64,000 bases of DNA from Candidatus Omnitrophota bacterium (GTDB lineage Bacteria > Omnitrophota > Gorgyraeia > B26-G9). The DNA is taken from NCBI GenBank assembly GCA_018817585.1, contig JAHITE010000081.1, forward strand, positions 4,549-68,548. Direction: 5' to 3'. Under the pieces are notes generated by a model. That model was not told where the DNA came from, searched no databases, and worked only from the letters and a program-made list of their open reading frames with translations. Shown here piece by piece: positions 1-64,000 of the stretch. Positions within the stretch are counted from its first letter, which is position 1. The number at the start of each line of letters is the position of its first letter. The translations under genes and the position numbers were made by a program.

Positions 1-154
1 GCAATAAAGGATCATTAGTGTGCATCAAGCGAATATGCACAAAATGTCCAGGCTTAAGTTTAGCCGGGATCTTCGGCATGCTCAGCTCTAGATAATAAAC
101 ACTGGCTGACAGCTGCTGATTTTTTTCAATTTTTGCCTTCAAATCATATAACAT
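1..154 (-). CDS. pyrK: Dihydroorotate dehydrogenase electron-transfer subunit PyrK, N-terminal fragment. The gene continues beyond the window start.
   Basis: Minus-strand translation from the ATG at 152-154 gives MLYDLKAKIEKNQQLSASVYYLELSMPKIPAKLKPGHFVHIRLMHTNDPLL with no stop before position 1. It matches the PyrK N-terminal FAD-binding region (the ...PGQFV.V... pattern) and lies in pyr operon context. Confidence 0.65.
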   Translation of the reverse strand, partial: MLYDLKAKIEKNQQLSASVYYLELSMPKIPAKLKPGHFVHIRLMHTNDPLL

Positions 155-252
155 CTATTTACTCCATATTGCGTTGTGCGTACTACGCAAAAACACGTCT
201 TTTCGCTAAGTCTGAGCATGCATCGTGCAGTCTCAGCCGCGCGTTCTCACTA

Positions 253-272
253 TTTTGACATCCCTGTCAAAA
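253..272. promoter_or_regulatory. Perfect 8-4-8 palindrome TTTTGACA-tccc-TGTCAAAA in the pyrK upstream region. Candidate operator for a dimeric regulator.
   Basis: The inverted repeat is read directly from the sequence. It sits in the 266-bp mutM-pyrK intergenic leader, which has elevated GC. Confidence 0.35.
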
Positions 273-420
273 TTACGTTCAAAAGCGCCGCTCAAAGAGA
301 ATTTTTGCTCAGCGAATCAGCTATTAGCTATAACTGATTTCCTTATGTCATGTAACTGTTTTTTCTTCTGTTTTTCACTTTATAACTTTATGAACTTTAC
401 AAACTTTCTACTATGCACTA

Positions 421-1239
421 CTACTTTTGACATTTAGAACAAAAAAATGTTCCTCTACCTCCTAAAACAATTCTTTGAATTTTATTTTTGCAAACCAGAC
501 AAGGCTGAGCTTTTCGGCCATAGACATAAAAATGCTGTGAAAAGTTTCCCAGCTGACCATGTCCGTCGCGATAATCACTAAACGATGACCCGCGGCATTT
601 AATCGCCTTTTTTAAAACCTGTTTAATATTTTTAAACAGCAAGCACACTTCAGCTTTTGTTAAACTACAAGCTTGGCGATCCGGCATTATTTTGGATAAA
701 AACAATGCCTCTGCGGCATAAATATTGCCAATGCCGGCAATAAAATGCTGATCAAGCAGCAATGGTTTTATCTTGGTTAACCGCCTGCTTAACTGTTGGC
801 TAAATCCATTTAATTTAAATTCCTTGCTCAGGGGCTCTGGCCCCATTTTAGCCACCACGCTCAGCTGCTGCCAATCTTTGACTAAACGCAGTTCACCCAA
901 GGTACGCTGATCATTGTAGCATAAATAACCGCCATTGGATAATTTAAAACTAACCCGCGCTTTTTTATCAAAAGTACCGTAAACCAATTGCCCGGTCATG
1001 CGCAAGTGCACAGTCAGATATAAAGTTTTTTTATCTTTGGTTTCAAGCTCGATAACCAGAAGTTTACCTCTGCGGATTATTTGCCTTATCCGCGCGTTTT
1101 TTAATCCAGCCTTAAACTTATTGATTTCCGGCTGTTTGACAACACTGGACCGAAACACATCGACTTTAATGATTGTCTGATTTAAGATCACTTTTTCCAA
1201 ATCAGATTTAATTGTTTCAACTTCCGGAAGTTCAGGCAT
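421..1239 (-). CDS. mutM: Formamidopyrimidine-DNA glycosylase (Fpg/MutM)
   Basis: N-terminus MPELPEVE (catalytic Pro2/Glu3). C-terminal zinc finger CLVC...CSKC. 272 aa. Confidence 0.9.
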   Translation of the reverse strand: MPELPEVETIKSDLEKVILNQTIIKVDVFRSSVVKQPEINKFKAGLKNARIRQIIRRGKLLVIELETKDKKTLYLTVHLRMTGQLVYGTFDKKARVSFKLSNGGYLCYNDQRTLGELRLVKDWQQLSVVAKMGPEPLSKEFKLNGFSQQLSRRLTKIKPLLLDQHFIAGIGNIYAAEALFLSKIMPDRQACSLTKAEVCLLFKNIKQVLKKAIKCRGSSFSDYRDGHGQLGNFSQHFYVYGRKAQPCLVCKNKIQRIVLGGRGTFFCSKCQK

Positions 1240-1274
1240 AACTCACACCAAATCTATTTTAGTTATCTCTACAC

Positions 1275-1757
1275 TTAAACTAGTCCATTTGCTTTTTGCT
1301 CAAAAATATTGGCATTTTTAACATCATACTGCTGAACAAGAAAAGACCTGACTTCCTCCGCGCCTTTGGCTTTGACAATCTCAGCCATTTCCCGCAGACA
1401 TTTATCTTTACCTACTCCGCTGCCATAGGTAGCAAATAAAATTATTTTTTTACCAGCAAGACCTTTAACTTTATCAATATAGCCGCGCATCGCCGGAGCC
1501 ATGCCAAAAGCCCATACCGGAGTGCCCAGAGCAATCAAATCATATTCTTTTAAATCCAAAATTAAATCCTGATTTAAATCAGCCTGGACTTTGCGGAAAG
1601 CGCGCACGCATTGTTTTAGAAAAAACTTTGATTCATCCGATGGCTTAAGCTCAAGCATGTCAGTTTGAAATTTACGGGTAATTTTGTCTTTGAGAAATTC
1701 CGCGGTTTTTCTGGTATTTCCGGAATAAGAATAATAGACCACTATTGCTTTTTTCAT
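1275..1757 (-). CDS. Flavodoxin
   Basis: MKKAIVVYYSYSGNTRKTAEFL FMN-binding N-terminus. 160 aa. Confidence 0.8.
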   Translation of the reverse strand: MKKAIVVYYSYSGNTRKTAEFLKDKITRKFQTDMLELKPSDESKFFLKQCVRAFRKVQADLNQDLILDLKEYDLIALGTPVWAFGMAPAMRGYIDKVKGLAGKKIILFATYGSGVGKDKCLREMAEIVKAKGAEEVRSFLVQQYDVKNANIFEQKANGLV

Positions 1758-1799
1758 TTTATTTCTTCCCTATTTTATTTAACCCCTACAGACAATCCA

Positions 1800-3068
1800 T
1801 TAAAACAAATTCCATTGTTTTTCAGTTTTCTTTGTTTTCTCAGTTTTTTTTACGTTTTTATTTTTAGCCGCGCCCTTGCCAAAGATACTAATAATCCCAT
1901 ATTCACCGTCATATCCGGGTTTAATCACACATTCAGCGCGCCGAACTTTTAAAATTCCCTGGATAATCCTTGGCGGTAAAACAGCTGTAAGTTCGCTTTC
2001 AGTTTTATGCATTAAAATATCAAATTCTTTACCCAGTCCGGTTACAGCCTGATCATAGGCAGCAGCTACTCTTTTTGATGTCCGGCCAACTTCCAAAGCC
2101 TCGGCAATAATTTCTTCCAGAGGAATCAGGTTTTTAAACGGTATCGCATTATCCGGGACAAATCCTTCCGAACGATCAGCTAACTCTTCCACCCGGCTGG
2201 TAACACCCACAGTAACGGCTTTGCCGCATTGCGGACAAAGCCCCTTATTTTTTTTTGTTTCCCGCGGAGATAATCTTACCTGGCAATTACGGTGTCCATC
2301 ATAATGATATTTACCTTCTTCGGGAAAAAATTCAATGGTATAGAGAAATCTTTTTTTGTCTTTTGTCTTTAAAACATCTCTGATTTCAAAATAAGACATT
2401 TCACAATCAAACACATTAGCCTCTCTGCCGATTTTTTGCGGTGAATGGCAATCTGAATTGGAAATTAAACTGTATTTATCCAAAGCGCTCAAACGCCAAT
2501 TCATTGCCGGATCAGAGGAAAGTCCGGTTTCCAGGGCAAAGATATTTTTTGCCTGTTCTTCAAAACAATCTTCAATTAAATCAAATCCTGATTTTGAACC
2601 AAACAAGCTGAACCAGGGTGTCCAGATATGCGCTGGCACCAGCATACAATTGGGATCAATTTCAAACACAATTCTCGCCAGTTTAGCCGCGTCCAATCCG
2701 AGAATCGGCCGGCCATCAGCACGCAGATTGCCGATTGCGGACAAGGCTTTGTTAATTTTATCAACTGTTTCAAATGAAGGCGCGAAGATCAGATTATGAA
2801 TCCGATAACAGCGATTGTTTTTAGAATAAATACTGCTGATCTCAGCCGTAAGCATAAAATGCACATCATCATAAACAAATAATCCCTTACCGCTTGGTTT
2901 GAGCACTGATTTCAAATGATCCAGCCAAAGATGATGCGTAAAATCGCCTGTGCCCAAAAGATCAATGCCTTTAATTTTTGCCCATTTAGCCAAATTAGGC
3001 AGATCCATGGTTGGAGATGTAGCGCGGCTGTATTTAGAATGAATATGCAAATCAGCAATAAATTTCAT
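1800..3068 (-). CDS. PHP-domain endonuclease Q (EndoQ)-like protein with zinc finger
   Basis: Motifs DLHIHSKYS, GTGD, PAHIWTPW, SNSDCHSP..GRE, CPQCGK, PLEEIIAEA and PGYDGEYGIISI, co-linear with Pyrococcus EndoQ. 422 aa. Confidence 0.75.
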   Translation of the reverse strand: MKFIADLHIHSKYSRATSPTMDLPNLAKWAKIKGIDLLGTGDFTHHLWLDHLKSVLKPSGKGLFVYDDVHFMLTAEISSIYSKNNRCYRIHNLIFAPSFETVDKINKALSAIGNLRADGRPILGLDAAKLARIVFEIDPNCMLVPAHIWTPWFSLFGSKSGFDLIEDCFEEQAKNIFALETGLSSDPAMNWRLSALDKYSLISNSDCHSPQKIGREANVFDCEMSYFEIRDVLKTKDKKRFLYTIEFFPEEGKYHYDGHRNCQVRLSPRETKKNKGLCPQCGKAVTVGVTSRVEELADRSEGFVPDNAIPFKNLIPLEEIIAEALEVGRTSKRVAAAYDQAVTGLGKEFDILMHKTESELTAVLPPRIIQGILKVRRAECVIKPGYDGEYGIISIFGKGAAKNKNVKKTEKTKKTEKQWNLF

Positions 3069-3081
3069 AAGTACCCTTTAA

Positions 3082-4377
3082 TTAGTCTGCCTGATAAATG
3101 ATTTTCCCATTGCTGATTGTCAGCGCAACAGCTCCCTTGACTTTTCGGCCGATAAACGGAGTGTTTTTTGATTTGGATTTAAAATTAGCTAAACTGATAA
3201 TTGATTCTTTTTCGGGATCAAAAATTACCAGATCAGCATTTGAGCCTTCGGCAATATAACCTTTATCCAGCCCAAGAATCTTTGCCGGATTATAAGCCAT
3301 TTTTTCACACAACTGATTTAAAGTCAATATCCCTGGTTCCACCAGTTCGCTGATTGCTAAACTCAGGGCTGTTTCCAGTCCAATGATCCCAAACGGCGCA
3401 TGATCATATTCCACATCTTTTTCTGATTCAGCATGCGGCGCGTGATCAGTGGCAATACAATCAATTGTCCCGTCTTTTAAACCTTGCTTAATTGCCTGAA
3501 CATCAGCTTTTGCCCGTAACGGCGGATTAACTTTTGTATTAGTGTCATAGCCTAGCACAGCCTCATCAGTTAAGCTAAAATGATGCGGTGTTGCTTCACA
3601 GGTAATTTTTAAACCATCTTTTTTCGCTCTTTTAACTAAGACCACTGATTCTTTGGCACTGATATGGGCAATATGCAGACAAGTATCTGTATAGCGGGCA
3701 ATTTCAATATCACGGGCAATCATCGTTACCTCAGCCAGCGTGGGAATACCTTTTAATCCCAGTTTTGTCGAGATATAGCCCTCGTTCATAACCCCGCCAA
3801 AAGAAAGGTCATTATTTTCCGAATGAGCAATCACTAGAATATTCAGCATTGAGGCATATTCCAAAGCGCGGCGCATCAAATCGGCATTCATAACGCCATT
3901 ACCGTCATCTGAAATCGCGATTATTCCCGCGTTCTGCATATCCGCTATTTCCGAGAGTTCCTCGCCCTTTAAGCCTTTTGTGATCGCGCCAATCGGAAGC
4001 ACATTTATCAGCGCTGTTTTTCTCGCTTCAGAAATTACAAACTCGACAACTCCCTGATTATCAATCACCGGATTAGTATTAGGCATACAGCAGACAGTGG
4101 TAAATCCACCGGCAGCCGCGGCCATGCTTCCGGTTTTAATAGTTTCTTTATATTCATAGCCTGGCTCTCGAAGATGCACATGCATATCCACAAAACCCGG
4201 CATAAGCACTTTATCCTGCGCGTCGATAATTTCAGCATCTTTGTCTTTTATATTTTTGGCGATTTTAGCAATCTTATTATTTTCAATTAAAACATCCAGC
4301 TGATCATCAAGATTACTCTTCGCGTCAATTACTCTGGCATTTTTTATCAGTAATTTCATATTATTGCTCCTGTTCAT
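3082..4377 (-). CDS. pyrC: Dihydroorotase
   Basis: [10 protein letters not shown] metal-binding motif; DHAPH motif; 431 aa; pyr operon context. Confidence 0.9.
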
Positions 4378-5305
4378 CAGAATTAGCTTGTGACACCAAA
4401 TAGAGTACTGCCATTCTCACCGCGATTCCATTAGTCACCTGCTCAAGAATCACGGAATAAGTCCCATCAGCAACATCCGGCATAATTTCAATCCCCCGAT
4501 TCATTGGGCCGGGATGCATTACCAATACATCTTTTTTCGCGTATTTTTCCAGCTTTTCCTTGCTCACTCCATACTGAATCGCGTATTCGCGCATTGAAGG
4601 AAACAATCCGGCTTTTTGGCGTTCTTTTTGAATCCGCAGGATATTAATCACATCCGCGCCTTTTAATGCTTTGGATAAATCCGTGGTAATATTTACTCCC
4701 ATTTTTTCAATTTCCCGCGGTAAAAGCGTTCTCGGCGCGCAAATCGTTACATTCGCTCCCAGCTTTTTCAATCCCCAGATATTGCTGCGGGCAACCCGTG
4801 AATGCGTTATATCACCGATAATCGATACATTCAAGCCTTTTATTTTACCTTTTTTTTCTTTAATCGTAAACATATCAAGCAATGCTTGCGTAGGATGTTC
4901 ATGACAGCCGTCTCCGGCATTGATAATCGACGGCCCCATGGATTCAGCCAATGTATGCATTACTCCGCTGGAAGAATGTCGGAGAATAATCGCGTCGACT
5001 TTCATCGCTTCAATGTTTTTAAAAGTATCTTTCAGGGTCTCGCCTTTTTGAATCGCGCTGGTTGATGTGGCAATACTCAAAGTATCCGCACTTAACCTTT
5101 TTGCTGCCAGTTCAAAACTTGTTCTCGTCCTAGTTGACGGTTCAAAGAAGAATAGTACAATTGTCTTGCCGCGCAAAGTCGGTACTTTTTTAACTGAGCG
5201 GGTGGAAACTTCTTTAAACGATCCAGCTGTTTGCAGAATCAACTCAATTTCCTGCGCGGACAATTCCTCAAGTCCCAAAAGATCTTTTCTTGTCCATTCA
5301 TTCAT
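4361..5305 (-). CDS. pyrB: Aspartate carbamoyltransferase catalytic subunit
   Basis: STRTRTSFE carbamoyl-phosphate-binding motif; HPTQAL; 314 aa. Confidence 0.9.
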
Positions 5306-5856
5306 TGGCGTTTTTCCTTTTGATTGATTAAAACTATCTCATCTTTTCCATCTTCCTCAACTAATCTGACCTCTACATTTTCCTTCAAGGTTGTCGGTAA
5401 GTTCTTGCCCACATAATCCGCTCTGATCGGCAGCTCGCGGTGTCCGCGGTCAATCAATACAGCCAGCTGAATATTCTGCGGTCTGCCCAGATCAATCAGT
5501 TCATCCAAAGCGCAGCGAATCGTTCTGCCGGTAAACAAAACATCGTCAACTAAAACAATCTTTTTATCATCGATATCAAAATCAACTTTGGTGCTGTGCA
5601 CAACCGGACAGTAATCAATCATCGTTAGATCATCGCGGTAAAGAGTTATATCCATTATTCCCACCGGAACATCTGAGCCATCGATTTCTTTGATCAAATC
5701 AGCGATTCTCTGGGCAAGATAGGCTCCCCGGCAGCGGATACCAACAATCGCCAGATCCTCAGTCCCTTTATTGCGTTCGAGTATTTCATGACTAATCCGC
5801 ATCAAAGTACGTTTTATCATCTTATCGTCCATTAGATTTGCTTCTTTTTTCAGCAT
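5302..5856 (-). CDS. pyrR: Bifunctional pyrimidine operon regulator / uracil phosphoribosyltransferase PyrR. The start was moved to the SD-supported ATG; the raw ORF extends to 5895 through the attenuator terminator.
   Basis: PRPP-binding motif [34 protein letters not shown] matches the PyrR N-terminus. AGGAG SD lies 5-6 nt before the ATG at 5854-5856. Confidence 0.85.
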
Positions 5857-5877
5857 AGGGTCTCCTTGAATTAGACA

Positions 5878-6021
5878 TAAAAAAAACCTGCTCACTTACC
5901 TCAGATCGGTATAGTTTAAGCAGGCTAAAAACATCATTTTTTGACTCCTTGCTAGTCTCTCTGGACTAATTTAAAGGTTTATCTTTATATTAAATATAGC
6001 ATAGGCCGGTATGCTTGTCAA
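5878..6021 (-). promoter_or_regulatory. pyr operon promoter and PyrR-dependent transcription attenuator.
   Basis: Sigma70-like promoter on the minus strand: -35 TTGACA (6016-6021), 17-nt spacer, -10 TATATT (~5990-5995). PyrR-binding loop GUCCAGAGAGACUAGCAAGGAGUC on the minus strand (5943-5967). Intrinsic terminator: hairpin 5886-5923 followed by T8 (5878-5885). Confidence 0.7.
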
Positions 6022-6202
6022 GATAAACTAATAAAAAAAGCGGTTCATGAAATATCTGGGTTTTGACAATATTTTGCTCTAGTTTTTGTTTTAAACTCAA
6101 TTCCTGCTGCGCGAATAAACCGGAATTTGGACAGCCAAAAACAAGAATTAAACTGAAAACTACTTTTATTATTTGATTAATCTTTATCGCGTTAATTTTC
6201 AT
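5990..6202 (-). CDS. Small putative lipoprotein (70 aa)
   Basis: Signal peptide with lipobox LVFGC. Sits between the glycan cluster and the pyr promoter. No recognisable domain. Confidence 0.35.
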   Translation of the reverse strand: MKINAIKINQIIKVVFSLILVFGCPNSGLFAQQELSLKQKLEQNIVKTQIFHEPLFLLVYLDKHTGLCYI

Positions 6203-6232
6203 TTATTGTCTTTTTCCTGCCCTAATAATATT

Positions 6233-8398
6233 TTATTTTTGCTGATCCAGCGCCATCAGTTCCAGGGCTTTTAAATGCATGGTTTTATATTCCTCATTTC
6301 GCTCCTGCTCTTTATACAATAAAGCCAGATTATAATATGCTTCCAGATAATCAGGATTAAGCTCAATTGCTTTAAGATAATCTTTTTCCGCTAAAACCAT
6401 TTGGCCAGTAGATTCATAAACCGCCGCCCGATGATTATAAACCGGAGCAAATTGCTGATCAATTAAAATAGCCTGGTTAAACACGGCTAAGGCCTGATCG
6501 GATTGGCCTAAGGCCGCATAAGCTGAACCAAGATTAACTCTGGCGCCAAGATCATTAGGATCAAGCTCCAGGACTTTATTATAAGCCAAAATTGTCTGAT
6601 CATATTTTTTCAATTTAAACAAAGCCAGGCCCTGATTATTATAGGCCGCTGAATCCGCGGGATCATGGGCAATGACCTGCTCAAATATTTTTAAAGCCGA
6701 ATCAAACTGATTATTTTCCAAATCCAAAACTCCGACATTATACAAGATATCCAGATTATCGGGATTTATTTTACAAGCCTGCTCAAAAGATTTTATCGCC
6801 TTGGCCGTCTGGCCTTTATAGCGAAAAGCCGTGCCTAAATTAAAAAACCAGCGGGATTTGTCATCCTGGGCAGCGCCAAACAGATTCAGATTGCAGTAGA
6901 TATATAAAACAAGCAAAACTAAACCATATTTTAGAAATATTCTAAAGTTCTTATTTCTTAATTTATCAAAAAGCCAAACAGCGGCATATGCCGCGTAAAT
7001 CACAAAATAAGGCACAAGCACAGCGCGATATCTGCTGACCACGAAAAATATGACCATAACCATTAAATGTGCCAGGATAAAGCAATTCAGAACCATTATT
7101 TTCTGATTGGTTTTATGCCAGGAAATAAATATTCCGAGCAAAGCCAAAGGCGCGATAACCCCAAAAGGAAAACTAATAAACCGATTGGAAAAAACCAAAA
7201 CAGTCAGCAATGATGACCATAAACGAAAAAAATAAATACTCTGGTTTTCCGGAATTTCATAAGCACTAAACAAATAAAATATTTTCCTCAGAATCAAACT
7301 AGTAAAATCCACTGGATGCTGAATAATATATTGCCCTGTTTTAAACATCCAGTAATTCGAGACCTGAGAATTATTCAAATTCTTATTAGTTTGCGATTGA
7401 GCGACTTTGATTGAAGATACCCAGACATTATCCTGCCAGCCTTGATAAGCAAAATCCCGGCTGGGCGGGGCCGCGGTTTTACCGTCAGCTAAAGGATTAT
7501 TACCAATATAAAGATTTATCCCAATGGTTGATGAAAGCAGGACAAACTCTCCGCCTTCAATCAGATTCCGCAAAGATAAGGGTAAAACACTAAGAAAAGC
7601 TCCCAGACAAAGCAGAATCAAAGGTTTAAACGCTGTTTTATTCCAGGAAAAAGGTTTATTTGTTTTTATTTTTTGGTTTACAGTCAGGGGTAACTGTTGG
7701 TCTGTTGAATTTTTATTTTCCCCATCGGCCCTAATCTCGGATAAACAATCCGCTTGCGCGAAGTGGCAACCTTGCTGTTTAGTTAGAAAATAATAAACAT
7801 AAGCGCAAAGCAAAGGCAAAAATAAAATCACATTCGGACTAGTTTGCAGACAAATCCCGAAAAAAATACCGCTGCTCAGCCATTTCCAGGGTTTTGGTTT
7901 TTCAATTGTGCTGAAGATAATTAATAACAAATTAAGATTTAAAAATATAGTCAAACCAACGCTTAAAAACTCAGCGTCAAAATAAATTAATACTCCGTAA
8001 AGCGCGCAAATAATTCCCGCAAGCAAACCAACTCTTCGACCAAACAGTTTTTTAGCCAGCAAATAAACCAGCTGACAATTGATCGAACCTAAGATCATCT
8101 GCGCGGTTTTTATGGCAAAAAAATCACTACTAAATAACCGCATCAATACAGCCAGAAAATAAACATACAGCGGTACCCGGGGAGTAACCAGCCCCTTGAG
8201 CAGCCAGTCTCCGGCTACCATTTTTTGCGCGTAGATATAATGACTAAGCGCGTCAATTACCGGCGAATCAAAAAAAGGACAATGCTGATATTGATTTAAA
8301 TAAACCAGCCGAAAAAACAAAGCCAGGATAAAAATCAGGCTGATGCTGATAAAATCAAATACGAAAAATGTTTTTTTGATATTCTGTTCTTGGTTCAT
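6233..8398 (-). CDS. Polytopic GT-C-fold glycosyltransferase (PMT_2/ArnT-like, GT39/83-type) with a C-terminal TPR-repeat domain
   Basis: About 12 N-terminal TM helices with a PMT/ArnT-like layout. The C-terminal ~230 aa contain about six TPR units (AIKSFEQACKINPDN..., ALKIFEQVIAHDP...). The start overlaps the upstream stop (ATGA). Confidence 0.6.
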   Translation of the reverse strand: MNQEQNIKKTFFVFDFISISLIFILALFFRLVYLNQYQHCPFFDSPVIDALSHYIYAQKMVAGDWLLKGLVTPRVPLYVYFLAVLMRLFSSDFFAIKTAQMILGSINCQLVYLLAKKLFGRRVGLLAGIICALYGVLIYFDAEFLSVGLTIFLNLNLLLIIFSTIEKPKPWKWLSSGIFFGICLQTSPNVILFLPLLCAYVYYFLTKQQGCHFAQADCLSEIRADGENKNSTDQQLPLTVNQKIKTNKPFSWNKTAFKPLILLCLGAFLSVLPLSLRNLIEGGEFVLLSSTIGINLYIGNNPLADGKTAAPPSRDFAYQGWQDNVWVSSIKVAQSQTNKNLNNSQVSNYWMFKTGQYIIQHPVDFTSLILRKIFYLFSAYEIPENQSIYFFRLWSSLLTVLVFSNRFISFPFGVIAPLALLGIFISWHKTNQKIMVLNCFILAHLMVMVIFFVVSRYRAVLVPYFVIYAAYAAVWLFDKLRNKNFRIFLKYGLVLLVLYIYCNLNLFGAAQDDKSRWFFNLGTAFRYKGQTAKAIKSFEQACKINPDNLDILYNVGVLDLENNQFDSALKIFEQVIAHDPADSAAYNNQGLALFKLKKYDQTILAYNKVLELDPNDLGARVNLGSAYAALGQSDQALAVFNQAILIDQQFAPVYNHRAAVYESTGQMVLAEKDYLKAIELNPDYLEAYYNLALLYKEQERNEEYKTMHLKALELMALDQQK

Positions 8399-9885
8399 GA
8401 CTTTAATATTGGAATAAGTAGTTTATGAAAAATTGTTCTAAAGAAAAACATTGGTTTTCTAAATAAGAATATATTATAATTCTGGAAAAATTTAAATGGA
8501 TTTCTTAAAAATAATTTAAGGTTATAAGTCCAATACCAGTTTCTCCGGGTTTTTTCCAAAAACCTACTGTCAAATTCCTCGGTTTCAAATTTTGACTGAA
8601 AATAATCGAGGCTTGTATCATCCAAATCATTTAAATAGCCTTTTTGCCGGCAATATTCAAAAATCCGAGTCCCGGGCAAAGGATTGGCAATAAACAAAGA
8701 CACCCTGTCCAAAGCCAGCTTGTTCATAAATTCTAAAGTCTTAAATATCTGGGCCTTTGTTTCCTGCGGAAAACCAATAATAAAAAAACCATAAGTATTT
8801 ATTTTATGCGCTTTGATTATTTTGCTTATTTCCTCAATTTGCTTTAAATCCGTTGGCTTGTTTAAAACATCGCGCAATATATTCGGATCACCGCTTTCCA
8901 CTGCCAGAGTTATTTCATAACAGCCGCTTTGCTTCATTAAGCTGATCATTTCCGGATCAAGGGTCTGAGCGGCAATGCCGTTAGGAGTGTTCCAGGTAAA
9001 ATTAAATTTACGGTCAATCATTGCTTGAAACAATTTTTTCGCCCGCGGTTTATCCAAAGTCAGATTATCATCAAAGAATTTTATTTCTTTAATCCCCATA
9101 GCCTTTAACTGGCACATTTCCTGAATTACATTTTCCACAGAACGCGGCCGATACTTTCTACCCCAAAAATGACAGGAGCTGCAAAAAGCGCATTCAAACG
9201 GACAGCCGCGGGAGGTGATCAGATTCATTGCCGGAGTCTGTCGGCTGACCAGGCCCATGGGCAAATTGATTTTATGATATTTTTCTAAGGGTAATAAATC
9301 TCTGGCGGGAAATGGAATCAGATCAATATTTTCAATCCACTGGGTCTTGGGATTTATCTGAACTATATTATTATTTCTAAACGCCAAACCATCAATCTTC
9401 GCGTAATCAGCTTTATTGCTAATCGCGGTTAAAAGATTTTTTAATGTCTCCTCCCCTTCGCCCAGAATAATAAAATCAAGCTGCTGATTCTCCAGGCATT
9501 TTTCAGCTAAAAAACTGGGGTGTGAACCGCCGACGATAGTTACAATGTTTTCGGAAATGCTTTTAATATCACGGCAGATCCGATTAACAATGCTAATCTG
9601 ACTGGAATAAAGACAAGTTATGGACACAGCATCCGGCTCGAAATCAATAATCTGCTGTTTTATCTGGCTAAAAGACAATCCATAGCGCAATAAACCATTG
9701 GCTAATCTGGTTTCCTGCGCATATCCCTCAACTGCCGCATCAAGGAGTTTAACTTGAAAATCATCGCGCAGATAAGCAGCCAGATAAGTAATTCCCAATG
9801 GCGGCATTATCTGTTTAACAGACTCCGGCGAAAAAACAACCGGAGGAAAAATTAGCATTAGTTTTTTTATGGGTCTATCAATCAT
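8395..9885 (-). CDS. B12-binding-domain radical SAM protein (class B rSAM)
   Basis: N-terminal cobalamin-binding Rossmann-like region. Radical SAM cluster motif SRGCPFECAFCSS (CxxxCxxC). 496 aa. Paralog of the next gene. Confidence 0.8.
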   Translation of the reverse strand: MIDRPIKKLMLIFPPVVFSPESVKQIMPPLGITYLAAYLRDDFQVKLLDAAVEGYAQETRLANGLLRYGLSFSQIKQQIIDFEPDAVSITCLYSSQISIVNRICRDIKSISENIVTIVGGSHPSFLAEKCLENQQLDFIILGEGEETLKNLLTAISNKADYAKIDGLAFRNNNIVQINPKTQWIENIDLIPFPARDLLPLEKYHKINLPMGLVSRQTPAMNLITSRGCPFECAFCSSCHFWGRKYRPRSVENVIQEMCQLKAMGIKEIKFFDDNLTLDKPRAKKLFQAMIDRKFNFTWNTPNGIAAQTLDPEMISLMKQSGCYEITLAVESGDPNILRDVLNKPTDLKQIEEISKIIKAHKINTYGFFIIGFPQETKAQIFKTLEFMNKLALDRVSLFIANPLPGTRIFEYCRQKGYLNDLDDTSLDYFQSKFETEEFDSRFLEKTRRNWYWTYNLKLFLRNPFKFFQNYNIFLFRKPMFFFRTIFHKLLIPILKS

Positions 9886-11419
9886 TGTCTTTATCTATTT
9901 TTTGTTTTTTATTGAAATTAAAAAAACCGACAATACCTTTTGCGATAAGCCGGAAACTCATTATCGGATGAATGAAAAATAATTTAAGATATTTTTTAAA
10001 AAACCGAAAAGGATGCCTTAGAAAAACTCTTGTTAAATAAGCATTAAAGTTCTTCTGAATAAAACTTTCAAGTTCATGGCTGGCAAATTCCTCTGTCTGA
10101 AAATAAGAACAATCATAATCCACATCATCAGCCAAAAAATCTTTTTCAATATAACCTTTTCCCTTGCACAGCTCAAACAAATCTGAACCAGGCGTTGGAT
10201 TAGCAATAAAGAAAAAAGCTCCGTCCAAATCCATTTCCTTAGCAAACTCAAAGCTTTTCAACATCTGCTGTTTTGTTTCTCCGGGAAAACCTGAAATAAA
10301 AAAAGCCATTGTCTGAATCTTAAGCTGTTTCATTTTTTTTACCAGCTGTTTTCCCTTATTCAAATCCAATGGTTTGCGAATAATATTTTTCAAAACATCC
10401 TGATCGCCGCTTTCAAAAGCAATGGTCAGTTCATAACAGCCGCTTTGACGCATCAGCTCAAGCATCGGCTCATCCAAAGTCCAAATCGCAATCCCATTAG
10501 GCGTATTCCAATGGATATTAAGTTTGCGGTCAATCAAGCCCTGAAATATGGCTTTAGCTCTTTGTTTATCAAATGTCAGATTGTCATCCGTAAACTGAAT
10601 TTCTTTTATCCCGTATTTTTTAACCAGCATTTCAATTTCATTTAAAACATTCTCCGCGGAACGCGCGCGATATTGATTACCCCAATAATTGCGTGAAGCG
10701 CAGAAAACACATTGGGCGGGACAGCCCCGACTGGTGACCACCGGAGCATTCTTGCGGCTTTTATAAGTAAAGCTGAACGGCACTGCTTTTTTTTCATAAA
10801 ATTTCATGGGCAACAGATCATAAGCCGGAAACGGAAGGCTGTCTAAATCAGCAATAAAATTCTGTTTAGGATTAATAATGATTTTATTATCTTTACGAAA
10901 AGCCAGGCCGTCAATCTGGGTATAATCTTTTCCCTGGTCAAGGGTTTTTAGTAGTTTAGAAAAACTCTCTTCTCCCTCTCCCAGAATTATAAAATCAATT
11001 AAAGCCGCGGATTCCAAGGTATGCTTTGCTAAAAAAGTCGGATGAGAACCGCCAACAACAGTGATTATCTGAGGATTCAATTTCTTAATCTTTTCTGCTA
11101 GTTTAATAACTTCATTAACCTGGCGGGAAAATAAACAAGTTATGCCAACAACCTGAGGCTTAAACTGACTTATCATGGCCACTATTTCTTCCTGTTTATA
11201 GCCGTAATAATCCCACTTACTATTTTTCGGTTTAAATGATTGGAACTTTGCCCGTCCGTCAATTATTTTAACATCAAAATCTTTTCTGATCACAGAAGCC
11301 AGATAAGCCAAACCTAAAGGCACAGAACAATGCTGAAAATTTGCAGCCAGAACTTTACCGGGCGGAGAAACAAGCATTACTTTTTTGATTTTCCTATTTA
11401 ACATTATGAATAACCACAA
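9878..11419 (-). CDS. B12-binding-domain radical SAM protein (class B rSAM), tandem paralog
   Basis: TSRGCPAQCVFCAS motif. The C-terminal FLRHPFRFFKKY parallels FLRNPFKFFQNY in 8395-9885. 513 aa. Confidence 0.8.
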   Translation of the reverse strand: MWLFIMLNRKIKKVMLVSPPGKVLAANFQHCSVPLGLAYLASVIRKDFDVKIIDGRAKFQSFKPKNSKWDYYGYKQEEIVAMISQFKPQVVGITCLFSRQVNEVIKLAEKIKKLNPQIITVVGGSHPTFLAKHTLESAALIDFIILGEGEESFSKLLKTLDQGKDYTQIDGLAFRKDNKIIINPKQNFIADLDSLPFPAYDLLPMKFYEKKAVPFSFTYKSRKNAPVVTSRGCPAQCVFCASRNYWGNQYRARSAENVLNEIEMLVKKYGIKEIQFTDDNLTFDKQRAKAIFQGLIDRKLNIHWNTPNGIAIWTLDEPMLELMRQSGCYELTIAFESGDQDVLKNIIRKPLDLNKGKQLVKKMKQLKIQTMAFFISGFPGETKQQMLKSFEFAKEMDLDGAFFFIANPTPGSDLFELCKGKGYIEKDFLADDVDYDCSYFQTEEFASHELESFIQKNFNAYLTRVFLRHPFRFFKKYLKLFFIHPIMSFRLIAKGIVGFFNFNKKQKIDKDND

Positions 11420-11558
11420 TTTTCAATATTTTAGATTAATGTTCAAGATTATAATTACCAATATGATATATGTTTACAATTCTAACACAATCTTTTTGAT
11501 TACACAAACTGGTTTATTTGACTTTATTGATTAGTTATGCTAAAGTACGATTACAAAA

Positions 11559-12974
11559 ATGAATATCGCGCTAATCCGTCCCCCAAAAATTACCGGAGCA
11601 TTTGAAAAAATCCTGATTCAGGAACCGATAAATCTTGTTTATTTAGCTGCTTTTTTAAATGCCAACGGATTTAATACTGTGATTTGGGATTTTGAAGTTG
11701 AGCAATTTTCCCAGCAAATTATAGCGCGAAGAATTGCTGACAATAATATTTCAATTGCCGGCATTACTTCCATGACTCCAACAATCAATAACGCGCATAA
11801 TATCGCTAATTTAATTAAACTCATAAATCCCGCGATTGTAACTATTGCCGGCGGAGCACATGTTTCCGCAATCCCCGAGCAGAGTTTAAACGAATTTCCG
11901 GGATTTGATTATCTGGTTTTGCGCGAAGGTGAAATCGCTTTGCTCAAACTCTGCCAAAGCATCAGAGATAAAAAGTCAGCTGATAAAATCAGCGGCCTGG
12001 CTTTTTTAAAGAACAAACAAGCGGTGATAAATCATCCAGCGGAAGAAATTGAGGATTTAGACAGCCTGCCCTTTCCAGACCGGAAGCTTTTAAACCGCGA
12101 TTTATACAAAAACATGTACGCCGCCGGAATTAACATCAGCAATAAACGCGCGACTGTTGTCTTTACTTCCCGCGGCTGTTCTCAAGACTGCACATTCTGT
12201 GCTGTTAAAAAAACCAGCGGCCCTAAAGTCAGATTCCGCAGCGCGGAAAATGTTATTGCTGAATTAAAGCAATGCAAAGACATGGGCTATAATCATATTA
12301 CTTTTGAAGATACCAATTTAACCTTAAATCAGCAAAGATTTATTCAAATCTGCAATGGCTTAAAAATATTGGGATTGACTTGGGATTGTCAGACAAAAGT
12401 CAACATGGTCAACAAACAGCTAATATCTCTGATGAAAGACTGCGGCTGTTTAAAAATTGCTTACGGTGTTGAATCCGGCAGTCCTAAGATCTTAAAACTG
12501 ATGAAGAAAAACATTACGCTTGAGCAGATAAAACAAGCATTTGAACTTACGCATCAAGCCGGAATTGTTACCTGTGCTTTCTTTATCTTAGGTTCGCATC
12601 CTGAAGAAACAGCCCAAGACATTAAACTGACTGAGCAAATAATAAAAAAAATCAAACCTGATGTATTTCAGCTAGGAATTATCTGTCCCTACCCCGGCAC
12701 AGAAATTTATGATATTATGCAGGAATACGGTTTAATCAAAGACATTGACTGGAATAAATTTAATTTCATGCATTCTGTTCCGCCCTGGGGCACAAAACAT
12801 TTAACAGCCCAACAATTAGTCAAATTTCAAAAACAAATCTATACCCGTTATTTATTCAGCTGGCATTTTATCGGTTTTTTCTGCAGAAAGATGCTCAATC
12901 CCAAACAACTGCCGCAACTATGCAAGCTCTCATTTTACATGCTAAAGTATTTGCTTTTTGAGAAAAGGAATTAA
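11559..12974 (+). CDS. B12-binding-domain radical SAM protein (class B rSAM)
   Basis: TSRGCSQDCTFCAV motif. Divergently transcribed from 9878-11419. Upstream -35 TTGACT, 17-nt spacer, -10 TAAAGT. 471 aa. Confidence 0.8.
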   Translation: MNIALIRPPKITGAFEKILIQEPINLVYLAAFLNANGFNTVIWDFEVEQFSQQIIARRIADNNISIAGITSMTPTINNAHNIANLIKLINPAIVTIAGGAHVSAIPEQSLNEFPGFDYLVLREGEIALLKLCQSIRDKKSADKISGLAFLKNKQAVINHPAEEIEDLDSLPFPDRKLLNRDLYKNMYAAGINISNKRATVVFTSRGCSQDCTFCAVKKTSGPKVRFRSAENVIAELKQCKDMGYNHITFEDTNLTLNQQRFIQICNGLKILGLTWDCQTKVNMVNKQLISLMKDCGCLKIAYGVESGSPKILKLMKKNITLEQIKQAFELTHQAGIVTCAFFILGSHPEETAQDIKLTEQIIKKIKPDVFQLGIICPYPGTEIYDIMQEYGLIKDIDWNKFNFMHSVPPWGTKHLTAQQLVKFQKQIYTRYLFSWHFIGFFCRKMLNPKQLPQLCKLSFYMLKYLLFEKRN

Positions 12975-12985
12975 TTCTTAGCAAA

Positions 12986-13175
12986 GGACACAAGGTCACC
13001 AGGATCACAATGTCACCAGGTTAAAATCTTTAATAGAATTCCTAGTGAAATCCGCTTTTTTTAAGTTCTAAAATATTCTCGAATTTTTATCATAAGTTTT
13101 GGCAACTTGTAACTTTTCTTGCTTTATGCTTTTTCCTTGTGACCTTGTGTGCTTGTGACCTGGTATCCTTGTGTC
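12986..13175. repeat. Degenerate inverted-repeat element built from GGTCACCAGG / CAAGGTCAC units, between convergent genes. Possible bidirectional terminator or REP-like element.
   Basis: Arm 12986-13021 (ggacacaaggtcaccaggatcacaatgtcaccaggt) is an imperfect reverse complement of arm 13135-13175. The same core motif recurs at 41370-41395. Confidence 0.5.
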
Positions 13176-13180
13176 TGTTT

Positions 13181-13930
13181 TTACCTTCTTAACTTTTCTT
13201 TTACAATTAATTTCAAATATCCAAAAATTGTATCAAACACCTTCATCTTGCTTTTGCCAGTGCGCAAATCAAACCGAAGAGTAAGCGGCACTTCGCTGAT
13301 ATTAGGATTAAATCTGCGCAGTTTGATCAGAATTTCCGCCATGCAGGCAAAACCACCCTGCTCAATAAAACTATCCTGATAAACCTCCTCTGCTTTTTGC
13401 AGCAGCCCTATTTTATAAGCTCGAAAAAAAGTCGAGTAATCTCTTGCTCCTTGGATTCCAAAACAAACTTTCAAGAACCAGTTAATAGCATCGCTCATAA
13501 TCAGCCGGATAAACGGCAGATTCACGGTTGTGCTCTGGGCATGGTATCTTGAAGCAATCGCCAGATCGCAGCCGGAATTTATAGCATCAATCATCCGCGG
13601 TAAAACATTTGCCGGGTGAGTCTGATCACAATCCATAGAGATAAGAATATCCTCAGGCTGAGCTTTAGCGCAAAGAGTTTTAATCCCCTGCCGAAATACC
13701 TGCCCTACTCCCTGATTCTGGACAAAAGAAATTAATTCCAGAGGAAATTTTTGGATATTCGCTGAGACAATCTCAGCGGTATTATCAGTGCTGCCGTCAT
13801 TAACCACCAATATCCTGAATTGTTTTTTTGCCTGAGTTAAAACAGCGGCTATATTGCTCACTATTTGTTCAATGTTTTTCGCTTCATTAAATGCCGGCAG
13901 CAGAATGTAAACCATTATTTCCCTTTCCAA
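13181..13930 (-). CDS. Family 2 glycosyltransferase, polyprenyl-phosphate sugar transferase-like (DPM1/ArnC-like)
   Basis: LLPAFNEAKNIEQIV...LVVNDGSTDNTAEI GT-A signature; DCDQTHP motif; 249 aa. Confidence 0.75.
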   Translation of the reverse strand: MEREIMVYILLPAFNEAKNIEQIVSNIAAVLTQAKKQFRILVVNDGSTDNTAEIVSANIQKFPLELISFVQNQGVGQVFRQGIKTLCAKAQPEDILISMDCDQTHPANVLPRMIDAINSGCDLAIASRYHAQSTTVNLPFIRLIMSDAINWFLKVCFGIQGARDYSTFFRAYKIGLLQKAEEVYQDSFIEQGGFACMAEILIKLRRFNPNISEVPLTLRFDLRTGKSKMKVFDTIFGYLKLIVKEKLRR

Positions 13931-14813
13931 TTAAGATTAAATCCTCGGTTGTCATTACCTGTGAATGAACAGCGAGTTTTTTAACTATCTGCTCACAAAT
14001 CAGCTGTCTTTTGGTTAAGGACTTAAACCCTGGTAATCTTACGGAATAAGCCTCCAGGTCCAGCAGATCAATAGCGTGAAAAACATAATGCAGGGTTAAT
14101 TTATTTTTCAAGCAAAAATTAAACCCTGAATCAAACAAAAATTTACCTAGCGTAAAAACATAGGTACTATGCATCGGAAAACGCAAAACATTGCTGACAC
14201 TGACCGGAACCTCTTTAATTTTCATTGCTCCGGGGTTTGCCATATTCTGTTTATCCGGATGATAAATTCCGCGGGGAGCCTTGCCCCAGCGAATATTGCC
14301 GCAGTTGATCCACAATAGCTTTAATTTTAACAGAGAATGCGCTGTACTCATCAGCCAGGGAAAAACCGCGGAAGGCATAAGCGAAGCATCATACTTATAA
14401 CCCAGGTCTTCCAGTAAACATAATACCTGTTCATTAATGCAGAACATCGGCGCGCGAAAACCAACCGGATCTTTAGACATAAGCGCTTTAAGCAAATTAT
14501 GCGCTAAAACAATTTCCTGTTTTATTTCAGTCAAACTCAGGTCAGCAAAATCCGGCAGATGATTCATACTGTGATTGGCGATTTCATGCCCTTGATCGAT
14601 TATGGTTTTAATATACTTGATTTGTTTATGATTCTCCGCGTCTTTGCCAATAACAAAAAACGTGGCTTTTACTTTGTACTTGGCAAACAGATCGAGAAAA
14701 GACTGCAGACTTTGTGAATATACCGGGTCAACCGGATATTCAGACATTTGTTTATACCGATAGCGATCATATGTCCATAAACTGTCTAAATCGACTTGGA
14801 TTGTTGAAAGCAT
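13887..14813 (-). CDS. NodB-family polysaccharide deacetylase / deformylase (ArnD-like)
   Basis: HEIANHSMNH motif of the NodB homology domain; 308 aa. Confidence 0.7.
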   Translation of the reverse strand: MLSTIQVDLDSLWTYDRYRYKQMSEYPVDPVYSQSLQSFLDLFAKYKVKATFFVIGKDAENHKQIKYIKTIIDQGHEIANHSMNHLPDFADLSLTEIKQEIVLAHNLLKALMSKDPVGFRAPMFCINEQVLCLLEDLGYKYDASLMPSAVFPWLMSTAHSLLKLKLLWINCGNIRWGKAPRGIYHPDKQNMANPGAMKIKEVPVSVSNVLRFPMHSTYVFTLGKFLFDSGFNFCLKNKLTLHYVFHAIDLLDLEAYSVRLPGFKSLTKRQLICEQIVKKLAVHSQVMTTEDLILIGKGNNGLHSAAGI

Positions 14814-14825
14814 AATTCTCTCAGA

Positions 14826-16070
14826 TTAAACTTTAAATTCTTTTTTAATTCTCTGTCTGATTATCGCGCTTTTTATCAGCGAAGTATTGATAGTTTTTAA
14901 AAGCTGCGGCAAATACATTAAATCCGGAAGATATAAGCCATTAAACGATTCTACCGCGCCGTAAAGTTTAGCCACAAATTTCTGGGTGAATACCGGTTCA
15001 ACATTGAGATCATAATGAAAAGTTTTTTGCCTGATCCATTGCTGATTAAATTCCGGATTTATCTTTTTTAAAGAATCACAGCAGGCATTAAACATCTCCT
15101 GCTCGAGCTGCGGCGTAACAGATTGATTGCGCAGATAAAAAGTAAAATATGTCCGATTTTCATTGTTCAGCGGCTGAGTATTAACCACTACATGCCTTTT
15201 TTCCCGCTGATCATCAACCAGACAAATCCAGCATTTTTGATTAAGCGGTTTATTCAGATCCAATACCCAAGACCCGACACTAAGGTATTCCGACACATAA
15301 AATCCCGGATTACCGACAAACAAAGCCGCGGCATCAGTCAAAGAAATACAGGCAATAACCAGATCATATTCTTCCGCTCCGGTATCTAAAATCACCTGCC
15401 ATTTATTTTGCCCATCGCGCGTTATTTTTTTAACTTTTGAATTCAGCCAGATATGAGTTTTATTTTTATGCAGCCTGTCTCGTAAAGCGATTAGCAGAGT
15501 ATGCATTCCACCCTGAAGCGTGCCAATAATATTATTTTTTCTTTCTTTAAGCCGCGCCTTTAAATACATGGCGCTGATATCGTCTGTTTGCTGAGTTTTA
15601 AAATTAAGCAAAGGCTTAAATAAAAGATTAAACGCGGCAATCCCGCATTGTTCAATAATCCACTCTTCAGCATTTTTATCATTTAGTTCAATATTCATTT
15701 TTGAAAAAAGATTTTCTGCTAAAAATTTTCCGGTTTTAAGTTTGTCGATAATGCTGAGACTCTTGATCGCGAATAAATCACAGGGATTGCTTAAATCCTG
15801 GAGCTGGTCATTAATAAACAAACATTGCCCTGATTTCGCCCAAGAAACCTTTCGATTTATTCCCAGCTCTGAAAACAACTCCATCAATTCTTTATCCGAC
15901 TTGGAAAAGAAATGATTGTATTTATCAATATATTTGCCGTCTGATTCAAACCCGGAGCATAATCCGCCGATCTGCTTGGTTTGCTCATAAACAGTTACTT
16001 GATGTTTTGCTGATAATTTATACGCGTTTACTAGACCGCTGATTCCGGCTCCGATTATAGCTATCTTCAC
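14826..16070 (-). CDS. FAD/NAD(P)-binding oxidoreductase (amine-oxidase / phytoene-desaturase-like fold)
   Basis: MKIAIIGAGISGLVNAYKL...VYEQTKQIGGLCSG dinucleotide-binding motifs; 414 aa. Confidence 0.65.
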   Translation of the reverse strand: MKIAIIGAGISGLVNAYKLSAKHQVTVYEQTKQIGGLCSGFESDGKYIDKYNHFFSKSDKELMELFSELGINRKVSWAKSGQCLFINDQLQDLSNPCDLFAIKSLSIIDKLKTGKFLAENLFSKMNIELNDKNAEEWIIEQCGIAAFNLLFKPLLNFKTQQTDDISAMYLKARLKERKNNIIGTLQGGMHTLLIALRDRLHKNKTHIWLNSKVKKITRDGQNKWQVILDTGAEEYDLVIACISLTDAAALFVGNPGFYVSEYLSVGSWVLDLNKPLNQKCWICLVDDQREKRHVVVNTQPLNNENRTYFTFYLRNQSVTPQLEQEMFNACCDSLKKINPEFNQQWIRQKTFHYDLNVEPVFTQKFVAKLYGAVESFNGLYLPDLMYLPQLLKTINTSLIKSAIIRQRIKKEFKV

Positions 16071-16072
16071 AA

Positions 16073-17509
16073 TTACTTAGACTCCTTTAAGATTTTAGAC
16101 ACTTTCAGGCTATTAGCCCCTTTTATTACTGAATACCCCATTTTACAAATTGCTTTTATCTTTTCAAGACTATTTAATTTCTTAATCTGCTGCCAAATAT
16201 ACTTGGGCCGCAAATAAAACTTTTTCAAGGCATAATCACGCAGCTGCCAGATTTCTTGTCTGCTCAAGATTTGATTATCAATAACCGGATACATTGTCCG
16301 GTCAAAGTTTTTAATACTAGAGATTAAAGGATCCATTGCTTCTAATTGTTTACGCAATAGCGATCCATAATCCGGAACATACACTGAAAATGCCGCATAA
16401 TCACAATTAAGCTCACAGGCAAAATTAATACTCTTTTTAATGCTTTGGGCATCTTCACCAGGCAAACCAATAATAAAGAAACCAATTGTTTCCAGTGCCA
16501 ACTGTTTACAAATCAAAAAACAGCGCCTAACCTGCTGATTACTGATCGGTTTAGCCATTTTTTTCAGCAATTGCTCATTCTGGGTCTCAATTCCAAACTG
16601 AATTGTATGCGCTCCGGCTTTTTTCATTAAGATTGCCGTATCAATATCAAAACAATCTACTCGGGTCAAGCAATCCCAGCTCAGGCGAAGATCAGCATCA
16701 AGCATTGCCTGACAAAGCTTTCGCGCGTGCTCTTGATCAGCAGTAAAGGTGAAATCCGGAAAATGCACCTCAGATATACCCAAAGCTTTGATTGCTTTTA
16801 GCTCAAGAATAATATTATCAATATTTCTTAATTTAAAGCCAATCGAACCGCTGGAACAATAAGTACAACCATATTTACAGCCATAAGAAATCAAACAACA
16901 GGTAAAAGGCCTTTTTCTGGCTTGCGGCAGATAATATTTATCCAACGCGAAAAGTTCATGTCTGGGTACAGGATAAGAAAAACCAGTGTTTAGTTCAAGA
17001 ACATCGCATTGCTCAATAATCTGCTTATTTGCTTTAGCGCAAAGACCTTGATACGGCCCTGGCTTTTCCCGTAAATAATCAACAATCCCGAATTTTATAT
17101 AATCAATAATTACAGCATCAATAAAATCATGCTGTTTTAGATATTTTTTCGAATTATCCCGAGTAAAACCGGCATTTATAACAATAATTGTTTTACTCCG
17201 CGCTTTGATTGCTTTAAACAGCGCGAAATCCTCATCCATGCTCGCGCTGGAACTAAGGCTGATCAAAGCATAATAAGAACTGCTGATGATTTTTTCAATT
17301 AGTGTTTTTTCATCTACGGCCTCAGCAATAGCATCACATACCTCAAGCTCAAAATGCTCAGATAAAATACCACTTAAAACCAGTAAATCCACAGCCGGCC
17401 AATAATAATCCGCTTTTGTTGCCGAGCTGCAATACTGATCCCGAAGAAATTTTCGGCTGCCTGGAGGATTTAACAGCAATATTTTTTTCATTTTGGCATA
17501 GTATAGCAT
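16073..17509 (-). CDS. B12-binding-domain radical SAM protein (class B rSAM)
   Basis: ISYGCKYGCTYCSS CxxxCxxC motif; N-terminal B12-binding-like region; 478 aa. First gene of the minus-strand sub-operon, ending 2 bp before the FAD oxidoreductase. Confidence 0.75.
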   Translation of the reverse strand: MLYYAKMKKILLLNPPGSRKFLRDQYCSSATKADYYWPAVDLLVLSGILSEHFELEVCDAIAEAVDEKTLIEKIISSSYYALISLSSSASMDEDFALFKAIKARSKTIIVINAGFTRDNSKKYLKQHDFIDAVIIDYIKFGIVDYLREKPGPYQGLCAKANKQIIEQCDVLELNTGFSYPVPRHELFALDKYYLPQARKRPFTCCLISYGCKYGCTYCSSGSIGFKLRNIDNIILELKAIKALGISEVHFPDFTFTADQEHARKLCQAMLDADLRLSWDCLTRVDCFDIDTAILMKKAGAHTIQFGIETQNEQLLKKMAKPISNQQVRRCFLICKQLALETIGFFIIGLPGEDAQSIKKSINFACELNCDYAAFSVYVPDYGSLLRKQLEAMDPLISSIKNFDRTMYPVIDNQILSRQEIWQLRDYALKKFYLRPKYIWQQIKKLNSLEKIKAICKMGYSVIKGANSLKVSKILKESK

Positions 17510-17582
17510 ATTTTCACTCTTGATTCAAATTTTGTTTGCAAAACGTAACTTGATTAAAACAATAAGTTAATATATAATTAGC

Positions 17583-19013
17583 TTGGAGGAACTAATGCCC
17601 TTACAACAAAAACTGTTTCAAAAACAAGTTCAAAAAATGATCATGTCTGCAAAAATGCAGCAGTCCATGCATATTTTACAGTTAAATGTTGTTGAGATTG
17701 ATCAATTAATCGCTGAGGAAATGGCTGTAAATCCTGTATTGGAAGACACATCCCTTCAGGAATCCAGCGATGTAAACAAAGAAGTCACCGAAAGCTCTAC
17801 CGAAGATCTGCCCAAAATCCGCGATCAGGAAAATATCAGCCTGGAACCAGATTGGCTGGACAATGATAATGTCTGGTTTTCTGACTTTTTTGACCGGGGA
17901 AAAATTTCCCAGTCAATTGAAAAACATAATTTCCAGGAAACCATGATTACCAGTACTTCTTCTTTGCAGGATGAATTAATGCAGCAGTTTCGGATCATGG
18001 CGGAAAACGATGAGGATTTATTAATCGCGGAGCACATAATCGGTAATATCGCGGAAAACGGATATCTCGTAACCAGTGTTGAGGAAATCAGCCAGGCAAA
18101 TAGTTTTTCCTTAGATAAAGTTAATCAAGTGCTATCAATTATTCAGGGCCTGGAACCCGCTGGGATTGGAGCCAGAGATTTAAGAGAATGTCTGCTTATT
18201 CAGCTCAAACGCCAGGGTAAGGAAAATTCTATTGAATCCATGATCGTGGAAAAATACCTCAAGGAACTAGCAGCAAAAAAATACAGTTTGATCAGCAGTG
18301 AATTAAAATTACCCCTGCCTCAGGTCAAAAAATACGCGCTAAGAATTAGCGCGCTTGATCCCAAGCCTTGCCGCGGCTTTGCCGCTGAGGCCTTGAGCAT
18401 TGTCCCGGATGTTATTCTGGAAAAAGCAGCTGATAGATACGAAGTGATTATTAATTCTAAAAACTTACCCAAGCTTTCGATTAGTCAGCTTTATAAAAAA
18501 ATGCTCAAAGAGAAAAAATGTGAAAAAGAAGCTTTAGCCTTTATCCGGGAAAAACTGCAGAACGCGCAGAATCTGATCAATGGTTTAAGCCAAAGAGAAC
18601 AAACGCTTGAGCGTGTATCAAAATGCATTATTGAATATCAGCAGGAATTTATTGAAAAAGGAGTGTCAAATCTAAAGCCTCTGACGCTGAAAGAAGTCGC
18701 GGAAAAACTGGAAGTCCATCCTTCGACAATCAGCAGAACCGTGGCTAATAAATACATGCAGACTCCTTATGGAACGTTTGCTTTAAAAAAATTCTTTTCC
18801 CAGGCAATCAGCACTGAACAAGGTTCGCTTTCCAATCAAAACATCAAAGCCGCGATTGATGAATTAGTAAAAACCGAACCCGCGGGTAAGCCATTAAGCG
18901 ATCAGGAAATTGTAAGTTTACTCGCGGAAAAAGGAATGCCGATTTCCCGCAGAACCGTAACCAAATACCGCAATGCTTTAAAAATTCCCGCGGCGCATTT
19001 ACGGCGAAAATAA
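17583..19013 (+). CDS. rpoN: RNA polymerase sigma-54 factor
   Basis: Gln/Leu-rich region I at the N-terminus. C-terminal RpoN box ISRRTVTKYRNALKIP. HTH motif VAEKLEVHPSTISR. 476 aa. Confidence 0.9.
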   Translation: MEELMPLQQKLFQKQVQKMIMSAKMQQSMHILQLNVVEIDQLIAEEMAVNPVLEDTSLQESSDVNKEVTESSTEDLPKIRDQENISLEPDWLDNDNVWFSDFFDRGKISQSIEKHNFQETMITSTSSLQDELMQQFRIMAENDEDLLIAEHIIGNIAENGYLVTSVEEISQANSFSLDKVNQVLSIIQGLEPAGIGARDLRECLLIQLKRQGKENSIESMIVEKYLKELAAKKYSLISSELKLPLPQVKKYALRISALDPKPCRGFAAEALSIVPDVILEKAADRYEVIINSKNLPKLSISQLYKKMLKEKKCEKEALAFIREKLQNAQNLINGLSQREQTLERVSKCIIEYQQEFIEKGVSNLKPLTLKEVAEKLEVHPSTISRTVANKYMQTPYGTFALKKFFSQAISTEQGSLSNQNIKAAIDELVKTEPAGKPLSDQEIVSLLAEKGMPISRRTVTKYRNALKIPAAHLRRK

Positions 19014-20258
19014 ATTCCAAAACCCCACATTCTTTGACCAGGAAATATTAGTAAATTCATCAGCGATAACCGCTATCTTCTCTTTAGTTTTTCCATCGGA
19101 GCTCATTATCCAGAGCTGCGCGGTATTATCCTGATTGTATAACGGCAGAACTAAACTGAATATTTTACCTTCATTGATCCATTCCGGCCTTTTAGCCGCA
19201 GTCGGAATCTGAATTTCCTCACTACCATCGGCATTCATCACCGTGATTCCTTCGGATTCAAAAGCGATTTTATTATTTACTGACCAATCAAGCATCCCGG
19301 TTTTCGGATTATCAAAAGAAAGTTTTTTAATTTCTAAAGAATATATATCTCCTACCCAAATATTATTTTCACCGGAAAACGCGATCTTTGTCCCTCCGGG
19401 TGACCAGGCGAAATTCCCTTTGCAGCCCAGGTCATCAGAAGTAAGCTTACGCAAATCTTTGCCATCCTGATTCATAATCCAGATCTGCCCGGCTCTTAAA
19501 AAAGCCAGGTATAACCCATCGGCTGACCAATTCAGATATTTGATTTTAGTTGGCTCAAAAAAAGATGTCAGTTGGCGAACTATCTTGCTTTTCAAATCAA
19601 CAGTATAAATATTAGCGCATCCGGCATCATTCGTGCCGATAAACGCGATCAGATCAGTTAAAGGATTGGCTTCGGCAAAAGAAGCGTCATAAATCGGATC
19701 TTTTTCCACCAGATTTTCATTAGTCTGACCATTTGTGTCTATTTTCCAAAGCTGTCCTTGATAATCATAAATAATCAGCGTATTATCCAGTGCCCAAACC
19801 GGATGAAAGCCCTTCACCTTTAGTTCTTTAACATTACCGTTAATGCTAATCAGATTAATATTACCATTTGGCCCAATACAGACACCTTGCGCTGGAGTAG
19901 AGAAATAAGTGACAGCTAAAGGAACTCCGTCCTTTGATTTTACATCCGGAGTAAAAGTAACAAAATATGATGTCGAAGCCAGTAAAGGATCATTCGGAGT
20001 AAAAACAAATGTATTATTATCCCAAACAGCCTTACCTCTTATCTCCGGATAGATATTAAAACTTTTACTCACGGCTTTTTTATCCATTCGGGTATTAAAG
20101 GTTATCCTGATCATAGAATCAGTACTGACATCAGTTTGCCCGTATTGCGGAGAAACTGAGACAATCACCGGTATTTGGTTTTCCGCGAAAGCGGTTAAAA
20201 CATTTCCGAGCATTAGTAAAACAATAAAAATAATTATCCGATATTTATTAAATTTCAT
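18999..20258 (-). CDS. Secreted protein with an N-terminal Ig-like domain and TolB-like (PD40/WD40-like) beta-propeller repeats
   Basis: Signal peptide; SbsA/Big-like segment; repeated ...DG..IAF.. propeller-blade pattern; 419 aa. Confidence 0.55.
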   Translation of the reverse strand: MKFNKYRIIIFIVLLMLGNVLTAFAENQIPVIVSVSPQYGQTDVSTDSMIRITFNTRMDKKAVSKSFNIYPEIRGKAVWDNNTFVFTPNDPLLASTSYFVTFTPDVKSKDGVPLAVTYFSTPAQGVCIGPNGNINLISINGNVKELKVKGFHPVWALDNTLIIYDYQGQLWKIDTNGQTNENLVEKDPIYDASFAEANPLTDLIAFIGTNDAGCANIYTVDLKSKIVRQLTSFFEPTKIKYLNWSADGLYLAFLRAGQIWIMNQDGKDLRKLTSDDLGCKGNFAWSPGGTKIAFSGENNIWVGDIYSLEIKKLSFDNPKTGMLDWSVNNKIAFESEGITVMNADGSEEIQIPTAAKRPEWINEGKIFSLVLPLYNQDNTAQLWIMSSDGKTKEKIAVIADEFTNISWSKNVGFWNLFSP

Positions 20259-20285
20259 TTCAATGTTCTCTCTTTTTCTTGGTTG

Positions 20286-21731
20286 CTAAATCCTGCGTAC
20301 TTCCATTATATTTGATAAGAAAAGCTGATTATCTTCTGTAAGCATTACCAGCACAGTATCCTTGGGTTTTACCAATCCGTTTTTTTTTGTCAGTTTAATA
20401 CAATCATCAAGCGTTTTTCCCAGTTTGGCAAACTTCGGCATTAATAAAGGGTACACCCCCCAATACATAATCATTTGCTTTAGCACATTCTGATCAGTCG
20501 TCACGCCGACAATCATCGCCTGAGGCCGGCAGCGGCTAAGCCAGGATATTGCTTTAGCACTGTGTGTGGGCGCAATAATTGCCTGGGCATTTAGCTTATT
20601 GGAAATATTCACTGCTGCCCGGCTAAAAGCGCTGACTAAATTTTCAGTACCTGATTCCGCTAAACTTAATTCTTTTTGTTTCGCGCAGAGTTTCTTCTCA
20701 GCTCGATTAGCAATTTTCAGCATCATCTTAAGGGTTTGCACCGGATATTTACCCACCGCGGTTTCTTCTGAGAGCATCAACGCGTCAGTACCGTCAAGAA
20801 TCGCGTTAGCCACATCAGTAACTTCCGCCCGGGTTGGCTGAGGACTGACAACCATTGATTCAAGCATCTGGGTCGCGGTAATAACCGGCTTACCCACAGC
20901 ATTACATTTTCTAATAATTTCTTTTTGAAGAAAAGGCACATCCTCCAGATCAGCTTCAATCCCCAAATCTCCCCGCGCGACCATAATCGCGTCACTGACA
21001 TTAATAATATTATCAATGTCCTGAAAAGCGACTTTGCGTTCTATTTTTGCCACAACCGAAATATGTTTTTTTCTTTTATTTAAATAATTTTTTGCTTTTA
21101 TAATATCTTTTGCCTGCTGAACAAAAGACACAGCAATAAAATCAACTCCGGCTTCAATACCGTATTTCAAACATTTTAAATCATAAGCAGTCACTGAGCT
21201 CATTTTAAAAAATTGATTTGGACAACTGACTCCTTTGCGCGGATATATCCGGCCGCCGAGCAAAACTGAACAAACCGCCTTTTCCTGATTCGTTGAAATT
21301 ACCTGGAGTTTTACTAAGCCGTCATTCAGATAAACAATATTGTCTTTTTTTAGTTCCTGAATAAAAGCGCTGTGATTAACGCAAACTTCCGAATTTGTCC
21401 CAATAACTTTTCTGCTGGTAAGCGTGAATATCTGCCCCTGATTCAAGTAAATTGATTCTTCAGTTAATTCCCCCAGCCGGATTTTCGGACCAGGGAGATC
21501 CTGGAGTATCGCTACCGGAGATTTAAGTTCCTGGGCAGCTGCTTTTACCAGTTTAATATATTTCACATGATCCGCTGGTTTGCCATGTGAAAAATTAAAT
21601 CTGGCAATGTCCATTCCCGCCAGAATTAATTCTTTGATTACTTTGCGGCTGTTGCAGGCCGGACCGATTGTACAGATTACTTTTGTGCTGTTCCAATACT
21701 CTCTCATACTTTTCCCCTTGAATAGCGCCAA
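20286..21731 (-). CDS. pyk: Pyruvate kinase
   Basis: TKVICTIGPA motif; ARGDLGIE; MVARGDLG; 481 aa. The true start is probably the internal Met (MREYWN). Confidence 0.9.
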   Translation of the reverse strand: MALFKGKSMREYWNSTKVICTIGPACNSRKVIKELILAGMDIARFNFSHGKPADHVKYIKLVKAAAQELKSPVAILQDLPGPKIRLGELTEESIYLNQGQIFTLTSRKVIGTNSEVCVNHSAFIQELKKDNIVYLNDGLVKLQVISTNQEKAVCSVLLGGRIYPRKGVSCPNQFFKMSSVTAYDLKCLKYGIEAGVDFIAVSFVQQAKDIIKAKNYLNKRKKHISVVAKIERKVAFQDIDNIINVSDAIMVARGDLGIEADLEDVPFLQKEIIRKCNAVGKPVITATQMLESMVVSPQPTRAEVTDVANAILDGTDALMLSEETAVGKYPVQTLKMMLKIANRAEKKLCAKQKELSLAESGTENLVSAFSRAAVNISNKLNAQAIIAPTHSAKAISWLSRCRPQAMIVGVTTDQNVLKQMIMYWGVYPLLMPKFAKLGKTLDDCIKLTKKNGLVKPKDTVLVMLTEDNQLFLSNIMEVRRI

Positions 21732-22078
21732 TGTTCATAAGCATAATCTAAAATTCTTTGTCTGTCATCCGGCTCAATCTCATTGATTCTTAAACCCGCG
21801 TCATAATTATAAGTCCAATCCTCAGCACTTTTTCTAATCCAAACAACCTGCCCTTGAGCGAAAATCGGGATTATAGAACCGGGAATCCAAATTTCCAGTT
21901 TTAATAACTGTCCAACCGGAATATTCCGGTTCAGAGAAGCTTTCAAGCCTTCTCGATTAAAATTCATCAACATTACTAAACCGTTCTTAGCGTCTTCAGT
22001 TTGAAAAGTACCTTCTAAAAATGCCCCCAGGCGCAGGTATCTTCTCTTTTCATTATAATCAGTCATCAAAGCCTCCAT
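21704..22078 (-). CDS. PilZ-domain protein (c-di-GMP receptor-like)
   Basis: RRYLRL (RxxxR) plus an N.NREG variant of the D.S..G motif; 124 aa. Confidence 0.55.
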   Translation of the reverse strand: MEALMTDYNEKRRYLRLGAFLEGTFQTEDAKNGLVMLMNFNREGLKASLNRNIPVGQLLKLEIWIPGSIIPIFAQGQVVWIRKSAEDWTYNYDAGLRINEIEPDDRQRILDYAYEHWRYSRGKV

Positions 22079-22385
22079 AAGAATATATGATCTTAATAAT
22101 TATTTAAACAGCATATACTCCGGTTCAAACTAATCACTTATTTTATCATATCCTCAGGATAAATCAAACAGAAAGCATGAAAAAGTATACTTAGCTGACA
22201 GCTGATGGCTCATGGTTAAAAACAGAGAACAGAAAAAGCAACAAGCAGGAAAAGCTAACCGTAGGGGCGCTGCTTGCCTGCGCCCGATTATCAATTATTT
22301 AACCGATTTTAATAATTTATATTATACGGGCCGGGACAAGCACGGCCCCTACATTTCAACTTTACAAACTGCCCCTTCTCATTTT

Positions 22386-24065
22386 TCAGATCTCCAGGCG
22401 CTCAAGGGCTTTACAACCAGCGAATAAAAACCCAAAAATTGTGCTTAAGCCTAAAATCAGGATAAACAAAGTAACCGCTATAATCAGTTTGTCAAAAACA
22501 GTCTGACTGATCTGCTGCGTAACCAGCAAATGAAAAGGCATAGCTAAAGCAGTGACATTAACCGCGATATAAATCAAATTCAATACCAAAGCCAAGGTTC
22601 CGCCGAATCCCGATACAATCGCCGCCGGATTATCTTCTTTAAAATTAGGAAATAAAGCGCCCAGCCCGATACAGATACTGATCAAAGAAAACGACATCAG
22701 CACAACCATAATTCCCGACAATACACTTACCAAGGACGAAACCCTGAGCATATAATTAGAAATTGAAATTAAAGGCAGACTTATGCCCAAAGCAATCAAA
22801 CTGTTCAGCCAAAACTTTTCCAGCAGCAGCGTTTTTTTGTCCACTGGAGCCAATCCGAGAATCCAAAACCGCTTGCCTTCCAAACTAAGCTGGGGAAAAA
22901 CAAACCGCACGGACAAAGAAGCTAAAGTTAAATTAGTTGATGCCAGATTAAGAAAACTAATAATATTTTTCCAAAACGGCAGAACATTCTGATAGCCGAG
23001 ATTGCGGATATTGATAAAATATATAGCCAGCAAACCAAAGAATATGCAAAATTGCGACCACTGCAGCGGATCGCGGCTAAATACCTTGATATCCTTTACA
23101 ATCATTGCCCTGATCGGTAAATCGATAAATTTAAGCCGGCTGAACACTTTTTCCAGTTTACTATTTGCTCCAATATAGGTTTTACGTATTCCCTGAAACC
23201 TGGTGTTTGCCCAACTATCATAGTAAATAAACTTTGCCGCAGCCAAGGCAATGTAGCTAAAAAATAATCCATTGCTGATTAATAACAATAACCAGAATAA
23301 ACTCTGGGAATAATCAGCGGATATTATTTTTAATAAACCTTCGCTGATCCAAAAATTAGGTAAAAATACGCACTGGGTAAATCCAAAATGAGGGATAAAA
23401 TTAGTCAATAAAAACATCACTTCATTTTCTTTGTTTGCCGCGGCTTTACCAGTTAAGATAAGCCCAAAACAACCCGCCACAAACAAAACCACCAGCATCC
23501 AGATCAAATATTTTACCGCCTGCCTGGGAATAAATTTAATTGCCAGCATGGTAAGCAAACAACCCAGAGCTCCGGCAATAACCGCGAAAGGGATAAAAAA
23601 TATGATTAAACTTAAATAAAAAATTAAGCCCAAATCCCTGACCGCGGCATAAGCGCTTAGAATCGGTAAAAGAAAACATAAAAATGTCCAGGAGCTGAGA
23701 ATCATTGAATCAATTAATTTGATAAAATAAATTTCCGTATATTCCAGAGGCAAAGAAAAAAAATAAGCTGTTTCCCGCGCTTTATAAGCACTGGAATAGC
23801 TGATAATGCAATTGGAGAAAATCAGCATTAAAAACAAACCGAGAAACAGTAAGAACAAAAGCCGGTCAATAATCACCAATCCCAGACTGCCCAAAGATTC
23901 AAGGAAAAGAAAAGCTTTGTAGGGCACAAAGAAAATCAGCCAAAACAAACCAATCACCATAAGTCCCACAACAAAGATTTTTAGTTTTGAATGCTGTCCA
24001 ATACTCTGGAGCTTATTGCTTAAAACCCGCAGTCTGGCTGTATAAACATTTTTAAGGATTTCCAT
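22386..24065 (-). CDS. ABC-2 type transporter permease (polytopic membrane protein)
   Basis: About 12 predicted TM helices; overlaps the downstream ATPase gene; 559 aa. Confidence 0.6.
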   Translation of the reverse strand: MEILKNVYTARLRVLSNKLQSIGQHSKLKIFVVGLMVIGLFWLIFFVPYKAFLFLESLGSLGLVIIDRLLFLLFLGLFLMLIFSNCIISYSSAYKARETAYFFSLPLEYTEIYFIKLIDSMILSSWTFLCFLLPILSAYAAVRDLGLIFYLSLIIFFIPFAVIAGALGCLLTMLAIKFIPRQAVKYLIWMLVVLFVAGCFGLILTGKAAANKENEVMFLLTNFIPHFGFTQCVFLPNFWISEGLLKIISADYSQSLFWLLLLISNGLFFSYIALAAAKFIYYDSWANTRFQGIRKTYIGANSKLEKVFSRLKFIDLPIRAMIVKDIKVFSRDPLQWSQFCIFFGLLAIYFINIRNLGYQNVLPFWKNIISFLNLASTNLTLASLSVRFVFPQLSLEGKRFWILGLAPVDKKTLLLEKFWLNSLIALGISLPLISISNYMLRVSSLVSVLSGIMVVLMSFSLISICIGLGALFPNFKEDNPAAIVSGFGGTLALVLNLIYIAVNVTALAMPFHLLVTQQISQTVFDKLIIAVTLFILILGLSTIFGFLFAGCKALERLEI

Positions 24066-24795
24066 TAATCGTCTCTTCTTGAGTTATTCTTAAAAAAACA
24101 TCTTCCAGTTTGCCCTTTACCCCTGATGAATGGCTGAGCTGCTCAAGACTGCCCAGAGCCAACAGCTTTCCTTTATCAATAATCCCGATCCGGTCAGCCA
24201 GTTCTTCGGCAACACTTAAAGTATGGGTTGATAAAAAAATGGTCACACCTTGCCGCGTTTTTTGTTTTAAAATATCCTTAACCAATCTGCTGGAATGCGG
24301 ATCAAGCCCGACCATGGGCTCATCAATGACCATAACCCGCGGCTCATGCAGTAAAGCGCTGGCAAATACCAGTTTCTGCCGCATACCATGAGAATAATAT
24401 TCAATCAGATTATTTTGAGCGTCTGACAGGCCAAAGGCTGATAATAACTCATCCCTTAACTTCAGCTGTTTTTTTTGGTTTGACTGCGGATACAATTTGA
24501 TTACAAAATCAAGAAATTCACTGCCAGTCAGCTTATCATAAAGAAACGGAAAATCCGGAATATAACTGATCAAAGCTTTGGCTTTCACATAATCTGTCTG
24601 GATATTATGTCCGCAAATATAGGCAGTACCGGTTGAGGGTTTTAACAGTCCGATCAATAGTTTAATTGTAGTTGTTTTACCAGCGGCATTTGGTCCCAGA
24701 AAAGCAAAAAACTCTCCTTGAGGAATTTCCAAATTTAAATTATCCACAGCCAGCAGATTATCAAATTGTTTACTTAAATTCTCGATCTTAATCAT
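24052..24795 (-). CDS. ABC transporter ATP-binding protein
   Basis: Walker A GPNAAGKTTT; signature YSHGMRQKL; Walker B VMVIDEP; 247 aa. Confidence 0.9.
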   Translation of the reverse strand: MIKIENLSKQFDNLLAVDNLNLEIPQGEFFAFLGPNAAGKTTTIKLLIGLLKPSTGTAYICGHNIQTDYVKAKALISYIPDFPFLYDKLTGSEFLDFVIKLYPQSNQKKQLKLRDELLSAFGLSDAQNNLIEYYSHGMRQKLVFASALLHEPRVMVIDEPMVGLDPHSSRLVKDILKQKTRQGVTIFLSTHTLSVAEELADRIGIIDKGKLLALGSLEQLSHSSGVKGKLEDVFLRITQEETINGNP

Positions 24796-26297
24796 TGAAA
24801 ATTAATCACCTCCAGCTCAATTTTTCCCAAAACCCGAATAATATCCAATTGCCGTCTAATATCACCCTCCAGCAATTTTATATGCCCGGCATCAGCAATG
24901 TTCTGGCCAAAAGTCGGATCCATATCCAGCCAAACACCGATATAAACACTAACCCAGGCATGATAATAAAACCGGCCGTGGCTATAGACCAGGCCGACAT
25001 TAATTTTAGTGGGAATCCCGATTGACCGGGCCAAAGCAGCGAATAAAACACTATGTTCATTGCAATCACCTTCCCGGGTTTTTAACACATCAACTGCCGA
25101 AGGAATACTAACCACAGGAACTTTAGCGATATTTTTAAACAGCCAATCATTGATTTTCACAGCAGCCAGATAACTATTTTTTTCTTTGTTGATTATTTTC
25201 GCGGCTAGGGCTTTAATCTCTGGAGCATCCGCCTGAATAAACGCGGAAGCATGTTTTAAATCGTTAAATTCATTGATTGGTAAAGCTAAACACTGCTCTT
25301 GATTAATTTTTTCAGCTCTAATTTGCAGGGTTTTAATATTATCCTGGTCATTGAGAATCTTCTGCCGCTGGCTTTTTAGATCAAAATCATCCGGCAGATT
25401 TTTTAAATTAATATTCAGCACTTTCAAAGGTTTATTAGGCAAAGTAATATTCGCGGCAATGGAAACCATTTGCATAAGCTCAATTTCTGATTTTGCCGTT
25501 TCCGAATATACTCTGGTCGCGGCTTCCGGACTTTCCTTGATCAATACCCAGCCTAATCCGGTTTCCTGTTTCAGGATTTCTCCGTCTTGATTAACCCAGG
25601 CCGTCTGTTCAATACCGCGGTATTTGCTTTTTACCCGATAAGCCTTGACATCCTGATTATCATGAACAATAATTTCCTGATCTAGAACATTAACTTCTAA
25701 AGGTTCCAGAGCTAAACTAAAGGGATTAAACACCATCAGATTATAATTATTGCCGATTTCCAGAGAACCAAAAGAACTAAACGGGCTGATAATACTGGCA
25801 ATTAAAAACCCCTGATCCTTGGGCAAAATAATTTTTTTCTCACTAATATTGCCCTGAGAGACAATCTTCACCTTTAGGGTTTGCTTATCGAGCATTTCGC
25901 CAAAAACATTGATTGTATGCGTTCCTGAGGTAAGGTCAAAATCAAAGTTTACCAATTGATAATCAGCATCGACAATTGCCTGGGCATTAAACCAGACTTT
26001 ATTGCGTTTTCGCATTATAAATAAATTCATAAATGTTCGGTTAATTATTCGATAGCCGCTTTTACCTTTTTTAATCATAAAAGGCTCGATCGCGCTATGA
26101 ACAAAACCTACAGGCAGGCTATTAAAATATATGCCCATCCAGGAGTCAGACAACAGCTTATCTTTGGATAAAAAAGTTTTATATCCCGCGGTTTTGTTTT
26201 TAAACACAACTTGCTGCAATATCAATAAGCTAATCATCACCAGCCAAAAGATAATGATAAAACCCGGCAGTATTTTTTTAAGAATTTTCTTATTCAT
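24792..26297 (-). CDS. Transglutaminase-like (TGase core) domain membrane-anchored protein
   Basis: N-terminal TM helix. REGDCNEHSVLFAALARSIGIPT (catalytic Cys in a papain-like TGase core); downstream His/Asp. 501 aa. Confidence 0.7.
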   Translation of the reverse strand: MNKKILKKILPGFIIIFWLVMISLLILQQVVFKNKTAGYKTFLSKDKLLSDSWMGIYFNSLPVGFVHSAIEPFMIKKGKSGYRIINRTFMNLFIMRKRNKVWFNAQAIVDADYQLVNFDFDLTSGTHTINVFGEMLDKQTLKVKIVSQGNISEKKIILPKDQGFLIASIISPFSSFGSLEIGNNYNLMVFNPFSLALEPLEVNVLDQEIIVHDNQDVKAYRVKSKYRGIEQTAWVNQDGEILKQETGLGWVLIKESPEAATRVYSETAKSEIELMQMVSIAANITLPNKPLKVLNINLKNLPDDFDLKSQRQKILNDQDNIKTLQIRAEKINQEQCLALPINEFNDLKHASAFIQADAPEIKALAAKIINKEKNSYLAAVKINDWLFKNIAKVPVVSIPSAVDVLKTREGDCNEHSVLFAALARSIGIPTKINVGLVYSHGRFYYHAWVSVYIGVWLDMDPTFGQNIADAGHIKLLEGDIRRQLDIIRVLGKIELEVINFQ

Positions 26298-26403
26298 CGA
26301 TGAGCGGCTTTTTTAGCATAAATTCTAAAATAAATTTAAATCTCGATAAAACTCCAATAAGGCTTTATTTGAAAAGATATTTAAAGCTAAATATATTTTA
26401 TGA

Positions 26404-26718
26404 TTAAAAGTCTCCTAAATCAGATTTGTTGACTATTCTGACAAATCGGATGCCAATATCAAATTTATTATCAGCTGTTTGATCTTTTTCCTTATACCAA
26501 ACTACTTCCCCGACCGCATAATAAGGACTGGAAGAACCGGTAATATTCACCTCAATATTTAATTTTGTCCCGATATTTAAAGGCGTATCCGTGGCAATCC
26601 TCAGTCCTCCGGTAGATATATCCTGAGTTTTGGAAAATTCCACAATATCGCTGTTTTCAACTTTCTTTCTGATCGGCATCTCCTGCGCTAATCTGGTAAA
26701 TTTCCTTTTTTCATCCAT
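26404..26718 (-). CDS. PilZ-domain protein
   Basis: RKFTR and DISTGG canonical PilZ motifs; 104 aa. Confidence 0.8.
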   Translation of the reverse strand: MDEKRKFTRLAQEMPIRKKVENSDIVEFSKTQDISTGGLRIATDTPLNIGTKLNIEVNITGSSSPYYAVGEVVWYKEKDQTADNKFDIGIRFVRIVNKSDLGDF

Positions 26719-26749
26719 AACCGCCTCCTCTTGTTAAAAAGTTATTAGA

Positions 26750-29467
26750 TTACAAAGCATTATAGTAAAGTATCCGCGTTTTTGGCAAATAAGTTATTGT
26801 TACATCCTCTACAACCGGCGCTTGTTCAAAATCAGCATCATCAGGATTATCAGGCTTGTCAGGATCAGAACCATGGAGTTTTCCAAAGTCAGAAAATAAA
26901 TAAACCTGATAGCAAATAGACTGACTGGCTGTTGTTCCAATAGGGCCGCCGCTGGGCAGAATTACTGGCGGAACATATGCCGGCAAAGGCGCGCTAAGAA
27001 CCGCGCTGTCGGAAGCTGCCAGATAAACCAGCTCACTTCCCGCATCTGCATCATCTATTGCTGGATCAGCTGTTACCGGCAAAGTTACATGCGCTTGGAT
27101 TGTGCCCCATTCTAGAAACTGGCCCGAGCCCATGCCAGCAGCCGGGCTAAACATTTGAGATGTATACACTCCCTGGCTGGGAACAATTCGAATATAATCC
27201 ACATCCGGCAAATTACCCATTCCAGTAAACTGAAAAAAGCGATCTTCCCAAACCATTATCTGATGTGTTGTAATAAAAGAAGTAGTAGTGGCTGTCTTAA
27301 AATACACCTCTCCTCTAGTATGCCAACGCCCGATTCCTTTTAAATGAAATGTTTTTTCATCCTGATAAACATTTTCCACTATAAGGAAATATTCCACGCT
27401 ATCATCAGTAAAATACGGGATGTCTCCATCGCTACCAGAATACTCATTACATGATACCATCACATTAGATCCTCTAATAACTGAATATGGTTTTCTGCTG
27501 GTTTGCCATACTGCCTTTTCCCAGTCAGGAGAACCATAATCAGGTGATGGCGTAAAATAGATATACCCATTACCATCATAATTAACCCAGTTTTGGTATA
27601 CAGGGATCGAATCAGTAAGCTGATCTCTTTCCTGTACATTATTGCAGAAAATTGATGACATCAGCTCTTTGGGTGCTGATGGGTCAGGAAAATTTCCAAA
27701 ACGAACATGAAAAGTATTTATATATTGTTGATGAATCCATGGTTTAAGACAAGGAAACGCTGGGTCAGTAGACTTCCAACATTTCGCCAAATAAGCACCA
27801 AGAATACCAGTAGTGTCCGCAGCAATATCCGGGCAATTAGTTGCATCAGGCGGCGGAGCCTCGATCCAAACCCATTCTAAAGGAATCGCCGGCCAGGGTA
27901 AATTGGGACGGTCAACAGGATATTTAGCATTATCAGAATTATTTTCATCTTTTCCGTGTACAATAATCGCAAAATCATTCACAATACAGACATCTTGATC
28001 AAGATTTATTTTAGGAAAATGATCATCCGATAAATTTGTACCCGAAATCCAGGTTCTTAGCATTCCATCATTGCCATCATTAATCGTATATGTTTCATGA
28101 ACCGCTTTCCATGGCCCCTTTTGCCCTGAACCATCCGGATCCGGGCTTAAAGGATCATAATCCTCCTGAAAATTATCCCAGAATCCGAGTTTCAATGAAT
28201 CAGGAATAAAATCTTTAGGATTTTGCCCATCATCTTTATCATCTTTATAATTAAATTTCTTAAGCACAGTAAAATCAACCGGACAAGTATCTTTCCAGGA
28301 TATTCTGCAAGTAGCCAATAAATTAGCCTTGGCAATAAATTCTTCTCTAGTAGTTTGATTGATTTTGCGAAACACACTAACAACTTGTTTAATTCTTTTT
28401 TTCGCGCCTTGATATTTGCCAATAGCCTCAATTTCATAATAACCATTGGCATCAAAACCAATTTTTGTGGAATTAGTGGCATAAGTATTCGGATCACTTT
28501 GCAGCAAAACCGCGTCCCGGTTTGCTTCGGTTATAATCCCTACTGAACAAGCGTATTCAAGATAACGTTCAAATTCACCTCGCGCGCCTAAAAAATTAAA
28601 CACTCCAGCAGTCGGATTTTGTCCGTCAAAAGGATTAGTATCTCTTCTTGCTTTAATTGCAGCAGCTAGAGCATCCGCTTGACTATTGCTAAAACTGCCC
28701 ATCATTAATCTAAACACAGCTTCCAGCACTTTCAACGGTGCTGTATTAACATTTACAAATGATTTTCGGGAATGTCCGCTAACCGGAGATGTCGAGGTTT
28801 TATCCAGCTCAATAATCCCATCATCCTCATCACCCCACAAAGTAATAAAATCCTTTATTGAATTATAAGTATCTTTACCAATACCAAAAACTAATTTTAT
28901 TTCTTCTTTAGTAGTAAAAACCTGTCCCGGCAAAGTCTGACGAAAAGCCACCAGGTTTTGGGCTTGATTTGCGGTTAAACCCAGCTGATCTAAAATATCT
29001 TCTAAATCAGTTACCGCGTCTGAATTCGGTAAGGGACAGTTAATATTAATCAATCCGCCGCAGTCAATTACCTTTAAACGATAAGAGCCTTTGGCATAAG
29101 AAATATCAGCACCATAGGAAGGGGTAACAGCTGTAGCCAGCTCAACCGTAGACCCGTCATAAGCCGCATTGCCGGGATAATACCAAGGATCAGAGCTAGA
29201 ATCATAAGGTTCATTCATCGCCCCATAAGAGGAATCATACTTAATATCAGCAACTGCCCGGGCAATTCCTGCTTGGGCAATAAATGAAGCTTTAAGCAGA
29301 TTTATCTGATTTTCCGTGGCCTGAAGTTCAAGGCGGGTAAAAGCAGAAAAACCCACGGTAATTAGCACGAGAATCGCCAAGACTCCTACACTTAAAATAA
29401 GCGCTATTGCGGAATTAGGTTTAGTTTTCATTATTATAATTATATCACATCGATAGAGCCTAAACAA
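26750..29467 (-). CDS. Large (about 900 aa) PilX-N-domain pilus-associated protein (putative minor pilin / tip adhesin)
   Basis: N-terminal hydrophobic helix plus ...FTRLELQATENQINLLKASFIAQAGIARAVADI, which matches PilX_N. The long extracellular C-terminal region is rich in W/Y/G/D. The likely start is the internal Met (MKTKPNS). Confidence 0.55.
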   Translation of the reverse strand: MFRLYRCDIIIIMKTKPNSAIALILSVGVLAILVLITVGFSAFTRLELQATENQINLLKASFIAQAGIARAVADIKYDSSYGAMNEPYDSSSDPWYYPGNAAYDGSTVELATAVTPSYGADISYAKGSYRLKVIDCGGLININCPLPNSDAVTDLEDILDQLGLTANQAQNLVAFRQTLPGQVFTTKEEIKLVFGIGKDTYNSIKDFITLWGDEDDGIIELDKTSTSPVSGHSRKSFVNVNTAPLKVLEAVFRLMMGSFSNSQADALAAAIKARRDTNPFDGQNPTAGVFNFLGARGEFERYLEYACSVGIITEANRDAVLLQSDPNTYATNSTKIGFDANGYYEIEAIGKYQGAKKRIKQVVSVFRKINQTTREEFIAKANLLATCRISWKDTCPVDFTVLKKFNYKDDKDDGQNPKDFIPDSLKLGFWDNFQEDYDPLSPDPDGSGQKGPWKAVHETYTINDGNDGMLRTWISGTNLSDDHFPKINLDQDVCIVNDFAIIVHGKDENNSDNAKYPVDRPNLPWPAIPLEWVWIEAPPPDATNCPDIAADTTGILGAYLAKCWKSTDPAFPCLKPWIHQQYINTFHVRFGNFPDPSAPKELMSSIFCNNVQERDQLTDSIPVYQNWVNYDGNGYIYFTPSPDYGSPDWEKAVWQTSRKPYSVIRGSNVMVSCNEYSGSDGDIPYFTDDSVEYFLIVENVYQDEKTFHLKGIGRWHTRGEVYFKTATTTSFITTHQIMVWEDRFFQFTGMGNLPDVDYIRIVPSQGVYTSQMFSPAAGMGSGQFLEWGTIQAHVTLPVTADPAIDDADAGSELVYLAASDSAVLSAPLPAYVPPVILPSGGPIGTTASQSICYQVYLFSDFGKLHGSDPDKPDNPDDADFEQAPVVEDVTITYLPKTRILYYNAL

Positions 29468-29472
29468 TAAAC

Positions 29473-29508
29473 AAAAAAAAGGGCAGGATAATTTATCCTG
29501 CCCTTTTT
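29473..29508 (-). terminator. Intrinsic terminator (acts on both strands; strongest on the minus strand after gene 29525-30151).
   Basis: GC hairpin gggcaggataatttatcctgccc (29481-29503) flanked by A8 on one side and T5 on the other. Confidence 0.75.
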
Positions 29509-29524
29509 AATCAATTACTTAATT

Positions 29525-30151
29525 TTATTCGTACTGAATATCATCTAAATAAAACACGCATCCTTCAGGATTAGCCATAGAGCTGGTTACCCAGGAAAAA
29601 CCACCGCTAATATATGCCAAATCAAGATCAGTTAAGTCAATTGAATATTGCTGCCATTCAGCAGTCAGTTCAATTGGGCCAACACTAGCCGAATCAGTAT
29701 CTGAATATGTTCCGGTTAATCCGCCGATTTTAAACTCCATTATCTGTTCGCCGCCATTTGCGCCGCGCGCCCAGAAAGTAAGTTTAGTCGCGCCAGTCAG
29801 ATTATAACCACCATCTTTTTCACCCCAGTTGTTTGGCGGCCATTGCCAGTACATTCCAGCCCAATTAGCGCCTTGCTTGCCTTCGCCAGTATAAATAATT
29901 TTTATACAGGTTTTTCCAGAATACGGATTTTCTTTTTCGTTTTCCGAAAATTTAATATCACCATAGTCTCCCATCCATCCTGATCCAACATAATGATTTC
30001 CTTTATTACCTCTGTCATAATAAATACCAAACGGAGAGAATCCGCCTGCTGCTTCTTTCTCTGCCGTTCCCTGAGCAATAACAGGCATTACCGCAGCAAA
30101 AAATACTGCTAAAACTACCAAAATCAGTCCTAACTTTTTACTCATATTCAT
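29525..30151 (-). CDS. Secreted beta-sandwich / carbohydrate-binding-module-like protein
   Basis: Signal peptide. C-terminal ...GCVFYLDDIQYE resembles a CBM/galactose-binding-like fold ending. 208 aa. Confidence 0.35.
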   Translation of the reverse strand: MNMSKKLGLILVVLAVFFAAVMPVIAQGTAEKEAAGGFSPFGIYYDRGNKGNHYVGSGWMGDYGDIKFSENEKENPYSGKTCIKIIYTGEGKQGANWAGMYWQWPPNNWGEKDGGYNLTGATKLTFWARGANGGEQIMEFKIGGLTGTYSDTDSASVGPIELTAEWQQYSIDLTDLDLAYISGGFSWVTSSMANPEGCVFYLDDIQYE

Positions 30152-30270
30152 TTACCCCCTTTCAGGCATTCAAAAATATTGCGCTTTTCCAAGTTTAAAC
30201 TACTTACAATGGTTATAAATTATACCATACTGCTTTTTCAATGTCAAATTAGAATTATTTCAAAATTACT

Positions 30271-31404
30271 TTATAAAACCTGGTTTTCTGGCAAATACTG
30301 TTTTAAAATTGCTTGAACAATGCGCTTAGCCGCACTGCCGTCACCATAAGGACTAGCGCTTTTAGACATTTGCAGATAGGCTGAATCGGAGCTTAACAGC
30401 AGATTTACCTGGCTTACAATATTAGCTGTATCCATGCCCACTAATTTTGCCACCCCGGCTTCTAGCCCTTCTTGACGCTCAGTAACTTCCCGCATAACTA
30501 AAATCGGCTTATTAAATGCCGGAGCCTCTTCCTGCACACCTCCGGAATCTGACAAAACTAAATAGCAATTCCTTAAAACATGAACAAAACTCTGATAATC
30601 CAATGGTTTTAGCAAGTGAACATTTTTCAGACCTTTGAGCATCTTATTTACCGGAGTCTGCACATTAGGATTTAAATGTACGGGATAAATAATTTCAACC
30701 TGGGGTAAAGCAGCAATCTGCTGAATTGCCTGACAAATCTGAGCAAAAGGCTGGCCAAAACTCTCTCTACGATGCGCTGTGACTAAAATAACTTTTTTAT
30801 GCTTAAAATCAATTCTTTTAATTTCACAATTAATTATCTTTTTTTTCCGAGCAACATACTGCAAAGCATCAATAACCGGATTGCCGGTTAAAAAAATCTT
30901 GTTCGGCTCTATTTTTTCATTAAGCAGATTTTGCCGCGCTTTTTTTGTCGGCGCAAAATGCATATCAGCAATCAAAGTCATCATCTGACGATTTATTTCT
31001 TCAGGAAAAGGCCGGTATTTGTCAAAAGTGCGTAAACCAGCTTCAACATGGCCCATCGGAATTTTAAGATAAAAAGCTGCTAAACTGGCAATAAAAGCTG
31101 TGGTTGTATCCCCTTCAACCAAGATTAAATTTGGCTTCTCCTTTTCCAGAACCTTGGATAATCTGGCTAAACAGCGGCAGGAGACATCAATTAATGTCTG
31201 ATTTTTCAGCATAATATCCAGATCATAATCCGGCTTAATTTTAAACAGCTGTAAAAACTGATCCACCATCTTCCGATGCTGACCAGTTAAAACAATCAAA
31301 GATTTAATCTGCTTTTTATGCTTAGCCAACTCATGCGCAACCGGCGCAAGTTTAATAACTTCCGGACGTGTGCCAAGGATAGTCATTACCTTAATTTTAG
31401 ACAT
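30271..31404 (-). CDS. wecB: UDP-N-acetylglucosamine 2-epimerase (non-hydrolysing)
   Basis: MKVMTILGTRPEVIKLAPV N-terminus; HVEAGLRT; 377 aa. Confidence 0.9.
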   Translation of the reverse strand: MSKIKVMTILGTRPEVIKLAPVAHELAKHKKQIKSLIVLTGQHRKMVDQFLQLFKIKPDYDLDIMLKNQTLIDVSCRCLARLSKVLEKEKPNLILVEGDTTTAFIASLAAFYLKIPMGHVEAGLRTFDKYRPFPEEINRQMMTLIADMHFAPTKKARQNLLNEKIEPNKIFLTGNPVIDALQYVARKKKIINCEIKRIDFKHKKVILVTAHRRESFGQPFAQICQAIQQIAALPQVEIIYPVHLNPNVQTPVNKMLKGLKNVHLLKPLDYQSFVHVLRNCYLVLSDSGGVQEEAPAFNKPILVMREVTERQEGLEAGVAKLVGMDTANIVSQVNLLLSSDSAYLQMSKSASPYGDGSAAKRIVQAILKQYLPENQVL

Positions 31405-31447
31405 CTATATTATTTCCCATTATTTAAAAATTAAACATTAAATTAAA

Positions 31448-31768
31448 TCACTTAACAATACTGCCGCTGGCAACCGGTTTATCCGGGCACAATACCGCCA
31501 CGCTATTCTCATCAGAAGCAGCCAGCATCATCCCCTGACTTTCCACGCCTCTTAAAACAACCGGTGCCAGATTATCCACTACCACTACCTGCTTGCCAAC
31601 CAGCTGTTCTTTTTCATATTTTAATTTTAATCCAGCAACAATTTGCTTTTCCACACCGCCAACATCGATTTTTATAATATACAGCTTATTGGCATCAGGA
31701 TGATCTAAAACCTCTTTGATTGTGGCGATTTTTAGTTCCATTTTTTTAAATTCTTCAAACGTAATCAT
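31448..31768 (-). CDS. tRNA-binding domain protein (CsaA/Trbp111-like)
   Basis: FKKMELKIATIKEVLDHPDADKLYIIKIDVG EMAP/Myf-like OB fold; 106 aa. Confidence 0.75.
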   Translation of the reverse strand: MITFEEFKKMELKIATIKEVLDHPDANKLYIIKIDVGGVEKQIVAGLKLKYEKEQLVGKQVVVVDNLAPVVLRGVESQGMMLAASDENSVAVLCPDKPVASGSIVK

Positions 31769-31793
31769 TATTTCCCCTTATCGTTAATTAAAA

Positions 31794-32300
31794 TTATAAT
31801 TTTTGATAATTATAGATTTTAATTCTGCCGGTCGCATTGACAATTGTTAAAGTATAATACTTGCCCTGCGAATTTTTTAAAAAAATGCTGGCATTGTCTT
31901 CGGCACTACCGGTTATATTAAAAATTTCAGCAGGCCGGCTGATCAGAACATGTGAATCAACCGGCAAAGTAGTGCTTTCAATTATTACTCCGGACGCGGT
32001 TTTCATTGAAGTAGTAATTAATTGCCTGGTTAATTGATCTGGTTTGGCAAAAATAAAATACTCAGAATTAGCTGGATCAAAAGCAACTCCATGCTCAATC
32101 TGATGAGTGATCGCCAAACTGCGAGCCTGATTAAGCGCGGCCATAATATTATTTGCTGAGATTTTTAGAGCAGCACCGGCTTTATAATTAAAAAAATACA
32201 CCGTGGTAAGCCCCATGAGCATTGTGATAATGCCTAAGACAACCATCATTTCTATCAAACTAACTGCTTTAATTTTTTTCATAATTAATAAGTATAACAC
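31794..32300 (-). CDS. Prepilin-type N-terminal cleavage/methylation domain protein (type IV pilin / pseudopilin)
   Basis: MKKIKAVSLIEMMVVLGIITMLMGL, with Glu at +5 after the predicted cleavage site. The start is ambiguous (GTG at 32300 or ATG at 32282). Confidence 0.75.
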   Translation of the reverse strand: MLYLLIMKKIKAVSLIEMMVVLGIITMLMGLTTVYFFNYKAGAALKISANNIMAALNQARSLAITHQIEHGVAFDPANSEYFIFAKPDQLTRQLITTSMKTASGVIIESTTLPVDSHVLISRPAEIFNITGSAEDNASIFLKNSQGKYYTLTIVNATGRIKIYNYQKL

Positions 32301-32337
32301 AAAATTTATTCAGATAACAAGGGATAAGAGTATAAAT

Positions 32338-32376
32338 GTGGGGTTAGTGGGGTTAGTGGGGTTAGTGGGGTTAGTG
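32338..32376. repeat. 9-bp tandem repeat (GGGTTAGTG, equivalent to GGGGTTAGT) in 4.3 copies, immediately upstream of the pilin gene promoter.
   Basis: gtg(gggttagtg)x4 read directly from the sequence. A TATACT -10-like hexamer follows on the minus strand. Confidence 0.9.
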
Positions 32377-32399
32377 CGTTGTCGCGTTAACTCGATAAC

Positions 32400-32850
32400 T
32401 CATAGAGAAATAAAAAAAGCCGGTAAGGGTAAACTTACTTTCGGCAACCCAGCCGCCATTGCGCTTTCCACCCTCGACAGTTTTCATTGTATTACTTTTC
32501 CTCCACTTGGGTCATGAAGGCTGGTATAAATAACTGTCGTAAGAATAGACACTTTAGGCCTGTAGCATTGCCTCGAATACAGAGCAAAAACTCAAAACTC
32601 TGCTTTCGAGGGCACTGTTCTGAGTAAATCAAAACAAGTGCCGCCCTCGCTTTTCAGCTCCCGATTGCATCATCCAAAAATGACACAATCCCAATAAATA
32701 GCCATAAATCCCTAGCTCTGGGCTAAGCGATCAATCAAAAACAATGAATTGACCAGCAAAGTGGGATCTCAATCACAGCATATCAAATCAATGAACTTGA
32801 GAGAGTTTGCCCTTATCGACTCTAATATAGATTGTACCATACAAATTGAA
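32400..32850 (-). ncRNA. Candidate structured non-coding RNA (~450 nt) of unknown class.
   Basis: A 600-bp gap with no ORF of 60 aa or more and GC clearly above the flanks. Extended -10 promoter TGcTATAAT on the minus strand (~32858-32866). Intrinsic terminator hairpin plus T7 on the minus strand (~32405-32435). Multiple long GC stems, e.g. cgagggcggcac...gtgccctcg and cctcgaa...ttcgagg. Confidence 0.45.
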
Positions 32851-32901
32851 TTATAGCAACTCTTTATAAAAGTATTTTTTATCAATAAAAAAATTTATTG
32901 C

Positions 32902-33270
32902 TTAATAACTGTATTCATCTTCAAACACAACCTTAAAATCAAAAATATTTTTAAAATCTTCAATATTATCATCTTCAGTTTTACCTAAAACACCAGCATC
33001 AACCATATTAAATACAATATTGCCAAAGTCCTCAGTAACTTTAACCCCCCAATGCTCAAGCACTGTTCTGGCCATTCTGCCGTATTCACACAAAGCATAG
33101 TCCCTAATACCTTCAGACAGCTCCTTACCGCTAACATGGCCTTTGCGTTTTAAACGCTGCATTGTAAAATTCAAGGCGCCTAGAATAAATGGATAAGCAT
33201 CCAGCTTATATCTTTTATCATGCTCGCAAATTACTGTCAAAACACTTATCATATCTTCTTTTGATTCCAT
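32902..33270 (-). CDS. Hypothetical protein (122 aa, acidic C-terminus)
   Basis: ORF with typical codon usage; no motif recognised. Confidence 0.4.
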   Translation of the reverse strand: MESKEDMISVLTVICEHDKRYKLDAYPFILGALNFTMQRLKRKGHVSGKELSEGIRDYALCEYGRMARTVLEHWGVKVTEDFGNIVFNMVDAGVLGKTEDDNIEDFKNIFDFKVVFEDEYSY

Positions 33271-33301
33271 TTTGCTATTACCTACCTCTAATTTTATTAT
33301 T

Positions 33302-34054
33302 TTAAAATTTAAATTTTCTCAAAGCTTCTATTGCCGAATACGCGGTTAAATCAAACTGTAAAGGAGTTATGGAAACAAAATTATCTTCAATCGCCCGAAT
33401 ATCAGTATCATCGGTTTTTTTAATCCATTGAGCTTTTCCCGTCAACCAATAATATATCCGGCCTCGAGGATCAAGTCTTTTTACAAATTCTTCTTTGTAC
33501 AAGGATTTACCTTGGCGAGTAATCTTAACTCCTTTAATTTTACTTTTTGCCGCGCTGGGGATATTCACATTAAGTAATACTCCGTCCTCAATGCCTTTTT
33601 TCTCAAATTTTTTAGCCAGAGTGCCGGCAAAATCAGCGGCAAAAGAAAAATCATGTTTCTCATATGTTGCTAAAGAAATCGCGATTGAAGGAATGCCAAG
33701 AATAGTTCCCTCGGTTGCCGCGGAAACAGTTCCTGAATACATAATATCTGAACCTAAATTAGGCCCGTGATTTATTCCGGAAATAATCATATGCGGCTTT
33801 TGCTTTAAAACACAGCGCACCGCAATCTTTACACAATCCGCGGGTGTGCCATTAACCGCATAGCCAAAGAATTTCTTATTTTTAATTATTTCCTTTATCC
33901 GCAAAGGCTTGCTCAGGGTTATGGCATGACCAATCGCGCTCTGTTCTGCTTCCGGGGCGCATACAGTTACATCATATTTTTTACTCAAACTCAGATAAAG
34001 CGCGTACAATCCATCTGAATTTATTCCATCATCATTGGTCAATAGTATCCGCAT
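33302..34054 (-). CDS. surE: 5'/3'-nucleotidase SurE
   Basis: MRILLTNDDGINSDGL N-terminal metal-binding motif; 250 aa. Confidence 0.9.
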   Translation of the reverse strand: MRILLTNDDGINSDGLYALYLSLSKKYDVTVCAPEAEQSAIGHAITLSKPLRIKEIIKNKKFFGYAVNGTPADCVKIAVRCVLKQKPHMIISGINHGPNLGSDIMYSGTVSAATEGTILGIPSIAISLATYEKHDFSFAADFAGTLAKKFEKKGIEDGVLLNVNIPSAAKSKIKGVKITRQGKSLYKEEFVKRLDPRGRIYYWLTGKAQWIKKTDDTDIRAIEDNFVSITPLQFDLTAYSAIEALRKFKF

Positions 34055-34134
34055 CCCGCAAACTCCCTGATTTAAATCTTTAATTAAACAGCTTTTGATA
34101 ATCCGCGAAAATTAATTTTAGAAAATAATAATCC

Positions 34135-35160
34135 TTATAAAGAAAATCTACCGAATATCAGCGATTTGCAATTCGAACAATGCCCATTTTTAAGGTTTAA
34201 TTCAACTTCATCATATTCTTTTCTTTTAATTATAATTTTTTTGCATTTCTGGCAATATGTATTTGCCGATAAATGCCCCGGGATATTGCCAATATACACA
34301 TAATTCAGCCCTTCTTTCATCGCCAGCAGCCGAGACTTTTCCAATAAACCCACAGGAGTAGGCACAACATCCTTAAATTCGCCATATGGAAAGAATCTGG
34401 TTAAGTGTAAAGGTGTGTCTTTGCCCAGTTCGGCAAACATCCAGGAAGCAATTTCTTTTATTTCCTTTTCACTGGAATTATATCCGGGAATAATATTAGT
34501 CACAACCTCAACATGCATCGCGTGCTTGCGTTTCGCGTCACTGGCATTACTGAATATAGTATTAATATCCGTTACAGCGGCAATCCGGGTATAACTCTCC
34601 ATAAAAGAGCCTTTAACATCAATACAAAGCCCGTCTGTATATTCCGCGATTGCATCAAAAGCTTTAGAGCCCAGATAACCATTAGTCACTAAACATGTAG
34701 ACAATCCCTCGGATTTCGCTAATTTAAATACATCCAAAACAAATTCAAGCCACATAGTTGGCTCATTATGGGAAAAGGCAATGCCTTTACAGCCGTTTCG
34801 CAATGCTTTTTTAACAACTATTTCCGGACTTAAATCATGGATTTTATTCACAACTTCTTTTACATCACAATGCGATAATCCCCATGACTGGCAGCCATGA
34901 CATTGAAAGTTGCAGCCCAAACCGCCCAACGAAAGCCATAAGCTGCCGGGAAAAAAATTATACATATGCTTTGTTTCTATCGGAGAAATACTGGATAAAG
35001 CAACTTTACCGTATGTAACAGTAATCAGCTGTCCATCTTGATTGTAACGCGTCTGACACCATCCCCACTGACCTTTATCAATAATACATTTACGCATACA
35101 TAAAAAACAGCGTACCGAGTCTTTCATATACGGTTCCCAAAATAAAGCATTTTTCAGCAT
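34135..35160 (-). CDS. AmmeMemoRadiSam-system-type radical SAM enzyme (AmrS-like; PFL-activase-related)
   Basis: N-terminal Cys cluster CFLCMRKC...WGWC. Radical SAM motif GCNFQCHGCQSW. SPIETKHMYNFFPG matches the family hallmark. 341 aa. Confidence 0.7.
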   Translation of the reverse strand: MLKNALFWEPYMKDSVRCFLCMRKCIIDKGQWGWCQTRYNQDGQLITVTYGKVALSSISPIETKHMYNFFPGSLWLSLGGLGCNFQCHGCQSWGLSHCDVKEVVNKIHDLSPEIVVKKALRNGCKGIAFSHNEPTMWLEFVLDVFKLAKSEGLSTCLVTNGYLGSKAFDAIAEYTDGLCIDVKGSFMESYTRIAAVTDINTIFSNASDAKRKHAMHVEVVTNIIPGYNSSEKEIKEIASWMFAELGKDTPLHLTRFFPYGEFKDVVPTPVGLLEKSRLLAMKEGLNYVYIGNIPGHLSANTYCQKCKKIIIKRKEYDEVELNLKNGHCSNCKSLIFGRFSL

Positions 35161-35164
35161 ATAA

Positions 35165-36895
35165 TTATTTCCTTCCCTGCAAATTAAACATTTGCTTAAT
35201 TTCTTCTACGGTAGTAGCATCTTTGGCTGCCTTATCAATGCGGATAAAACCTACTGTACGCGGGAAGCGCAAAGCATAACCAGTATCATCCTTACTATCT
35301 TTACCGCATGTATGCACCGGACTTTGAGTGATTTCATCAGCCTGGACTTCCACTACATAGAGCGGATCAACCCACACATCAGGCACAATTAAGGACTCAA
35401 CATTTTTCGGCATAAAATTTATTTTGATTTTATCAAGAGTTTCCTTAAACCGGACTAATTCATCGTCACTTAATCCAGTACCTATTTTAGCAATTGTTTT
35501 AAACCTGCCTACCGTTGGATCATAAACAGCAGCTAATAGGGATCCAATGCCAAATGCCGCTCTCAATCCTTTGCCAAAAAAATAGCCGATAATAACACAA
35601 TCAATCGTATCATTTAAATTGTCGGAATACGACTGTTTTAATTTTATCCAATTAAAATTTCTTCCTCCGGCCTTATATTCACCATCCAGGCGTTTGGCAA
35701 CAATGCCTTCCCGGCCCTGGGCAATAGCATCTTCAAATATTTCAGTTAAACGCTGGGCTGTTTTTACTTCTTCAACCGGAGATAATTCCAAAACCTTGCC
35801 TTTTTTGATCAACTCTGACATAATCTGCCGTCTTTGACTAAAAGCATACTGAGTTAAATCTTTATCCGCGTACAAAAGATCAAACACAAAAATCTTCAAA
35901 GGAAATTTTTCCCGAATGGATTCAATGCCATGCTTGCGCTTTCGCTGTACAGTTGTCTGAAAAGGCAAACACTGTCCGGTAGCTGGATCATAAGCCAAAG
36001 CTTCACCCTCGAAAATCACATTGCTTTCTTTTATCTGATCAAGAGTCCCCTGAATAATCTCCGGAAACATATGAGTTGTATTTTCCAGATTACGCGAAAA
36101 AATCTGAACTTTGTTGCCCATTTTATGCACTTGACAGCGGAACCCGTCATATTTTTCTTCCACAGCGCAAGTTCCGATTTTTTCAATAATCTCTTCTGGT
36201 CCGGATAATCGCGCTGCCAAGGCAACCCGAATCGGACAGCCGACCATTACTTTAAAATCAATAATACTGCTAATCCCCTTGGTAAATAATATTTTCGCCA
36301 CCAAGCCAAGATCAGAACAAAGATTATAAGCCCGCTCCAAATCCGGGCGTAAAAGTTTATCCTGATTATAGGCAAGGGAAAGACTGTCTAAAACAGTAGG
36401 ATCACCTACCCCCAATCTCAGCTTGCCTAAAATTATCCGAATAATATATTTTGCCTCAAGCGGACTGGCATTTTTTAATAAATCAGCAAGAAATTCGATT
36501 TTACGAGCCACTGATCCATCACCGGAAAACTCAGCGAGTTTTTCTAAATTCGCGTAAACCTGACTAATACTTAAAACTTCTAAATGATCTAAACAAACCT
36601 TTTCCGCGACTAATCCATAATCCCCAAGCTGATGAACCATTGCTTCAATATCATTTGATATCCCGCCGGTTGCCTGAACAATAGCGCGATGAATAAGTTT
36701 TTCACTGATTCCAAACTCAATATTGCGAAATGAAGGCAACAGCTGCCCCTGCGTAAGATAGATAATTTCATCTATTTTTTCTTTTTCTACTGGATCAAGA
36801 TTAGTAAAAAGCTCAGCTAAAATATCAGTCATCTCCAGCCGTTTAGCGGTATTTTCCAGCTTTTGAAAATAAGCAGCCAGTTGTTTAAATTTCAT
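35165..36895 (-). CDS. lig: ATP-dependent DNA ligase (LigI/archaeal-type, three-domain)
   Basis: Adenylation motif I EEKYDGFR (KxDG); OB domain; N-terminal DNA-binding domain; 576 aa. Confidence 0.85.
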   Translation of the reverse strand: MKFKQLAAYFQKLENTAKRLEMTDILAELFTNLDPVEKEKIDEIIYLTQGQLLPSFRNIEFGISEKLIHRAIVQATGGISNDIEAMVHQLGDYGLVAEKVCLDHLEVLSISQVYANLEKLAEFSGDGSVARKIEFLADLLKNASPLEAKYIIRIILGKLRLGVGDPTVLDSLSLAYNQDKLLRPDLERAYNLCSDLGLVAKILFTKGISSIIDFKVMVGCPIRVALAARLSGPEEIIEKIGTCAVEEKYDGFRCQVHKMGNKVQIFSRNLENTTHMFPEIIQGTLDQIKESNVIFEGEALAYDPATGQCLPFQTTVQRKRKHGIESIREKFPLKIFVFDLLYADKDLTQYAFSQRRQIMSELIKKGKVLELSPVEEVKTAQRLTEIFEDAIAQGREGIVAKRLDGEYKAGGRNFNWIKLKQSYSDNLNDTIDCVIIGYFFGKGLRAAFGIGSLLAAVYDPTVGRFKTIAKIGTGLSDDELVRFKETLDKIKINFMPKNVESLIVPDVWVDPLYVVEVQADEITQSPVHTCGKDSKDDTGYALRFPRTVGFIRIDKAAKDATTVEEIKQMFNLQGRK

Positions 36896-36898
36896 AAA

Positions 36899-37351
36899 TC
36901 ACTCGTATCCTTGTTTCCTAATCAGCTGCAGCGCTTTTTCCACAACCCCGCGCTCAGACTCAAAACTCAGTTTTTCTAAAGCTTTATCTATTGGCAGCCA
37001 TTCTACAGCATCAACTTCTCGATCATATTCCCGCGAAACCGTAGCCAGTTTTTTCATTAAAAAAAAGCGTACTGTTTTATCAAGCTCTAATTGGCGTTTT
37101 GGGTCAGTGTATTTATAATAAATGTCTTTAATATGTTCAATTATTATCGCTTTTACCCCTGTCTCTTCCGCTACTTCCCGGATTGCTGCCTGCTCAGAAG
37201 TTTCCCCGGATTCAAGCTTTCCCTTGGGCAAACACCACTCTGTCGCGTTTTTCCGGCTATATATTACAATCATCGGCAGCTGCTTGATAAAATTAAATAC
37301 AACCGCGCCGGCGGAAATTTCCTGTTTAGTTTTATACATAAACACACTCAT
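36899..37351 (-). CDS. NUDIX hydrolase
   Basis: Nudix box GKLESGETSEQAAIREVAEETGV; 150 aa. Confidence 0.85.
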   Translation of the reverse strand: MSVFMYKTKQEISAGAVVFNFIKQLPMIVIYSRKNATEWCLPKGKLESGETSEQAAIREVAEETGVKAIIIEHIKDIYYKYTDPKRQLELDKTVRFFLMKKLATVSREYDREVDAVEWLPIDKALEKLSFESERGVVEKALQLIRKQGYE

Positions 37352-37353
37352 TA

Positions 37354-38286
37354 TTATTCTTCAGGCAAAACCACTTGATTTTTTTCCTGAGATAAATATT
37401 GCTCTAAGGCCTGTTTCCAAAGACAAAGCTTTTTACCTGTAATTTTCTCAAACCGGCTTTTATCCATCACGGAAAACTTCGGTCTTTTCGCGGCACGCGC
37501 TATATAATCAGAATCAACCGGCTCAAGCTTTGCCTTTATTCCGGTTAATTCCAGGATTGCCTGCGCGAATTCAAACCAGCTGCATTGTCCGGAATTACTC
37601 ACATGGTAAATCCCATAGCTAGATTGCTCTGATTCAGATTGAAAAACCGATTTAGTCAGCCAAAACAAAGCTTGGGCTAAACTCAAGGTATATGTAGGCG
37701 ATCCGATTTGATCATTTACAACTTTAAGATCTCCATCAGCTCGCGCCTTATTAACAATTGCTTTAACAAAATTTTTCCCCTTAGTTCCAAACAGCCAGCT
37801 GGTTCTTACAATAATATACTCCGTCAAGCAAGCAGCAACGCGCTGTTCTGCTGCTAATTTGGAACATCCATAATAATTAAGCGGATAGGGTTTATCGGTT
37901 TCAATATAAGCAGTTTTTTTATTTCCATCAAACACATAATCAGTACTGATAAAAATCAGTTTCGCGTTATACTGCTGACATAAAAAAGCAATGTTCTCTG
38001 TTCCCAGAACATTCACTGCTTTTGCCTGTTCCTGCTCTGACTCAGCGAGATCAACATTAGTAAAAGCCGCGCCATGAATTACCATCCACGGTTTTATCTG
38101 TAAAAATAAAGCCTCCAGATCTTTTCGCTGAGTTATATCAGCTAAAAAAACTCTCGGTTTATCAGTGTCCGGATTTATATCAATACCGTAGACTTCATAA
38201 TCAGAATCAAATACTTGGCTTAAGTCCTGGCCAAGCATGCCCTGAATCCCTGTAATTAAGATCTTTTTTTTAATTTTTCCCATCAT
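37354..38286 (-). CDS. rmlD: dTDP-4-dehydrorhamnose reductase
   Basis: N-terminal KILITGIQGMLGQDL Rossmann motif; RmlD-like length and pattern; 310 aa. Confidence 0.7.
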   Translation of the reverse strand: MMGKIKKKILITGIQGMLGQDLSQVFDSDYEVYGIDINPDTDKPRVFLADITQRKDLEALFLQIKPWMVIHGAAFTNVDLAESEQEQAKAVNVLGTENIAFLCQQYNAKLIFISTDYVFDGNKKTAYIETDKPYPLNYYGCSKLAAEQRVAACLTEYIIVRTSWLFGTKGKNFVKAIVNKARADGDLKVVNDQIGSPTYTLSLAQALFWLTKSVFQSESEQSSYGIYHVSNSGQCSWFEFAQAILELTGIKAKLEPVDSDYIARAAKRPKFSVMDKSRFEKITGKKLCLWKQALEQYLSQEKNQVVLPEE

Positions 38287-38445
38287 TTTGAATTATTTTT
38301 CATACCATTCTAAAACCTGATCAAAATCAAATACAGGTTTAAATCCTAATTTTTTGAATATCCAAACTATATTTTCGGTCATGCCCTAATCTGTCGGGAA
38401 CATAAACATACCTTTAACTTAGATTTCAAGAGGACATAGACCCAA

Positions 38446-38474
38446 ATTTTAGCACAGAAAGCACTGAGTGTCAA
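38446..38474 (-). promoter_or_regulatory. Sigma70-type promoter for rmlD (-35 TTGACA, 17-nt spacer, -10 TAAAAT on the minus strand).
   Basis: Read directly: forward tgtcaa at 38469-38474 and atttta at 38446-38451. Confidence 0.55.
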
Positions 38475-38510
38475 ATAATCATCTCTGCGGAAAAAATGAA
38501 TTTTTCGCCA

Positions 38511-38547
38511 AATTTTCCCGCTTTTCCCGCTTTTCCCGCTTTTCCCC
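38511..38547. repeat. 9-bp tandem repeat CTTTTCCCG (3 perfect and 2 imperfect copies) abutting the -35 of the plus-strand promoter.
   Basis: aattttcccg-cttttcccg-cttttcccg-cttttcccc, then TTGCTA (-35), 17 nt, TATACT (-10) at 38548-38576. Confidence 0.9.
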
Positions 38548-38642
38548 TTGCTAATCCGCAGATTTTCAAGTATACTATGCCTTTGTTTAATAAATATTTA
38601 ATTATCCAGCTATTATTATTTGATTTATAAAAATAGAGTATT

Positions 38643-41363
38643 ATGAAAAATCAATTATGGCAATTTACAAATCGTAACGGAGATTTTACTTTTCCGGATG
38701 CGCATAAGATCAGCCGCCTATACTTCCCGCTGGCTAATGAAGCGGAATTTATGTCTTCAATCACTCCTCTGCTGAGAGGCGATATTAAAATCGGGCAAAA
38801 CAACTTTTTAATGCAGCCGATCACCAGCGAGGATCTGAGCAGCTCTTTTTCCGGAAGAAATTTCTGGGTTTATCTTAATCCCCATACTTACTGGTCAATA
38901 AGCGGCGCCCCTTACTCCTGTAGTCCTGAAGAAAGCGTAAATTTAAAAGCCGGGATTCTCTGGCATGGAATAAAACGTTCGAATGAAAAGATCGGGCTCA
39001 GCGCTGAAGTAACTAATTTTATTCCCGCAAAAGGTGAGCATGTAGAATTAATGACCATAAAAATCACTAATATTTCGGCGCGGGCAATTACTTTTACTCC
39101 GACAAGCGCGATTCCGATATTCGGCCGTTCTGCTGACAATTTACGCGATCACCGGCATGTTACCAGTTTGCTGCACCGCACCGCTTTGACCAAAAACGGA
39201 ATTATCATTAAGCCGGAAATGTCTTTTGATGAACGCGGACATGAAATAAATTATTTTTCCTATTTTGTTATTGGCTGCGATGAAAACAGTAATTTACCTG
39301 TGGGGCAATTCCCGTCTATTGAATCTTTTATTGGTGAAGGCGGCAATCTAATCGCTCCCAGAGCAATCATGGAAAACCTAACTCCGTTTAAAAAAATCGA
39401 AAACCGTCATCATGGAAAAGAATCAATCGGAGCTTTACGCTTTCAAACTAAAACCTTGATTCCTGATGAATCAATTACGTATATTCTTATGCTCGGAATC
39501 GCCCAGAATAAAAATGAGTTCAATAAGATATTTAAACGCTTTAACGGAAAAGAAAAAGTTAAAAACGCTTTAACGGAAAATATAGATTATTGGAAAAAAA
39601 GGATTGACGCGATTAGTTTTTGCACTGGAGAAATCACTAATGATAATTGGCTGCGCTGGGTCACCCTGCAGCCTATTTTAAGAAAGATCTTCGGCTGTTC
39701 ATTTTTGCCTGATTTTGATTATGGCCGCGGCGGAAAAGGCTGGCGGGATTTATGGCAGGACTGCTTAACCCTTATTCTCGCCCATCCGCAGCAGACCCGG
39801 GATATTCTGGCAGCAAACTTTTCAGGCATTAGGATTGATGGAACCAATGCCACGATCATTACCAAAAAGCTAGGTGTATTTATATCAGACCGCAATAAGA
39901 TCAGCCGAGTATGGATGGATCATGGTGTTTGGCCTTTATTTACTTTAGAGTTATATATTCACCAAACCGGTGATTTTGATATACTGTTTGAACATTGCTC
40001 TTATTTTTATGATTCTCAGCTTTCCCGGGCTAAGGACATTGATTTAAACTGGAATCCGAAACTTAAACACAGCAAACAACTGCATACCAAAGACGGACAT
40101 GTTTATAGCGGCACTATTCTTGAACATACTTTAGTCCAGCATTTGGTGCAATTTTTTAATGTAGGCAAACACAATAATATCCGATTAGAAGACGCTGATT
40201 GGAATGACGGTTTGGACATGGCTAGTGAAAAAGGTGAAAGCGTTGCCTTTACCTGTTTTTATGCTCGAAATATCTATGAGATTTCCATGCTTTTGATTGA
40301 ACTGAAAAAAAAGAGAAAAAAGAAAAACATCGTGATTTCCAAAGAGCTGTATCTCCTGCTGGATACTTTGCATAAGAATCCTGTGAATTACAATAGCGTT
40401 GAGAAAAAAACCGCTTTATTACATCAATATTTCAAGGCAGTTAAATACCGGGTCTCCGGGAAAAAAGTTTCAGTTAAAATTGATGATCTTATTTCCGACT
40501 TATCACAAAAATGGCAATGGTTATTTGCCCATGTCCGCAAAAAAGAATGGATTAACATCAACAACCAAATCGGCTTTTTTAATGGATATTACAATAATAA
40601 GAGCAAACGGGTCGAAGGCAAAATAAACGGTCAAATGCGCATGACTCTCACCGGACAGGTATTCCCAATTATGAGCGGCGCGGCTTCAAAAAAACAAATA
40701 AAACATATTTATTCCGCGGCCAACAAATACCTTAAAGATAAAAAACTAAATGCTTTTCGCCTGAACACAAACTTTAAGAACCCGCAGTTTGATTTAGGAC
40801 GCGCTTTTGCTTTTTCCTATGGGGATAAGGAAAATGGGGCGATATTCAGCCATATGTGCGTTATGTTTGCTTATGCGCTTTATCAACGCAACTTTGTAAA
40901 AGAAGGTTATACTGTTTTAAACAGTTTATTCGAGCTAGCGACTAACACCAATGTCAGCAAAATTTATCCTTGTCTGCCGGAATATTTTAATCTTGAAGGA
41001 AAAGGTCTTTACTCTTATTTAACTGGATCAGCCAGCTGGTATATTTTAACCATGCTCACTGAAGTTTTTGGAATTAAAGGACATTTTGGGGATCTGGTAA
41101 TTGAACCAAAGCTTACCCGCGAACAATTCAGCAATACTGATACAGTATCTACTTCCTGCTATTTTGCCGATAGACGGATAAGCATTATTATTCAAAACCC
41201 CACTAAATTAGAATACGCTGATTACAAAATAATCAGTTTAAAGATAAAACCAACGCAGGTTGATTATAAAAAAGTTTCTGCGAATAAAATAAAAATTCTT
41301 CGCAAGAATATTACTGAATTCCCCAAGAATACGCATATTACCATTGAAGTACTCCTGGGATAA
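38643..41363 (+). CDS. Large (alpha/alpha)6 six-hairpin glycoside hydrolase/phosphorylase-like protein (GH94-like?)
   Basis: 906 aa. The motif EDADWNDGLDM resembles the catalytic-acid region of GH94-type phosphorylases. Family assignment is tentative. Confidence 0.4.
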   Translation: MKNQLWQFTNRNGDFTFPDAHKISRLYFPLANEAEFMSSITPLLRGDIKIGQNNFLMQPITSEDLSSSFSGRNFWVYLNPHTYWSISGAPYSCSPEESVNLKAGILWHGIKRSNEKIGLSAEVTNFIPAKGEHVELMTIKITNISARAITFTPTSAIPIFGRSADNLRDHRHVTSLLHRTALTKNGIIIKPEMSFDERGHEINYFSYFVIGCDENSNLPVGQFPSIESFIGEGGNLIAPRAIMENLTPFKKIENRHHGKESIGALRFQTKTLIPDESITYILMLGIAQNKNEFNKIFKRFNGKEKVKNALTENIDYWKKRIDAISFCTGEITNDNWLRWVTLQPILRKIFGCSFLPDFDYGRGGKGWRDLWQDCLTLILAHPQQTRDILAANFSGIRIDGTNATIITKKLGVFISDRNKISRVWMDHGVWPLFTLELYIHQTGDFDILFEHCSYFYDSQLSRAKDIDLNWNPKLKHSKQLHTKDGHVYSGTILEHTLVQHLVQFFNVGKHNNIRLEDADWNDGLDMASEKGESVAFTCFYARNIYEISMLLIELKKKRKKKNIVISKELYLLLDTLHKNPVNYNSVEKKTALLHQYFKAVKYRVSGKKVSVKIDDLISDLSQKWQWLFAHVRKKEWININNQIGFFNGYYNNKSKRVEGKINGQMRMTLTGQVFPIMSGAASKKQIKHIYSAANKYLKDKKLNAFRLNTNFKNPQFDLGRAFAFSYGDKENGAIFSHMCVMFAYALYQRNFVKEGYTVLNSLFELATNTNVSKIYPCLPEYFNLEGKGLYSYLTGSASWYILTMLTEVFGIKGHFGDLVIEPKLTREQFSNTDTVSTSCYFADRRISIIIQNPTKLEYADYKIISLKIKPTQVDYKKVSANKIKILRKNITEFPKNTHITIEVLLG

Positions 41364-41369
41364 ACTTCA

Positions 41370-41490
41370 CCCAGGTCACCTGGGTCACAAGTTAAAAGCA
41401 TTAAGTAAACAATTACGAGTTATGAGTGACGAATTAAAAAGCCTAAAACTTAAAACTCATAATTCATCACTCGTAATTCATAACTATTTT
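41370..41490. terminator. Palindrome-rich convergent-gene junction (putative bidirectional terminator).
   Basis: acccaggtCacctgggt palindrome (41372-41388). Imperfect inverted repeat aattacgagttatgagtgacgaatt / aattcatcactcgtaattcataac (41411-41488). Confidence 0.45.
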
Positions 41491-41494
41491 TAAG

Positions 41495-42460
41495 TTAGAG
41501 CGGAATAAAAAAAGACATGATTGTCACAAAAAGCGGTACAGTAATAATCCCGCAAACATGGGTTAAAAACACGGCCTGAGTTATATAACCGCATGATTCA
41601 CTTTGCTTAAACGAAACAACGCTAAGATTAATTGCTGCCGGCATAGCAGCTTCAATCAGGAGTAATATAGACATATATTTCGGCAGTTTCAAAAAAACAA
41701 CTATAAACAAAACAATCGCCGGAACAACTACTAATTTCAGGATAACTGTTTTTAGCAATAAACCGGAATTTAATTTATAAACCTTACCACCGTCACAAGC
41801 CGCTAAAATAGCTCCCAAAACAATCAAAGCAACCGGCAAAGTACATCCCCCGACCAAATCAGTGGCTTGTAAAAATAGTTTAGGGATATAGATTTTAAGA
41901 TTTAAGCAAAGAATCAGCCCTGCAAAAATTAATGCTAAAAAAGGCGGATTTAATATTTTCTTAAATTCGAATTTTATTTTTTTCTCACTGTTTAAAAACT
42001 GAATGCCCAAGCTCCAGAATATAAGATTATACCCCTGGATAAAAAGAAATATATAGGTAAACAAGACACTGGTTTGTTTTTCCGAAAATATAGACATCAC
42101 AAGGATTAAGGGCAAATAACCGCAGTTCTGAAATGAAACAATACTCGCTAATTCATTTTTCTGAACAATGCTTTTATCAAATTGGAGAAAAACCTTAGCT
42201 GCAATAAAGCCAATCAGACAAATAATCATTCCTAAAAACGGATAAAGCCACCAGTCCTTAGGATCAGTAAAACTAAACTTTTTAATTAAATGACTGAAAA
42301 TCATTGCCGGTAAAAAAAGATTTATGATTAGATTGGATAAGCCGCTGATCGCCGTTTTATCCAGTAATTTCCATCTAAAAAATAAAAAACCGCAAAGCGC
42401 GATTGTGAAAATCTGGAGCATTGCCGTAAAAACAGTGTAAAATGTAAGTAAAAATTCCAT
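41495..42460 (-). CDS. Auxin-efflux-carrier (AEC) family membrane transporter
   Basis: 321 aa with about 10 TM helices, split 5+5 by a central loop, typical of AEC/malate permease family. Confidence 0.65.
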   Translation of the reverse strand: MEFLLTFYTVFTAMLQIFTIALCGFLFFRWKLLDKTAISGLSNLIINLFLPAMIFSHLIKKFSFTDPKDWWLYPFLGMIICLIGFIAAKVFLQFDKSIVQKNELASIVSFQNCGYLPLILVMSIFSEKQTSVLFTYIFLFIQGYNLIFWSLGIQFLNSEKKIKFEFKKILNPPFLALIFAGLILCLNLKIYIPKLFLQATDLVGGCTLPVALIVLGAILAACDGGKVYKLNSGLLLKTVILKLVVVPAIVLFIVVFLKLPKYMSILLLIEAAMPAAINLSVVSFKQSESCGYITQAVFLTHVCGIITVPLFVTIMSFFIPL

Positions 42461-42567
42461 GAGATTAGTTTTGGTTAAATTTATTTTTTGATTTTTCTTA
42501 AAAGAGAATCACTATAAAGGATTCCGCGTAAAGTCAACAAGAATATCAGCAGATGGCTTATTCAGAA

Positions 42568-42747
42568 TTAAATAGTAATTACCTTACCAAGCAGATACAC
42601 ATCTATAGCTCCTCCAAGCAGTTGCGAAGGAATACTCGTTGAATTACCAACGCAGATATTCACCATTTCTTTAATGATGTCTGCTTCTTCAGCTGTGAGT
42701 GTAGAGTTTTTTCTTTTATAACTTTCTAAATCATAACATGTTAGCAT
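42568..42747 (-). CDS. Unannotated small ORF (59 aa, just under the ORF-track cutoff).
   Basis: My translation: MLTCYDLESYKRKNSTLTAEEADIIKEMVNICVGNSTSIPSQLLGGAIDVYLLGKVITI. AT-rich third codon positions consistent with neighbouring genes. Lies in the 370-bp gap upstream of the AEC transporter on the same strand. Confidence 0.3.
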   Translation of the reverse strand: MLTCYDLESYKRKNSTLTAEEADIIKEMVNICVGNSTSIPSQLLGGAIDVYLLGKVITI

Positions 42748-42830
42748 ATATTTGTAAAGAATTTATTCGATAAAAAGAAATAAAAAGAAATAATTACATT
42801 GTTTTATCTCTTGATTTAGCCTATAATTAA

Positions 42831-44792
42831 GTGATTATGATATACGACGCGTTTCAAAAACGAGCAATTAATAGTACTGACAGCGGCAATTCAGTAATTG
42901 TCTGTGCCCCAACAGGCGCGGGAAAAACAGCTATTGCCGAATATGTTATTGAAAAATGCATAGCTGAAAACAAGGGGATTGTTTATACTGCTCCGATCAA
43001 AGCACTCTCCAATCAGAAATTTCGCGATTTTTCCCGAAAATACGGTAATCATATTGGAATACTCACTGGTGATGTCAGCTTAAACGCTAATGCCCCGATA
43101 TTGATCATGACTACTGAGATCTTCCGCAATACCTTACTGGAAGACCCCTTGCGCTTAAAAAACATATCCTGGGTTATTTTTGATGAAATCCATTATCTTG
43201 ACGATCCGGAACGAGGCACGGTTTGGGAAGAATCAATTATTTTTTGTCCGGAACACATAAAAATCCTAGCCTTGAGCGCAACGATTCCCAATGCGATCCA
43301 ATTATCTTCCTGGATTAGAAATATCCATAAACATCCGGTTGAAACCATTATCGAAAAAAAACGGCCAGTTCCCTTGCATCATTGTTTTCAGGCGCATAAC
43401 CGGGTTCTTGATAATTTTGAACAGCTTAAAAAAAATATTTACGAACAGGTAAAAAGAACTCATCCCCGTTCCAAAAAACACCATTCTTTTCAAAATTTTC
43501 GCCATGAAGAAAAAACTGCTTCGGCAAATAAGATATCCTCGCTTCTTCATCATTTACAGGAAAATGACAAGATGCCGGCAATCTACTTTGCTTTTAGCCG
43601 CAAACGCTGCGAAAAACTGGCTTTTGAAAGCAGAAATTTTAATTTTCTTGAAGATCAGGAACAAGCGGAATTAAAAGATATATTTGCTAATTTACTTAAA
43701 AAATACGGGTTAACGCAGGAGCCATCGGCAATTAGAATGCGCGGTTTAATTGAAAACGGAGTTGCTTATCATCATGCCGGATTATTGCCAAGTTTAAAAG
43801 AAGTTGTTGAACAATTATTTACCAGCCGGCTGATTAAACTTATCTTCACTACCGAGACTTTTGCTTTGGGAATTAACATGCCGGCAAGAACAGTAATTTT
43901 TGATGAACTCCGCAAGTTTTACGGTCAGTTCTTCGCTAATCTGCGTACCCGGGATTATTATCAAATGGCTGGCCGTGCCGGACGCCGCGGCATTGACACT
44001 GAAGGTTTTGTATACTCAAGGATAAATCCTCTGCGCATTGAACTAGACCAAATAAATAAAATGATCTTTGCTCAGCCGGAACCAGTACTCAGTCAATTCA
44101 ATTTATCTTATGCCAGTTTACTGCATCTTTATGGAACGTGGCAGGACCGCTTATATGAGGTCTATCCGCAAACTCTGCATTTTTATCAAGCGAATAAGCG
44201 CTCGCGGAAAAAAGCTTTGGAAATTTTACATACAAAGATAAGACTGCTTAAAGAAATGGACTATATCCGGGATCACAAGCTGACTGATAAAGGAAAGTTC
44301 GCCTCTTCTATTTATGGATATGAACTGCTTTTAACTGAGCTTTTCTTTTGCAGGGTGCTGGAAGAGTTGTCGAGCATTGATCTTAATATTGTGCTTACAT
44401 CTTTAGTTTTTGAACCAAGAAAAAATCAATTAAACATTAAACTCCCTCACCAGATTATTAAAATTAATAAAAAATTATCTCCGGTTGTTGAAGATATTTT
44501 AAAAATTGAAAAAAAACACAAGATCCGGCCGCTGACTAAAAAACCGTTCTTTAATCTTTCGGAAGCAGTAGAAAAATGGTCAACTAATGAATCGCTGGCT
44601 GTAATCACCGACGGAACGAATGCTGATCCCGGTGAAATAGTCAGATATTTTAGAATGGTAATCCAAATCCTCCGCCAATTGCGCGCTATCCCCTTTATCA
44701 GCAGTAATTTTAAGCAGAATATTTCCCGATCATTAGAAATGATCAATCGGGATGAAGTTGATGCTGAAAAACAATTAAGAGAAGGCCTCTAG
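42831..44792 (+). CDS. Superfamily-2 DEAD/DEAH-box helicase (DEIH, Ski2/HelY-like)
   Basis: Walker A APTGAGKT; DEIH box; SAT; helicase motif VI QMAGRAGRRG; 653 aa. Confidence 0.8.
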   Translation: MIMIYDAFQKRAINSTDSGNSVIVCAPTGAGKTAIAEYVIEKCIAENKGIVYTAPIKALSNQKFRDFSRKYGNHIGILTGDVSLNANAPILIMTTEIFRNTLLEDPLRLKNISWVIFDEIHYLDDPERGTVWEESIIFCPEHIKILALSATIPNAIQLSSWIRNIHKHPVETIIEKKRPVPLHHCFQAHNRVLDNFEQLKKNIYEQVKRTHPRSKKHHSFQNFRHEEKTASANKISSLLHHLQENDKMPAIYFAFSRKRCEKLAFESRNFNFLEDQEQAELKDIFANLLKKYGLTQEPSAIRMRGLIENGVAYHHAGLLPSLKEVVEQLFTSRLIKLIFTTETFALGINMPARTVIFDELRKFYGQFFANLRTRDYYQMAGRAGRRGIDTEGFVYSRINPLRIELDQINKMIFAQPEPVLSQFNLSYASLLHLYGTWQDRLYEVYPQTLHFYQANKRSRKKALEILHTKIRLLKEMDYIRDHKLTDKGKFASSIYGYELLLTELFFCRVLEELSSIDLNIVLTSLVFEPRKNQLNIKLPHQIIKINKKLSPVVEDILKIEKKHKIRPLTKKPFFNLSEAVEKWSTNESLAVITDGTNADPGEIVRYFRMVIQILRQLRAIPFISSNFKQNISRSLEMINRDEVDAEKQLREGL

Positions 44793-44796
44793 ATAT

Positions 44797-45300
44797 TTAC
44801 TCTTGATTCAGAGTAATGTCCTGTTGCGGTAAATTCCCAACCACAAATATTCTCATCGCCGGCAAACTAAGCGGATTCTTATATCCGTTATATTTTATAT
44901 TAATATCGTAATTACCCGGAGTTTCTGGTAAAAATTTGGCTGTAAATTTAATTCTTTTCTTGGGATAAAGCCGGATGTTTTCTAATTTTAAGCCGTAAAT
45001 ACTCAGCATCTTATCTTTTTTACCATCAGGAGCAACGATTTCAAACATAAATGATGATTTATCAATAGCCGGTTCAACAATATCAATCGGTTCTGCTGTC
45101 TTATTTTTAAGATAAACCGTAATCATTACTTCCTGGTCTAGTTTATAAATCATCTTGTCGATTTTTGCCTGCATAGACAGACCACTATTATTACCAAATA
45201 GCTCCTGATCATTTAAAGAAAAACACTGATTTGTTAATCCCGCAAAAATTAAGAAACTTAAAACAATCAACAATCCTCTTCTTAACACTATCTGGCTCAT
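44797..45300 (-). CDS. Secreted hypothetical protein
   Basis: Signal peptide LSFLIFAGLTNQCFS; 167 aa. Confidence 0.4.
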   Translation of the reverse strand: MSQIVLRRGLLIVLSFLIFAGLTNQCFSLNDQELFGNNSGLSMQAKIDKMIYKLDQEVMITVYLKNKTAEPIDIVEPAIDKSSFMFEIVAPDGKKDKMLSIYGLKLENIRLYPKKRIKFTAKFLPETPGNYDINIKYNGYKNPLSLPAMRIFVVGNLPQQDITLNQE

Positions 45301-45311
45301 TCATCCCCCTG

Positions 45312-46484
45312 CTATTTTTTTATGCAACTATCAACAAAGATTTTTATACATTTAATTGCTTCCTGCAGTTTTGAATAATTTGTCGCGTATGATATCCGGA
45401 TATGCTGATCATAATCTTTACCAAAAGCAACTCCCGGGACAACTGCGACTTTTTGCTGTTTTAAAAGCTTATTGGCAAAATCAAGAGAACTAAGTCCGGT
45501 TTTTTTAATTGAAGGAAAAATATAAAAAGCGCCCTGCGGCATATCGCAGGAAAGGCCGATTTCATTTAATCCCTGATGCATGAGATCTCTTCGGCGATTG
45601 TACTCCTTTTTCATATCTTCTAAACTTTTTTTACCAGTTTGTAAAGCTTCGCAGGCAGCCATTTGGCTGAGGATCGGAGCGCAAAGAATCGTATATTGGT
45701 GGATTTTAGTCATTGCCGCGATTATTGATTTTGGACCACAGGCATACCCCACTCTCCATCCGGTCATAGCATAAGCTTTAGAAAAACCATTAAGATATAA
45801 TGTATTTGCTTGAGCGCCGCTTAAACAGGGAAAAGGAATATGCTTTCCCGTATAAGTCAAATCACCATAAACCTCGTCGCTAATAACTACTAAATTATGT
45901 TTCAGGCAAACCCGGCTGATCGATTCCAGCTCTTTTTTATTATAAGTAACCCCGGTAGGATTAGAAGGATAATTTAAGATTATTCCTTTTGTTTTATTAT
46001 TACAAGCTTTTTCCAGCTTGGCCGCGGTTATTTTAAAACCTTCTTTTGCCGTAGTTGGTAAATACACCGGAACGCCGCCGGCCAACTCAACTACCGGCCC
46101 ATAAGAAACATAACATGGCTCAGGAATAATAACCTGATCCCCTGGGTTTAAAATCGCCCGCACAGCCAAATCCAGCGCTTCGCTTACCCCGACAGTAATC
46201 AGAATATCATCATCCGGAGAATAATTTAAACCATAAAGCTGTTTTAGCGATCTTTGAATCAATAATCTGAGTTTATATAAACCTTTATTTGAAGTATATG
46301 AGGTATAGCCCTGCTCCAGAGAAAAAATTCCAGTTTCTCGGATATTCCAGGGAGTTACAAAATCCGGTTCCCCCACACCCAGACTAATAACATCCTTCAT
46401 TCCCAGCACAAGATCAAAAAAAGCTCTGATTCCCGAAGGAGCTAATTTTTCAACTTTATCTGCTACAAAATTTTTATTCTTCAC
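45312..46484 (-). CDS. Class I/II pyridoxal-phosphate-dependent aminotransferase (aspartate aminotransferase family)
   Basis: PLP-lysine region NGFSKAYAMTGWRVGY; 390 aa. Confidence 0.85.
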   Translation of the reverse strand: MKNKNFVADKVEKLAPSGIRAFFDLVLGMKDVISLGVGEPDFVTPWNIRETGIFSLEQGYTSYTSNKGLYKLRLLIQRSLKQLYGLNYSPDDDILITVGVSEALDLAVRAILNPGDQVIIPEPCYVSYGPVVELAGGVPVYLPTTAKEGFKITAAKLEKACNNKTKGIILNYPSNPTGVTYNKKELESISRVCLKHNLVVISDEVYGDLTYTGKHIPFPCLSGAQANTLYLNGFSKAYAMTGWRVGYACGPKSIIAAMTKIHQYTILCAPILSQMAACEALQTGKKSLEDMKKEYNRRRDLMHQGLNEIGLSCDMPQGAFYIFPSIKKTGLSSLDFANKLLKQQKVAVVPGVAFGKDYDQHIRISYATNYSKLQEAIKCIKIFVDSCIKK

Positions 46485-46510
46485 GAAATTCTCCGCTTGC
46501 TGCTGTTAAT

Positions 46511-46996
46511 TTAATATGAAATCGCGATACGTTTATTTTCTTCTTTGCGTTTTAAAATCACTCCGTCTTCTTTATATTTTTTCAGCAGAAAATGAGTAAC
46601 TGTTCCGCGAACATTTTCCATCGGAGAAAGTTTTTCCGCCACAAAATTTGATATTGTCTGCATGTCTTTGCCTTCTACGATTAAAAGTAAATCATATGTT
46701 CCTGAAAGCAGAGAACAACTAGCAACTTCCGGAAACTGGTAAATCCGTTCGGCAATATGATCAAAACCCAGATTTTTTTGCGGCAGGATATTTACTTCGA
46801 TCAAAGCTCTTAATTCATTATTTTTTTTCACAACTAGTTCTTTATTTACAATTGTTTTATATTTAAGAATAACCCCGTCTTTTTCAAATTTATTAATTTG
46901 TTTTTTTACGGTTTTCACATCCTGCTTAATTAACCGGGCAATTTCCTCAGGAGTGGTTCTCGCGTCTTTTTCTAGAATTTCTAGGATTCTATCCAT
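46511..46996 (-). CDS. Lrp/AsnC family transcriptional regulator
   Basis: N-terminal HTH DARTTPEEIARLI; C-terminal RAM domain; 161 aa. Confidence 0.85.
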   Translation of the reverse strand: MDRILEILEKDARTTPEEIARLIKQDVKTVKKQINKFEKDGVILKYKTIVNKELVVKKNNELRALIEVNILPQKNLGFDHIAERIYQFPEVASCSLLSGTYDLLLIVEGKDMQTISNFVAEKLSPMENVRGTVTHFLLKKYKEDGVILKRKEENKRIAISY

Positions 46997-46997
46997 T

Positions 46998-47237
46998 TCA
47001 ATTCTCCTCTTCCATCCGGGCTAAAACTTCGCCAACCGCGACTGATTCTCCTTCTAAAGAAATAATCTCTGTTATAACCCCGGCACATGGCGCTGCCACA
47101 TTAAAAGTGCTTTTTTCAGTAGTAACTTCTACAATATCAGCACCTTTCTCCACATGTTCCCCTGCTTCCACATGCCAAAATGATATAGTCGCCTCTTCAA
47201 TATCCTCTCCCAAACTCGGCATTACTACTTCCTGCAT
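46998..47237 (-). CDS. Biotin/lipoyl attachment domain protein (79 aa)
   Basis: VTTEKSTFNVAAPCAGVI hammerhead with the attachment lysine. Immediately upstream of lpdA. Confidence 0.65.
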   Translation of the reverse strand: MQEVVMPSLGEDIEEATISFWHVEAGEHVEKGADIVEVTTEKSTFNVAAPCAGVITEIISLEGESVAVGEVLARMEEEN

Positions 47238-47361
47238 TTTAATTCCTCCTGTTTATCTTAAATTTTTTTATCAAAATTAATAGGCTTAACATTATTAATC
47301 CTAACATGATAACGTTTTTTTTTCAAGCTGCATTTTTATTAGATCAAACTTTTTATTGTTC

Positions 47362-48750
47362 TTATCTTATCAAGTGAATCGCCTGACCATCTGAATCCAA
47401 AGCAGCTTCCATGATTGATTCCGAAACCGTAGGATGCGCGTAGATAATCCCAGCCAACTGTTTTACAGTTAAATCCGCGTTCATCGCCACCGCGATTTCA
47501 TGCACAATTTCAGTCGCCATCGGTCCAGATAAACAAGCCCCGATTATTCGATCATCACTAGCTTGAACAATAATTTTTATCATCCCTTTTGAATCATCTT
47601 CAATTAAAGCCCGACCTGAGGCAAGTAAAGGAAATTTGCCTATTTTAATTTTTAAGCCTTGTTTTTCCGCCTGTTCCTGAGATATACCAATACTGGCAAT
47701 CTCCGGATGAGAATAAACACAGCGCGGAATATTAGCGTAATTCATCCGCGACGCGTTTCCCGCAATATTTTCCGCGACAATAATCCCCTGATGACTGGCA
47801 ACATGCGCTAAAAAGTTTTTGCCCACAGCATCCCCAATCGCATATATCGTACTGATACTTGTCTGCATCTGCTCGTTTACCTTAATTCTTCCGTCAAGCA
47901 TATCTAATCCCAGATTTTCCAAACCGCAGTTATCAATATTCGGAATCCTGCCCACGCTTAAAAGAACTTTTTCCGCGCTTAGTTCCTGTCCCTGCGAAAG
48001 TTTTATTAAAAGCTCCTGGCTATTTGATGATTTGCTGACTGATTCAACTTTGCCTTGGGTAAATATTTTGATTTTTCGTTTTTTAAAATCATTGGTCAAA
48101 ACCCGGACAATATCTTTATCTTCATTAGGTAAAAGCCGCTCAGCGACTTCGATAATCGTTACTTCACTACCCAAAGCCGCGTAAATATCCGCAAATTCAC
48201 AACCAATAACCCCGCCGCCGATAATCAGCAGACTTTTCGGAACATGGGTAAAGCTCAGTCCCCCGCGATTAGAAACAATGCCCAGAGCATCATCAAATTT
48301 AATATTTTTTAATTCCGCGGGATAAGAACCTGTAGCAATAACGCATTTATCAAAATTAATCACTTCACCCTGAACATCAATCCGGTTTTTGTCCAAAAAC
48401 CTGCCTTGGCCCTTAACTATCCGCACCTTACGTTTTTGCAGTAGAAACTCAATCCCTTTTGTCAGCTTATCCACTATTTCTTTTTTTCTTTGCTGCACAG
48501 CCGAAAAATCAAGTTCAATACTGCCGGGTTTTATTTTAACACCAAATATCTCGGATTTTTTAAGAGAATCAAAAAAATGCGCGCTTTTTAATAAACTTTT
48601 GGTAGGAATACAGCCCCAATTAAGACATACTCCGCCAATTTTTTCTTTTTCAATCAAACAAACTGATTGACCCAAAGCCGCGGCGCGCAAAGCCGCGGTA
48701 TATCCTCCGGGACCAGAACCTAAGACTACTAAACCATATTTATTTTCCAT
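47362..48750 (-). CDS. lpdA: Dihydrolipoyl dehydrogenase
   Basis: Redox-active disulfide GGVCLNWGCIPTK; FAD and NAD motifs; C-terminal HAHPT; 462 aa. Confidence 0.9.
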   Translation of the reverse strand: MENKYGLVVLGSGPGGYTAALRAAALGQSVCLIEKEKIGGVCLNWGCIPTKSLLKSAHFFDSLKKSEIFGVKIKPGSIELDFSAVQQRKKEIVDKLTKGIEFLLQKRKVRIVKGQGRFLDKNRIDVQGEVINFDKCVIATGSYPAELKNIKFDDALGIVSNRGGLSFTHVPKSLLIIGGGVIGCEFADIYAALGSEVTIIEVAERLLPNEDKDIVRVLTNDFKKRKIKIFTQGKVESVSKSSNSQELLIKLSQGQELSAEKVLLSVGRIPNIDNCGLENLGLDMLDGRIKVNEQMQTSISTIYAIGDAVGKNFLAHVASHQGIIVAENIAGNASRMNYANIPRCVYSHPEIASIGISQEQAEKQGLKIKIGKFPLLASGRALIEDDSKGMIKIIVQASDDRIIGACLSGPMATEIVHEIAVAMNADLTVKQLAGIIYAHPTVSESIMEAALDSDGQAIHLIR

Positions 48751-48768
48751 ACAATCACCGCCAGTAGA

Positions 48769-50451
48769 TTACATTTTATCCGGAGCACTTACACCCAAAA
48801 GCTTTAAGCCAATAGCAATAACCTGCCGAACACAGCCAATTAAAACTAAACGGGCTCGGCTAAGCTCCCCTTTACTCTCATCAAAAACCCGATGTTTACT
48901 GTAAAACCCGTGAAAATCCGCGGCAAGCTGTCTTAAATAAGTTGTCAAAGCCTGGGGATCTAAAGTTAACGCGCAAAGCTCAAGAACATCAGAAAAAGCA
49001 TTCATCCGGCGGATTAGATCCAGGCATTCCTGTTCAGCAAGCAAATCAAAATTAATTTCAATATTTTCCAGCTCAGATTTAAACTGATTAGCAGATTCAA
49101 AAATACTGCAAATCCTGGCATGAGCGTACTGAACATAATAAACCGGGTTATCCATACTATGTTTTTTAGCCAGTTCCAGATCAAAATCCAGTTGGGAGTC
49201 ACAGCGGCGCATTAAAAAGAAAAACCGGGCAGCATCACAGCCGACTTCCTCGATTAATTCCTCAAGAGTAATGTATTCACCAGCCCGCGTGGACATTTTC
49301 ACCGGCTTACCAGCCCGCGATAAAGTTGCCAGCTGAATAATTAGAACCTCTAAATCAGCTTTATTATGCCCTAAAGCACAGGCAGCGGCTTTAATCCGGT
49401 TTATATAACCATGATGATCCGGACCTAAAATATCAATCAGTTTGTCAAAGCCTCGATCAAATTTCATTTTATGATACGCGATATCCGGGGTCAGATAAGT
49501 AAACAGCCCATCGCTTTTAATCACTACCCGGTCTTTATCATCACCAAACTCTGTTGATTTAAACCAGGTTGCTCCATCGAGTTCATAAATTAAATTTTTA
49601 TTTTTCAACTCAGTTAACACCTGATTTATTTTATCATTAGTCACATGGTCTTTCTGACTAAACCATTGATCAAATTCAACCCCAAAATCTTTTAGTTCCT
49701 GCTCTATTCCCTGAAGAATTGAGTTTGCCGCGAACTCCGCAAACTTTTTTACTGTCTGCTCACTGTTATCATTTAAAAAATTAGAGCCCTCAGCATCAAT
49801 CATCTTCTGAGCTAATTCAATTAAATAATCCCCCTTATATCCCTGCTCGGGAAAATCAATATCTTTTTTTCCTAATTTTTCCTGATAGCGAAACAGTAAG
49901 CTCAATCCGAGATTTCTAATTTGATTACCATAATCATTGATATAATACTCTTTAGACACAGTCTGTCCGCGAAAAGCAAGAATGCTGGCCAAACTCTCAC
50001 CCACGGCTGCTTGACGGGCATGCGCGATGCTCAAAGGTCCAGTAGGATTGGCACTGACAAATTCAATCAGGATTCGCTGTTTATTTTTTAAATTGGTTTT
50101 GCCAAAATCATTAGCTTGTTCCAAAATCATCCTAAGCACATCATGCATCGCGTTAGCGGAAAGGAAAATATTAATAAATCCCGGAGATTTTATTTCTATT
50201 TTAGCGATTTTACTTTCCATTTTTTTTTGCTTGAGTTTTTCCGCTAATTTTTCATTAAGAAACTTAGCAATTTCCAGCGGCGGTTTTTTGCAATCTTTTA
50301 CCAGCTTCATTGCCGTATTAACCGACCAATCGCCAAATTGAGGTTCTTTAGGATTTTCGATTTCAATCAAAACATCTTTATTAGTAAGCGCATGTTCCTG
50401 AATAATTTCCTTAATTGATTGAATAATTATATTTTTTAAGTCATAAGACAT
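48769..50451 (-). CDS. argS: Arginine--tRNA ligase
   Basis: SANPTGPLSIAHAR (HIGH-type motif of ArgRS); C-terminal DALR anticodon-binding domain. The start was moved to MSYDL; the raw ORF extends to 50484. Confidence 0.9.
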   Translation of the reverse strand: MSYDLKNIIIQSIKEIIQEHALTNKDVLIEIENPKEPQFGDWSVNTAMKLVKDCKKPPLEIAKFLNEKLAEKLKQKKMESKIAKIEIKSPGFINIFLSANAMHDVLRMILEQANDFGKTNLKNKQRILIEFVSANPTGPLSIAHARQAAVGESLASILAFRGQTVSKEYYINDYGNQIRNLGLSLLFRYQEKLGKKDIDFPEQGYKGDYLIELAQKMIDAEGSNFLNDNSEQTVKKFAEFAANSILQGIEQELKDFGVEFDQWFSQKDHVTNDKINQVLTELKNKNLIYELDGATWFKSTEFGDDKDRVVIKSDGLFTYLTPDIAYHKMKFDRGFDKLIDILGPDHHGYINRIKAAACALGHNKADLEVLIIQLATLSRAGKPVKMSTRAGEYITLEELIEEVGCDAARFFFLMRRCDSQLDFDLELAKKHSMDNPVYYVQYAHARICSIFESANQFKSELENIEINFDLLAEQECLDLIRRMNAFSDVLELCALTLDPQALTTYLRQLAADFHGFYSKHRVFDESKGELSRARLVLIGCVRQVIAIGLKLLGVSAPDKM

Positions 50452-51163
50452 CAGAAGCCTCTCCCGCGATTTCAAACAAATCATTTCCCTTTTTCATTAA
50501 TTTAACAAAAACTTCGACAACCTTTGGATCAAATTGAGTGCCGCTAAAATTCTCCAGTTCAGCCAAGGCTTCTTCCTTACTTATCGGATCCCGATAAGGA
50601 CGCTTACCGGTCATCGCGTCAAAGCTATCGGCTACAGCCATTATTCTTGCTCCGATATCAATCTTGTCGCCTTTTATTCCATCAGGATATCCAGTACCAT
50701 CATAGCGTTCATGATGCTGTCTGACAATCAAAACTACTTTATCTAAAAAATGAAATGGCTTTAAAATTACTGCTCCGGCCAAAGCATGCAATTTCATTTC
50801 TTTAAATTCCTGCTCAGTGAGTTTGCCGGGTTTGGTCAGGATATTATCATGCACTCCGATTTTACCCAGATCATGAACCTGGCAGGCTTCTTTTATCGTA
50901 TCTATCTGCGCCTTAGACAAACCCATTTCTTTGGCAATCGCTAAGGCGTAATGTTTAACATTATCCGAATGATTTCTCGTCAGTTTGTCTTTAAAATCAA
51001 TTGCCGAAACCAGGGAATTGATCGTACGCATAACATTTCTCCGCTCAAGACGGCTCCATACCAGGCGGTGTCTAAGTCTTTCTTCTTTACGATATATCCG
51101 ATATCCAATAAAACTACCGATAAAAAAAGTCACAATGGGTAAAATATACGTCAATAAATCCAT
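50441..51163 (-). CDS. HD-GYP domain c-di-GMP phosphodiesterase with an N-terminal TM helix
   Basis: HDLGKIGV, HHERYDGTGYPDG (HD..GYP) motifs; 240 aa. Confidence 0.8.
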   Translation of the reverse strand: MDLLTYILPIVTFFIGSFIGYRIYRKEERLRHRLVWSRLERRNVMRTINSLVSAIDFKDKLTRNHSDNVKHYALAIAKEMGLSKAQIDTIKEACQVHDLGKIGVHDNILTKPGKLTEQEFKEMKLHALAGAVILKPFHFLDKVVLIVRQHHERYDGTGYPDGIKGDKIDIGARIMAVADSFDAMTGKRPYRDPISKEEALAELENFSGTQFDPKVVEVFVKLMKKGNDLFEIAGEASDVL

Positions 51164-51562
51164 TTACTTTTTCTTCGGCTCCCTTTTCTTTACTTCTTTT
51201 TTCTTTATTACCGGTTTTTCTATCGCTGTTTGCTTTAAATTAACTTTTTTACCCTTGCTCCATAAATTTTCTAAAGCGTAAAAATCACGCGCGTCCTGAT
51301 CAAAAATATGCACCAGCACACTGGCATAATCCAATACTATCCAGCGTGATTCTTGATAACCTTCCCGGGATTGCGCTTTAAATCCGTAATCTCTTAATGT
51401 TGAATTTATCTGGTCAGCAATCGCTTTAATATGGGTTGAAGAAGTCCCGGTACAAATAATAAAATAATCACAAAAAGTACATATTTTACGTAAATCTAAA
51501 ACAACAATATCTTCGGCTTTTACAGCTTCGGCCAGTTCAATAATTTTTTTTACTTTATCCAT
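51164..51562 (-). CDS. rsfS: Ribosomal silencing factor RsfS (Iojap)
   Basis: IVVLDLRKICTFCDYFIICTGTS core; Lys-rich tail; 132 aa. Conserved position after nadD. Confidence 0.85.
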   Translation of the reverse strand: MDKVKKIIELAEAVKAEDIVVLDLRKICTFCDYFIICTGTSSTHIKAIADQINSTLRDYGFKAQSREGYQESRWIVLDYASVLVHIFDQDARDFYALENLWSKGKKVNLKQTAIEKPVIKKKEVKKREPKKK

Positions 51563-51602
51563 GATAATTCGATCTCCTTTTTATTTTTTTAAACATACTC
51601 AA

Positions 51603-52607
51603 TCAGCTGACATCGCCTTCAATTTCCCCGACAATTTCCTCAATAAGATCCTCGAGAGTTGCCAGCCCCTGGGTCAGGCCTTTTTCATCTTTAACAATCG
51701 CCATATAAATATGAATTCTTTGAAATTCATGTAAAAGCTGACTAACCCGCATTCTGGTATTTACCACAAAAGGCTTATGCAATAAATCACGGATTATAAT
51801 CAAATCTTTATTTCGCCAAATGGTCAACAATTCTCGGGCGTATATTACTCCGACAATATTATTAATATCTCCATCATATACCGGAATCCGGGAATGACCT
51901 TCTTCTACAATTATATCGAGAATCGCGTCAGCACTGGAATTAATATCAATCGCGACAATTTTTTCAACCGGCATCATCACTTCATAAACTAAAGTATCAC
52001 CAAATTCGAAAATCCGGTGCAGCATGCTTCTTTCCCGGTCCGTTAAAACTCCTTCTTCCTTTCCCAGCTCAATCATCAACCGAATTTCTTCTTCAGTAAC
52101 CAAAGGAGAGCGTTTCGGCGGTTCATCACCCAGTATTTTTAAAAACAAATTGCTAACATTTAAGAAAACCCGGACAATCGGAGAAAGAATTTTAATTATT
52201 ATGTCCATTAGCCAGGCAACATGCAGCGCGACTTTCTCCGAATGTTTTACGGCAAAAATTTTCGGGGTAATTTCACCGGCAAAAAGCACTAGTAAAGTAA
52301 CCGCGATCGTTGAGATCGCGATTGAGCCAAAATTATTTCCCCAAAGTTTAATAAAAATCGCTGTGCCAATAGCGGAAATAGCGATATTTACAAAATTATT
52401 ACCAACCAGAATCGTGGTAATTAGTTTATCCATTTTATTTACAATTCGATAAACAGTTGAAGCATTTTTCCGGTTTTGACTGAGCAGATGCCGCAATCGC
52501 AGTTTATTCAAACTAACAAAAGCAACTTCTGACATTGCAAAAAAAGCAGAGAAAGCAACCAGAATAACTAAAACTATTGGTAATATGTACGTCAGATGTG
52601 AATCCAT
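51603..52607 (-). CDS. DUF21/CNNM + CBS-pair domain protein (HlyC/CorC family)
   Basis: Four N-terminal TM helices followed by tandem CBS domains; 334 aa. Confidence 0.75.
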   Translation of the reverse strand: MDSHLTYILPIVLVILVAFSAFFAMSEVAFVSLNKLRLRHLLSQNRKNASTVYRIVNKMDKLITTILVGNNFVNIAISAIGTAIFIKLWGNNFGSIAISTIAVTLLVLFAGEITPKIFAVKHSEKVALHVAWLMDIIIKILSPIVRVFLNVSNLFLKILGDEPPKRSPLVTEEEIRLMIELGKEEGVLTDRERSMLHRIFEFGDTLVYEVMMPVEKIVAIDINSSADAILDIIVEEGHSRIPVYDGDINNIVGVIYARELLTIWRNKDLIIIRDLLHKPFVVNTRMRVSQLLHEFQRIHIYMAIVKDEKGLTQGLATLEDLIEEIVGEIEGDVS

Positions 52608-52661
52608 TTTATTTCTTCTTTTCGTTTGATTTCAATTATTTAGTAAGCAAATCATGCTAAT

Positions 52662-53261
52662 CTATACCGCGTATAATTCATTTTGCTTAATAAATTCATT
52701 AACACTTGGCGGTACTGAATCATTAACCGCTAATCCCTGTTTAATCAATTCGCGAATATTTGTGCTCGATATATCAGGGTAAACTCCGTTTAAAATTATC
52801 GCGTTCTCCGGCAAATCAGCATTATCAAATTTTTCAAAATCAGGACGTTTGGCCACGACAAAACAACAAAGTTTAAAAATTTCATTGATCAAGCGCCAGG
52901 TTTTGAGTTCCGGGACTGAATCTGAACCAATAATAAAAAACACTTCCGCCTGCGGATAAATCCTTTTAATCCTATTTAATGTATCTACTGAATACGAAAC
53001 AGTTTGTTTTTTGATTTCGATATCGCTGACTGTATAGTTTTTATTATTCTTTACAGCCAACTGAATCATTTTATAGCGCAGTTTTGAATCAATTATATTC
53101 TGGAGATTCTTATGCGGCGGAACATGCGCTGGAATAAAAATTACCAGATCAAGTCCCACCTGTTCCTGAGCCGCGGCAGCAATTGCCAAATGGCCAAAAT
53201 GAACAGGATTAAAGGTTCCCCCGAAAATTCCGATACGCTTTTTAGGTCCTGATTTGTCCAT
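52662..53261 (-). CDS. nadD: Nicotinate-nucleotide adenylyltransferase
   Basis: GIFGGTFNPVHFGHL (H/T-x-G-H); 199 aa. Confidence 0.9.
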   Translation of the reverse strand: MDKSGPKKRIGIFGGTFNPVHFGHLAIAAAAQEQVGLDLVIFIPAHVPPHKNLQNIIDSKLRYKMIQLAVKNNKNYTVSDIEIKKQTVSYSVDTLNRIKRIYPQAEVFFIIGSDSVPELKTWRLINEIFKLCCFVVAKRPDFEKFDNADLPENAIILNGVYPDISSTNIRELIKQGLAVNDSVPPSVNEFIKQNELYAV

Positions 53262-54498
53262 TACCGATTATAACATATTTATAGGTTGTCAATTCTACTA
53301 ATCCCATTGGTCCACGCGCGTGCAGCTTATCAGTACTTACCCCGATCTCCGCGCCCAAACCAAATTGATTACCGTCAGTAAACCGGGTAGAAGCATTCAG
53401 ATAAACACATGCCGCGTCAACTGATTTTAAAAAACTCGTGCCATTACGCAGGTTCTCAGTAATAATTGCCTCAGAATGTTTGCTTCCATATTTAGCAATA
53501 TGATCAACCGCCTGTTTTAAGGAACTGACAATTTTCACACTTAGGATTAAGTCCAGATATTCCGTAGCATAATCCTGATTGCTGGCCAGTTTTATCCCGG
53601 GAATAAGCTTTGCGGTTTTAGCACAGCCTCTGATTTCCACCCCTGATTTTCGCAAATGCTTTACCATCTCCGGCAAAAAATCCAAGGCGATATCCGCATG
53701 CACCAGCAAACATTCCATGGCATTGCAAGTCGAAGGTCTTTGCACTTTGGCATTAAAAGCCACTGCCTGCGCCATGGCAAAATCAGCATATTTATCAACA
53801 TAAATATGACAAATACCTTTATAATGCTTGATCACTGGGATCAGGGAATTCTCCACAACACCGCGAATTAATGATTCTCCTCCCCGGGGAATAATCAAAT
53901 CAATATAATCATTAAGTTTAAGCAGTTCATTTACTGCCTGACGATCCGTTGTCTGAATCAAGCTGATACACCCCTGGGGAAAACCTGTTTTGCGCAATGC
54001 CAGGGAAATTACTTTATAAATAGCCTGATTAGAATGAATTGATTCTTTACCGCCGCGCAGAATAACCGCATTGCCGGTTTTCAAACATAGTCCCGCGCAA
54101 TCGCTGGTAACATTTGGCCTTGATTCATAAATAATCCCGATCACGCCCAAAGGCACTCTGACTTTGCTCAGCACTAAGCCATTGGGTCTTTGCCAGGTTT
54201 TGATTACTTCTGATACCGGATCAGCTAAATCAGCTACCGCGATCAGATCATCACTCATTTTTTTAATACCAGAGAGGTCAAGGCTGAGCCGGTCAATAAA
54301 AGCAGAATTTCGCTTTTCTTTTTTTGCGGATTGAACATCTAATTTATTAGCAGCAATGATTGCTTTGCTGTGTTTAAGCAATTCTTTGGCCATGGTCTTG
54401 ATTGCTTTATTTTTTTCTTCGGTACTAACAACACTTAAAAATCGAGCTGCCTTTTGCGCCTGTTTAGCGGTTGTTAAAAGCTCAGACTGTAAAGACAT
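53242..54498 (-). CDS. proA: Glutamate-5-semialdehyde dehydrogenase (gamma-glutamyl phosphate reductase)
   Basis: Typical ProA N-terminus and the catalytic Cys region (YVDKYADF...NAKVQRPSTCNAMECLLVH); 418 aa. Confidence 0.9.
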   Translation of the reverse strand: MSLQSELLTTAKQAQKAARFLSVVSTEEKNKAIKTMAKELLKHSKAIIAANKLDVQSAKKEKRNSAFIDRLSLDLSGIKKMSDDLIAVADLADPVSEVIKTWQRPNGLVLSKVRVPLGVIGIIYESRPNVTSDCAGLCLKTGNAVILRGGKESIHSNQAIYKVISLALRKTGFPQGCISLIQTTDRQAVNELLKLNDYIDLIIPRGGESLIRGVVENSLIPVIKHYKGICHIYVDKYADFAMAQAVAFNAKVQRPSTCNAMECLLVHADIALDFLPEMVKHLRKSGVEIRGCAKTAKLIPGIKLASNQDYATEYLDLILSVKIVSSLKQAVDHIAKYGSKHSEAIITENLRNGTSFLKSVDAACVYLNASTRFTDGNQFGLGAEIGVSTDKLHARGPMGLVELTTYKYVIIGNGQIRT

Positions 54499-54530
54499 TA
54501 AATCCTCCTAAATTTTCAGTAATTAATTGA

Positions 54531-55634
54531 TTATCTAACTATAACCAGATTATCTCTATCAATAACTTCATCATAAGACTTATAACCTAAGACCTGCTCA
54601 ATATCCGCGGTCTTAACTTTCTTAATTTTAGAAAGCTCATCACAGGAATAATTAGTCAACCCTCTGGCGATCTCATTATTGTTTTGATCATAAATCACAA
54701 CCAAATCACCAAAAGTAAACTTACCTACGATATCCACAATCCCGATCGCCAATAAACTTGTTTTCTTTTCCAATAAAGCTTTTTTTGCTCCATCATCAAC
54801 AATAATTTTTCCGGAATTTTTACAGCTAAAAGCAATCCATTTTTTCTTACCGGAAATTTTATCTTTTTTCGGAATAAACCAGGTGCCCACCTGCTTAGCA
54901 TCCACAATATTCTGAACCAGACTCACATCTCGTCCATTACCAATTACCATTAAGATCCCGGCATTAGCAGTGATTTTAGCTGCTTCAAGCTTAGTAATCA
55001 TCCCCCCGGTACTGGTCTGCCGCGATGTATCACCAGCTAACTTTTCCACACAAGCATCAATTTCCGCGATCTGATCAATCACTTTGCCATTAGCATCATA
55101 TACCCCATCAACATCCGAAAGAATTACTAAAAGCTGCGCGTCAATCAAAACCGCGACTTGTGCTGAAAGCTTATCATTATCACCAAAGCGGATTTCATCA
55201 GTAACCACCGCGTCATTTTCATTTACAATCGGAACAACATTGCCTTTTTCCAAAAGATGCAGTATCGTCGTCCTCGCGTTTAAATAACGGTCCCGTTTAT
55301 CTAAACAGTCCGCGGTCAGCAATAACTGGGCGCAGATAAGTCCGGATTTGCGAAATAACTGTTCATAATCAAACATTAGCAAACTTTGGCCAATTGCCGC
55401 GGCACAAGAAGATTCCGCTATGGTTTTCGGTCTATGCAAAAGCCCGAGTTTTTCCATTCCGCAGGCAATCGCACCAGAAGAAACCAAGACAACCTTATAA
55501 CCATTTTTTTTCAATCCGCTGACCATGGTAGTAATTGATTCTAGTTTAGCCATATCCAGCTTGCCGGAATCATTAACCAAAATACTTGATCCGACTTTAA
55601 TCACAATTATTGAGTTCTTGTCTAGCTTAATCAC
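54531..55634 (-). CDS. proB: Glutamate 5-kinase with a C-terminal PUA domain
   Basis: IVIKVGSSIL amino-acid kinase N-terminus; PUA-like C-terminus; 367 aa. Confidence 0.9.
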   Translation of the reverse strand: MIKLDKNSIIVIKVGSSILVNDSGKLDMAKLESITTMVSGLKKNGYKVVLVSSGAIACGMEKLGLLHRPKTIAESSCAAAIGQSLLMFDYEQLFRKSGLICAQLLLTADCLDKRDRYLNARTTILHLLEKGNVVPIVNENDAVVTDEIRFGDNDKLSAQVAVLIDAQLLVILSDVDGVYDANGKVIDQIAEIDACVEKLAGDTSRQTSTGGMITKLEAAKITANAGILMVIGNGRDVSLVQNIVDAKQVGTWFIPKKDKISGKKKWIAFSCKNSGKIIVDDGAKKALLEKKTSLLAIGIVDIVGKFTFGDLVVIYDQNNNEIARGLTNYSCDELSKIKKVKTADIEQVLGYKSYDEVIDRDNLVIVR

Positions 55635-56619
55635 TGTGTTCCTGCTTGAATTTTCCCAGTTTTTTAAATAAAGCTTCTTTTATTTTCTCAATTCCCAGAG
55701 ACTCAACACAGGAAACCTGATAAATTATTTTTCTTACGCTTTTTTTAAAATTAATTAAATTTTCTTTTGCCTGAGCCAGGTCCATTTTATTAGCAATGAT
55801 CAATTGCGGTTTTTTTAACAGCATATGATCATATGACTGCAATTCATTTAATAAATCAGAATAATCATTGATCGGATCGCGGCCGTCAATTCCTGCCATA
55901 TCAATTACAAACAATAATATTTTAGTACGTTCAATATGCCGCAGAAATTCAATGCCCAAACCTTTACCCTGGTGCGCGTCTTTAATAATCCCCGGGATAT
56001 CAGCAATAACCATTCGGGATTCCGATAGAGAAGAGTTTACAACCCCGAGTACCGGACTTAATGTTGTAAACGGAAATTGAGCAACTTTTGAATTAGCCTT
56101 GGAAATTTTATTTATAAAGGAAGATTTTCCAGCATTAGGGTACCCGATTAAACCAATATCAGCGATCAATTTCAGTTCGAAAGTTATTCTGACCTGCTCA
56201 CCAGGATCACCCGGAGTTGATTCATGGCGTTTAAAGTTTCCGATCCCGCCTCTGCCGCCCCGGACGACAATAACCTGTTCCTCAGCCTTATTTAAATCCC
56301 GGATCAAACAACCAGTATCAGCATCCCGGATAATCGTACCCGGAGGAACAAGAATAATCGAATCCAAAGCATCAGCTCCGCGTTTATTATTGCTGCCGCC
56401 AAGTTTTCCGGACTGAGCTTTAAAATGCTGCCGATAGCGGTAATCAAGCAGCGTATGAACATTCACATCTGCTTTTACTATGATTGATCCGCCATTACCT
56501 CCGTCTCCGCCATCTCTCCGAGCATGACGCCAACCTCTTTTGTAATATTGGCTTTCACAGCCTTTTCCACCGTCACCAGCCTGAACATAAATTTTCGCTC
56601 GGTCAACAAACATGACCAT
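55627..56619 (-). CDS. obg: GTPase Obg/CgtA
   Basis: Obg fold FVDRAKIYVQAGDGGKG; G1 GYPNAGKSS; G3/G4 motifs; 330 aa. Confidence 0.9.
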   Translation of the reverse strand: MVMFVDRAKIYVQAGDGGKGCESQYYKRGWRHARRDGGDGGNGGSIIVKADVNVHTLLDYRYRQHFKAQSGKLGGSNNKRGADALDSIILVPPGTIIRDADTGCLIRDLNKAEEQVIVVRGGRGGIGNFKRHESTPGDPGEQVRITFELKLIADIGLIGYPNAGKSSFINKISKANSKVAQFPFTTLSPVLGVVNSSLSESRMVIADIPGIIKDAHQGKGLGIEFLRHIERTKILLFVIDMAGIDGRDPINDYSDLLNELQSYDHMLLKKPQLIIANKMDLAQAKENLINFKKSVRKIIYQVSCVESLGIEKIKEALFKKLGKFKQEHSD

Positions 56620-56629
56620 TCAACCAATC

Positions 56630-56872
56630 TTAATTTGTGTCAATACTGATGACTTTTGGTTTAGGAAAACAGACTTTTCCAGCAACCTCAGCATACAAAG
56701 TATAATCTCTGCCCATACCTACATTTTTCCCAGGCTTAAATTTTTGACCGCATTGTCTAACTAAAATTGAGCCAGCGGTAACAGTTTGTCCGCCAGAACG
56801 TTTTAATCCCAAACGTTTTGAGTTACTGTCTCTTCCGTTACGACTCGCGCCTTGCCCTTTTTTCGTACTCAT
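56630..56872 (-). CDS. rpmA: 50S ribosomal protein L27
   Basis: [25 protein letters not shown]; 80 aa. Confidence 0.9.
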
Positions 56873-56958
56873 TGCTCTATCTCCTCTATTCCTTCAGGAT
56901 TTAATTATAAATCTTGTTTTTCAATTTTTATCTGGTTAGTAAATTAACTTTTTTTAGG

Positions 56959-57270
56959 TTAATTATTAATTTTCTTAATCAATAACTTTGTTAATTTCTG
57001 ACGATGTCCGGTTTTTTTGTGTGAATCTTTTCTTCTTAAATATTTATAAACAACTACCTTAGCCGCTTTGGTCTGCGCTAAAACCTCAGCTTCCACACTT
57101 GCCCCTTCAACATAAGGCTGTCCAACTTTAATGTCTTGTCCATTAGCAACCAAAAGAACTTTATCTAAAGTAACAGAGCTATTATCTTCCTGCTCGATTT
57201 TGTTAACTTCAATAATATCTTCCTGGGCAACTTTATACTGCTTACCACCAATTTCTAATATTGCGTACAC
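56959..57270 (-). CDS. rplU: 50S ribosomal protein L21 (GTG start). The ORF-track N-terminal extension to 57321 is unlikely to be real.
   Basis: YAILEIGGKQYKV. GGAGGTG SD lies 7 nt upstream of the GTG at 57268-57270. 104 aa. Confidence 0.85.
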   Translation of the reverse strand: MYAILEIGGKQYKVAQEDIIEVNKIEQEDNSSVTLDKVLLVANGQDIKVGQPYVEGASVEAEVLAQTKAAKVVVYKYLRRKDSHKKTGHRQKLTKLLIKKINN

Positions 57271-57333
57271 GTTATCCACCTCCAAATTACTATTTTTTAG
57301 TTTTCTCCATTTTAAAAACAATAAATGAGTATA

Positions 57334-58850
57334 TCATAAAAAAACTATATCTTCAATACCTAATTGTTCATCAGTAAATATAGATATTTTTACCCATAAT
57401 TTCTTTTCCAGATTAATTATCGCCAGTCTATCCTCATTTAAAAACCTTAATGCTATTTTGGGATTAACTTTAACTTCAATATAGCGTTTTTTATGGGCTA
57501 TAAGATGATTTTTAATTTGCCTTATTACTTTAATCGCAACAGATTGCGTTGATTTTATCCGGCCAGTGCCTTCGCATACAGCACATTTTTGAAAAATCAC
57601 ACTTTCAATATTTTTCCGAATTCTTTGTCTGGCAATCTGAACTAAACCCAAAGGAGAAAACGGGTAAATTGTTGAACGGGCCTTATCTTTTTCCAAAGCT
57701 TTTGTCAAAACCTGCAATATTTTTTCTGGTGTGAATTTTTTTGCATATCAATAAAGTCAATAACAATAATCCCGGCTAAATCCTTGAGCATGGCCTGCCG
57801 GGCAATTTCCTTAGCAGCCTCCAAATTAGTTAAAAATGCTGTTTCTTCCAGCCGGCCCCGATTAACAAAACTACCGCTATTAACATCAATTGAGACTAAT
57901 GCTTCAGTGCGTTCAATAACAATATATCCGCCTTTTTTTAAAGAAATCTTCTGGTCATAAATCTGATCAATCTGACGCTCAACATCAAATTTTTCAAACA
58001 AATGCATTTTATCTTTGTGTAAGATTATCCGATTACGTAATTGCGGAGCTAAAGCTTTGATAAAACTCATTACCCGTTTATAATCATCTTTAGTATCAAT
58101 AATCAGACTTTTCGCGTCTTCGCTGAAAATGTCGCGGGCAATTCTTAAAACAATATCATATTCTTCATGAATCAAAGCCGGAGCTTTGCTTTTATTTGAT
58201 TTACTTTGAATCGTTTGCCACAACCTTAGTAAATATTTTAATTCCCGCTTAAATTCATTTTTCCCCATACCCACGGCCTGGGTGCGCACTATACAACCCA
58301 TTTCTTTGGGTAATCCAATATCCTTTAACAGCTGCTTCAGCCTGGCTCGTTCTTTTTCATTGGTGACTTTTTTAGAAATACCAATATTCTGGCTATAAGG
58401 CATAAGCACGAGAAATCTTCCCGGCAGGCTGATATGACTGGTTAATCTGCAGCCCTTAGTACCAAAGGGTTCTTTGACCACCTGAACTAATACTTCTTGT
58501 CCCTTGGTTAATAAATTTTCAATTCTTACTCTTTCTTCGCTTACCTTTGGCTCTGGCGCTGTAACTGGTTCAACAACACCGTCTTCAATCTCAAGCGCGT
58601 ATTCATCCGGCCTAAGCGTTTCCGGCAGTAATTCCTGCACATATAAAAAGCCGTTTTTCGCCAACCCAATATCTACAAAGGCAGCTTCCATGCCCTTAAC
58701 TATTTGCGCGACCTTACCTTTATAAATATTTCCGGCTAAATGCTGAATAGCCGTTCTTTCAAGAAAAAATTCTTCCAACTTATTTTCTTCTAGAATAGCA
58801 ACCCGCTTTTCCTGTTCATCTACACTAATTAAAATCTCTTTACTTTCCAT
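57334..58850 (-). pseudogene. rng: Ribonuclease G/E family (rng/cafA) split into two ORFs by a -1 frameshift in a T6 homopolymer (57720-57725). Either a sequencing artefact or an authentic frameshift.
   Basis: The upstream ORF carries the S1 domain and the catalytic domain up to VIDFIDMQKNSHQKK. The downstream ORF continues ...LTKALEKDKARSTIYPFSPLGLVQIARQR...CAVCEGTG. Inserting one A restores a single ~505-aa RNase G. Confidence 0.7.
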
Positions 58851-59163
58851 AACTAATTTCTAGTATCCTTATATCTGCTGTTAACTGCTGTTCTAATTTA
58901 GCTTTAAACGCGTCTAAAGCAATTTGTGTTTTTAAAAAAAACTCTACCTCCATAACTCCGGCAACTCCCAATTTTAAAGCCTGCCCAAATTTAATTTTCG
59001 GCCGGGGATTAAAACCTTCGCTTAACATAAACGGCAATTCCGCGCGTCTTAATGCCCGATAAATCAATCTAATAAAATCAAGATGAGAAATATATTTAAG
59101 CATTCCCTTTTTGCTAAAGCTAATATTTATTTTGCATATCTGCATGCTTATCCGATCAAACAC
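58840..59163 (-). CDS. DUF2344 (TIGR03936-like) 'radical-SAM-linked' protein
   Basis: FSKKGMLKYISHLDFIRLIYRALRRAELPFMLSEGFNPRPKIKF matches the family signature; 107 aa. Conserved neighbour of rng. Confidence 0.65.
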   Translation of the reverse strand: MFDRISMQICKINISFSKKGMLKYISHLDFIRLIYRALRRAELPFMLSEGFNPRPKIKFGQALKLGVAGVMEVEFFLKTQIALDAFKAKLEQQLTADIRILEISYGK

Positions 59164-59184
59164 ACCTAAGAGTAATCCTATTTT

Positions 59185-60936
59185 TTATTTTTTAAAGAAA
59201 AAGCCTTTATTGCCGTCTTTTTTATCCGCTTTTTCTTCAACTGTTTTTTCTTTTACTGGTTTAGCAGCAACCGGAGTAGTTACCTGTGTTTGTTTTTTAG
59301 TTACAGGCTGTGCTTCGGCAGCAGGCTTATTAATTTCTGCTGCTGATTCCGGACTAAATGCTGCTTCGTCAATCACCATTACACTTTCCGGTAATACCGC
59401 AGGTAATGTCATTGCCGGAGAAACCGCTGGAATAATTGCTTCTTTATTCGGCTGTTCAACAAACATCTCTCCTTCAATAAAACTATCTTCTTTTGCTTTT
59501 GCCTTAGTGCTGGCTTCGACCAAATTATCATCATCCCCCAGGTTAACCAGTCTTTGCACATCCAAAGCTTTGGTTATTTCCTGGCGCTTAGCTAAAGTTT
59601 CCTCTTTTACAATATGCGGAGTAATGAAAATCAAAAGATCATTTTTAATTATTTCCTCAGATTTATGGGTAAACAATAATCCTAATATCGGAAGATCTCC
59701 CAGCAAAGGTACTTTGGTTTTTGTGGTTACTACTTTGTCTTTTATTAATCCGCCGATAACCAAAGTATTTCCATCTTTAATCATTACAGTACAATCTGTT
59801 GATTGGGTGGTTAAAACCGGGACACGCGCGCCTTGAAAATCAATTTCTTCCTGTTTATCGCTGATCTCTGGATGCAGTTTTAAAGTAACATAGCCGTTCT
59901 GGTTAATCGTTGGTGTGACTTTCAGCAAAATCCCGTAACTTTTATATTCCCAGCCGCTGATTACAAATCTGTCTGTCTGTTCATTATATGTATAGTTAGC
60001 AATCGGCCAATCTGTTCCCACATGAATTTCTGCAGGCTCATTATCCAGGGTTGTAATTCTTGGATTGGAAAGTATTTTAGTTTTACCTCTGCTCTGAATA
60101 GCTTCAAGTAAAACATTGAATGCGCTGCCGTCTAAAATTCCATAAGAAAATTGCGAGGCTTCAGCTAAAGGAAATGAACTGGCTCCGGGATGAAAAGTCG
60201 CGGCATCGTCCCCATTAGGGAGAACATTACTATATGTTTCGCCAGCACTATTAGACGGCCAAGGAAATGTCGTTGGACGACTGGACATGCCCGCGCTGTA
60301 TGAAGCATTCCATTTTATTCCTAAATCCTGGGAATTAGTCATATTAGTTTCCACAATCTTAGCTTCGATTGAAACCTGAGGAGTCATGGAATCAAGTCTT
60401 TTAATTACCTGAGCGATTTTATAAATATTTGTGGGGATATCTGTAACAATTATTAAATTTGCCCGATCATCTGCTTTTATTTTTCCTCTGTCAGAGCGCA
60501 TTTCGGCAATCGCTTCGGCAACGCTTGCTGCTTTAGCATAATTTAGGGGAAAAACATCAGTTACCAGATTTTCCTGTCCCTGTTTGTCTAAAGTAGTAAC
60601 CCGGATAATATTCGCTTCCCGCTCATAGGCATAGGCATATGTACGGCAAATTACATCCAAGGCCTTTTCCCAAGGGATATCAGTTATCTGAACTGTAACC
60701 AAACCTTTTACTTCCGGATCAGACACAATGCTTACATTTCCCTTTAATGCCAACACTCTAAAAACATCATGAATATCCGCGTCTTTAAACTCAACACTGA
60801 TATTCCCTTCCCCAGCATCTTCAACCTGCATTTCATTAACACCATTAGCCGCGATAAAAGATGCCACTCCTAAAATCAAGATAAATACTACTGCCGCCAG
60901 CTTAACCTTAAACATTAAATTTTTATCAGTCCCCAT
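59185..60936 (-). CDS. pilQ: Type IV pilus secretin PilQ
   Basis: C-terminal secretin domain ...GGLIKDKVVTTKTKVPLLGDLPILGLLF; N0/N1-like domains; Lys/Pro-rich N-terminal linker; 583 aa. Confidence 0.85.
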   Translation of the reverse strand: MGTDKNLMFKVKLAAVVFILILGVASFIAANGVNEMQVEDAGEGNISVEFKDADIHDVFRVLALKGNVSIVSDPEVKGLVTVQITDIPWEKALDVICRTYAYAYEREANIIRVTTLDKQGQENLVTDVFPLNYAKAASVAEAIAEMRSDRGKIKADDRANLIIVTDIPTNIYKIAQVIKRLDSMTPQVSIEAKIVETNMTNSQDLGIKWNASYSAGMSSRPTTFPWPSNSAGETYSNVLPNGDDAATFHPGASSFPLAEASQFSYGILDGSAFNVLLEAIQSRGKTKILSNPRITTLDNEPAEIHVGTDWPIANYTYNEQTDRFVISGWEYKSYGILLKVTPTINQNGYVTLKLHPEISDKQEEIDFQGARVPVLTTQSTDCTVMIKDGNTLVIGGLIKDKVVTTKTKVPLLGDLPILGLLFTHKSEEIIKNDLLIFITPHIVKEETLAKRQEITKALDVQRLVNLGDDDNLVEASTKAKAKEDSFIEGEMFVEQPNKEAIIPAVSPAMTLPAVLPESVMVIDEAAFSPESAAEINKPAAEAQPVTKKQTQVTTPVAAKPVKEKTVEEKADKKDGNKGFFFKK

Positions 60937-61312
60937 TTTTATCTCCCCCTCCTTTTTTTAAGTAAATCACAATAACTTTCCCCTCTTTTTGCAAAAGCAC
61001 ACTGTCTTTTTTTATTTTTAAAACCTGCAGATTCATAATTCGCTGCTGTTCTTTAACTGGTTTCCCATTAATGATCGCCAGCGAATTACCATTAGGATCC
61101 CAAATAACTCCTTCGAGTTCAACATTCGTTGATTCGGTAATTTCTCTGGCTCCGGGCAGGATCCGGCCATCACTGGTTACCAAAGAAATAAACGGATCAC
61201 GCGTCTGTTTATCTTTATAGACAAAATCGCGATCAGCCTTAGCAAAAGCCGATGCGCTCAAGAGCAACAGAATAACAATAATCAATATTTTTTTAAACAC
61301 TATTATCCTCAC
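60926..61312 (-). CDS. pilP: PilP-like pilus assembly lipoprotein
   Basis: Signal peptide; RDPF motif; beta-sandwich-like GVIWDPNGNSLAIINGKPV; 128 aa. Position between pilO and pilQ. Confidence 0.55.
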   Translation of the reverse strand: MRIIVFKKILIIVILLLLSASAFAKADRDFVYKDKQTRDPFISLVTSDGRILPGAREITESTNVELEGVIWDPNGNSLAIINGKPVKEQQRIMNLQVLKIKKDSVLLQKEGKVIVIYLKKGGGDKNGD

Positions 61313-61856
61313 TCAAGCAAAAAGCATAGATAGAAATAAACACTTGAATCTTATCTGTGTCTGGATCGTCTTTTCTAATTTTCAGATTACCAATCCGCAT
61401 AAATTTATCAGCGGATTCAATGTCATTTATAAACTTTCCTAATTCATGATACCCGCAATAGGCATCAATAAAAACCGGAATATTGATGAAAAATAAACCT
61501 TGCGCTTCAGTTATTTTCTGGGGTTCAATAGCAACAATTTTCACATCATTATTTTTCGCTAATTTTGAAATTAATTCCAGAAAAACCGGAAAATCTTTTT
61601 GCGCGGGCAGACCGGCTAAAAAATCATTATAGGCTTGACTTAAAGATGCTTCCTCTTTTTCTACAAAAGCAAAGTTTTTAATCCCAGTATCAAGCTCATT
61701 CAAAATCGCCCGTTTATCCGCGATTTCTTTGGATACTTTCTGCATATTCATCACCTGGGGCACAGTTAAGAACAAACAAACTCCGGCAATACACCCCAGA
61801 ATAATCTGGAATATGGGAATTTTTATTTTTTTCAAAAAAGAAATATCTAAACTCAT
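61293..61856 (-). CDS. pilO: PilO-like type IV pilus assembly protein
   Basis: N-terminal TM plus coiled coil, then a ferredoxin-like domain; 187 aa. Gene order pilM-N-O-P-Q. Confidence 0.55.
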   Translation of the reverse strand: MSLDISFLKKIKIPIFQIILGCIAGVCLFLTVPQVMNMQKVSKEIADKRAILNELDTGIKNFAFVEKEEASLSQAYNDFLAGLPAQKDFPVFLELISKLAKNNDVKIVAIEPQKITEAQGLFFINIPVFIDAYCGYHELGKFINDIESADKFMRIGNLKIRKDDPDTDKIQVFISIYAFCLSEDNSV

Positions 61857-62476
61857 AAATTAACATCCGGTTTAAACAAACAAAGTAAAGTAAAGTCCAT
61901 AACTTCGATTGAAGCAATACTCCGGCTCACCACTCCCTCTAGCTCAATATTACTAAATTCATTTATAAACTCATCGCTGGTTTTAAGCCTTCTGATTAAC
62001 TTACCGATAATCCCCATTTCATCGCGGGTGATTGAAACAACACTTGCTCCAATCTTTAAATGATTAATTGAATTACCGGGATAATTAGGATCAAGCATTG
62101 GATTAATTATTTTTCGTTCTAAAGATATATTTCTCAGCCAAATCCCCGGCAAGATCAATTCATCTAAAAAGTAAAGTTTTTTTGACCATAAAAACCGATT
62201 ATTCACAAAAGGACTGAACAAAGCATTTGTTGATTTTAAACTCTGCATTCTCCGCTGCAAAGCAATGATCTTCTGTTGTTCCGGGGCTAATCCTTCTAAT
62301 CTTGTATTAATCGCGTTAAGCGTAAGTGTCCGGGAAAGATTCATCCCTGTAACAATCAATAAAACTACAAGCAAAACAGCGTTACTACTAATCAGAATTA
62401 AATTTACCGGCACATTTTTGGATGTTGATTTCCGCAATACCTTATATTCAGCTGGAAGTAAATTTATTTCTATCAT
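61853..62476 (-). CDS. pilN: PilN-like type IV pilus assembly protein
   Basis: N-terminal MIEINLLPAEYK (conserved INLLP), then a TM helix; 207 aa. Confidence 0.65.
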   Translation of the reverse strand: MIEINLLPAEYKVLRKSTSKNVPVNLILISSNAVLLVVLLIVTGMNLSRTLTLNAINTRLEGLAPEQQKIIALQRRMQSLKSTNALFSPFVNNRFLWSKKLYFLDELILPGIWLRNISLERKIINPMLDPNYPGNSINHLKIGASVVSITRDEMGIIGKLIRRLKTSDEFINEFSNIELEGVVSRSIASIEVMDFTLLCLFKPDVNL

Positions 62477-62479
62477 TAT

Positions 62480-63532
62480 TTAGCCTCTTAAAGCCAATCC
62501 CACGGCAACAGTTAAAAGCGGGCCGGTTTCCACTAATTTTTCTCTGGGTAAAGCTTCATTGACCATTAATATCCGGGTTGGATCCCAAATTTCCACATCA
62601 ACTCCCAGGATACCGCTTAAGACTTTACCAATTCCCTTAAATTTAGCCATCCCCCCGGTGAGAAAAATTTTCTGCACTGAACCACCGAGCTGACTTTCGC
62701 AATAATTAAACGATAATTGCATTTCATCAGCCAAAGAATCTATAACCGGACGAATCGCGGTGATTAAATCTCCATATCGAGTCTGAGGATTATGCTTAAG
62801 CTCATCCGCTTCTTCAACCGTCATCTCAAATTCCTCAATTATCGCTCTGGTAAAATTATTGCCGCCAATCGACACATCGCGATTAAAATACGGAACATTA
62901 TCCTTTAAAATCGTAGTACTGGTAATATCCGCGCCAATATCTAAAACAGCAATAATTCCTTTATTTTCCTGGCTGACTAATTGAAACGAATTCACAATGG
63001 CAAAAGAATCAACGTCAATAACATTAGCCTTCAGCCCGGCTTTAGAAAGAACAGCAATCCGTTCCTTGATAATATCTTTTTTAACCGCAACCAGCATAAC
63101 TCGCATCATTTTAGATCTTTTATCTGAATCATCGAGTATTTGACAATCAGAGTTTACTTCATCGACCCCAAAAGGAATATATTTTCCAATACCAAGTTTA
63201 AGCGCTTTATCTAACTCATCTTTCGTCATTTTAGGCATTTGAATATACCGGACAATCACTGCCTGTCCGGAAACCGAAGTATTGACAGAGGTGACATTGA
63301 TATTGGCGTTTTTCATCGCTGTTTTTATGGTTGCGGCAATTGTATCATTGTTGACCGGATAAGTAAAGCGCTGGACATCAAAACTAACCAGTTCTTTGAG
63401 TTTGCTATTGGGTTTTGAACACAATTGCACAACCTTAACACTGGAATTGCCAATATCCAGTCCGACTTCAAATTTTGGCTTCTGTTTTATAAATTTATTT
63501 AATATAGTCTTTATTTTTTCCATAGTTTTCAA
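62480..63532 (-). CDS. pilM: Type IV pilus assembly ATPase-fold protein PilM
   Basis: Actin-like fold VGLDIGNSSVKVVQL; 350 aa. Confidence 0.85.
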   Translation of the reverse strand: MKTMEKIKTILNKFIKQKPKFEVGLDIGNSSVKVVQLCSKPNSKLKELVSFDVQRFTYPVNNDTIAATIKTAMKNANINVTSVNTSVSGQAVIVRYIQMPKMTKDELDKALKLGIGKYIPFGVDEVNSDCQILDDSDKRSKMMRVMLVAVKKDIIKERIAVLSKAGLKANVIDVDSFAIVNSFQLVSQENKGIIAVLDIGADITSTTILKDNVPYFNRDVSIGGNNFTRAIIEEFEMTVEEADELKHNPQTRYGDLITAIRPVIDSLADEMQLSFNYCESQLGGSVQKIFLTGGMAKFKGIGKVLSGILGVDVEIWDPTRILMVNEALPREKLVETGPLLTVAVGLALRG

Positions 63533-63696
63533 CTAATTCAAATTTTTTCAAAAGGAGCTTTTTAAATTTTTTTATTGTTGATTTAGTTTAACATAGATCA
63601 ACAAGCGATTCAAGACATATTTAAGTGCTCACTGATAAACATCTTAGCTATAAAATTCCGGAATAATAAAGTATTTAGCTCAAGCTATATTTTTGC

Positions 63697-64000
63697 TTAT
63701 GCGCAAATAGCAATAGTATTCTCCATCGTAACCTGGGATATTATTACCGGAAGGATTAAATTCTTAAGGTTTTTCGCTGATTTTAATTTAATCTGAACAT
63801 AGTTATCAGCATACCCCATCCAATATCCATCTTTGCTTAATTCCTCAAAAAGCACCCAGTTTTTTTTATTAAGCAGTTTTTTTCTCGATTCAAAACTAAT
63901 CAGATTAGCAAAATCAGCCAGCTTTTTTTTACGCAGATCTTTAACCTTGGAATCAATCTGATTGGGCATTGTTGCTGCCGGAGTGCCCGGCCGAGGACTA
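63697..64000 (-). CDS. MiaB/MtaB/RimO-family radical SAM methylthiotransferase, C-terminal fragment (TRAM domain). The gene continues beyond the window end.
   Basis: The reading frame is open through 64000. The translation contains SPRPGTPAA (family hallmark) followed by a TRAM-like ...WMGYADNYVQIKL... segment. Confidence 0.7.
   Translation of the reverse strand, partial: SPRPGTPAATMPNQIDSKVKDLRKKKLADFANLISFESRKKLLNKKNWVLFEELSKDGYWMGYADNYVQIKLKSAKNLKNLILPVIISQVTMENTIAICA

Follow-up and report, generated by a model that had tools for sequence, protein, structure and literature searches.

A variable 9-bp tandem repeat upstream of a minor pilin promoter in a Candidatus Omnitrophota genome

In host-adapted pathogens, variable repeats associated with promoters are a well-known phenomenon. 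The locus described here raises the question of whether a perfect 9-bp tandem repeat, located upstream of a pilin-family gene of a Candidatus Omnitrophota bacterium, belongs to the same class, and what a change in its copy number could mean for the expression of this gene. The repeat lies near the middle of a stretch of 64,000 nt (GCA_018817585.1, contig JAHITE010000081.1, 4,549-68,548), all of which was analysed and which is called the window below. Omnitrophota are uncultivated, with very small and possibly host-dependent cells, and type-4 pili are believed to be important in this phylum as mediators of attachment (PMC10066038). No paper linking Omnitrophota with promoter-associated variable repeats or phase variation turned up in a full-text search. 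The pilin repeat is a promoter-associated variable tandem repeat, that is, an element of a known kind in an unusual phylum. Outpacing base substitution and standing before a pilus-related operon, it is a candidate for stochastic variation of a surface structure, as well as a marker that separates otherwise identical populations in metagenomes. The favoured reading, to which a probability of about 0.5 is given, is that the tract is a young slippage-prone 9-bp minisatellite (VNTR), located distally upstream of a conserved, near-leaderless minor-pilin promoter, with a graded effect on expression, if any.

The repeat tract and the pilin operon

Tandem Repeats Finder (TRF) gave the tract the top score of the 64-kb window (78), with a period of 9, 4.3 copies and 100% matches. 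On the plus strand it is (GTGGGGTTA)x4.3, which reads gt(ggggttagt)x4g, and on the strand of the pilin gene it is (CACTAACCC)x4.3, i.e. four units plus CAC. Thus, the four perfect 9-bp units upstream of a prepilin-type gene, as reported in a preliminary description of this DNA, were recovered as described, and the tract is perfect, as is expected of a contingency locus. Four perfect head-to-tail copies are not a product of chance, because the first unit fixes 27 bases. Single GGGTTAGTG 9-mers beyond the array are not above chance in the window (10 hits vs 6.6 expected, with at most one mismatch), and the unit was found upstream of no other gene within the window; it is the array, not isolated 9-mers, that is the striking feature of the tract.

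Table 1. Features of the pilin locus and the second perfect repeat (window coordinates)
Feature	Position	Strand	Basis
Perfect 9-bp tandem repeat, 4.3 copies, no mismatch	32338..32376	-	TRF and direct reading
GspH/FimT-type minor pilin (pseudopilin) gene, 162 aa	31794..32282	-	Pfam, NCBIfam, source annotation
Predicted sigma-70-type promoter of the pilin operon: TTGTTA 32320..32315, 18-nt spacer, TATACT 32296..32291	32291..32320	-	Promoter scan and conservation
A/T-rich 17-nt UP-element-like segment atttatactcttatccc between the repeat and the -35	32321..32337	-	Alignment with relatives
Degenerate 8-nt periodic units gagttatc gagttaac gcgacaac gcactaac	32370..32401	-	Lag-8 autocorrelation
Candidate non-coding RNA, ~413 nt	32412..32824	-	nhmmer, alignment, consensus fold
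Terminator-like 3' end: bulged GCCG..CGGC hairpin, then U7 (32418..32412)	32412..32445	-	Sequence and fold
Second perfect 9-bp repeat, (TTTTCCCGC)x3.8	38513..38546	+	TRF (score 68, 100% matches)

Several other functions were considered for the tract and rejected. A plus-strand ORF (32203..32517), in which the repeat would read GLVGLVGLVGLV, had 0 homologues among 5.8 billion proteins and overlaps the pilin start in antisense, while a minus-strand ORF that terminates with the first unit's TAA is disrupted in one relative, L005 (ATG TAA), and has no ATG in another, L010. No meaningful Rfam family was found for the repeat or the adjacent non-coding region, either in the whole window, in the region 32250..32950 at E-values up to 10 or at six related loci, and no tRNA or tmRNA was found. 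A Rho-utilisation (rut) site, suggested by the C-rich, G-free transcript strand, was dropped: it would fit only read-through from the upstream RNA, and the same reading fails for the second repeat, which is located between divergent promoters.

The promoter and the gene behind the repeat were compared with those of seven distinct relatives (L004, L005, L007, L009, L010, L014 and L017), whose pilins are 68-77% identical to that of the window and whose coding DNA is ~75% identical. The start codon of the pilin gene kept in all relatives is the ATG at 32282, giving the prepilin leader MKKIKA|VSLIE. The product matches Pfam N_methyl with 21.6 bits (cut-off 21.2) and GspH with 19 bits (cut-off 21), all NCBIfam GspH and ComGD matches being sub-threshold, and its homologues are annotated at source as prepilin-type or GspH/FimT family proteins of Candidatus Omnitrophota. 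The gene, called simply a pilin in the preliminary description, is indeed of the prepilin type, but these profiles point to a minor pilin or pseudopilin of the GspH/FimT type rather than a major one. It opens a gene string kept in all relatives (pilin, tRNA_bind, Epimerase_2 and a ~210-aa protein), which in the window is followed by a gene for a 905-aa GspK-like protein.

Copy number and origin of the repeat

A shorter allele is present in the ENA contig ERZ27247128:k141_1695101 (L001, 95.7 kb), which was found by exact look-up of the pilin protein and carries (CACTAACCC)x3.3 vs 4.3 copies in the window. This contig matches positions 31341..42291 of the window over 10,942 bases with 0 mismatches and a single 9-base gap at the repeat, and over a further 21 kb (L018, window 41603..62606) it has 0 substitutions as well. 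Altogether, the 31.3 kb compared contain no substitution, and the sole differences are two slippage-type indels. The second indel (~57720..57725), T6 in the window vs T7 in the ENA contig, is located inside an RNase E/G gene, which is frameshifted by T6 in the window (ORF 57705..58850, 381 aa vs 505 aa); this difference may be a true polymorphism of the homopolymer or else an error of assembly.

The heterogeneity in copy number that the preliminary description had proposed to look for is therefore present, in two alleles, each from one assembly, and the repeat resembles a contingency locus in varying between near-identical genomes. It has mutated at least once while more than 31,000 bases gained no substitution, and its per-locus mutation rate is probably, as a rough inference, thousands of times the per-base substitution rate. 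As the homopolymer indel shows, near-clonal genomes simply begin to differ by repeat indels. An assembly artefact behind the difference between three and four units is unlikely, because the tract, at 39 bp, falls short of both the read length and the final k, which to judge from the contig names was 141. Exact look-ups with four proteins as queries (pilin, tRNA_bind, GH94 and the 122-aa neighbour) returned only the ENA contig and one Logan contig (SRR6514274, L002), which is 980 bp long and stops 18 nt short of the repeat, and is thus uninformative on copy number. Scans of genomes and metagenomes for further alleles found only 77%-identical relatives, and two-unit patterns searched in viral contigs gave matches to unrelated sequences only.

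Another point concerning these contigs is that L001 and L002, although assembled independently, both end exactly at position 31341 of the window, inside a UDP-GlcNAc 2-epimerase gene. None of the k-mers starting from 31341 is repeated in the window, and the 377-aa epimerase product of the window has no database record; since both assemblies also stop there, a strain-variable junction left of 31341 is suggested.

The relatives indicate how the array may have arisen. L005/L006 carry one unit plus CAC (CACTAACCCCAC), identical at 12/12 positions and at the same distance from the -35, and the corresponding position is occupied by ATAACCTCCACA in L010 (10/12 identical) and by GGCTAACTCCAC in L014 (9/12 identical), whereas the motif is absent from 3/7 relatives (L004, L007 and L017). 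The ancestral state would accordingly be a single copy in which CAC..CAC microhomology, 9 nt apart, formed a natural seed for the first duplication. The expansion is probably recent, because relatives hold a single copy of the unit at the same place, and, on this comparison, expansion to three or four copies appears specific to the lineage of the window.

The perfect repeat adjoins an older one. Immediately upstream of it lies the degenerate 8-nt array (Table 1), the last unit of which overlaps the first perfect 9-bp unit. The consensus of this array is GMGWNAAC, and homologous (GMGWNAAC)n arrays occur in relatives: lag-8 autocorrelation gave z values of +4.5 for the non-perfect part in the window, +3.8 in L005, +7.1 in L010, +3.0 in L014 and +5.0 for an inverted array in L004, while the upstream array of L007 has a lag of 7 (z +4.5). 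The similar array of L004 is followed, on the opposite strand and after 17 nt, by another -35 (TTGACA-17-TATATT), which is the spacing seen in the window. The pilin promoter thus appears to have a long-lived zone of repeats, in which the perfect 9-mer array is the most recent layer; the persistence of this zone could be due to a local slippage bias or to a function of the arrays, for example as an operator array.

Units of 8 nt were also observed elsewhere in the window, in two inverted arms (12985..13020 and 13134..13173) located ~110 nt apart between convergent genes. The arms are composed of such units (CCTTGTGA / TCACAAGG), and the motif CCTTGTGAC is also found upstream of the L005 pilin promoter, with a variant in L004.

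Promoter geometry and the expected effect of copy number

The predicted promoter of the pilin operon carries TG in its spacer (32299..32298) and was also recovered by a consensus promoter scan as TTGTTA-18-TATACT with the upstream TG; its -10 is separated from the ATG by 8 nt. The same promoter is found in all seven relatives, as TTGT(T/A)(A/T), a TG-containing 18-nt spacer, TATACT, 8 nt and ATG, except that the spacer is 16 nt in L017 and the distance between the -10 and the ATG is 7 nt in L007. As the -10 is located just 8 nt from the ATG, with no Shine-Dalgarno sequence, the mRNA of the pilin operon would be leaderless or nearly so.

Relative to this promoter, which is predicted and not mapped, the repeat occupies approximately -54 to -92, or 56-94 bp upstream of the ATG at 32282. 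The distance of 38-76 bp given in the preliminary description had been counted from a GTG at 32300, the start of the longest ORF, which is in fact part of the extended -10. That description had further likened the repeat to those that sit in promoter spacers or UP regions, taken the TATACT hexamer beside it as -10-like, and proposed that changes in copy number would shift the promoter geometry and switch pilin expression. The comparison with the relatives gives no support to a position in the spacer or to this -10, and the proposed mechanism is supported only in part. The repeat ends 17 nt upstream of the -35, outside the spacer between -35 and -10 and with no contact with the -35, which is not the position of a spacer-type tract; relative to the predicted promoter it is upstream of the -35, as rheostat-type repeats are. 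The intervening 17-nt A/T-rich segment, which includes the TATACT beside the repeat, is 88% identical in L005 and L014 and 47-76% identical in the other relatives, compared with ~75% for coding DNA. It lies on the promoter side of the repeat and hence stays fixed when the copy number changes, and upstream of the repeat, apart from the degenerate 8-nt array, there is only the end of the non-coding transcript.

Classical ON/OFF phase variation through the -35/-10 geometry would require the TATACT at 32334..32329 to act as the -10. This hexamer is only 3 nt from the repeat, and the copy number does vary, but the corresponding -35 would lie inside the repeat and share at most 2/6 positions with TTGACA. 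The hexamer is not conserved in L004, L007, L009, L010 and L017, while the promoter conserved in all relatives, with its TATACT at 32296..32291, is located 17 nt further downstream. The core promoter and the proximal UP-like segment are left unaltered by the gain or loss of a unit, and an ON/OFF switch of this kind is therefore very improbable.

According to the favoured minisatellite reading, a seed of 1.3 copies of the unit would first have been duplicated, and the length of the tract would then change by replication slippage. Each unit gained or lost would mean one copy more or fewer of a partly conserved upstream motif and would shift everything upstream by 9 bp, or ~0.86 of a helical turn, and with the step from three to four units the template strand would gain a run capable of forming a G-quadruplex. 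If expression is affected at all, the result would likely be a graded (rheostat-like) output of the pilin operon; it is possible that copy number affects pilin expression, but gradually at most. The presence of a second promoter-adjacent perfect 9-bp repeat, which is also lineage-specific, supports the minisatellite reading. Against graded control, the second repeat is not polymorphic, and it precedes a GH94 glycoside phosphorylase or hydrolase gene, which is unlike typical contingency genes. The repeat also leaves the spacing of the core promoter and of the proximal A/T-rich segment unaltered, no distal operator or regulator was found, and three of the seven relatives lack the unit motif. To judge from the T6/T7 indel, repeat indels may simply be the most frequent kind of mutation at this locus and carry no adaptive meaning.

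In spacer-type phase variation, as in the TA repeats of Haemophilus hif, the homopolymers of Neisseria opc/porA and the poly-C tract of Bordetella fim, the variable tract is located between -35 and -10. The pilin repeat shares with these systems a length-changing (slippage) repeat in the promoter region of a pilus or adhesin gene, but it lies well upstream of the -35 and thus lacks their defining geometry. Graded control by repeats upstream of the -35 is known for the TAAA tract of Neisseria meningitidis nadA (PMC2791445) and for the T-tract rheostat of Helicobacter pylori sabA (PMC4081817). Like these, the pilin repeat is a perfect slippage-prone tract upstream of the -35 of a gene for an adhesin or surface structure and varies in length between close variants; the core promoter likewise remains intact, and the output is therefore expected to be graded and not all-or-none. 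The differences are a unit of 9 bp, compared with 4 bp in nadA and 1 bp in sabA, a fixed 17-nt A/T-rich segment that parts the tract from the -35, and an uncultivated environmental bacterium in place of host-adapted pathogens. In addition, flanking operators (NadR or IHF) are known for nadA and not for the pilin repeat.

Alternative readings and neighbouring elements

The only other perfect repeat of the window (Table 1) is located within a divergent promoter region, as judged by the promoter scan. It lies directly against the -35 of a conserved promoter that serves a GH94 gene (TTGCTA at 38548, 17-nt spacer, TATACT ending at 38576). The ENA contig has the same number of copies, whereas the homologous promoter of L005 lacks the repeat and shows only ...tttttctcTTGCTA. 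Five or six tandem copies of TTTTCCCGC were also observed in an unrelated viral contig, IMGVR_UViG_3300027708_001953 (L033, 1015..1050).

The pilin repeat may be simply a neutral by-product of replication slippage, in an intergenic stretch where short tandem duplications arise and are tolerated, its changes in copy number having no effect on pilin expression; this is a serious rival to the favoured reading, albeit a less likely one. Such an origin agrees with the slippage nature of the sole other difference in 31.3 kb, with the integrity of the core promoter and proximal A/T-rich segment, and with the arrays of the relatives, which differ in unit and period (8 nt, or 7 nt in L007) or are absent (L004 and L017), as would be expected from unconstrained turnover. 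It fits less well with the location of both perfect repeats directly upstream of conserved promoters, although intergenic DNA makes up a small fraction of the window, with the conservation of the duplicated unit in L005 and L010, which equals or exceeds that of the core promoter, and with the persistence of periodic arrays at this promoter across species whose coding DNA is ~75% identical. The same persistence of arrays with periods of 7-8 nt in several species could instead reflect an array of transcription factor sites, in which the unit, or the older 8-nt GMGWNAAC, would be a putative operator half-site read cooperatively, and expansion would change occupancy. Tandem sites are read in this way by MetJ (8-bp boxes) and omega (7-bp heptads), and PilR has four sites upstream of pilA. 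Conservation of the unit motif in L005, L014 and L010, and the L004 array with its spacing like that of the window, are in favour of this proposal. However, no candidate regulator was found, the neighbouring 122-aa protein being a member of the Minf_1886 family with no assigned function; the unit is absent upstream of other genes in the window, and a change of the period from 8 to 9 nt would disturb cooperative binding, so that an operator array is quite improbable.

A further alternative is that the copy number gates a G-quadruplex or i-motif: four units place four GGGG tracts upstream of the promoter on the template strand, whereas no such motif exists with three, and the folded structure, or proteins bound to it, would modulate transcription or local recombination and replication. 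On the plus strand the tract is G4N5G4N5G4N5G4, which has the four G3+ tracts with loops of 1-7 nt that define a quadruplex motif, whereas the three-copy allele of L001 has no such motif. On both strands of the 64 kb, exactly two (G3+N1-7)x4 motifs were found, compared with a mean of 0.16 in shuffled sequences, and these are the two perfect repeats, the second carrying its motif on the minus strand. Both are intergenic and have exactly four tracts, and in both the downstream gene has the G-rich strand as its antisense strand. The pilin repeat is the best site of the window by G4Hunter (2.04), and ViennaRNA with quadruplex terms predicted -26 kcal/mol for the four-unit plus strand and no quadruplex for the three-unit strand, with an energy model that is derived from RNA. 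Thus, the resemblance to telomeric repeats, dismissed in the preliminary description as probably coincidental, deserves more weight, since four units form a canonical G-quadruplex motif. Nevertheless, any 9-nt unit with a G3 run would qualify at four copies, and two instances make a weak case; by our own rough estimate, a G or C triplet would occur in both units by chance with a probability of ~0.015. The relatives have no quadruplex motif at either promoter, and ~20 kb from each of the loci of three relatives contained 0. As a quadruplex candidate, the second repeat is weak (G4Hunter 1.36, -2.9 kcal/mol), and folding within duplex DNA in vivo is hypothetical. A gated quadruplex is therefore doubtful, and it appears just as doubtful that Omnitrophota use expandable 9-bp minisatellites as gated G-quadruplex/i-motif switches, with the GH94 promoter as a second example. 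If true, four vs three units would make a simple natural DNA structure gated by repeat length in a bacterial promoter, and one slippage event would toggle a structure that alters the transcription of a pilus-related operon.

In Neisseria gonorrhoeae a G4 element at pilE serves for pilin antigenic variation. The pilin repeat is similar to it in placing a quadruplex motif upstream of a pilin-family gene, but here the gene encodes a minor pseudopilin, and the motif, which is made of tandem repeats, occurs neither in relatives nor in the three-copy allele. A system of the Neisseria pilE/pilS type was rejected, as tblastn and blastn of the pilin against the 64-kb window matched only the gene itself, and neither further pilin copies nor silent donor copies were found. 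The pilE element is also mentioned by Rehm et al. 2015 (PMC4692102), who described G-rich GGGNATC-type 7-nt repeats of unknown function in Xanthomonas and Nostoc. These repeats and those of the window have in common an intergenic location, units of 6-9 nt with a G-tract, an antisense bias of the G-rich strand relative to the downstream ORF, four units as the quadruplex minimum and a unit number that varies between related genomes. The repeats of the window differ in unit length and sequence, in numbering two instances in 64 kb, in the G+C content of the genome (38%) and in that their folding is predicted by a model.

The DNA between the Minf_1886-family gene and the pilin promoter contains a conserved candidate non-coding RNA, which forms the context of the repeat and is not part of it. 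The candidate RNA has its own conserved promoter (32859..32831; TTGCTA/TTGTTA, then TGTGGTACAAT) and nhmmer hits in L005/L006, L010/L011 and L012, with partial hits in L014, L017 and L009. In the consensus fold, which contains 5 compensatory base pairs, the 5' end GAGUCGAUAAGGGCAAACU pairs with the 3' end at 17/19 positions. No match was found in Rfam, and the ~413-nt region is therefore considered a candidate for a new structured RNA. The upstream terminator named in the preliminary description corresponds to the 3' end of this RNA: the U7 tract is present, but the local hairpin is weak when taken alone (-10 kcal/mol, z 0.41), and the 3' half of this hairpin has an alternative pairing partner in the 5' end of the candidate RNA. 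In L005 (~9400..9600) and L014 (~1200..1400), the stretch that separates the pilin promoter from the end of the non-coding RNA carries an extra element of ~200 nt, which is absent from the window and has no Rfam match; its orientations in L005 and L014 are opposite, and it may represent an RNA gene or else a small element that is mobile or invertible.

Follow-up and report, generated by a model that had tools for sequence, protein, structure and literature searches.

The window, that is, the whole 64-kb stretch of Omnitrophota DNA analysed here, contains a 601-bp spacer (positions 32301-32901) that is the largest between its open reading frames (ORFs) of at least 100 aa. This spacer is flanked by two genes on the minus strand, a Minf_1886-family gene (32902-33270) and a gene encoding a GspH-like pseudopilin (31794-32300); the 122-aa product of the former is annotated in public records as a Minf_1886-family protein of Candidatus Omnitrophica/Omnitrophota. 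The minus strand of the spacer contains no ORF of 60 aa or more and carries an ORF-free RNA unit of ~410 nt (32412-32824). Its GC content (0.425 over positions 32407-32825) is modestly raised as compared to the window (0.382) and to the other spacers (0.18-0.37). The original prediction, made from the letters of the sequence, had drawn attention to this locus as a long gap that is richer in GC than its flanks and devoid of ORFs of at least 60 aa, and each of these observations is borne out, the last one on the minus strand. The minus-strand RNA is predicted to fold with an energy of -144 kcal/mol (z = -4.9 relative to shuffled sequences), as compared to -111 kcal/mol (z = -4.1) for the plus strand. 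A coding function was rejected after all ORFs of at least 20 aa in the locus had been listed, as the small ORFs are not conserved in relatives. The minus-strand ORF of 38 aa that lies behind a GGAGGA sequence (32371-32487) reads ATG TAA in the related locus L002 and is destroyed in relatives, and the plus-strand ORF at 32203-32517, which had already been dismissed in the original prediction, also lacks conservation. A repeat or mobile element was rejected as well, as the element occurs only once in the window according to blastn and nhmmer and the viral contigs that were scanned contain no match to the family. The contig breaks that occur close to the locus are caused by a different repeat, located downstream.

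The RNA is preceded by a sigma-70-type promoter on the minus strand (32831-32859) that consists of a -35 box (TTGCTA, 32859-32854), a 17-nt spacer and an extended -10 element (TGgTACAAT, 32839-32831), a 9/12 match with the TG. An A/T-rich block that resembles an UP element, TACTTTTATAAAG, is present at 32873-32861. All 12 members of the family described below share this promoter layout, with a constant spacing to the conserved 5' end. The start of the RNA is thereby placed at ~32824 and its length at ~410 nt. The extended -10 element proposed in the original prediction (TGcTATAAT, 32858-32850) does exist, but it overlaps the -35 box of the conserved promoter, and the call is thus ~20 nt off. 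At the other end, a bulged hairpin (32445-32419) is followed by a run of seven T residues (T7, 32418-32412) on the minus strand; a simple terminator scanner missed this hairpin because of its 3-nt bulge. The predicted GC hairpin and T7 tract are therefore confirmed, whereas the distance of about 450 nt given for them overestimates an RNA of ~410 nt. Together, these features define a ~410-nt minus-strand RNA that is transcribed from a conserved strong promoter.

Relatives were gathered from contigs that encode homologues of the 122-aa Minf_1886-family protein. Using blastn and nhmmer, the RNA element was located in 12 distinct Omnitrophota sequences, in which the neighbouring protein is as little as 60% identical. 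The nucleotide identity of the spacer is 87%, 78% and 74% where the flanking protein is 93%, 87% and 82% identical, respectively, and the terminator marks the precise point where similarity between relatives ends. The versions in more distant genomes, which measure 247-266 nt, retain just the two ends and the 3' half. A scan of species-representative genomes with the invariant 21-mer CGCAATGGNGGCTGNGTTGCC returned nine true Omnitrophota contigs and ten chance matches, and a metagenome scan revealed three further loci of the family, among which only L043, a 182-nt mini-version, represents a new sequence. The element is therefore a structured, discrete non-coding RNA that has a promoter and a terminator of its own, as had been predicted, and it is conserved across the 12 distinct sequences. 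Literature searches on structured or non-coding RNAs of Omnitrophota/Omnitrophica found nothing.

To assign the RNA to a class, we compared it with known RNA families. With Rfam models at their gathering scores, no family reaches threshold anywhere in the window. When 700 nt of the locus are searched at E <= 10, only weak miRNA and CRISPR-repeat matches at chance level are returned; ARAGORN detects no tRNA or tmRNA at the locus. RNase P, SRP, tmRNA and 6S RNA were rejected, as no model matches and the order of their motifs is wrong by eye, in agreement with the earlier statement that hallmarks of RNase P, tmRNA and SRP RNA could not be recognised. The relatives are informative, as nucleotides 229-342 of L043 match the c-di-GMP-I family (RF01051) with 52.6 bits and thus exceed its gathering score (35 bits). 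Sub-threshold matches to the whole RF01051 model are obtained for L008 (25.2 bits) and L019 (23.5 bits), and sub-threshold matches to the clan variant RF03167 (gathering score 59 bits) for L017, L025 and L012 (25.8-28.0 bits). Among the eight members tested in E-value mode, the c-di-GMP-I clan is the sole consistent match in six and no other family recurs; L013 and L028 have no Rfam match in this mode. By a hand count against the Rfam consensus line, the window RNA agrees with ~30 of the 33 highly conserved (upper-case) positions, the three deviations being A43 to G (also seen across the family, in 6/12 members), A49 to U (9/12 members) and A82 to G. The Rfam model misses the window RNA because of three insertions (144, 71 and 86 nt), which enlarge the aptamer from the ~90 nt of the Rfam consensus to ~380 nt. 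Its class membership rests on the relatives and on manual parsing, and since it fails the RF01051 threshold it is filed as a variant rather than as a plain member. With this reservation, the RNA is very probably an aptamer derived from the c-di-GMP-I (GEMM-I) class.

The original prediction had leaned towards a large ncRNA outside the known classes, comparable in size to OLE, GOLLD and ROOL. If the RNA represented a new class of its own that is unrelated to known families, this would fit the absence of an Rfam match on the window itself as well as the ~410 nt of the RNA, its strong fold and the covariation described below. However, relatives match the c-di-GMP-I clan, in one case with a score that passes the gathering threshold, and the window RNA carries the GEMM-I core position for position; we consider a new class highly improbable, and this part of the prediction is not supported. 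The large size of the RNA is the result of insertions into a known aptamer, not of a new fold. The other option that had been offered, a lineage-specific riboregulator beside the pilin gene, came close to the truth.

In GEMM-I RNAs, the first hairpin (P1a, or P2 in the nomenclature of the crystal structures) contains stems of 2 and 6 bp with a 3-nt internal loop between them and is capped by a GNRA tetraloop (PMC1950547). The window RNA reads, in its 5' part, AAG-GGC-AAA, CUC, a 144-nt insertion, GCU-GAAA-AGCGAG, GGC, the inserted hairpins Pi1 and Pi2 (71 nt) and GC-AAU, and in its 3' part GCUACAGGCC-UAAAG-UG, an 86-nt distal domain and CGC-AAUGG-C-GG-CUGGGUU-GCC. At the level of sequence, the complete GEMM-I sensing core is kept: the GGC-AAA box, the 6-bp P1a capped by GAAA, the G(A/G)C loop, the GC-AA(U/A) linker, and P1b with the receptor-like CCUAAAG/CAAUGG. 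Beginning at the 5' end (all coordinates refer to the minus strand), UCG (32819-32817) forms the 5' half of the short canonical P1 and is followed by the junction nucleotides AUAAG and the G20 equivalent (32811), which are unpaired in the aptamer according to the Rfam structure line. G21 (32810) and C22 (32809) form the 2-bp stem with G45 and C46 (32571-32570). P1a proper (32646-32808) begins with the AAA internal loop (32808-32806), and its 6-bp stem is built from CUC (32805-32803) and GCU (32658-32656), which together face AGCGAG (32651-32646) across the GAAA tetraloop (32655-32652). The first hairpin thus has the GC/GC 2-bp stem, the AAA and GGC loops, the 6-bp stem and the GAAA cap, with its 5' strand interrupted after the third base pair by the multi-branched insertion of 144 nt (32802-32659).

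An anchor-based parse that uses the tetraloop, the 6-nt 3' strand, G(A/G)C, the insertion and GC-AA(U/A) is unique in 12/12 members. The tetraloop is GAAA in 11 of the 12 and UAAA in the remaining one, and all members allow a 6-bp P1a to be built, which has 6/6 pairs in 11 of them; in the enlarged versions, the split of the P1a 5' strand was chosen to maximise pairing, a choice that favours the model. Depending on the lineage, the P1a insertion measures 0, 42, 73-75 or 144-145 nt, and the point at which it interrupts the 5' strand also varies by lineage (after bp 2-3, bp 3 or bp 5-6). These lineage-specific interruption points suggest that one helix has been decorated repeatedly and independently.

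The 3' side of the P1a internal loop is GGC in the window RNA (32643-32645), as compared to GAC in the consensus; six members have GAC and six GGC, and the C is invariant. Between the last nucleotide of this loop (C32643, the C44 equivalent) and G45, beside the ligand pocket, lies an insertion of 71 nt (32572-32642) that comprises two abutting hairpins, Pi1 (GGCAC...GUGCC, 32642-32611) and Pi2 (CUCGAA...UUCGAG, 32610-32572). These are the long imperfect helices that had been noticed in the sequence at the outset. The junction insertion is present in 11/12 members, where it measures 53-72 nt and contains two hairpins in all 11 (-16 to -33 kcal/mol); L043 and canonical GEMM-I RNAs lack it. The linker that follows, AAU (32569-32567), begins with the A47 equivalent (A32569), which is invariant across the family, and has U in place of the nearly universal A at its third position. 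AAU is found in the window RNA and in 9/12 members overall, and AAA in L012, L019 and L043, as compared to canonical GEMM RNAs, in which the linker between the hairpins is 'virtually always AAA', with two exceptions in 322 (PMC1950547).

The second hairpin, P1b (P3; 32446-32566), has the 5' strand GCU-A-CAG-GCC (32566-32557) and the 3' strand GGC-GG-CUG-GGU-U (32457-32446). In GEMM-I RNAs whose tetraloop is GAAA, the second hairpin contains a tetraloop receptor. Within P1b of the window RNA, UAAAG (32556-32552) lies opposite AAUGG (32460-32456); CC-UAAAG (32558-32552) facing C-AAU-GG (32461-32456) resembles the 11-nt receptor CCUAAG/UAUGG, a likeness in sequence only, and through L043 the motif aligns with the receptor region of the Rfam consensus. 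Beyond it, the closing pairs GUG/CGC flank the 86-nt distal extension of P1b (32549-32464). The G83 equivalent is G32453, in GG-CUG, and the aptamer ends with the equivalents of G91, C92 (C32444, which pairs with the ligand), C93, G94 and A95 (32445-32441), of which CGA (32443-32441) constitutes the 3' half of the short P1, and GCCG (32445-32442) doubles as the outer 5' strand of the terminator hairpin. The short P1 measures 3 bp (UCG/CGA), its outer pair being U-A in six members, C-G in two and U.U in four, and an 11-bp long helix competes for its 5' strand.

The nucleotides that contact the ligand in GEMM-I RNAs are G20, A47 and C92 (PMC4744006, PMC5888326), and a universally conserved Watson-Crick pair, C44-G83 in Vc2, connects the two helices (PMC4744006). 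Based on the alignment with the Rfam consensus, the equivalents of G20, A47 and C92 are G32811, A32569 and C32444, and they are invariant in 12/12 members; the same is true of C32643 and G32453, whose assignment to C44 and G83 follows our own numbering of Vc2. Mutation of G20 and C92 retargets the fold to cGAMP or c-di-AMP (PMC7288161). Since both are canonical here, c-di-GMP would be the expected ligand rather than cGAMP or c-di-AMP, and we infer from the conserved pocket nucleotides that the RNA binds c-di-GMP. The 71-nt insertion at the binding junction could alter ligand binding. One could go further and propose that Pi1/Pi2 and the change from AAA to AAU have remodelled the pocket to accept a cyclic dinucleotide other than c-di-GMP, or a related signal. 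The frequency of AAU (9/12 members, as compared to two exceptions in 322 canonical RNAs; PMC1950547) and the 53-72 nt inserted between C44 and G45 in 11/12 members point in this direction, and variants of the fold are known to switch ligand through point changes (PMC7288161). Nevertheless, the specificity positions G20 and C92 and the intercalating A47 are canonical and invariant in 12/12 members. L043, which is canonical in both junction and linker, shares the rest of the core, and the family therefore descends from an ordinary c-di-GMP sensor; moreover, receptors for c-di-GMP are encoded in the window. A changed ligand is accordingly improbable.

Covariation was measured on a MAFFT alignment onto which the structure was mapped from L017, and it supports the structure across the 12 Omnitrophota sequences. 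Pairing is possible in 85.9% of the cells, as compared to 42-49% in slid controls, and 32 pairs are changed on both sides, as compared to 12-15 in the slid controls. In 500 shuffles, the observed values were never reached for four of five measures and were reached five times for the fifth, further pair types. Compensatory changes occur in 4/6 pairs of P1a and in 3/5 closing pairs each of Pi1 and Pi2; P1b contains two compensatory pairs, the remainder being invariant, and the long helix that can join the 5' and 3' ends has two in 11. By individual helix, 97.9% of the cells are paired in this 5'-3' helix (helix 1), two of whose pairs are changed on both sides, and 96.7% in helix 6 of P1b, while 6/7 pairs of helix 10, also in P1b, are changed on both sides. 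When applied to the raw MAFFT alignment, RNAalifold mis-paired the 3' strand of P1a with Pi2 because the P1a insertions were misaligned, and its result was replaced by the anchor-based parse.

Immediately downstream of the aptamer lies the expression platform (32412-32440), which consists of the linker AAGUAAGUUUA (32440-32430), the switching strand CCCUUACCGGC (32429-32419) and T7 (32418-32412). The 11-nt switching strand is complementary to the 5' strand GUCGAUAAGGG (32810-32820), and this pairing would bury G20 and G21 together with the junction nucleotides. The resulting 5'-3' helix of 11 bp has an energy of -12.6 kcal/mol in the window RNA and of -12.6 to -17.6 kcal/mol across the family. 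The other partner of the switching strand is GCCG..GUAAG, which overlaps G91-G94 at the foot of P1b/P1 and yields a local hairpin of -8.0 kcal/mol (-2.6 to -20.9 kcal/mol across the family). Both the long helix and the local hairpin abut the U-tract, which directly follows the switching strand in 10/12 members, and the linker resembles the 5' strand, i.e. it appears to be its mimic. When the aptamer fold is forced, no helix abuts the U-tract and just a 5-bp hairpin forms 4 nt away from it. The forced, ligand-bound fold has an energy of -121.0 kcal/mol, ~20 kcal/mol above that of the minimum-free-energy fold (-141.2 kcal/mol), in a secondary-structure model that leaves the energies of tertiary contacts and of the ligand out of account; this cost of the bound fold would have to be met by tertiary contacts, the ligand and co-transcriptional kinetics.

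A terminator that overlaps the 3' side of the second hairpin occurs in 78 of 322 GEMM RNAs and has been read as a ligand-ON arrangement (Weinberg et al., PMC1950547). Since the switching strand is able to pair either with the 5' core or with the 3' side of P1b, we infer an ON switch, in which c-di-GMP would block the terminator. In the absence of c-di-GMP, the long helix or the local hairpin would form against the U-tract and transcription would stop; the released RNA would then settle into the long-helix form, which is predicted to be stable and has both ends paired. With c-di-GMP in the pocket, both partner strands would be occupied, and the polymerase could read on towards the pseudopilin gene. 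This overall reading, a divergent GEMM-I riboswitch that includes the ON logic, is likely, though less certain than the assignment of the aptamer.

The candidate regulated gene encodes the GspH-like pseudopilin (31794-32282, minus strand; probable start ATG 32282), which carries a prepilin N-terminal methylation motif; its domain scores are 21.6 bits for N_methyl and 18.8 bits for GspH, the latter below the GspH cut-off. It starts 130 nt downstream of the RNA on the same strand, an arrangement in line with that of GEMM RNAs, which lie 5' of genes for environment, membrane or motility; the gene nevertheless has a promoter of its own (TTGTTA at 32320-32315, 18 nt, TGtTATACT at 32299-32291, minus strand). 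GEMM RNAs are known upstream of pilus and secretion genes, and a GspH-like pseudopilin follows the RNA in seven of the nine loci for which downstream sequence is available. Two proteins with PilZ domains and one HD_5 protein of the HD-GYP type are also encoded in the window, indicating that the organism uses c-di-GMP. Synteny by descent could explain the adjacency to the pilin gene, and L010 and L011 keep this gene without the RNA. The gene in the window has no Shine-Dalgarno sequence. Every pilin gene of the family likewise lacks one and has a promoter of its own (TTGxxx, 17-18 nt, TGTTATACT) that ends 8-10 nt before the ATG, from which it appears that the pilin mRNA may be leaderless and that read-through transcripts may perhaps not be the source of pilin.

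These properties of the pilin genes lend some weight to a different interpretation, in which the RNA is always terminated at T7, since each of the two helices against the U-tract would act as a terminator, and is a stand-alone c-di-GMP-binding sRNA, i.e. a free 410-nt molecule instead of a leader of the pilin mRNA. Such an sRNA could act in trans via its inserted domains, be a stable RNA whose persistence depends on the ligand, or serve as a buffer for c-di-GMP. The unit comprises a promoter, an aptamer and a terminator, and the gene behind it has a separate promoter at all loci. A second terminator, which does not compete with the aptamer, lies ahead of the next promoter in L043, the downstream genes are different in L012 and L043, and in L002 an insertion of 630 nt between the RNA and the gene has been tolerated. 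In all folds, the state of minimum free energy is the one with the long 5'-3' helix, and a simple switch has no use for the large conserved insertions. On the other hand, 297 of 309 GEMM RNAs are arranged as 5' regulatory elements (PMC1950547), a switching strand that competes with both halves of the aptamer and a linker that mimics the 5' strand are hallmarks of an expression platform, and the same-strand pseudopilin follows in 7/9 loci. We regard the stand-alone sRNA as the less likely reading, but as a serious rival. Its more specific form, in which the 144-nt P1a branch, Pi1/Pi2 and the P1b arm of a free ~410-nt RNA carry an output switched by c-di-GMP, possibly with a remodelled pocket, is rather unlikely; if true, it would represent a second-messenger-gated trans-acting RNA in Omnitrophota nanobacteria.

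The preferred reading, a divergent GEMM-I riboswitch, can be placed among known systems. The window RNA shares with the GEMM-I family (RF01051; Vc2 and Vc1 of Vibrio cholerae) the GGC-AAA box, the 2-bp plus 6-bp P1a, the GAAA cap, the receptor-like P1b, the equivalents of G20, A47, C92 and C44-G83, a terminator that overlaps the 3' side of the second hairpin, and a location upstream of a pilus/secretion-type gene. GEMM RNAs are common in the PVC group, to which the host of the window RNA belongs. The window RNA differs from RF01051 in that its aptamer measures ~380 instead of ~90 nt, with a 144-nt branch in P1a, two hairpins between C44 and G45 and 86 nt added to P1b; in addition, its linker is AAU rather than AAA, its internal loop is GGC rather than GAC, a linker of 13 nt and an 11-nt strand can form the long 5'-3' helix, and the Rfam model does not detect it. 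The c-di-GMP-I-GGC variant RF03167 provides the best sub-threshold matches of L017, L025 and L012, and its pattern in the 5' half is identical (AAAGGCAAACC..GAAAG..GGGACG). However, at least 59 bits are required for membership, as compared to the 25.8-28.0 bits of these relatives and no match for the window RNA, and RF03167 has a G at the first position of the linker, whereas the linker starts with A in 12/12 members here; the apparent 'G47' in the RF03167 matches arises because the GGCAC of the inserted hairpin is read as the linker. The cGAMP-sensing GEMM-Ib RNAs of Geobacter have the same fold and are often located upstream of pilus and cytochrome genes, but they contain an A at position 20, which is G in 12/12 members here; recognition of cGAMP goes with A20, and a G20A mutant binds cGAMP (PMC7288161). 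OLE, GOLLD, ROOL, HEARO, raiA, RNase P, tmRNA, SRP and 6S RNAs resemble the window RNA in size class, in having a promoter and terminator of their own and in their complex fold, whereas the window RNA has no Rfam match to them at E <= 10 and no ARAGORN match, and its core is that of GEMM-I. Riboswitch-containing sRNAs also exist, for example the Vc2-containing sRNA of V. cholerae. They likewise carry an aptamer on a discrete terminated transcript, and it could be the stability or the fate of the RNA, instead of a downstream ORF, that is controlled by the ligand.

The class of this riboswitch is already known; the RNA nonetheless shows that a compact, well-studied aptamer can accommodate >300 nt of inserted sequence, some of it at the junction where the ligand binds, with all contact nucleotides kept. 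The insertions push the element below detection by Rfam, and riboswitch censuses of Omnitrophota and other candidate phyla probably arrive at counts that are too low for this reason. For RNA engineers, the decoration of P1a provides a useful natural experiment. Pilus and secretion systems of Omnitrophota are thought to be important for a host-associated lifestyle, and if the regulatory reading is true, c-di-GMP signalling would be tied to a pilin-like gene in these bacteria.

The DNA upstream of the riboswitch, a minus-strand RNA of about 410 nt that is read as a divergent c-di-GMP-I (GEMM-I) type, contains an A/T-rich block, TAC(T/A)TTTATAAAG (window 32861-32873), which occupies roughly positions -45 to -58 of the promoter that drives the RNA, is kept there in most relatives and resembles an UP element. 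No convincing terminator was found between the stop codon of the preceding Minf_1886 family gene and this promoter, and the RNA may therefore additionally form the 3' end of a surE-Minf_1886 transcript.

On the downstream side, the GspH-like pseudopilin gene most likely starts at the ATG at 32282 rather than at the GTG at 32300. A promoter of its own (TTGTTA-18-TGtTATACT, within 32280-32320) precedes the gene and ends 9 nt upstream of this ATG, and no Shine-Dalgarno sequence precedes the start codon, which suggests that the pseudopilin mRNA is leaderless. The same layout of promoter and start is found in five further lineages (L008, L017, L025, L028 and L019). The interval that separates the riboswitch terminator from the pilin promoter's -35 box holds a perfect tandem repeat with a 9-nt unit (GTGGGGTTA x 4.3, 32338-32376), and this repeat accounts for the GLVGLVGLV stretch in a spurious plus-strand ORF. 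Its copy number is strain-variable, as 4.3 copies are present in the window, 3.3 in the nearly identical contig L001 and one in the related contig L002. The plus strand of the repeat carries four GGGG runs that are capable of G-quadruplex formation.

In several relatives the assembly ends 100-750 nt downstream of the RNA; an identical 27-mer terminates both L005 (5014-5040) and L006 (4972-4998), and L002 carries a 630-nt insertion (4866-5494) where the other assemblies break. Together, these features suggest that a repeated or MITE-like element, absent from the window, inserts directly past the RNA terminator. The RNA itself also varies among relatives. In its 182-nt mini-version from a metagenome (L043), the GGC-AAA box, a part of the GEMM-I sensing core, is possible in two alternative registers within positions 206-260: GGUUAAC at the 5' end, which is homologous to the rest of the family, or the internal GGCAGAUCC, which is the register chosen in the Rfam alignment. 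In one related lineage (L010 and L011, 4300-4420), Minf_1886 is followed directly by the pseudopilin gene, and the RNA is thus dispensable or has been lost there. Synteny across these Omnitrophota is kept for a 576-aa ATP-dependent DNA ligase gene (35165-36895), whose DNA_ligase_A_N/M/C domains form the three-domain archaeal/eukaryal type; the genome that carries it is bacterial.

The window also encodes a 905-aa T2SSK-like protein (26750-29467) and a type IV pilus/type II secretion gene cluster containing a secretin, PilM and their neighbours (59185-63532). Two small PilZ-domain proteins (21704-22078 and 26404-26718) and one HD_5 (HD-GYP-type) protein (50441-51163), likely a phosphodiesterase, are all encoded on the minus strand, and the PilZ-domain proteins place c-di-GMP receptors within the same 64 kb as the RNA.

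Follow-up and report, generated by a model that had tools for sequence, protein, structure and literature searches.

An ATP-dependent DNA ligase and an AmmeMemoRadiSam radical SAM enzyme are encoded by a conserved, tightly packed gene pair in Omnitrophota

AMMECR1 (AmrA; TIGR04335) and Memo (AmrB; TIGR04336), whose conservation extends from archaea to humans and which are tied to human disease, form the enigmatic AmmeMemoRadiSam system with a radical SAM partner (AmrS). Our literature searches found no functional study of AmmeMemoRadiSam, or of AMMECR1 with a radical SAM enzyme, and a 2026 preprint on complete Omnitrophota genomes mentions neither DNA ligase nor AMMECR1 in its text or supplement. 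Burroughs et al. are reported to have proposed, in JBC in 2019, that Memo-AMMECR1-radical SAM systems modify nucleotide bases or isoprenoids. The amrA and amrB genes often, though not always, adjoin amrS. In Segatella hominis, our control locus, an amrB-amrA fusion gene lies directly beside amrS, whereas at the locus described here neither partner gene is found within 64 kb. Instead, amrS sits immediately downstream of a DNA ligase gene, a fixed position 3' of a ligase for which we found no published description.

The ligase belongs to a group of enzymes that is better described. Bacterial ligases of the Lig B class have a DB-NT-OB architecture like that of archaeal replicative ligases, were probably gained horizontally from archaea, and are encoded next to an Lhr helicase, an MPE phosphoesterase and an Apollo-like exonuclease (PMC7470946). 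According to the same source, ATP-dependent ligases of bacteria always accompany the NAD-dependent ligase LigA, to which Lig B is accessory. The mycobacterial Lig C-PrimPolC base-excision-repair hub offers a second point of comparison, in which a minimal, accessory-type NT-OB ATP-dependent ligase with a PrimPol partner works with glycosylases and end-processing enzymes (PMC7470946). Finally, in high-light Prochlorococcus marinus, which has no functional LigA, an ATP-dependent ligase has reportedly taken the place of the NAD-dependent enzyme (bioRxiv 10.1101/2020.05.11.089284).

The locus examined here lies in a 64-kb stretch of a Candidatus Omnitrophota metagenome-assembled genome (MAG), hereafter the window. 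Transcribed from the minus strand, it begins with rmlD, which encodes dTDP-4-dehydrorhamnose reductase (37354..38286; TIGR01214, 289 bits against a cutoff of 224) and is the first gene of a tight run, followed after 2 nt by a gene for a 150-aa Nudix hydrolase (36899..37351), a gene for a 576-aa ATP-dependent DNA ligase (35165..36895) and a gene for a 341-aa AmrS (34135..35160). The start of surE (5'/3'-nucleotidase; 33302..34054) follows 80 nt downstream of amrS, and a gene for a conserved hypothetical protein of the PVC group, the Minf_1886 family (32902..33270; TIGR04138, 144.9 bits against a cutoff of 60), which lies 3' of surE in nearly all relatives, ends the co-directional run. The Nudix, ligase, radical SAM and surE genes are co-oriented and located as the earlier note on this DNA had given them, and NCBI labels proteins identical to the two central products, from Candidatus Omnitrophica, as "AmmeMemoRadiSam system radical SAM enzyme" and "ATP-dependent DNA ligase". 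Upstream of rmlD, a candidate sigma-70-like promoter (38446..38474, minus strand; TTGACA-17-TAAAAT with a TG extension, 11/12 consensus matches) ranks, by consensus match alone, as the top site in 32300-38700 and probably marks where the operon begins. No convincing terminator was found inside the operon, and its genes would be co-transcribed.

The identity of the ligase as an ATP-dependent enzyme is borne out by the presence of all three Pfam domains of the DB-NT-OB architecture (DNA_ligase_A_N, DNA_ligase_A_M and DNA_ligase_A_C; PF04675, PF01068 and PF04679), by a TIGR00574 score of 447 bits and by intact catalytic motifs I and III-VI (KYDGFR with K248, VIFEGE, EGIVAK, WIKLK and RFPR). Its nearest solved structure is the Sulfolobus ligase 2HIV (451 bits) and it matches archaeal ligase structures over its full length; judged on these sequence features, it falls in Lig B, the archaeal/Lig1-type class of bacterial ligases. 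Among the matches listed, homologs from Nitrospirota, Thermoflexus and Dictyoglomaceae share 52-56% identity with it. The protein scores far below the cutoff of the "cisplatin damage response" ligase family (TIGR04120, 134 bits against 400). While it shares the Lig B architecture, it does not share the published Lig B neighborhood: no Lhr helicase, MPE phosphoesterase or Apollo-like exonuclease was found among the window ORFs, and the neighbors in these genomes are instead Nudix, AmrS, glycosylase and SurE proteins. Proximity to a MagIII-like glycosylase in relatives, and to PolX in one deep branch, is reminiscent of the Lig C hub, but here the ligase has all three domains, no PrimPol is present and a radical SAM enzyme occupies the coupled position.

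The radical SAM protein was called AmrS-type on the strength of hallmark motifs, an assignment that our profile search upholds. It matches TIGR04337 (AmmeMemoSam_rS) with 264 bits over model positions 3-334 of 349 (curated cutoff 220, E = 1.7e-78), a modest score compared with the 305-326 bits of Segatella and Trichlorobacter AmrS, and contains SPIETKHMYNFFPG and CNFQCHGC (Cys83/87/90) as well as the N-terminal cysteine cluster C18/C21/C25/C35. Comparison across 16/16 Omnitrophota and 29/29 other-phyla sequences together with Trichlorobacter AmrS identified 11 cysteines that are invariant family-wide (C18/21/25/35, C83/87/90 and C303/306/328/331), all of which this protein has; the CX3CX2C radical SAM motif and the N- and C-terminal Cys4 motifs that characterize the family are thereby in place. 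Its AlphaFold2 model (pLDDT 95.9) has as its top solved match the PFL-activating enzyme 3CB8 (TM 0.78, on target), and the PFL-activating enzymes (3CB8/3C8F) are the closest relatives of the AmrS core in both structure and sequence, with a common CX3CX2C SAM-cluster site. Identity is just 17-18%, however, and AmrS has two further Cys4 elements, a module at the N terminus (~60 residues) and a ribbon at the C terminus (~40 residues). AmrS is unlike a glycyl-radical enzyme activase in everything but fold (TIGR02493, 63 bits against 232; TIGR02494, 49 against 174), and no glycyl-radical enzyme gene was found in the 64-kb window. A kinship with spore photoproduct lyase or other nucleic-acid-directed radical SAM families likewise received no support, with none above noise among the AmrS profile matches.

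The identities of the Nudix and SurE proteins also stand as originally given. The former matches PF00293 (73 bits), has a complete Nudix box (GX5EX7REX2EEXG, residues 44-65) and has Ap4A/Ap6A hydrolases as its closest solved relatives (Aquifex Ap4A hydrolase 3I7U, Thermus Ndx1 and Chlamydia CT771); it resembles Ap4A/ApnA hydrolases and MutT1. It falls under the cutoff of every NCBIfam equivalog, including those of the 8-oxo-dGTP diphosphatase MutT (TIGR00586, 40.9 bits against 97.9) and MutT1 (NF052459, 69 against 475), and is classed just as a Nudix hydrolase. SurE passes both equivalog cutoffs (NF001492, 314.6 bits against 271; TIGR00087, 254.8 against 135.1). Of the informative species representatives, 12 of 15 have a Nudix gene upstream of the ligase gene and 13 of 14 have surE downstream of amrS; in eight of those 13, a gene for a MagIII-like HhH-GPD glycosylase, missing from this window, is found between amrS and surE.

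In each of the 16 Omnitrophota genomes that represent species, and on additional contigs from MAGs and metagenomes, the ligase gene stands directly before amrS, and a scan of metagenome contigs with the radical SAM enzyme added one extra pair locus (L009) from a close relative. By contrast, the ligase precedes AmrS in none of 28 AmrS loci from other phyla, and AmrS is adjacent to none of three orthologous ligases of 55-56% identity (from Nitrospirota, Thermoflexus and another lineage). This is a genuine pairing, and what is new is its occurrence as a conserved, tightly packed ligase-to-AmrS arrangement that is restricted to Omnitrophota among the loci compared. The claim that the neighborhood of the two genes is non-accidental is supported by this distribution and by the repair genes nearby. 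At the junction (35158..35179, minus strand), the Shine-Dalgarno-like GGGAAGGA lies in the final codons of the ligase gene and is followed by a TAA stop, 4 nt and the ATG of amrS. Throughout the loci of the main Omnitrophota clade, and likewise in the divergent locus L050, the two genes are separated by -8 to +4 nt and GGGAAGGA/GGGAGGA is conserved; the exception is L062, where the gap measures 135 nt. This layout implies that the ligase and AmrS may be translationally coupled.

The pair is also kept in deep branches, represented by L050 and L062, in which AmrS is just 41% and the ligase 59% identical. The additional deep lineage L062 came from a homology search with the divergent L050 AmrS, which returned no AmrS from LigA-bearing Omnitrophota among the matches listed. 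In three loci (L012, L013 and L027) the flanks have been replaced by RecA-HtrA-RecX with the ligase-AmrS pair retained, and in L050 PolX and ribonucleotide reductase lie upstream of it, so that repair genes are found in each of the three flank types (MagIII-like glycosylase with SurE; RecA/RecX; PolX with ribonucleotide reductase). Synteny of the whole region fails as a full explanation of the adjacency, since the pair outlasts flank replacement in L012/L013/L027, L050 and L062. We observe separately that its survival across three repair-gene contexts exceeds simple hitchhiking and favors a real functional tie.

The absence of amrA and amrB from the window, which had been noted from the sequence, was confirmed by every search that we applied: AMMECR1 (PF01871) and Memo (PF01875) matched no window ORF of at least 110 aa, six-frame tblastn/phmmer searches with the Segatella Memo+AMMECR1 fusion found nothing in the window, and the RGC[IV]G motif does not occur in its 64 kb. 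Such separation is the norm, as AmrA or AmrB is encoded within ~10 kb of AmrS in none of 45 loci (17 Omnitrophota and 28 from other phyla). The KO identifier K09141 is presumably AMMECR1. In the one paper found, it is termed merely "uncharacterized protein". Locus L029, which has the same cluster, belongs to the 93.9%-complete MAG DG02-5-26 (isolate DG02_5.bins.26.Tibet), listed as genome 58 in PMC10066038. The published KO table, which speaks for this one relative and not for the genome of the window itself, lists for it a single copy each of K04069 (AmrS-type), K06990 (MEMO1 family) and K09141 (PMC10066038). Together with the usual lack of linkage, this argues against the description of AmrS as an orphan, which it probably is not.

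The same table bears on the role of the ligase. DG02-5-26 has K10747 (ATP-dependent ligase), and the stretch of its list from K01963 to K01989 contains neither K01972 (NAD-dependent LigA) nor K01971 (PMC10066038), although this absence concerns a single 93.9%-complete MAG, with a roughly 6-7% chance that LigA was simply unassembled. No LigA was found in the 64-kb window either. By contrast, genomes 221 and 231 of order 4484-171 both have K01972 (PMC10066038); K10747 is absent from genome 231, the only one of the two for which this can be read, and K04069, K06990 and K09141 are nevertheless present there. A relative with this cluster appears to depart from the published view of Lig B as an accessory to LigA, and a pattern like that of Prochlorococcus marinus is suggested for order B26-G9. 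The suggestion draws on one 94%-complete MAG and a complementary distribution in order 4484-171, that is, on a KO table of three MAGs as opposed to curated complete genomes, and the Prochlorococcus case differs in involving another ligase lineage in another phylum. The earlier note had weighed its proposal against the ligase being a common lineage-wide housekeeping gene; because every member of the clade has the gene, in synteny, and DG02-5-26 appears to have no LigA, the ligase probably is one. Should it be true that these Omnitrophota lack LigA and rely on an archaeal-type replication ligase, they would add a second case to the single exception so far reported to the rule that bacteria replicate with an NAD-dependent ligase.

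Collectively, we favor, with a probability of roughly 55%, the view that the locus represents a housekeeping operon conserved in Omnitrophota (rmlD, nudix, the ligB-type ATP-dependent ligase gene, amrS, then surE and the Minf_1886-family gene) in which AmrS is an ordinary family member co-expressed with DNA-maintenance genes and not part of a DNA-end module. Under this proposal, the lineage would have acquired an archaeal-type ligase that most likely became the general replication and repair DNA ligase of the cell, since NAD-dependent LigA is seemingly missing; a replicative role is what we infer from this. AmrS would bind a [4Fe-4S] cluster through C83/C87/C90 and cleave SAM to the 5'-deoxyadenosyl radical, using a PFL-activating-enzyme-like core flanked by two putative Cys4 metal-binding modules, and would most likely partner AMMECR1 and Memo encoded elsewhere, as in other organisms. 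The overlapping or near-overlapping stop and start codons would yield the ligase and AmrS from one transcript in coupled amounts, and the pairing would represent lineage-specific co-expression. The inclusion of rmlD, whose function in cell-wall sugar synthesis is unrelated to DNA, in the same tight operon indicates that operon membership or close packing alone implies no shared pathway. Of the DNA-end processing module that had been proposed around the radical enzyme, the conserved neighborhood with repair genes stands, while a self-contained module built round an orphan enzyme does not.

AmrS might also take part directly in DNA metabolism. Were the pairing to reflect a shared function, AmrS, alone or together with AmrA and AmrB, could act on DNA or nucleotides, for instance by radical processing of a damaged base or strand end, leaving the ligase, glycosylase, Nudix, SurE, PolX and RecA proteins to finish repair and suggesting that the entire AmmeMemoRadiSam system has a nucleic acid as its substrate. 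We regard this as a tentative second choice. The ligase-AmrS adjacency is the most persistent of the locus, holding even where the genes for Nudix, glycosylase, SurE, rmlD and GH94 have disappeared or been exchanged, and its coupled junction, the repair genes in each flank type and the reported nucleotide-base or isoprenoid proposal are all in keeping with such a role. Spore photoproduct lyase, moreover, is a precedent for DNA repair by a radical SAM enzyme, but AmrS bears no likeness above noise to it or to nucleic-acid-modifying radical SAM families and has a protein-directed activase as its closest fold. The linkage is also confined to one phylum, rmlD shares the operon, and the neighbors of a sole housekeeping ligase need not be repair-specific. 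Furthermore, the retention of AmrS, AmrA and AmrB in genome 231, which has LigA and no K10747, indicates that the system is independent of this ligase. More doubtful still is the broader scenario that an Omnitrophota branch replaced LigA with an archaeal-type ligase, that the single amrS gene has been translationally coupled to it since before the deepest sampled splits, and that the target of AmmeMemoRadiSam is DNA or the machinery that joins it. A phylum-wide coupled AmrS-ligase pair amid repair genes is nonetheless a concrete, testable lead, albeit weaker than first thought because AmrS is probably not an orphan and the ligase is housekeeping-like.

The preferred housekeeping-operon reading also has to be set against two explanations of much lower probability. 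Weak PADLOC matches of the radical SAM protein to prokaryotic viperin (33 bits) and of the Nudix protein to the candidate family PDC-S07 (43 bits) could hint at an anti-phage defense or mobile island combining a viperin-like enzyme, a Nudix protein and a ligase. These matches span just the generic radical SAM core and the Nudix fold, however, and the viperin model NF038283 gives 31 bits against a curated cutoff of 180. GC content is flat over the region, synteny is stable phylum-wide with housekeeping flanks, no integrase, transposase or tRNA gene was found in the window, and Rfam and tRNA scans of its 64 kb returned nothing; a defense island is effectively refuted. Somewhat less improbable, yet still unlikely, is that AmrS targets a protein, much as glycyl-radical activases do with their partner, and that it modifies or activates the ligase or another operon product, with coupled translation matching their amounts. 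Such a relationship would suit a stop/start overlap typical of interacting pairs, but equally tight spacing is found at rmlD/Nudix and Nudix/ligase, and no fusion or other support was found. The ligase itself has standard motifs with no unusual insertion or Gly-radical-type motif, and its orthologs elsewhere work without an adjacent AmrS. On the other side, the nearest solved structures and sequence relatives of AmrS, the PFL-activating enzymes, act on a protein loop, and AmrS shows Omnitrophota-specific surface or active-site changes, including Cys179. In all, AmrS of this clade has 17 specific residues, among them the invariant Cys179, and, against the preferred reading, these could reflect an altered partner or substrate.

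The genes that the earlier note had placed in this part of the window, together with the peptide motifs it quoted from them, were confirmed by open reading frames, family scores and motif inspection. On the minus strand, rmlD (37354-38286) is followed by genes encoding a Nudix hydrolase (36899-37351), a 576 aa ATP-dependent DNA ligase (35165-36895) and the 341 aa radical SAM enzyme AmrS (34135-35160), and then by surE (33302-34054) and a Minf_1886-family gene (32902-33270), with intergenic gaps of 2, 3, 4, 80 and 31 nt in that order. The family assignments are solid: rmlD and surE pass their equivalog cutoffs, AmrS scores 264 bits against TIGR04337 (cutoff 220), the ligase possesses three Lig1-type domains (TIGR00574, 447 bits) and intact catalytic motifs (K248 in KYDGFR and motifs III-VI), and the Nudix protein, which passes a Pfam domain model only, retains an intact Nudix box. 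The window belongs to a Candidatus Omnitrophota metagenome-assembled genome; its contig also occurs in an ENA assembly, and NCBI entries from Candidatus Omnitrophica that are 100% identical to the AmrS and ligase proteins bear the names 'AmmeMemoRadiSam system radical SAM enzyme' and 'ATP-dependent DNA ligase'. The closest solved relatives of the Nudix protein are Ap4A/Ap6A hydrolases and not MutT. [quoted passage not shown]

AmrS homologs of 61-89% identity have the ligase gene directly upstream in all contexts that we looked up. An alignment of the AmrS clade of Omnitrophota served as the query against species-representative genomes, and we annotated the 44 resulting loci with reference proteins. 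The ligase gene precedes that of AmrS in 16 of 16 Omnitrophota genomes, and a ligase was found near AmrS at none of the 28 loci from other phyla, which include Aminicenantes, Nitrospirota, Dehalococcoidia and Spirochaetota (39-47% AmrS identity). Across the main Omnitrophota clade and the deep-branching MAG L050, the distance from ligase stop to AmrS start ranges from -8 to +4 nt, and a Shine-Dalgarno-like sequence (GGGAAGGA/GGGAGGA) sits within the final ligase codons. This junction, along with a best promoter-like site of the region that lies upstream of rmlD and the lack of any convincing terminator inside the operon, suggests that the two proteins would be made from a single transcript with coupled translation.

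Flanking genes have changed around this pair. At three loci of order B26-G9 (L012, L013 and L027), RecA, an HtrA-type protease and RecX are encoded downstream and the Nudix gene is gone, with ligase-AmrS kept. In L050 (41% identity for AmrS, 59% for the ligase), the gene order runs from ribonucleotide reductase through flavin reductase, DUF523, PolX, an unknown gene, a CxxCxxCC protein, deacetylase and Nudix to ligase and AmrS, followed by a thioredoxin-like protein, HhH-GPD, SurE and Minf_1886. A second deep lineage (L062) presents a ligase C-terminus, AmrS, thioredoxin-like protein, HhH-GPD, small protein and SurE. The genes next to orthologous ligases of 55-56% identity are unrelated in Nitrospirota, Thermoflexus and another lineage. 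The persistence of the pair beyond its flanks, taken with these unrelated neighbours, indicates that the ligase-AmrS coupling is real, old and confined to Omnitrophota, and the neighbour-joining tree, which places L050 as the sister branch of the main Omnitrophota clade, fits a linkage that arose once and long ago. Roughly half of the relatives carry a gene for a MagIII-like 3-methyladenine (HhH-GPD) glycosylase between AmrS and surE (e.g. L002:9049-9699); it was lost in the sublineage of the window, where 80 nt remain (34055-34134).

L050 is the deepest Omnitrophota branch sampled, and its ribonucleotide reductase (L050:208-1965) and PolX-type polymerase, with pol beta domains and PHP (L050:3284-5146), are encoded a few kb upstream of Nudix-ligase-AmrS; the gene after AmrS there, as in L062, is thioredoxin/AhpC-like. 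In another lineage, a HIT-family hydrolase and a Clp1-type polynucleotide kinase are encoded close to the orthologous ligase (L063:8585-10143, 56% identity) and AmrS is missing, which gives that neighbourhood a different end-healing flavour.

The earlier note had described AmrS as an orphan. We searched the window for the usual partners, AMMECR1 (AmrA) and the Memo-like protein (AmrB), by running Pfam on every ORF of at least 110 aa and by a six-frame search whose query, a Memo+AMMECR1 fusion protein, came from a plasmid of Segatella hominis on which the fusion gene adjoins amrS. Both searches bear out the absence of either partner from the 64 kb. Likewise, AMMECR1 or Memo occurs within approximately 10 kb of AmrS at 0 of 45 loci, and separation of amrS from amrA and amrB is the rule in the loci sampled. 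Seymour et al. 2023 (PMC10066038) list KOs genome by genome in their Source Data, and the list of genome 58 (DG02-5-26, order B26-G9, from a hot spring in Tibet; completeness 93.9%, contamination 0.9%) contains a single K04069, the PflA-type KO assigned to AmrS, along with K06990, confirmed by name as the MEMO1 family, K09141, named 'uncharacterized protein' by KEGG, and mutT, mutY, nth, surE and polX. Genome 58 is the same MAG as our locus L029 (JAMWCB01, isolate DG02_5.bins.26.Tibet), which carries Nudix-ligase-AmrS-SurE-Minf_1886. We take K09141 to be the AMMECR1/COG2078 group. The KO list and the L029 cluster together indicate that the partners are encoded elsewhere and that the ligase-linked gene is the sole AmrS of that genome, and a relative with the same cluster and both partner KOs does not support orphan status.

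The ligase is of the bacterial Lig B class, with DB-NT-OB domains that resemble archaeal replicative ligases (PMC7470946), and among solved structures the Sulfolobus ligase 2HIV is its best match. Lig B genes are described as clustering with Lhr, MPE and an exonuclease, and bacterial ATP-dependent ligases as always accompanying LigA (PMC7470946); here, however, the clustering does not hold, and neither does the LigA companionship, as read from the KO list of genome 58. That list passes from K01963 to K01989 with no K01972 (LigA), also lacks K01971, and contains the ATP-dependent ligase KO K10747, whereas K01972 is present in both genomes of order 4484-171 (221 and 231, completeness 93-95%) and genome 231 lacks K10747; the list read for genome 221 stops before K10747 (PMC10066038). 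The presence of the ligase in every clade member, the missing K01972 of genome 58 and the 4484-171 pattern suggest, on thin evidence with one MAG on the ATP-ligase side, that the ATP-dependent enzyme took the place of LigA in this Omnitrophota branch; the same observations make it probable that the ligase is a lineage-wide housekeeping gene, which the earlier note had named as counting against its reading. The one comparable replacement reported is that in high-light Prochlorococcus (bioRxiv 10.1101/2020.05.11.089284). Across orders, K10747 and K01972 look mutually exclusive, B26-G9 having the former only and 4484-171 the latter (genomes 58, 221 and 231).

AmrS retains 11 of 11 family-invariant cysteines, and the core of its confident AlphaFold model (pLDDT 95.9) matches the PFL-activating enzyme 3CB8 (TM 0.78 on target), with additional Cys-rich modules at the N- and C-terminal ends; our structure comparison found no solved structure of any AmrS-family member. 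The kept cysteines and this core point to an enzyme that would cleave SAM reductively and then abstract hydrogen from a substrate. Most likely, with a probability of roughly 0.55, AmrS has AmrA and AmrB as its working partners, as in other organisms, and owes its place in the operon to joint expression with genes of DNA maintenance. The same tight operon includes rmlD, so genes packed together here need not share a pathway. A genuinely DNA-linked role for AmrS, for which the persistence of the ligase-AmrS pair and the recurrence of repair neighbours both argue, is a tentative alternative that we consider rather doubtful; it would agree with an earlier in-silico study that reportedly suggested nucleotide-base modification. 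That AmrS acts on the ligase protein itself is improbable, and we give hardly any credence to the cluster being a defence island. The proposal of an orphan AmrS in a nucleotide or DNA-end processing module survives in part: the linkage is real and conserved in all 16 genomes, and the orphan status is not supported, given the partner KOs of L029.

Cys179 of AmrS (34135-35160) is one of 17 clade-specific positions, being present in 16/16 Omnitrophota and 0/31 others, which have Asn or Arg; C98 and C156 were flagged alongside. The nearest homologs outside the phylum (Aminicenantes, 'Eubacteriales' and WOR-1) often lie in a cassette of three radical SAM genes (L007, L036, L037, L039, L041-L045 and L049), in which the gene directly upstream of AmrS encodes a 250-300 aa radical SAM protein (9-10 loci) and the one directly downstream an AmrS-like paralog of 345-370 aa (5 loci), often with a DUF2784 membrane protein near; AMMECR1 or Memo never occurs at these cassette loci.

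Just 3' of the Minf_1886 gene, a 600-nt gap (32301-32901) contains a conserved structured non-coding element on the minus strand (approximately 32405-32671). It matches no Rfam family and is a candidate for a new leader or small RNA. Its fold energy has a z of -3.55, its DNA is approximately 72% identical in relatives whose proteins are 65-69% identical, and a 10-sequence alignment has 95% paired cells versus 38-48% in slid controls and 11 compensatory pairs versus 0/500 shuffles. A promoter-like site lies at 32859-32831, and a terminator-like hairpin and U-run stand at the end. The interval between this candidate and a pilin-like gene (31794-32300) holds 4.3 perfect tandem copies of the 9-nt unit GTGGGGTTA (32338-32376).

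Elsewhere in the window, RNase E/G occupies two overlapping minus-strand ORFs, one with the catalytic part (57334-57717) and one with the end of the catalytic domain and a thioredoxin-like domain (57705-58850), which may stem from sequencing error or a frameshift, or the gene may be truly split. A cluster at 8395-12974 and 16073-17509 combines four radical SAM genes, of which three encode B12-binding domains, with genes for a GT2 glycosyltransferase, a polysaccharide deacetylase and an amine-oxidase-type flavoprotein. The plus strand encodes a DEAD-box helicase of the Ski2/HelY-like type (42831-44792) that carries a DSHCT domain and is unusual in bacteria, and a formamidopyrimidine-DNA glycosylase (Fpg/MutM) gene lies on the minus strand at 421-1239, 33 kb from the ligase cluster.
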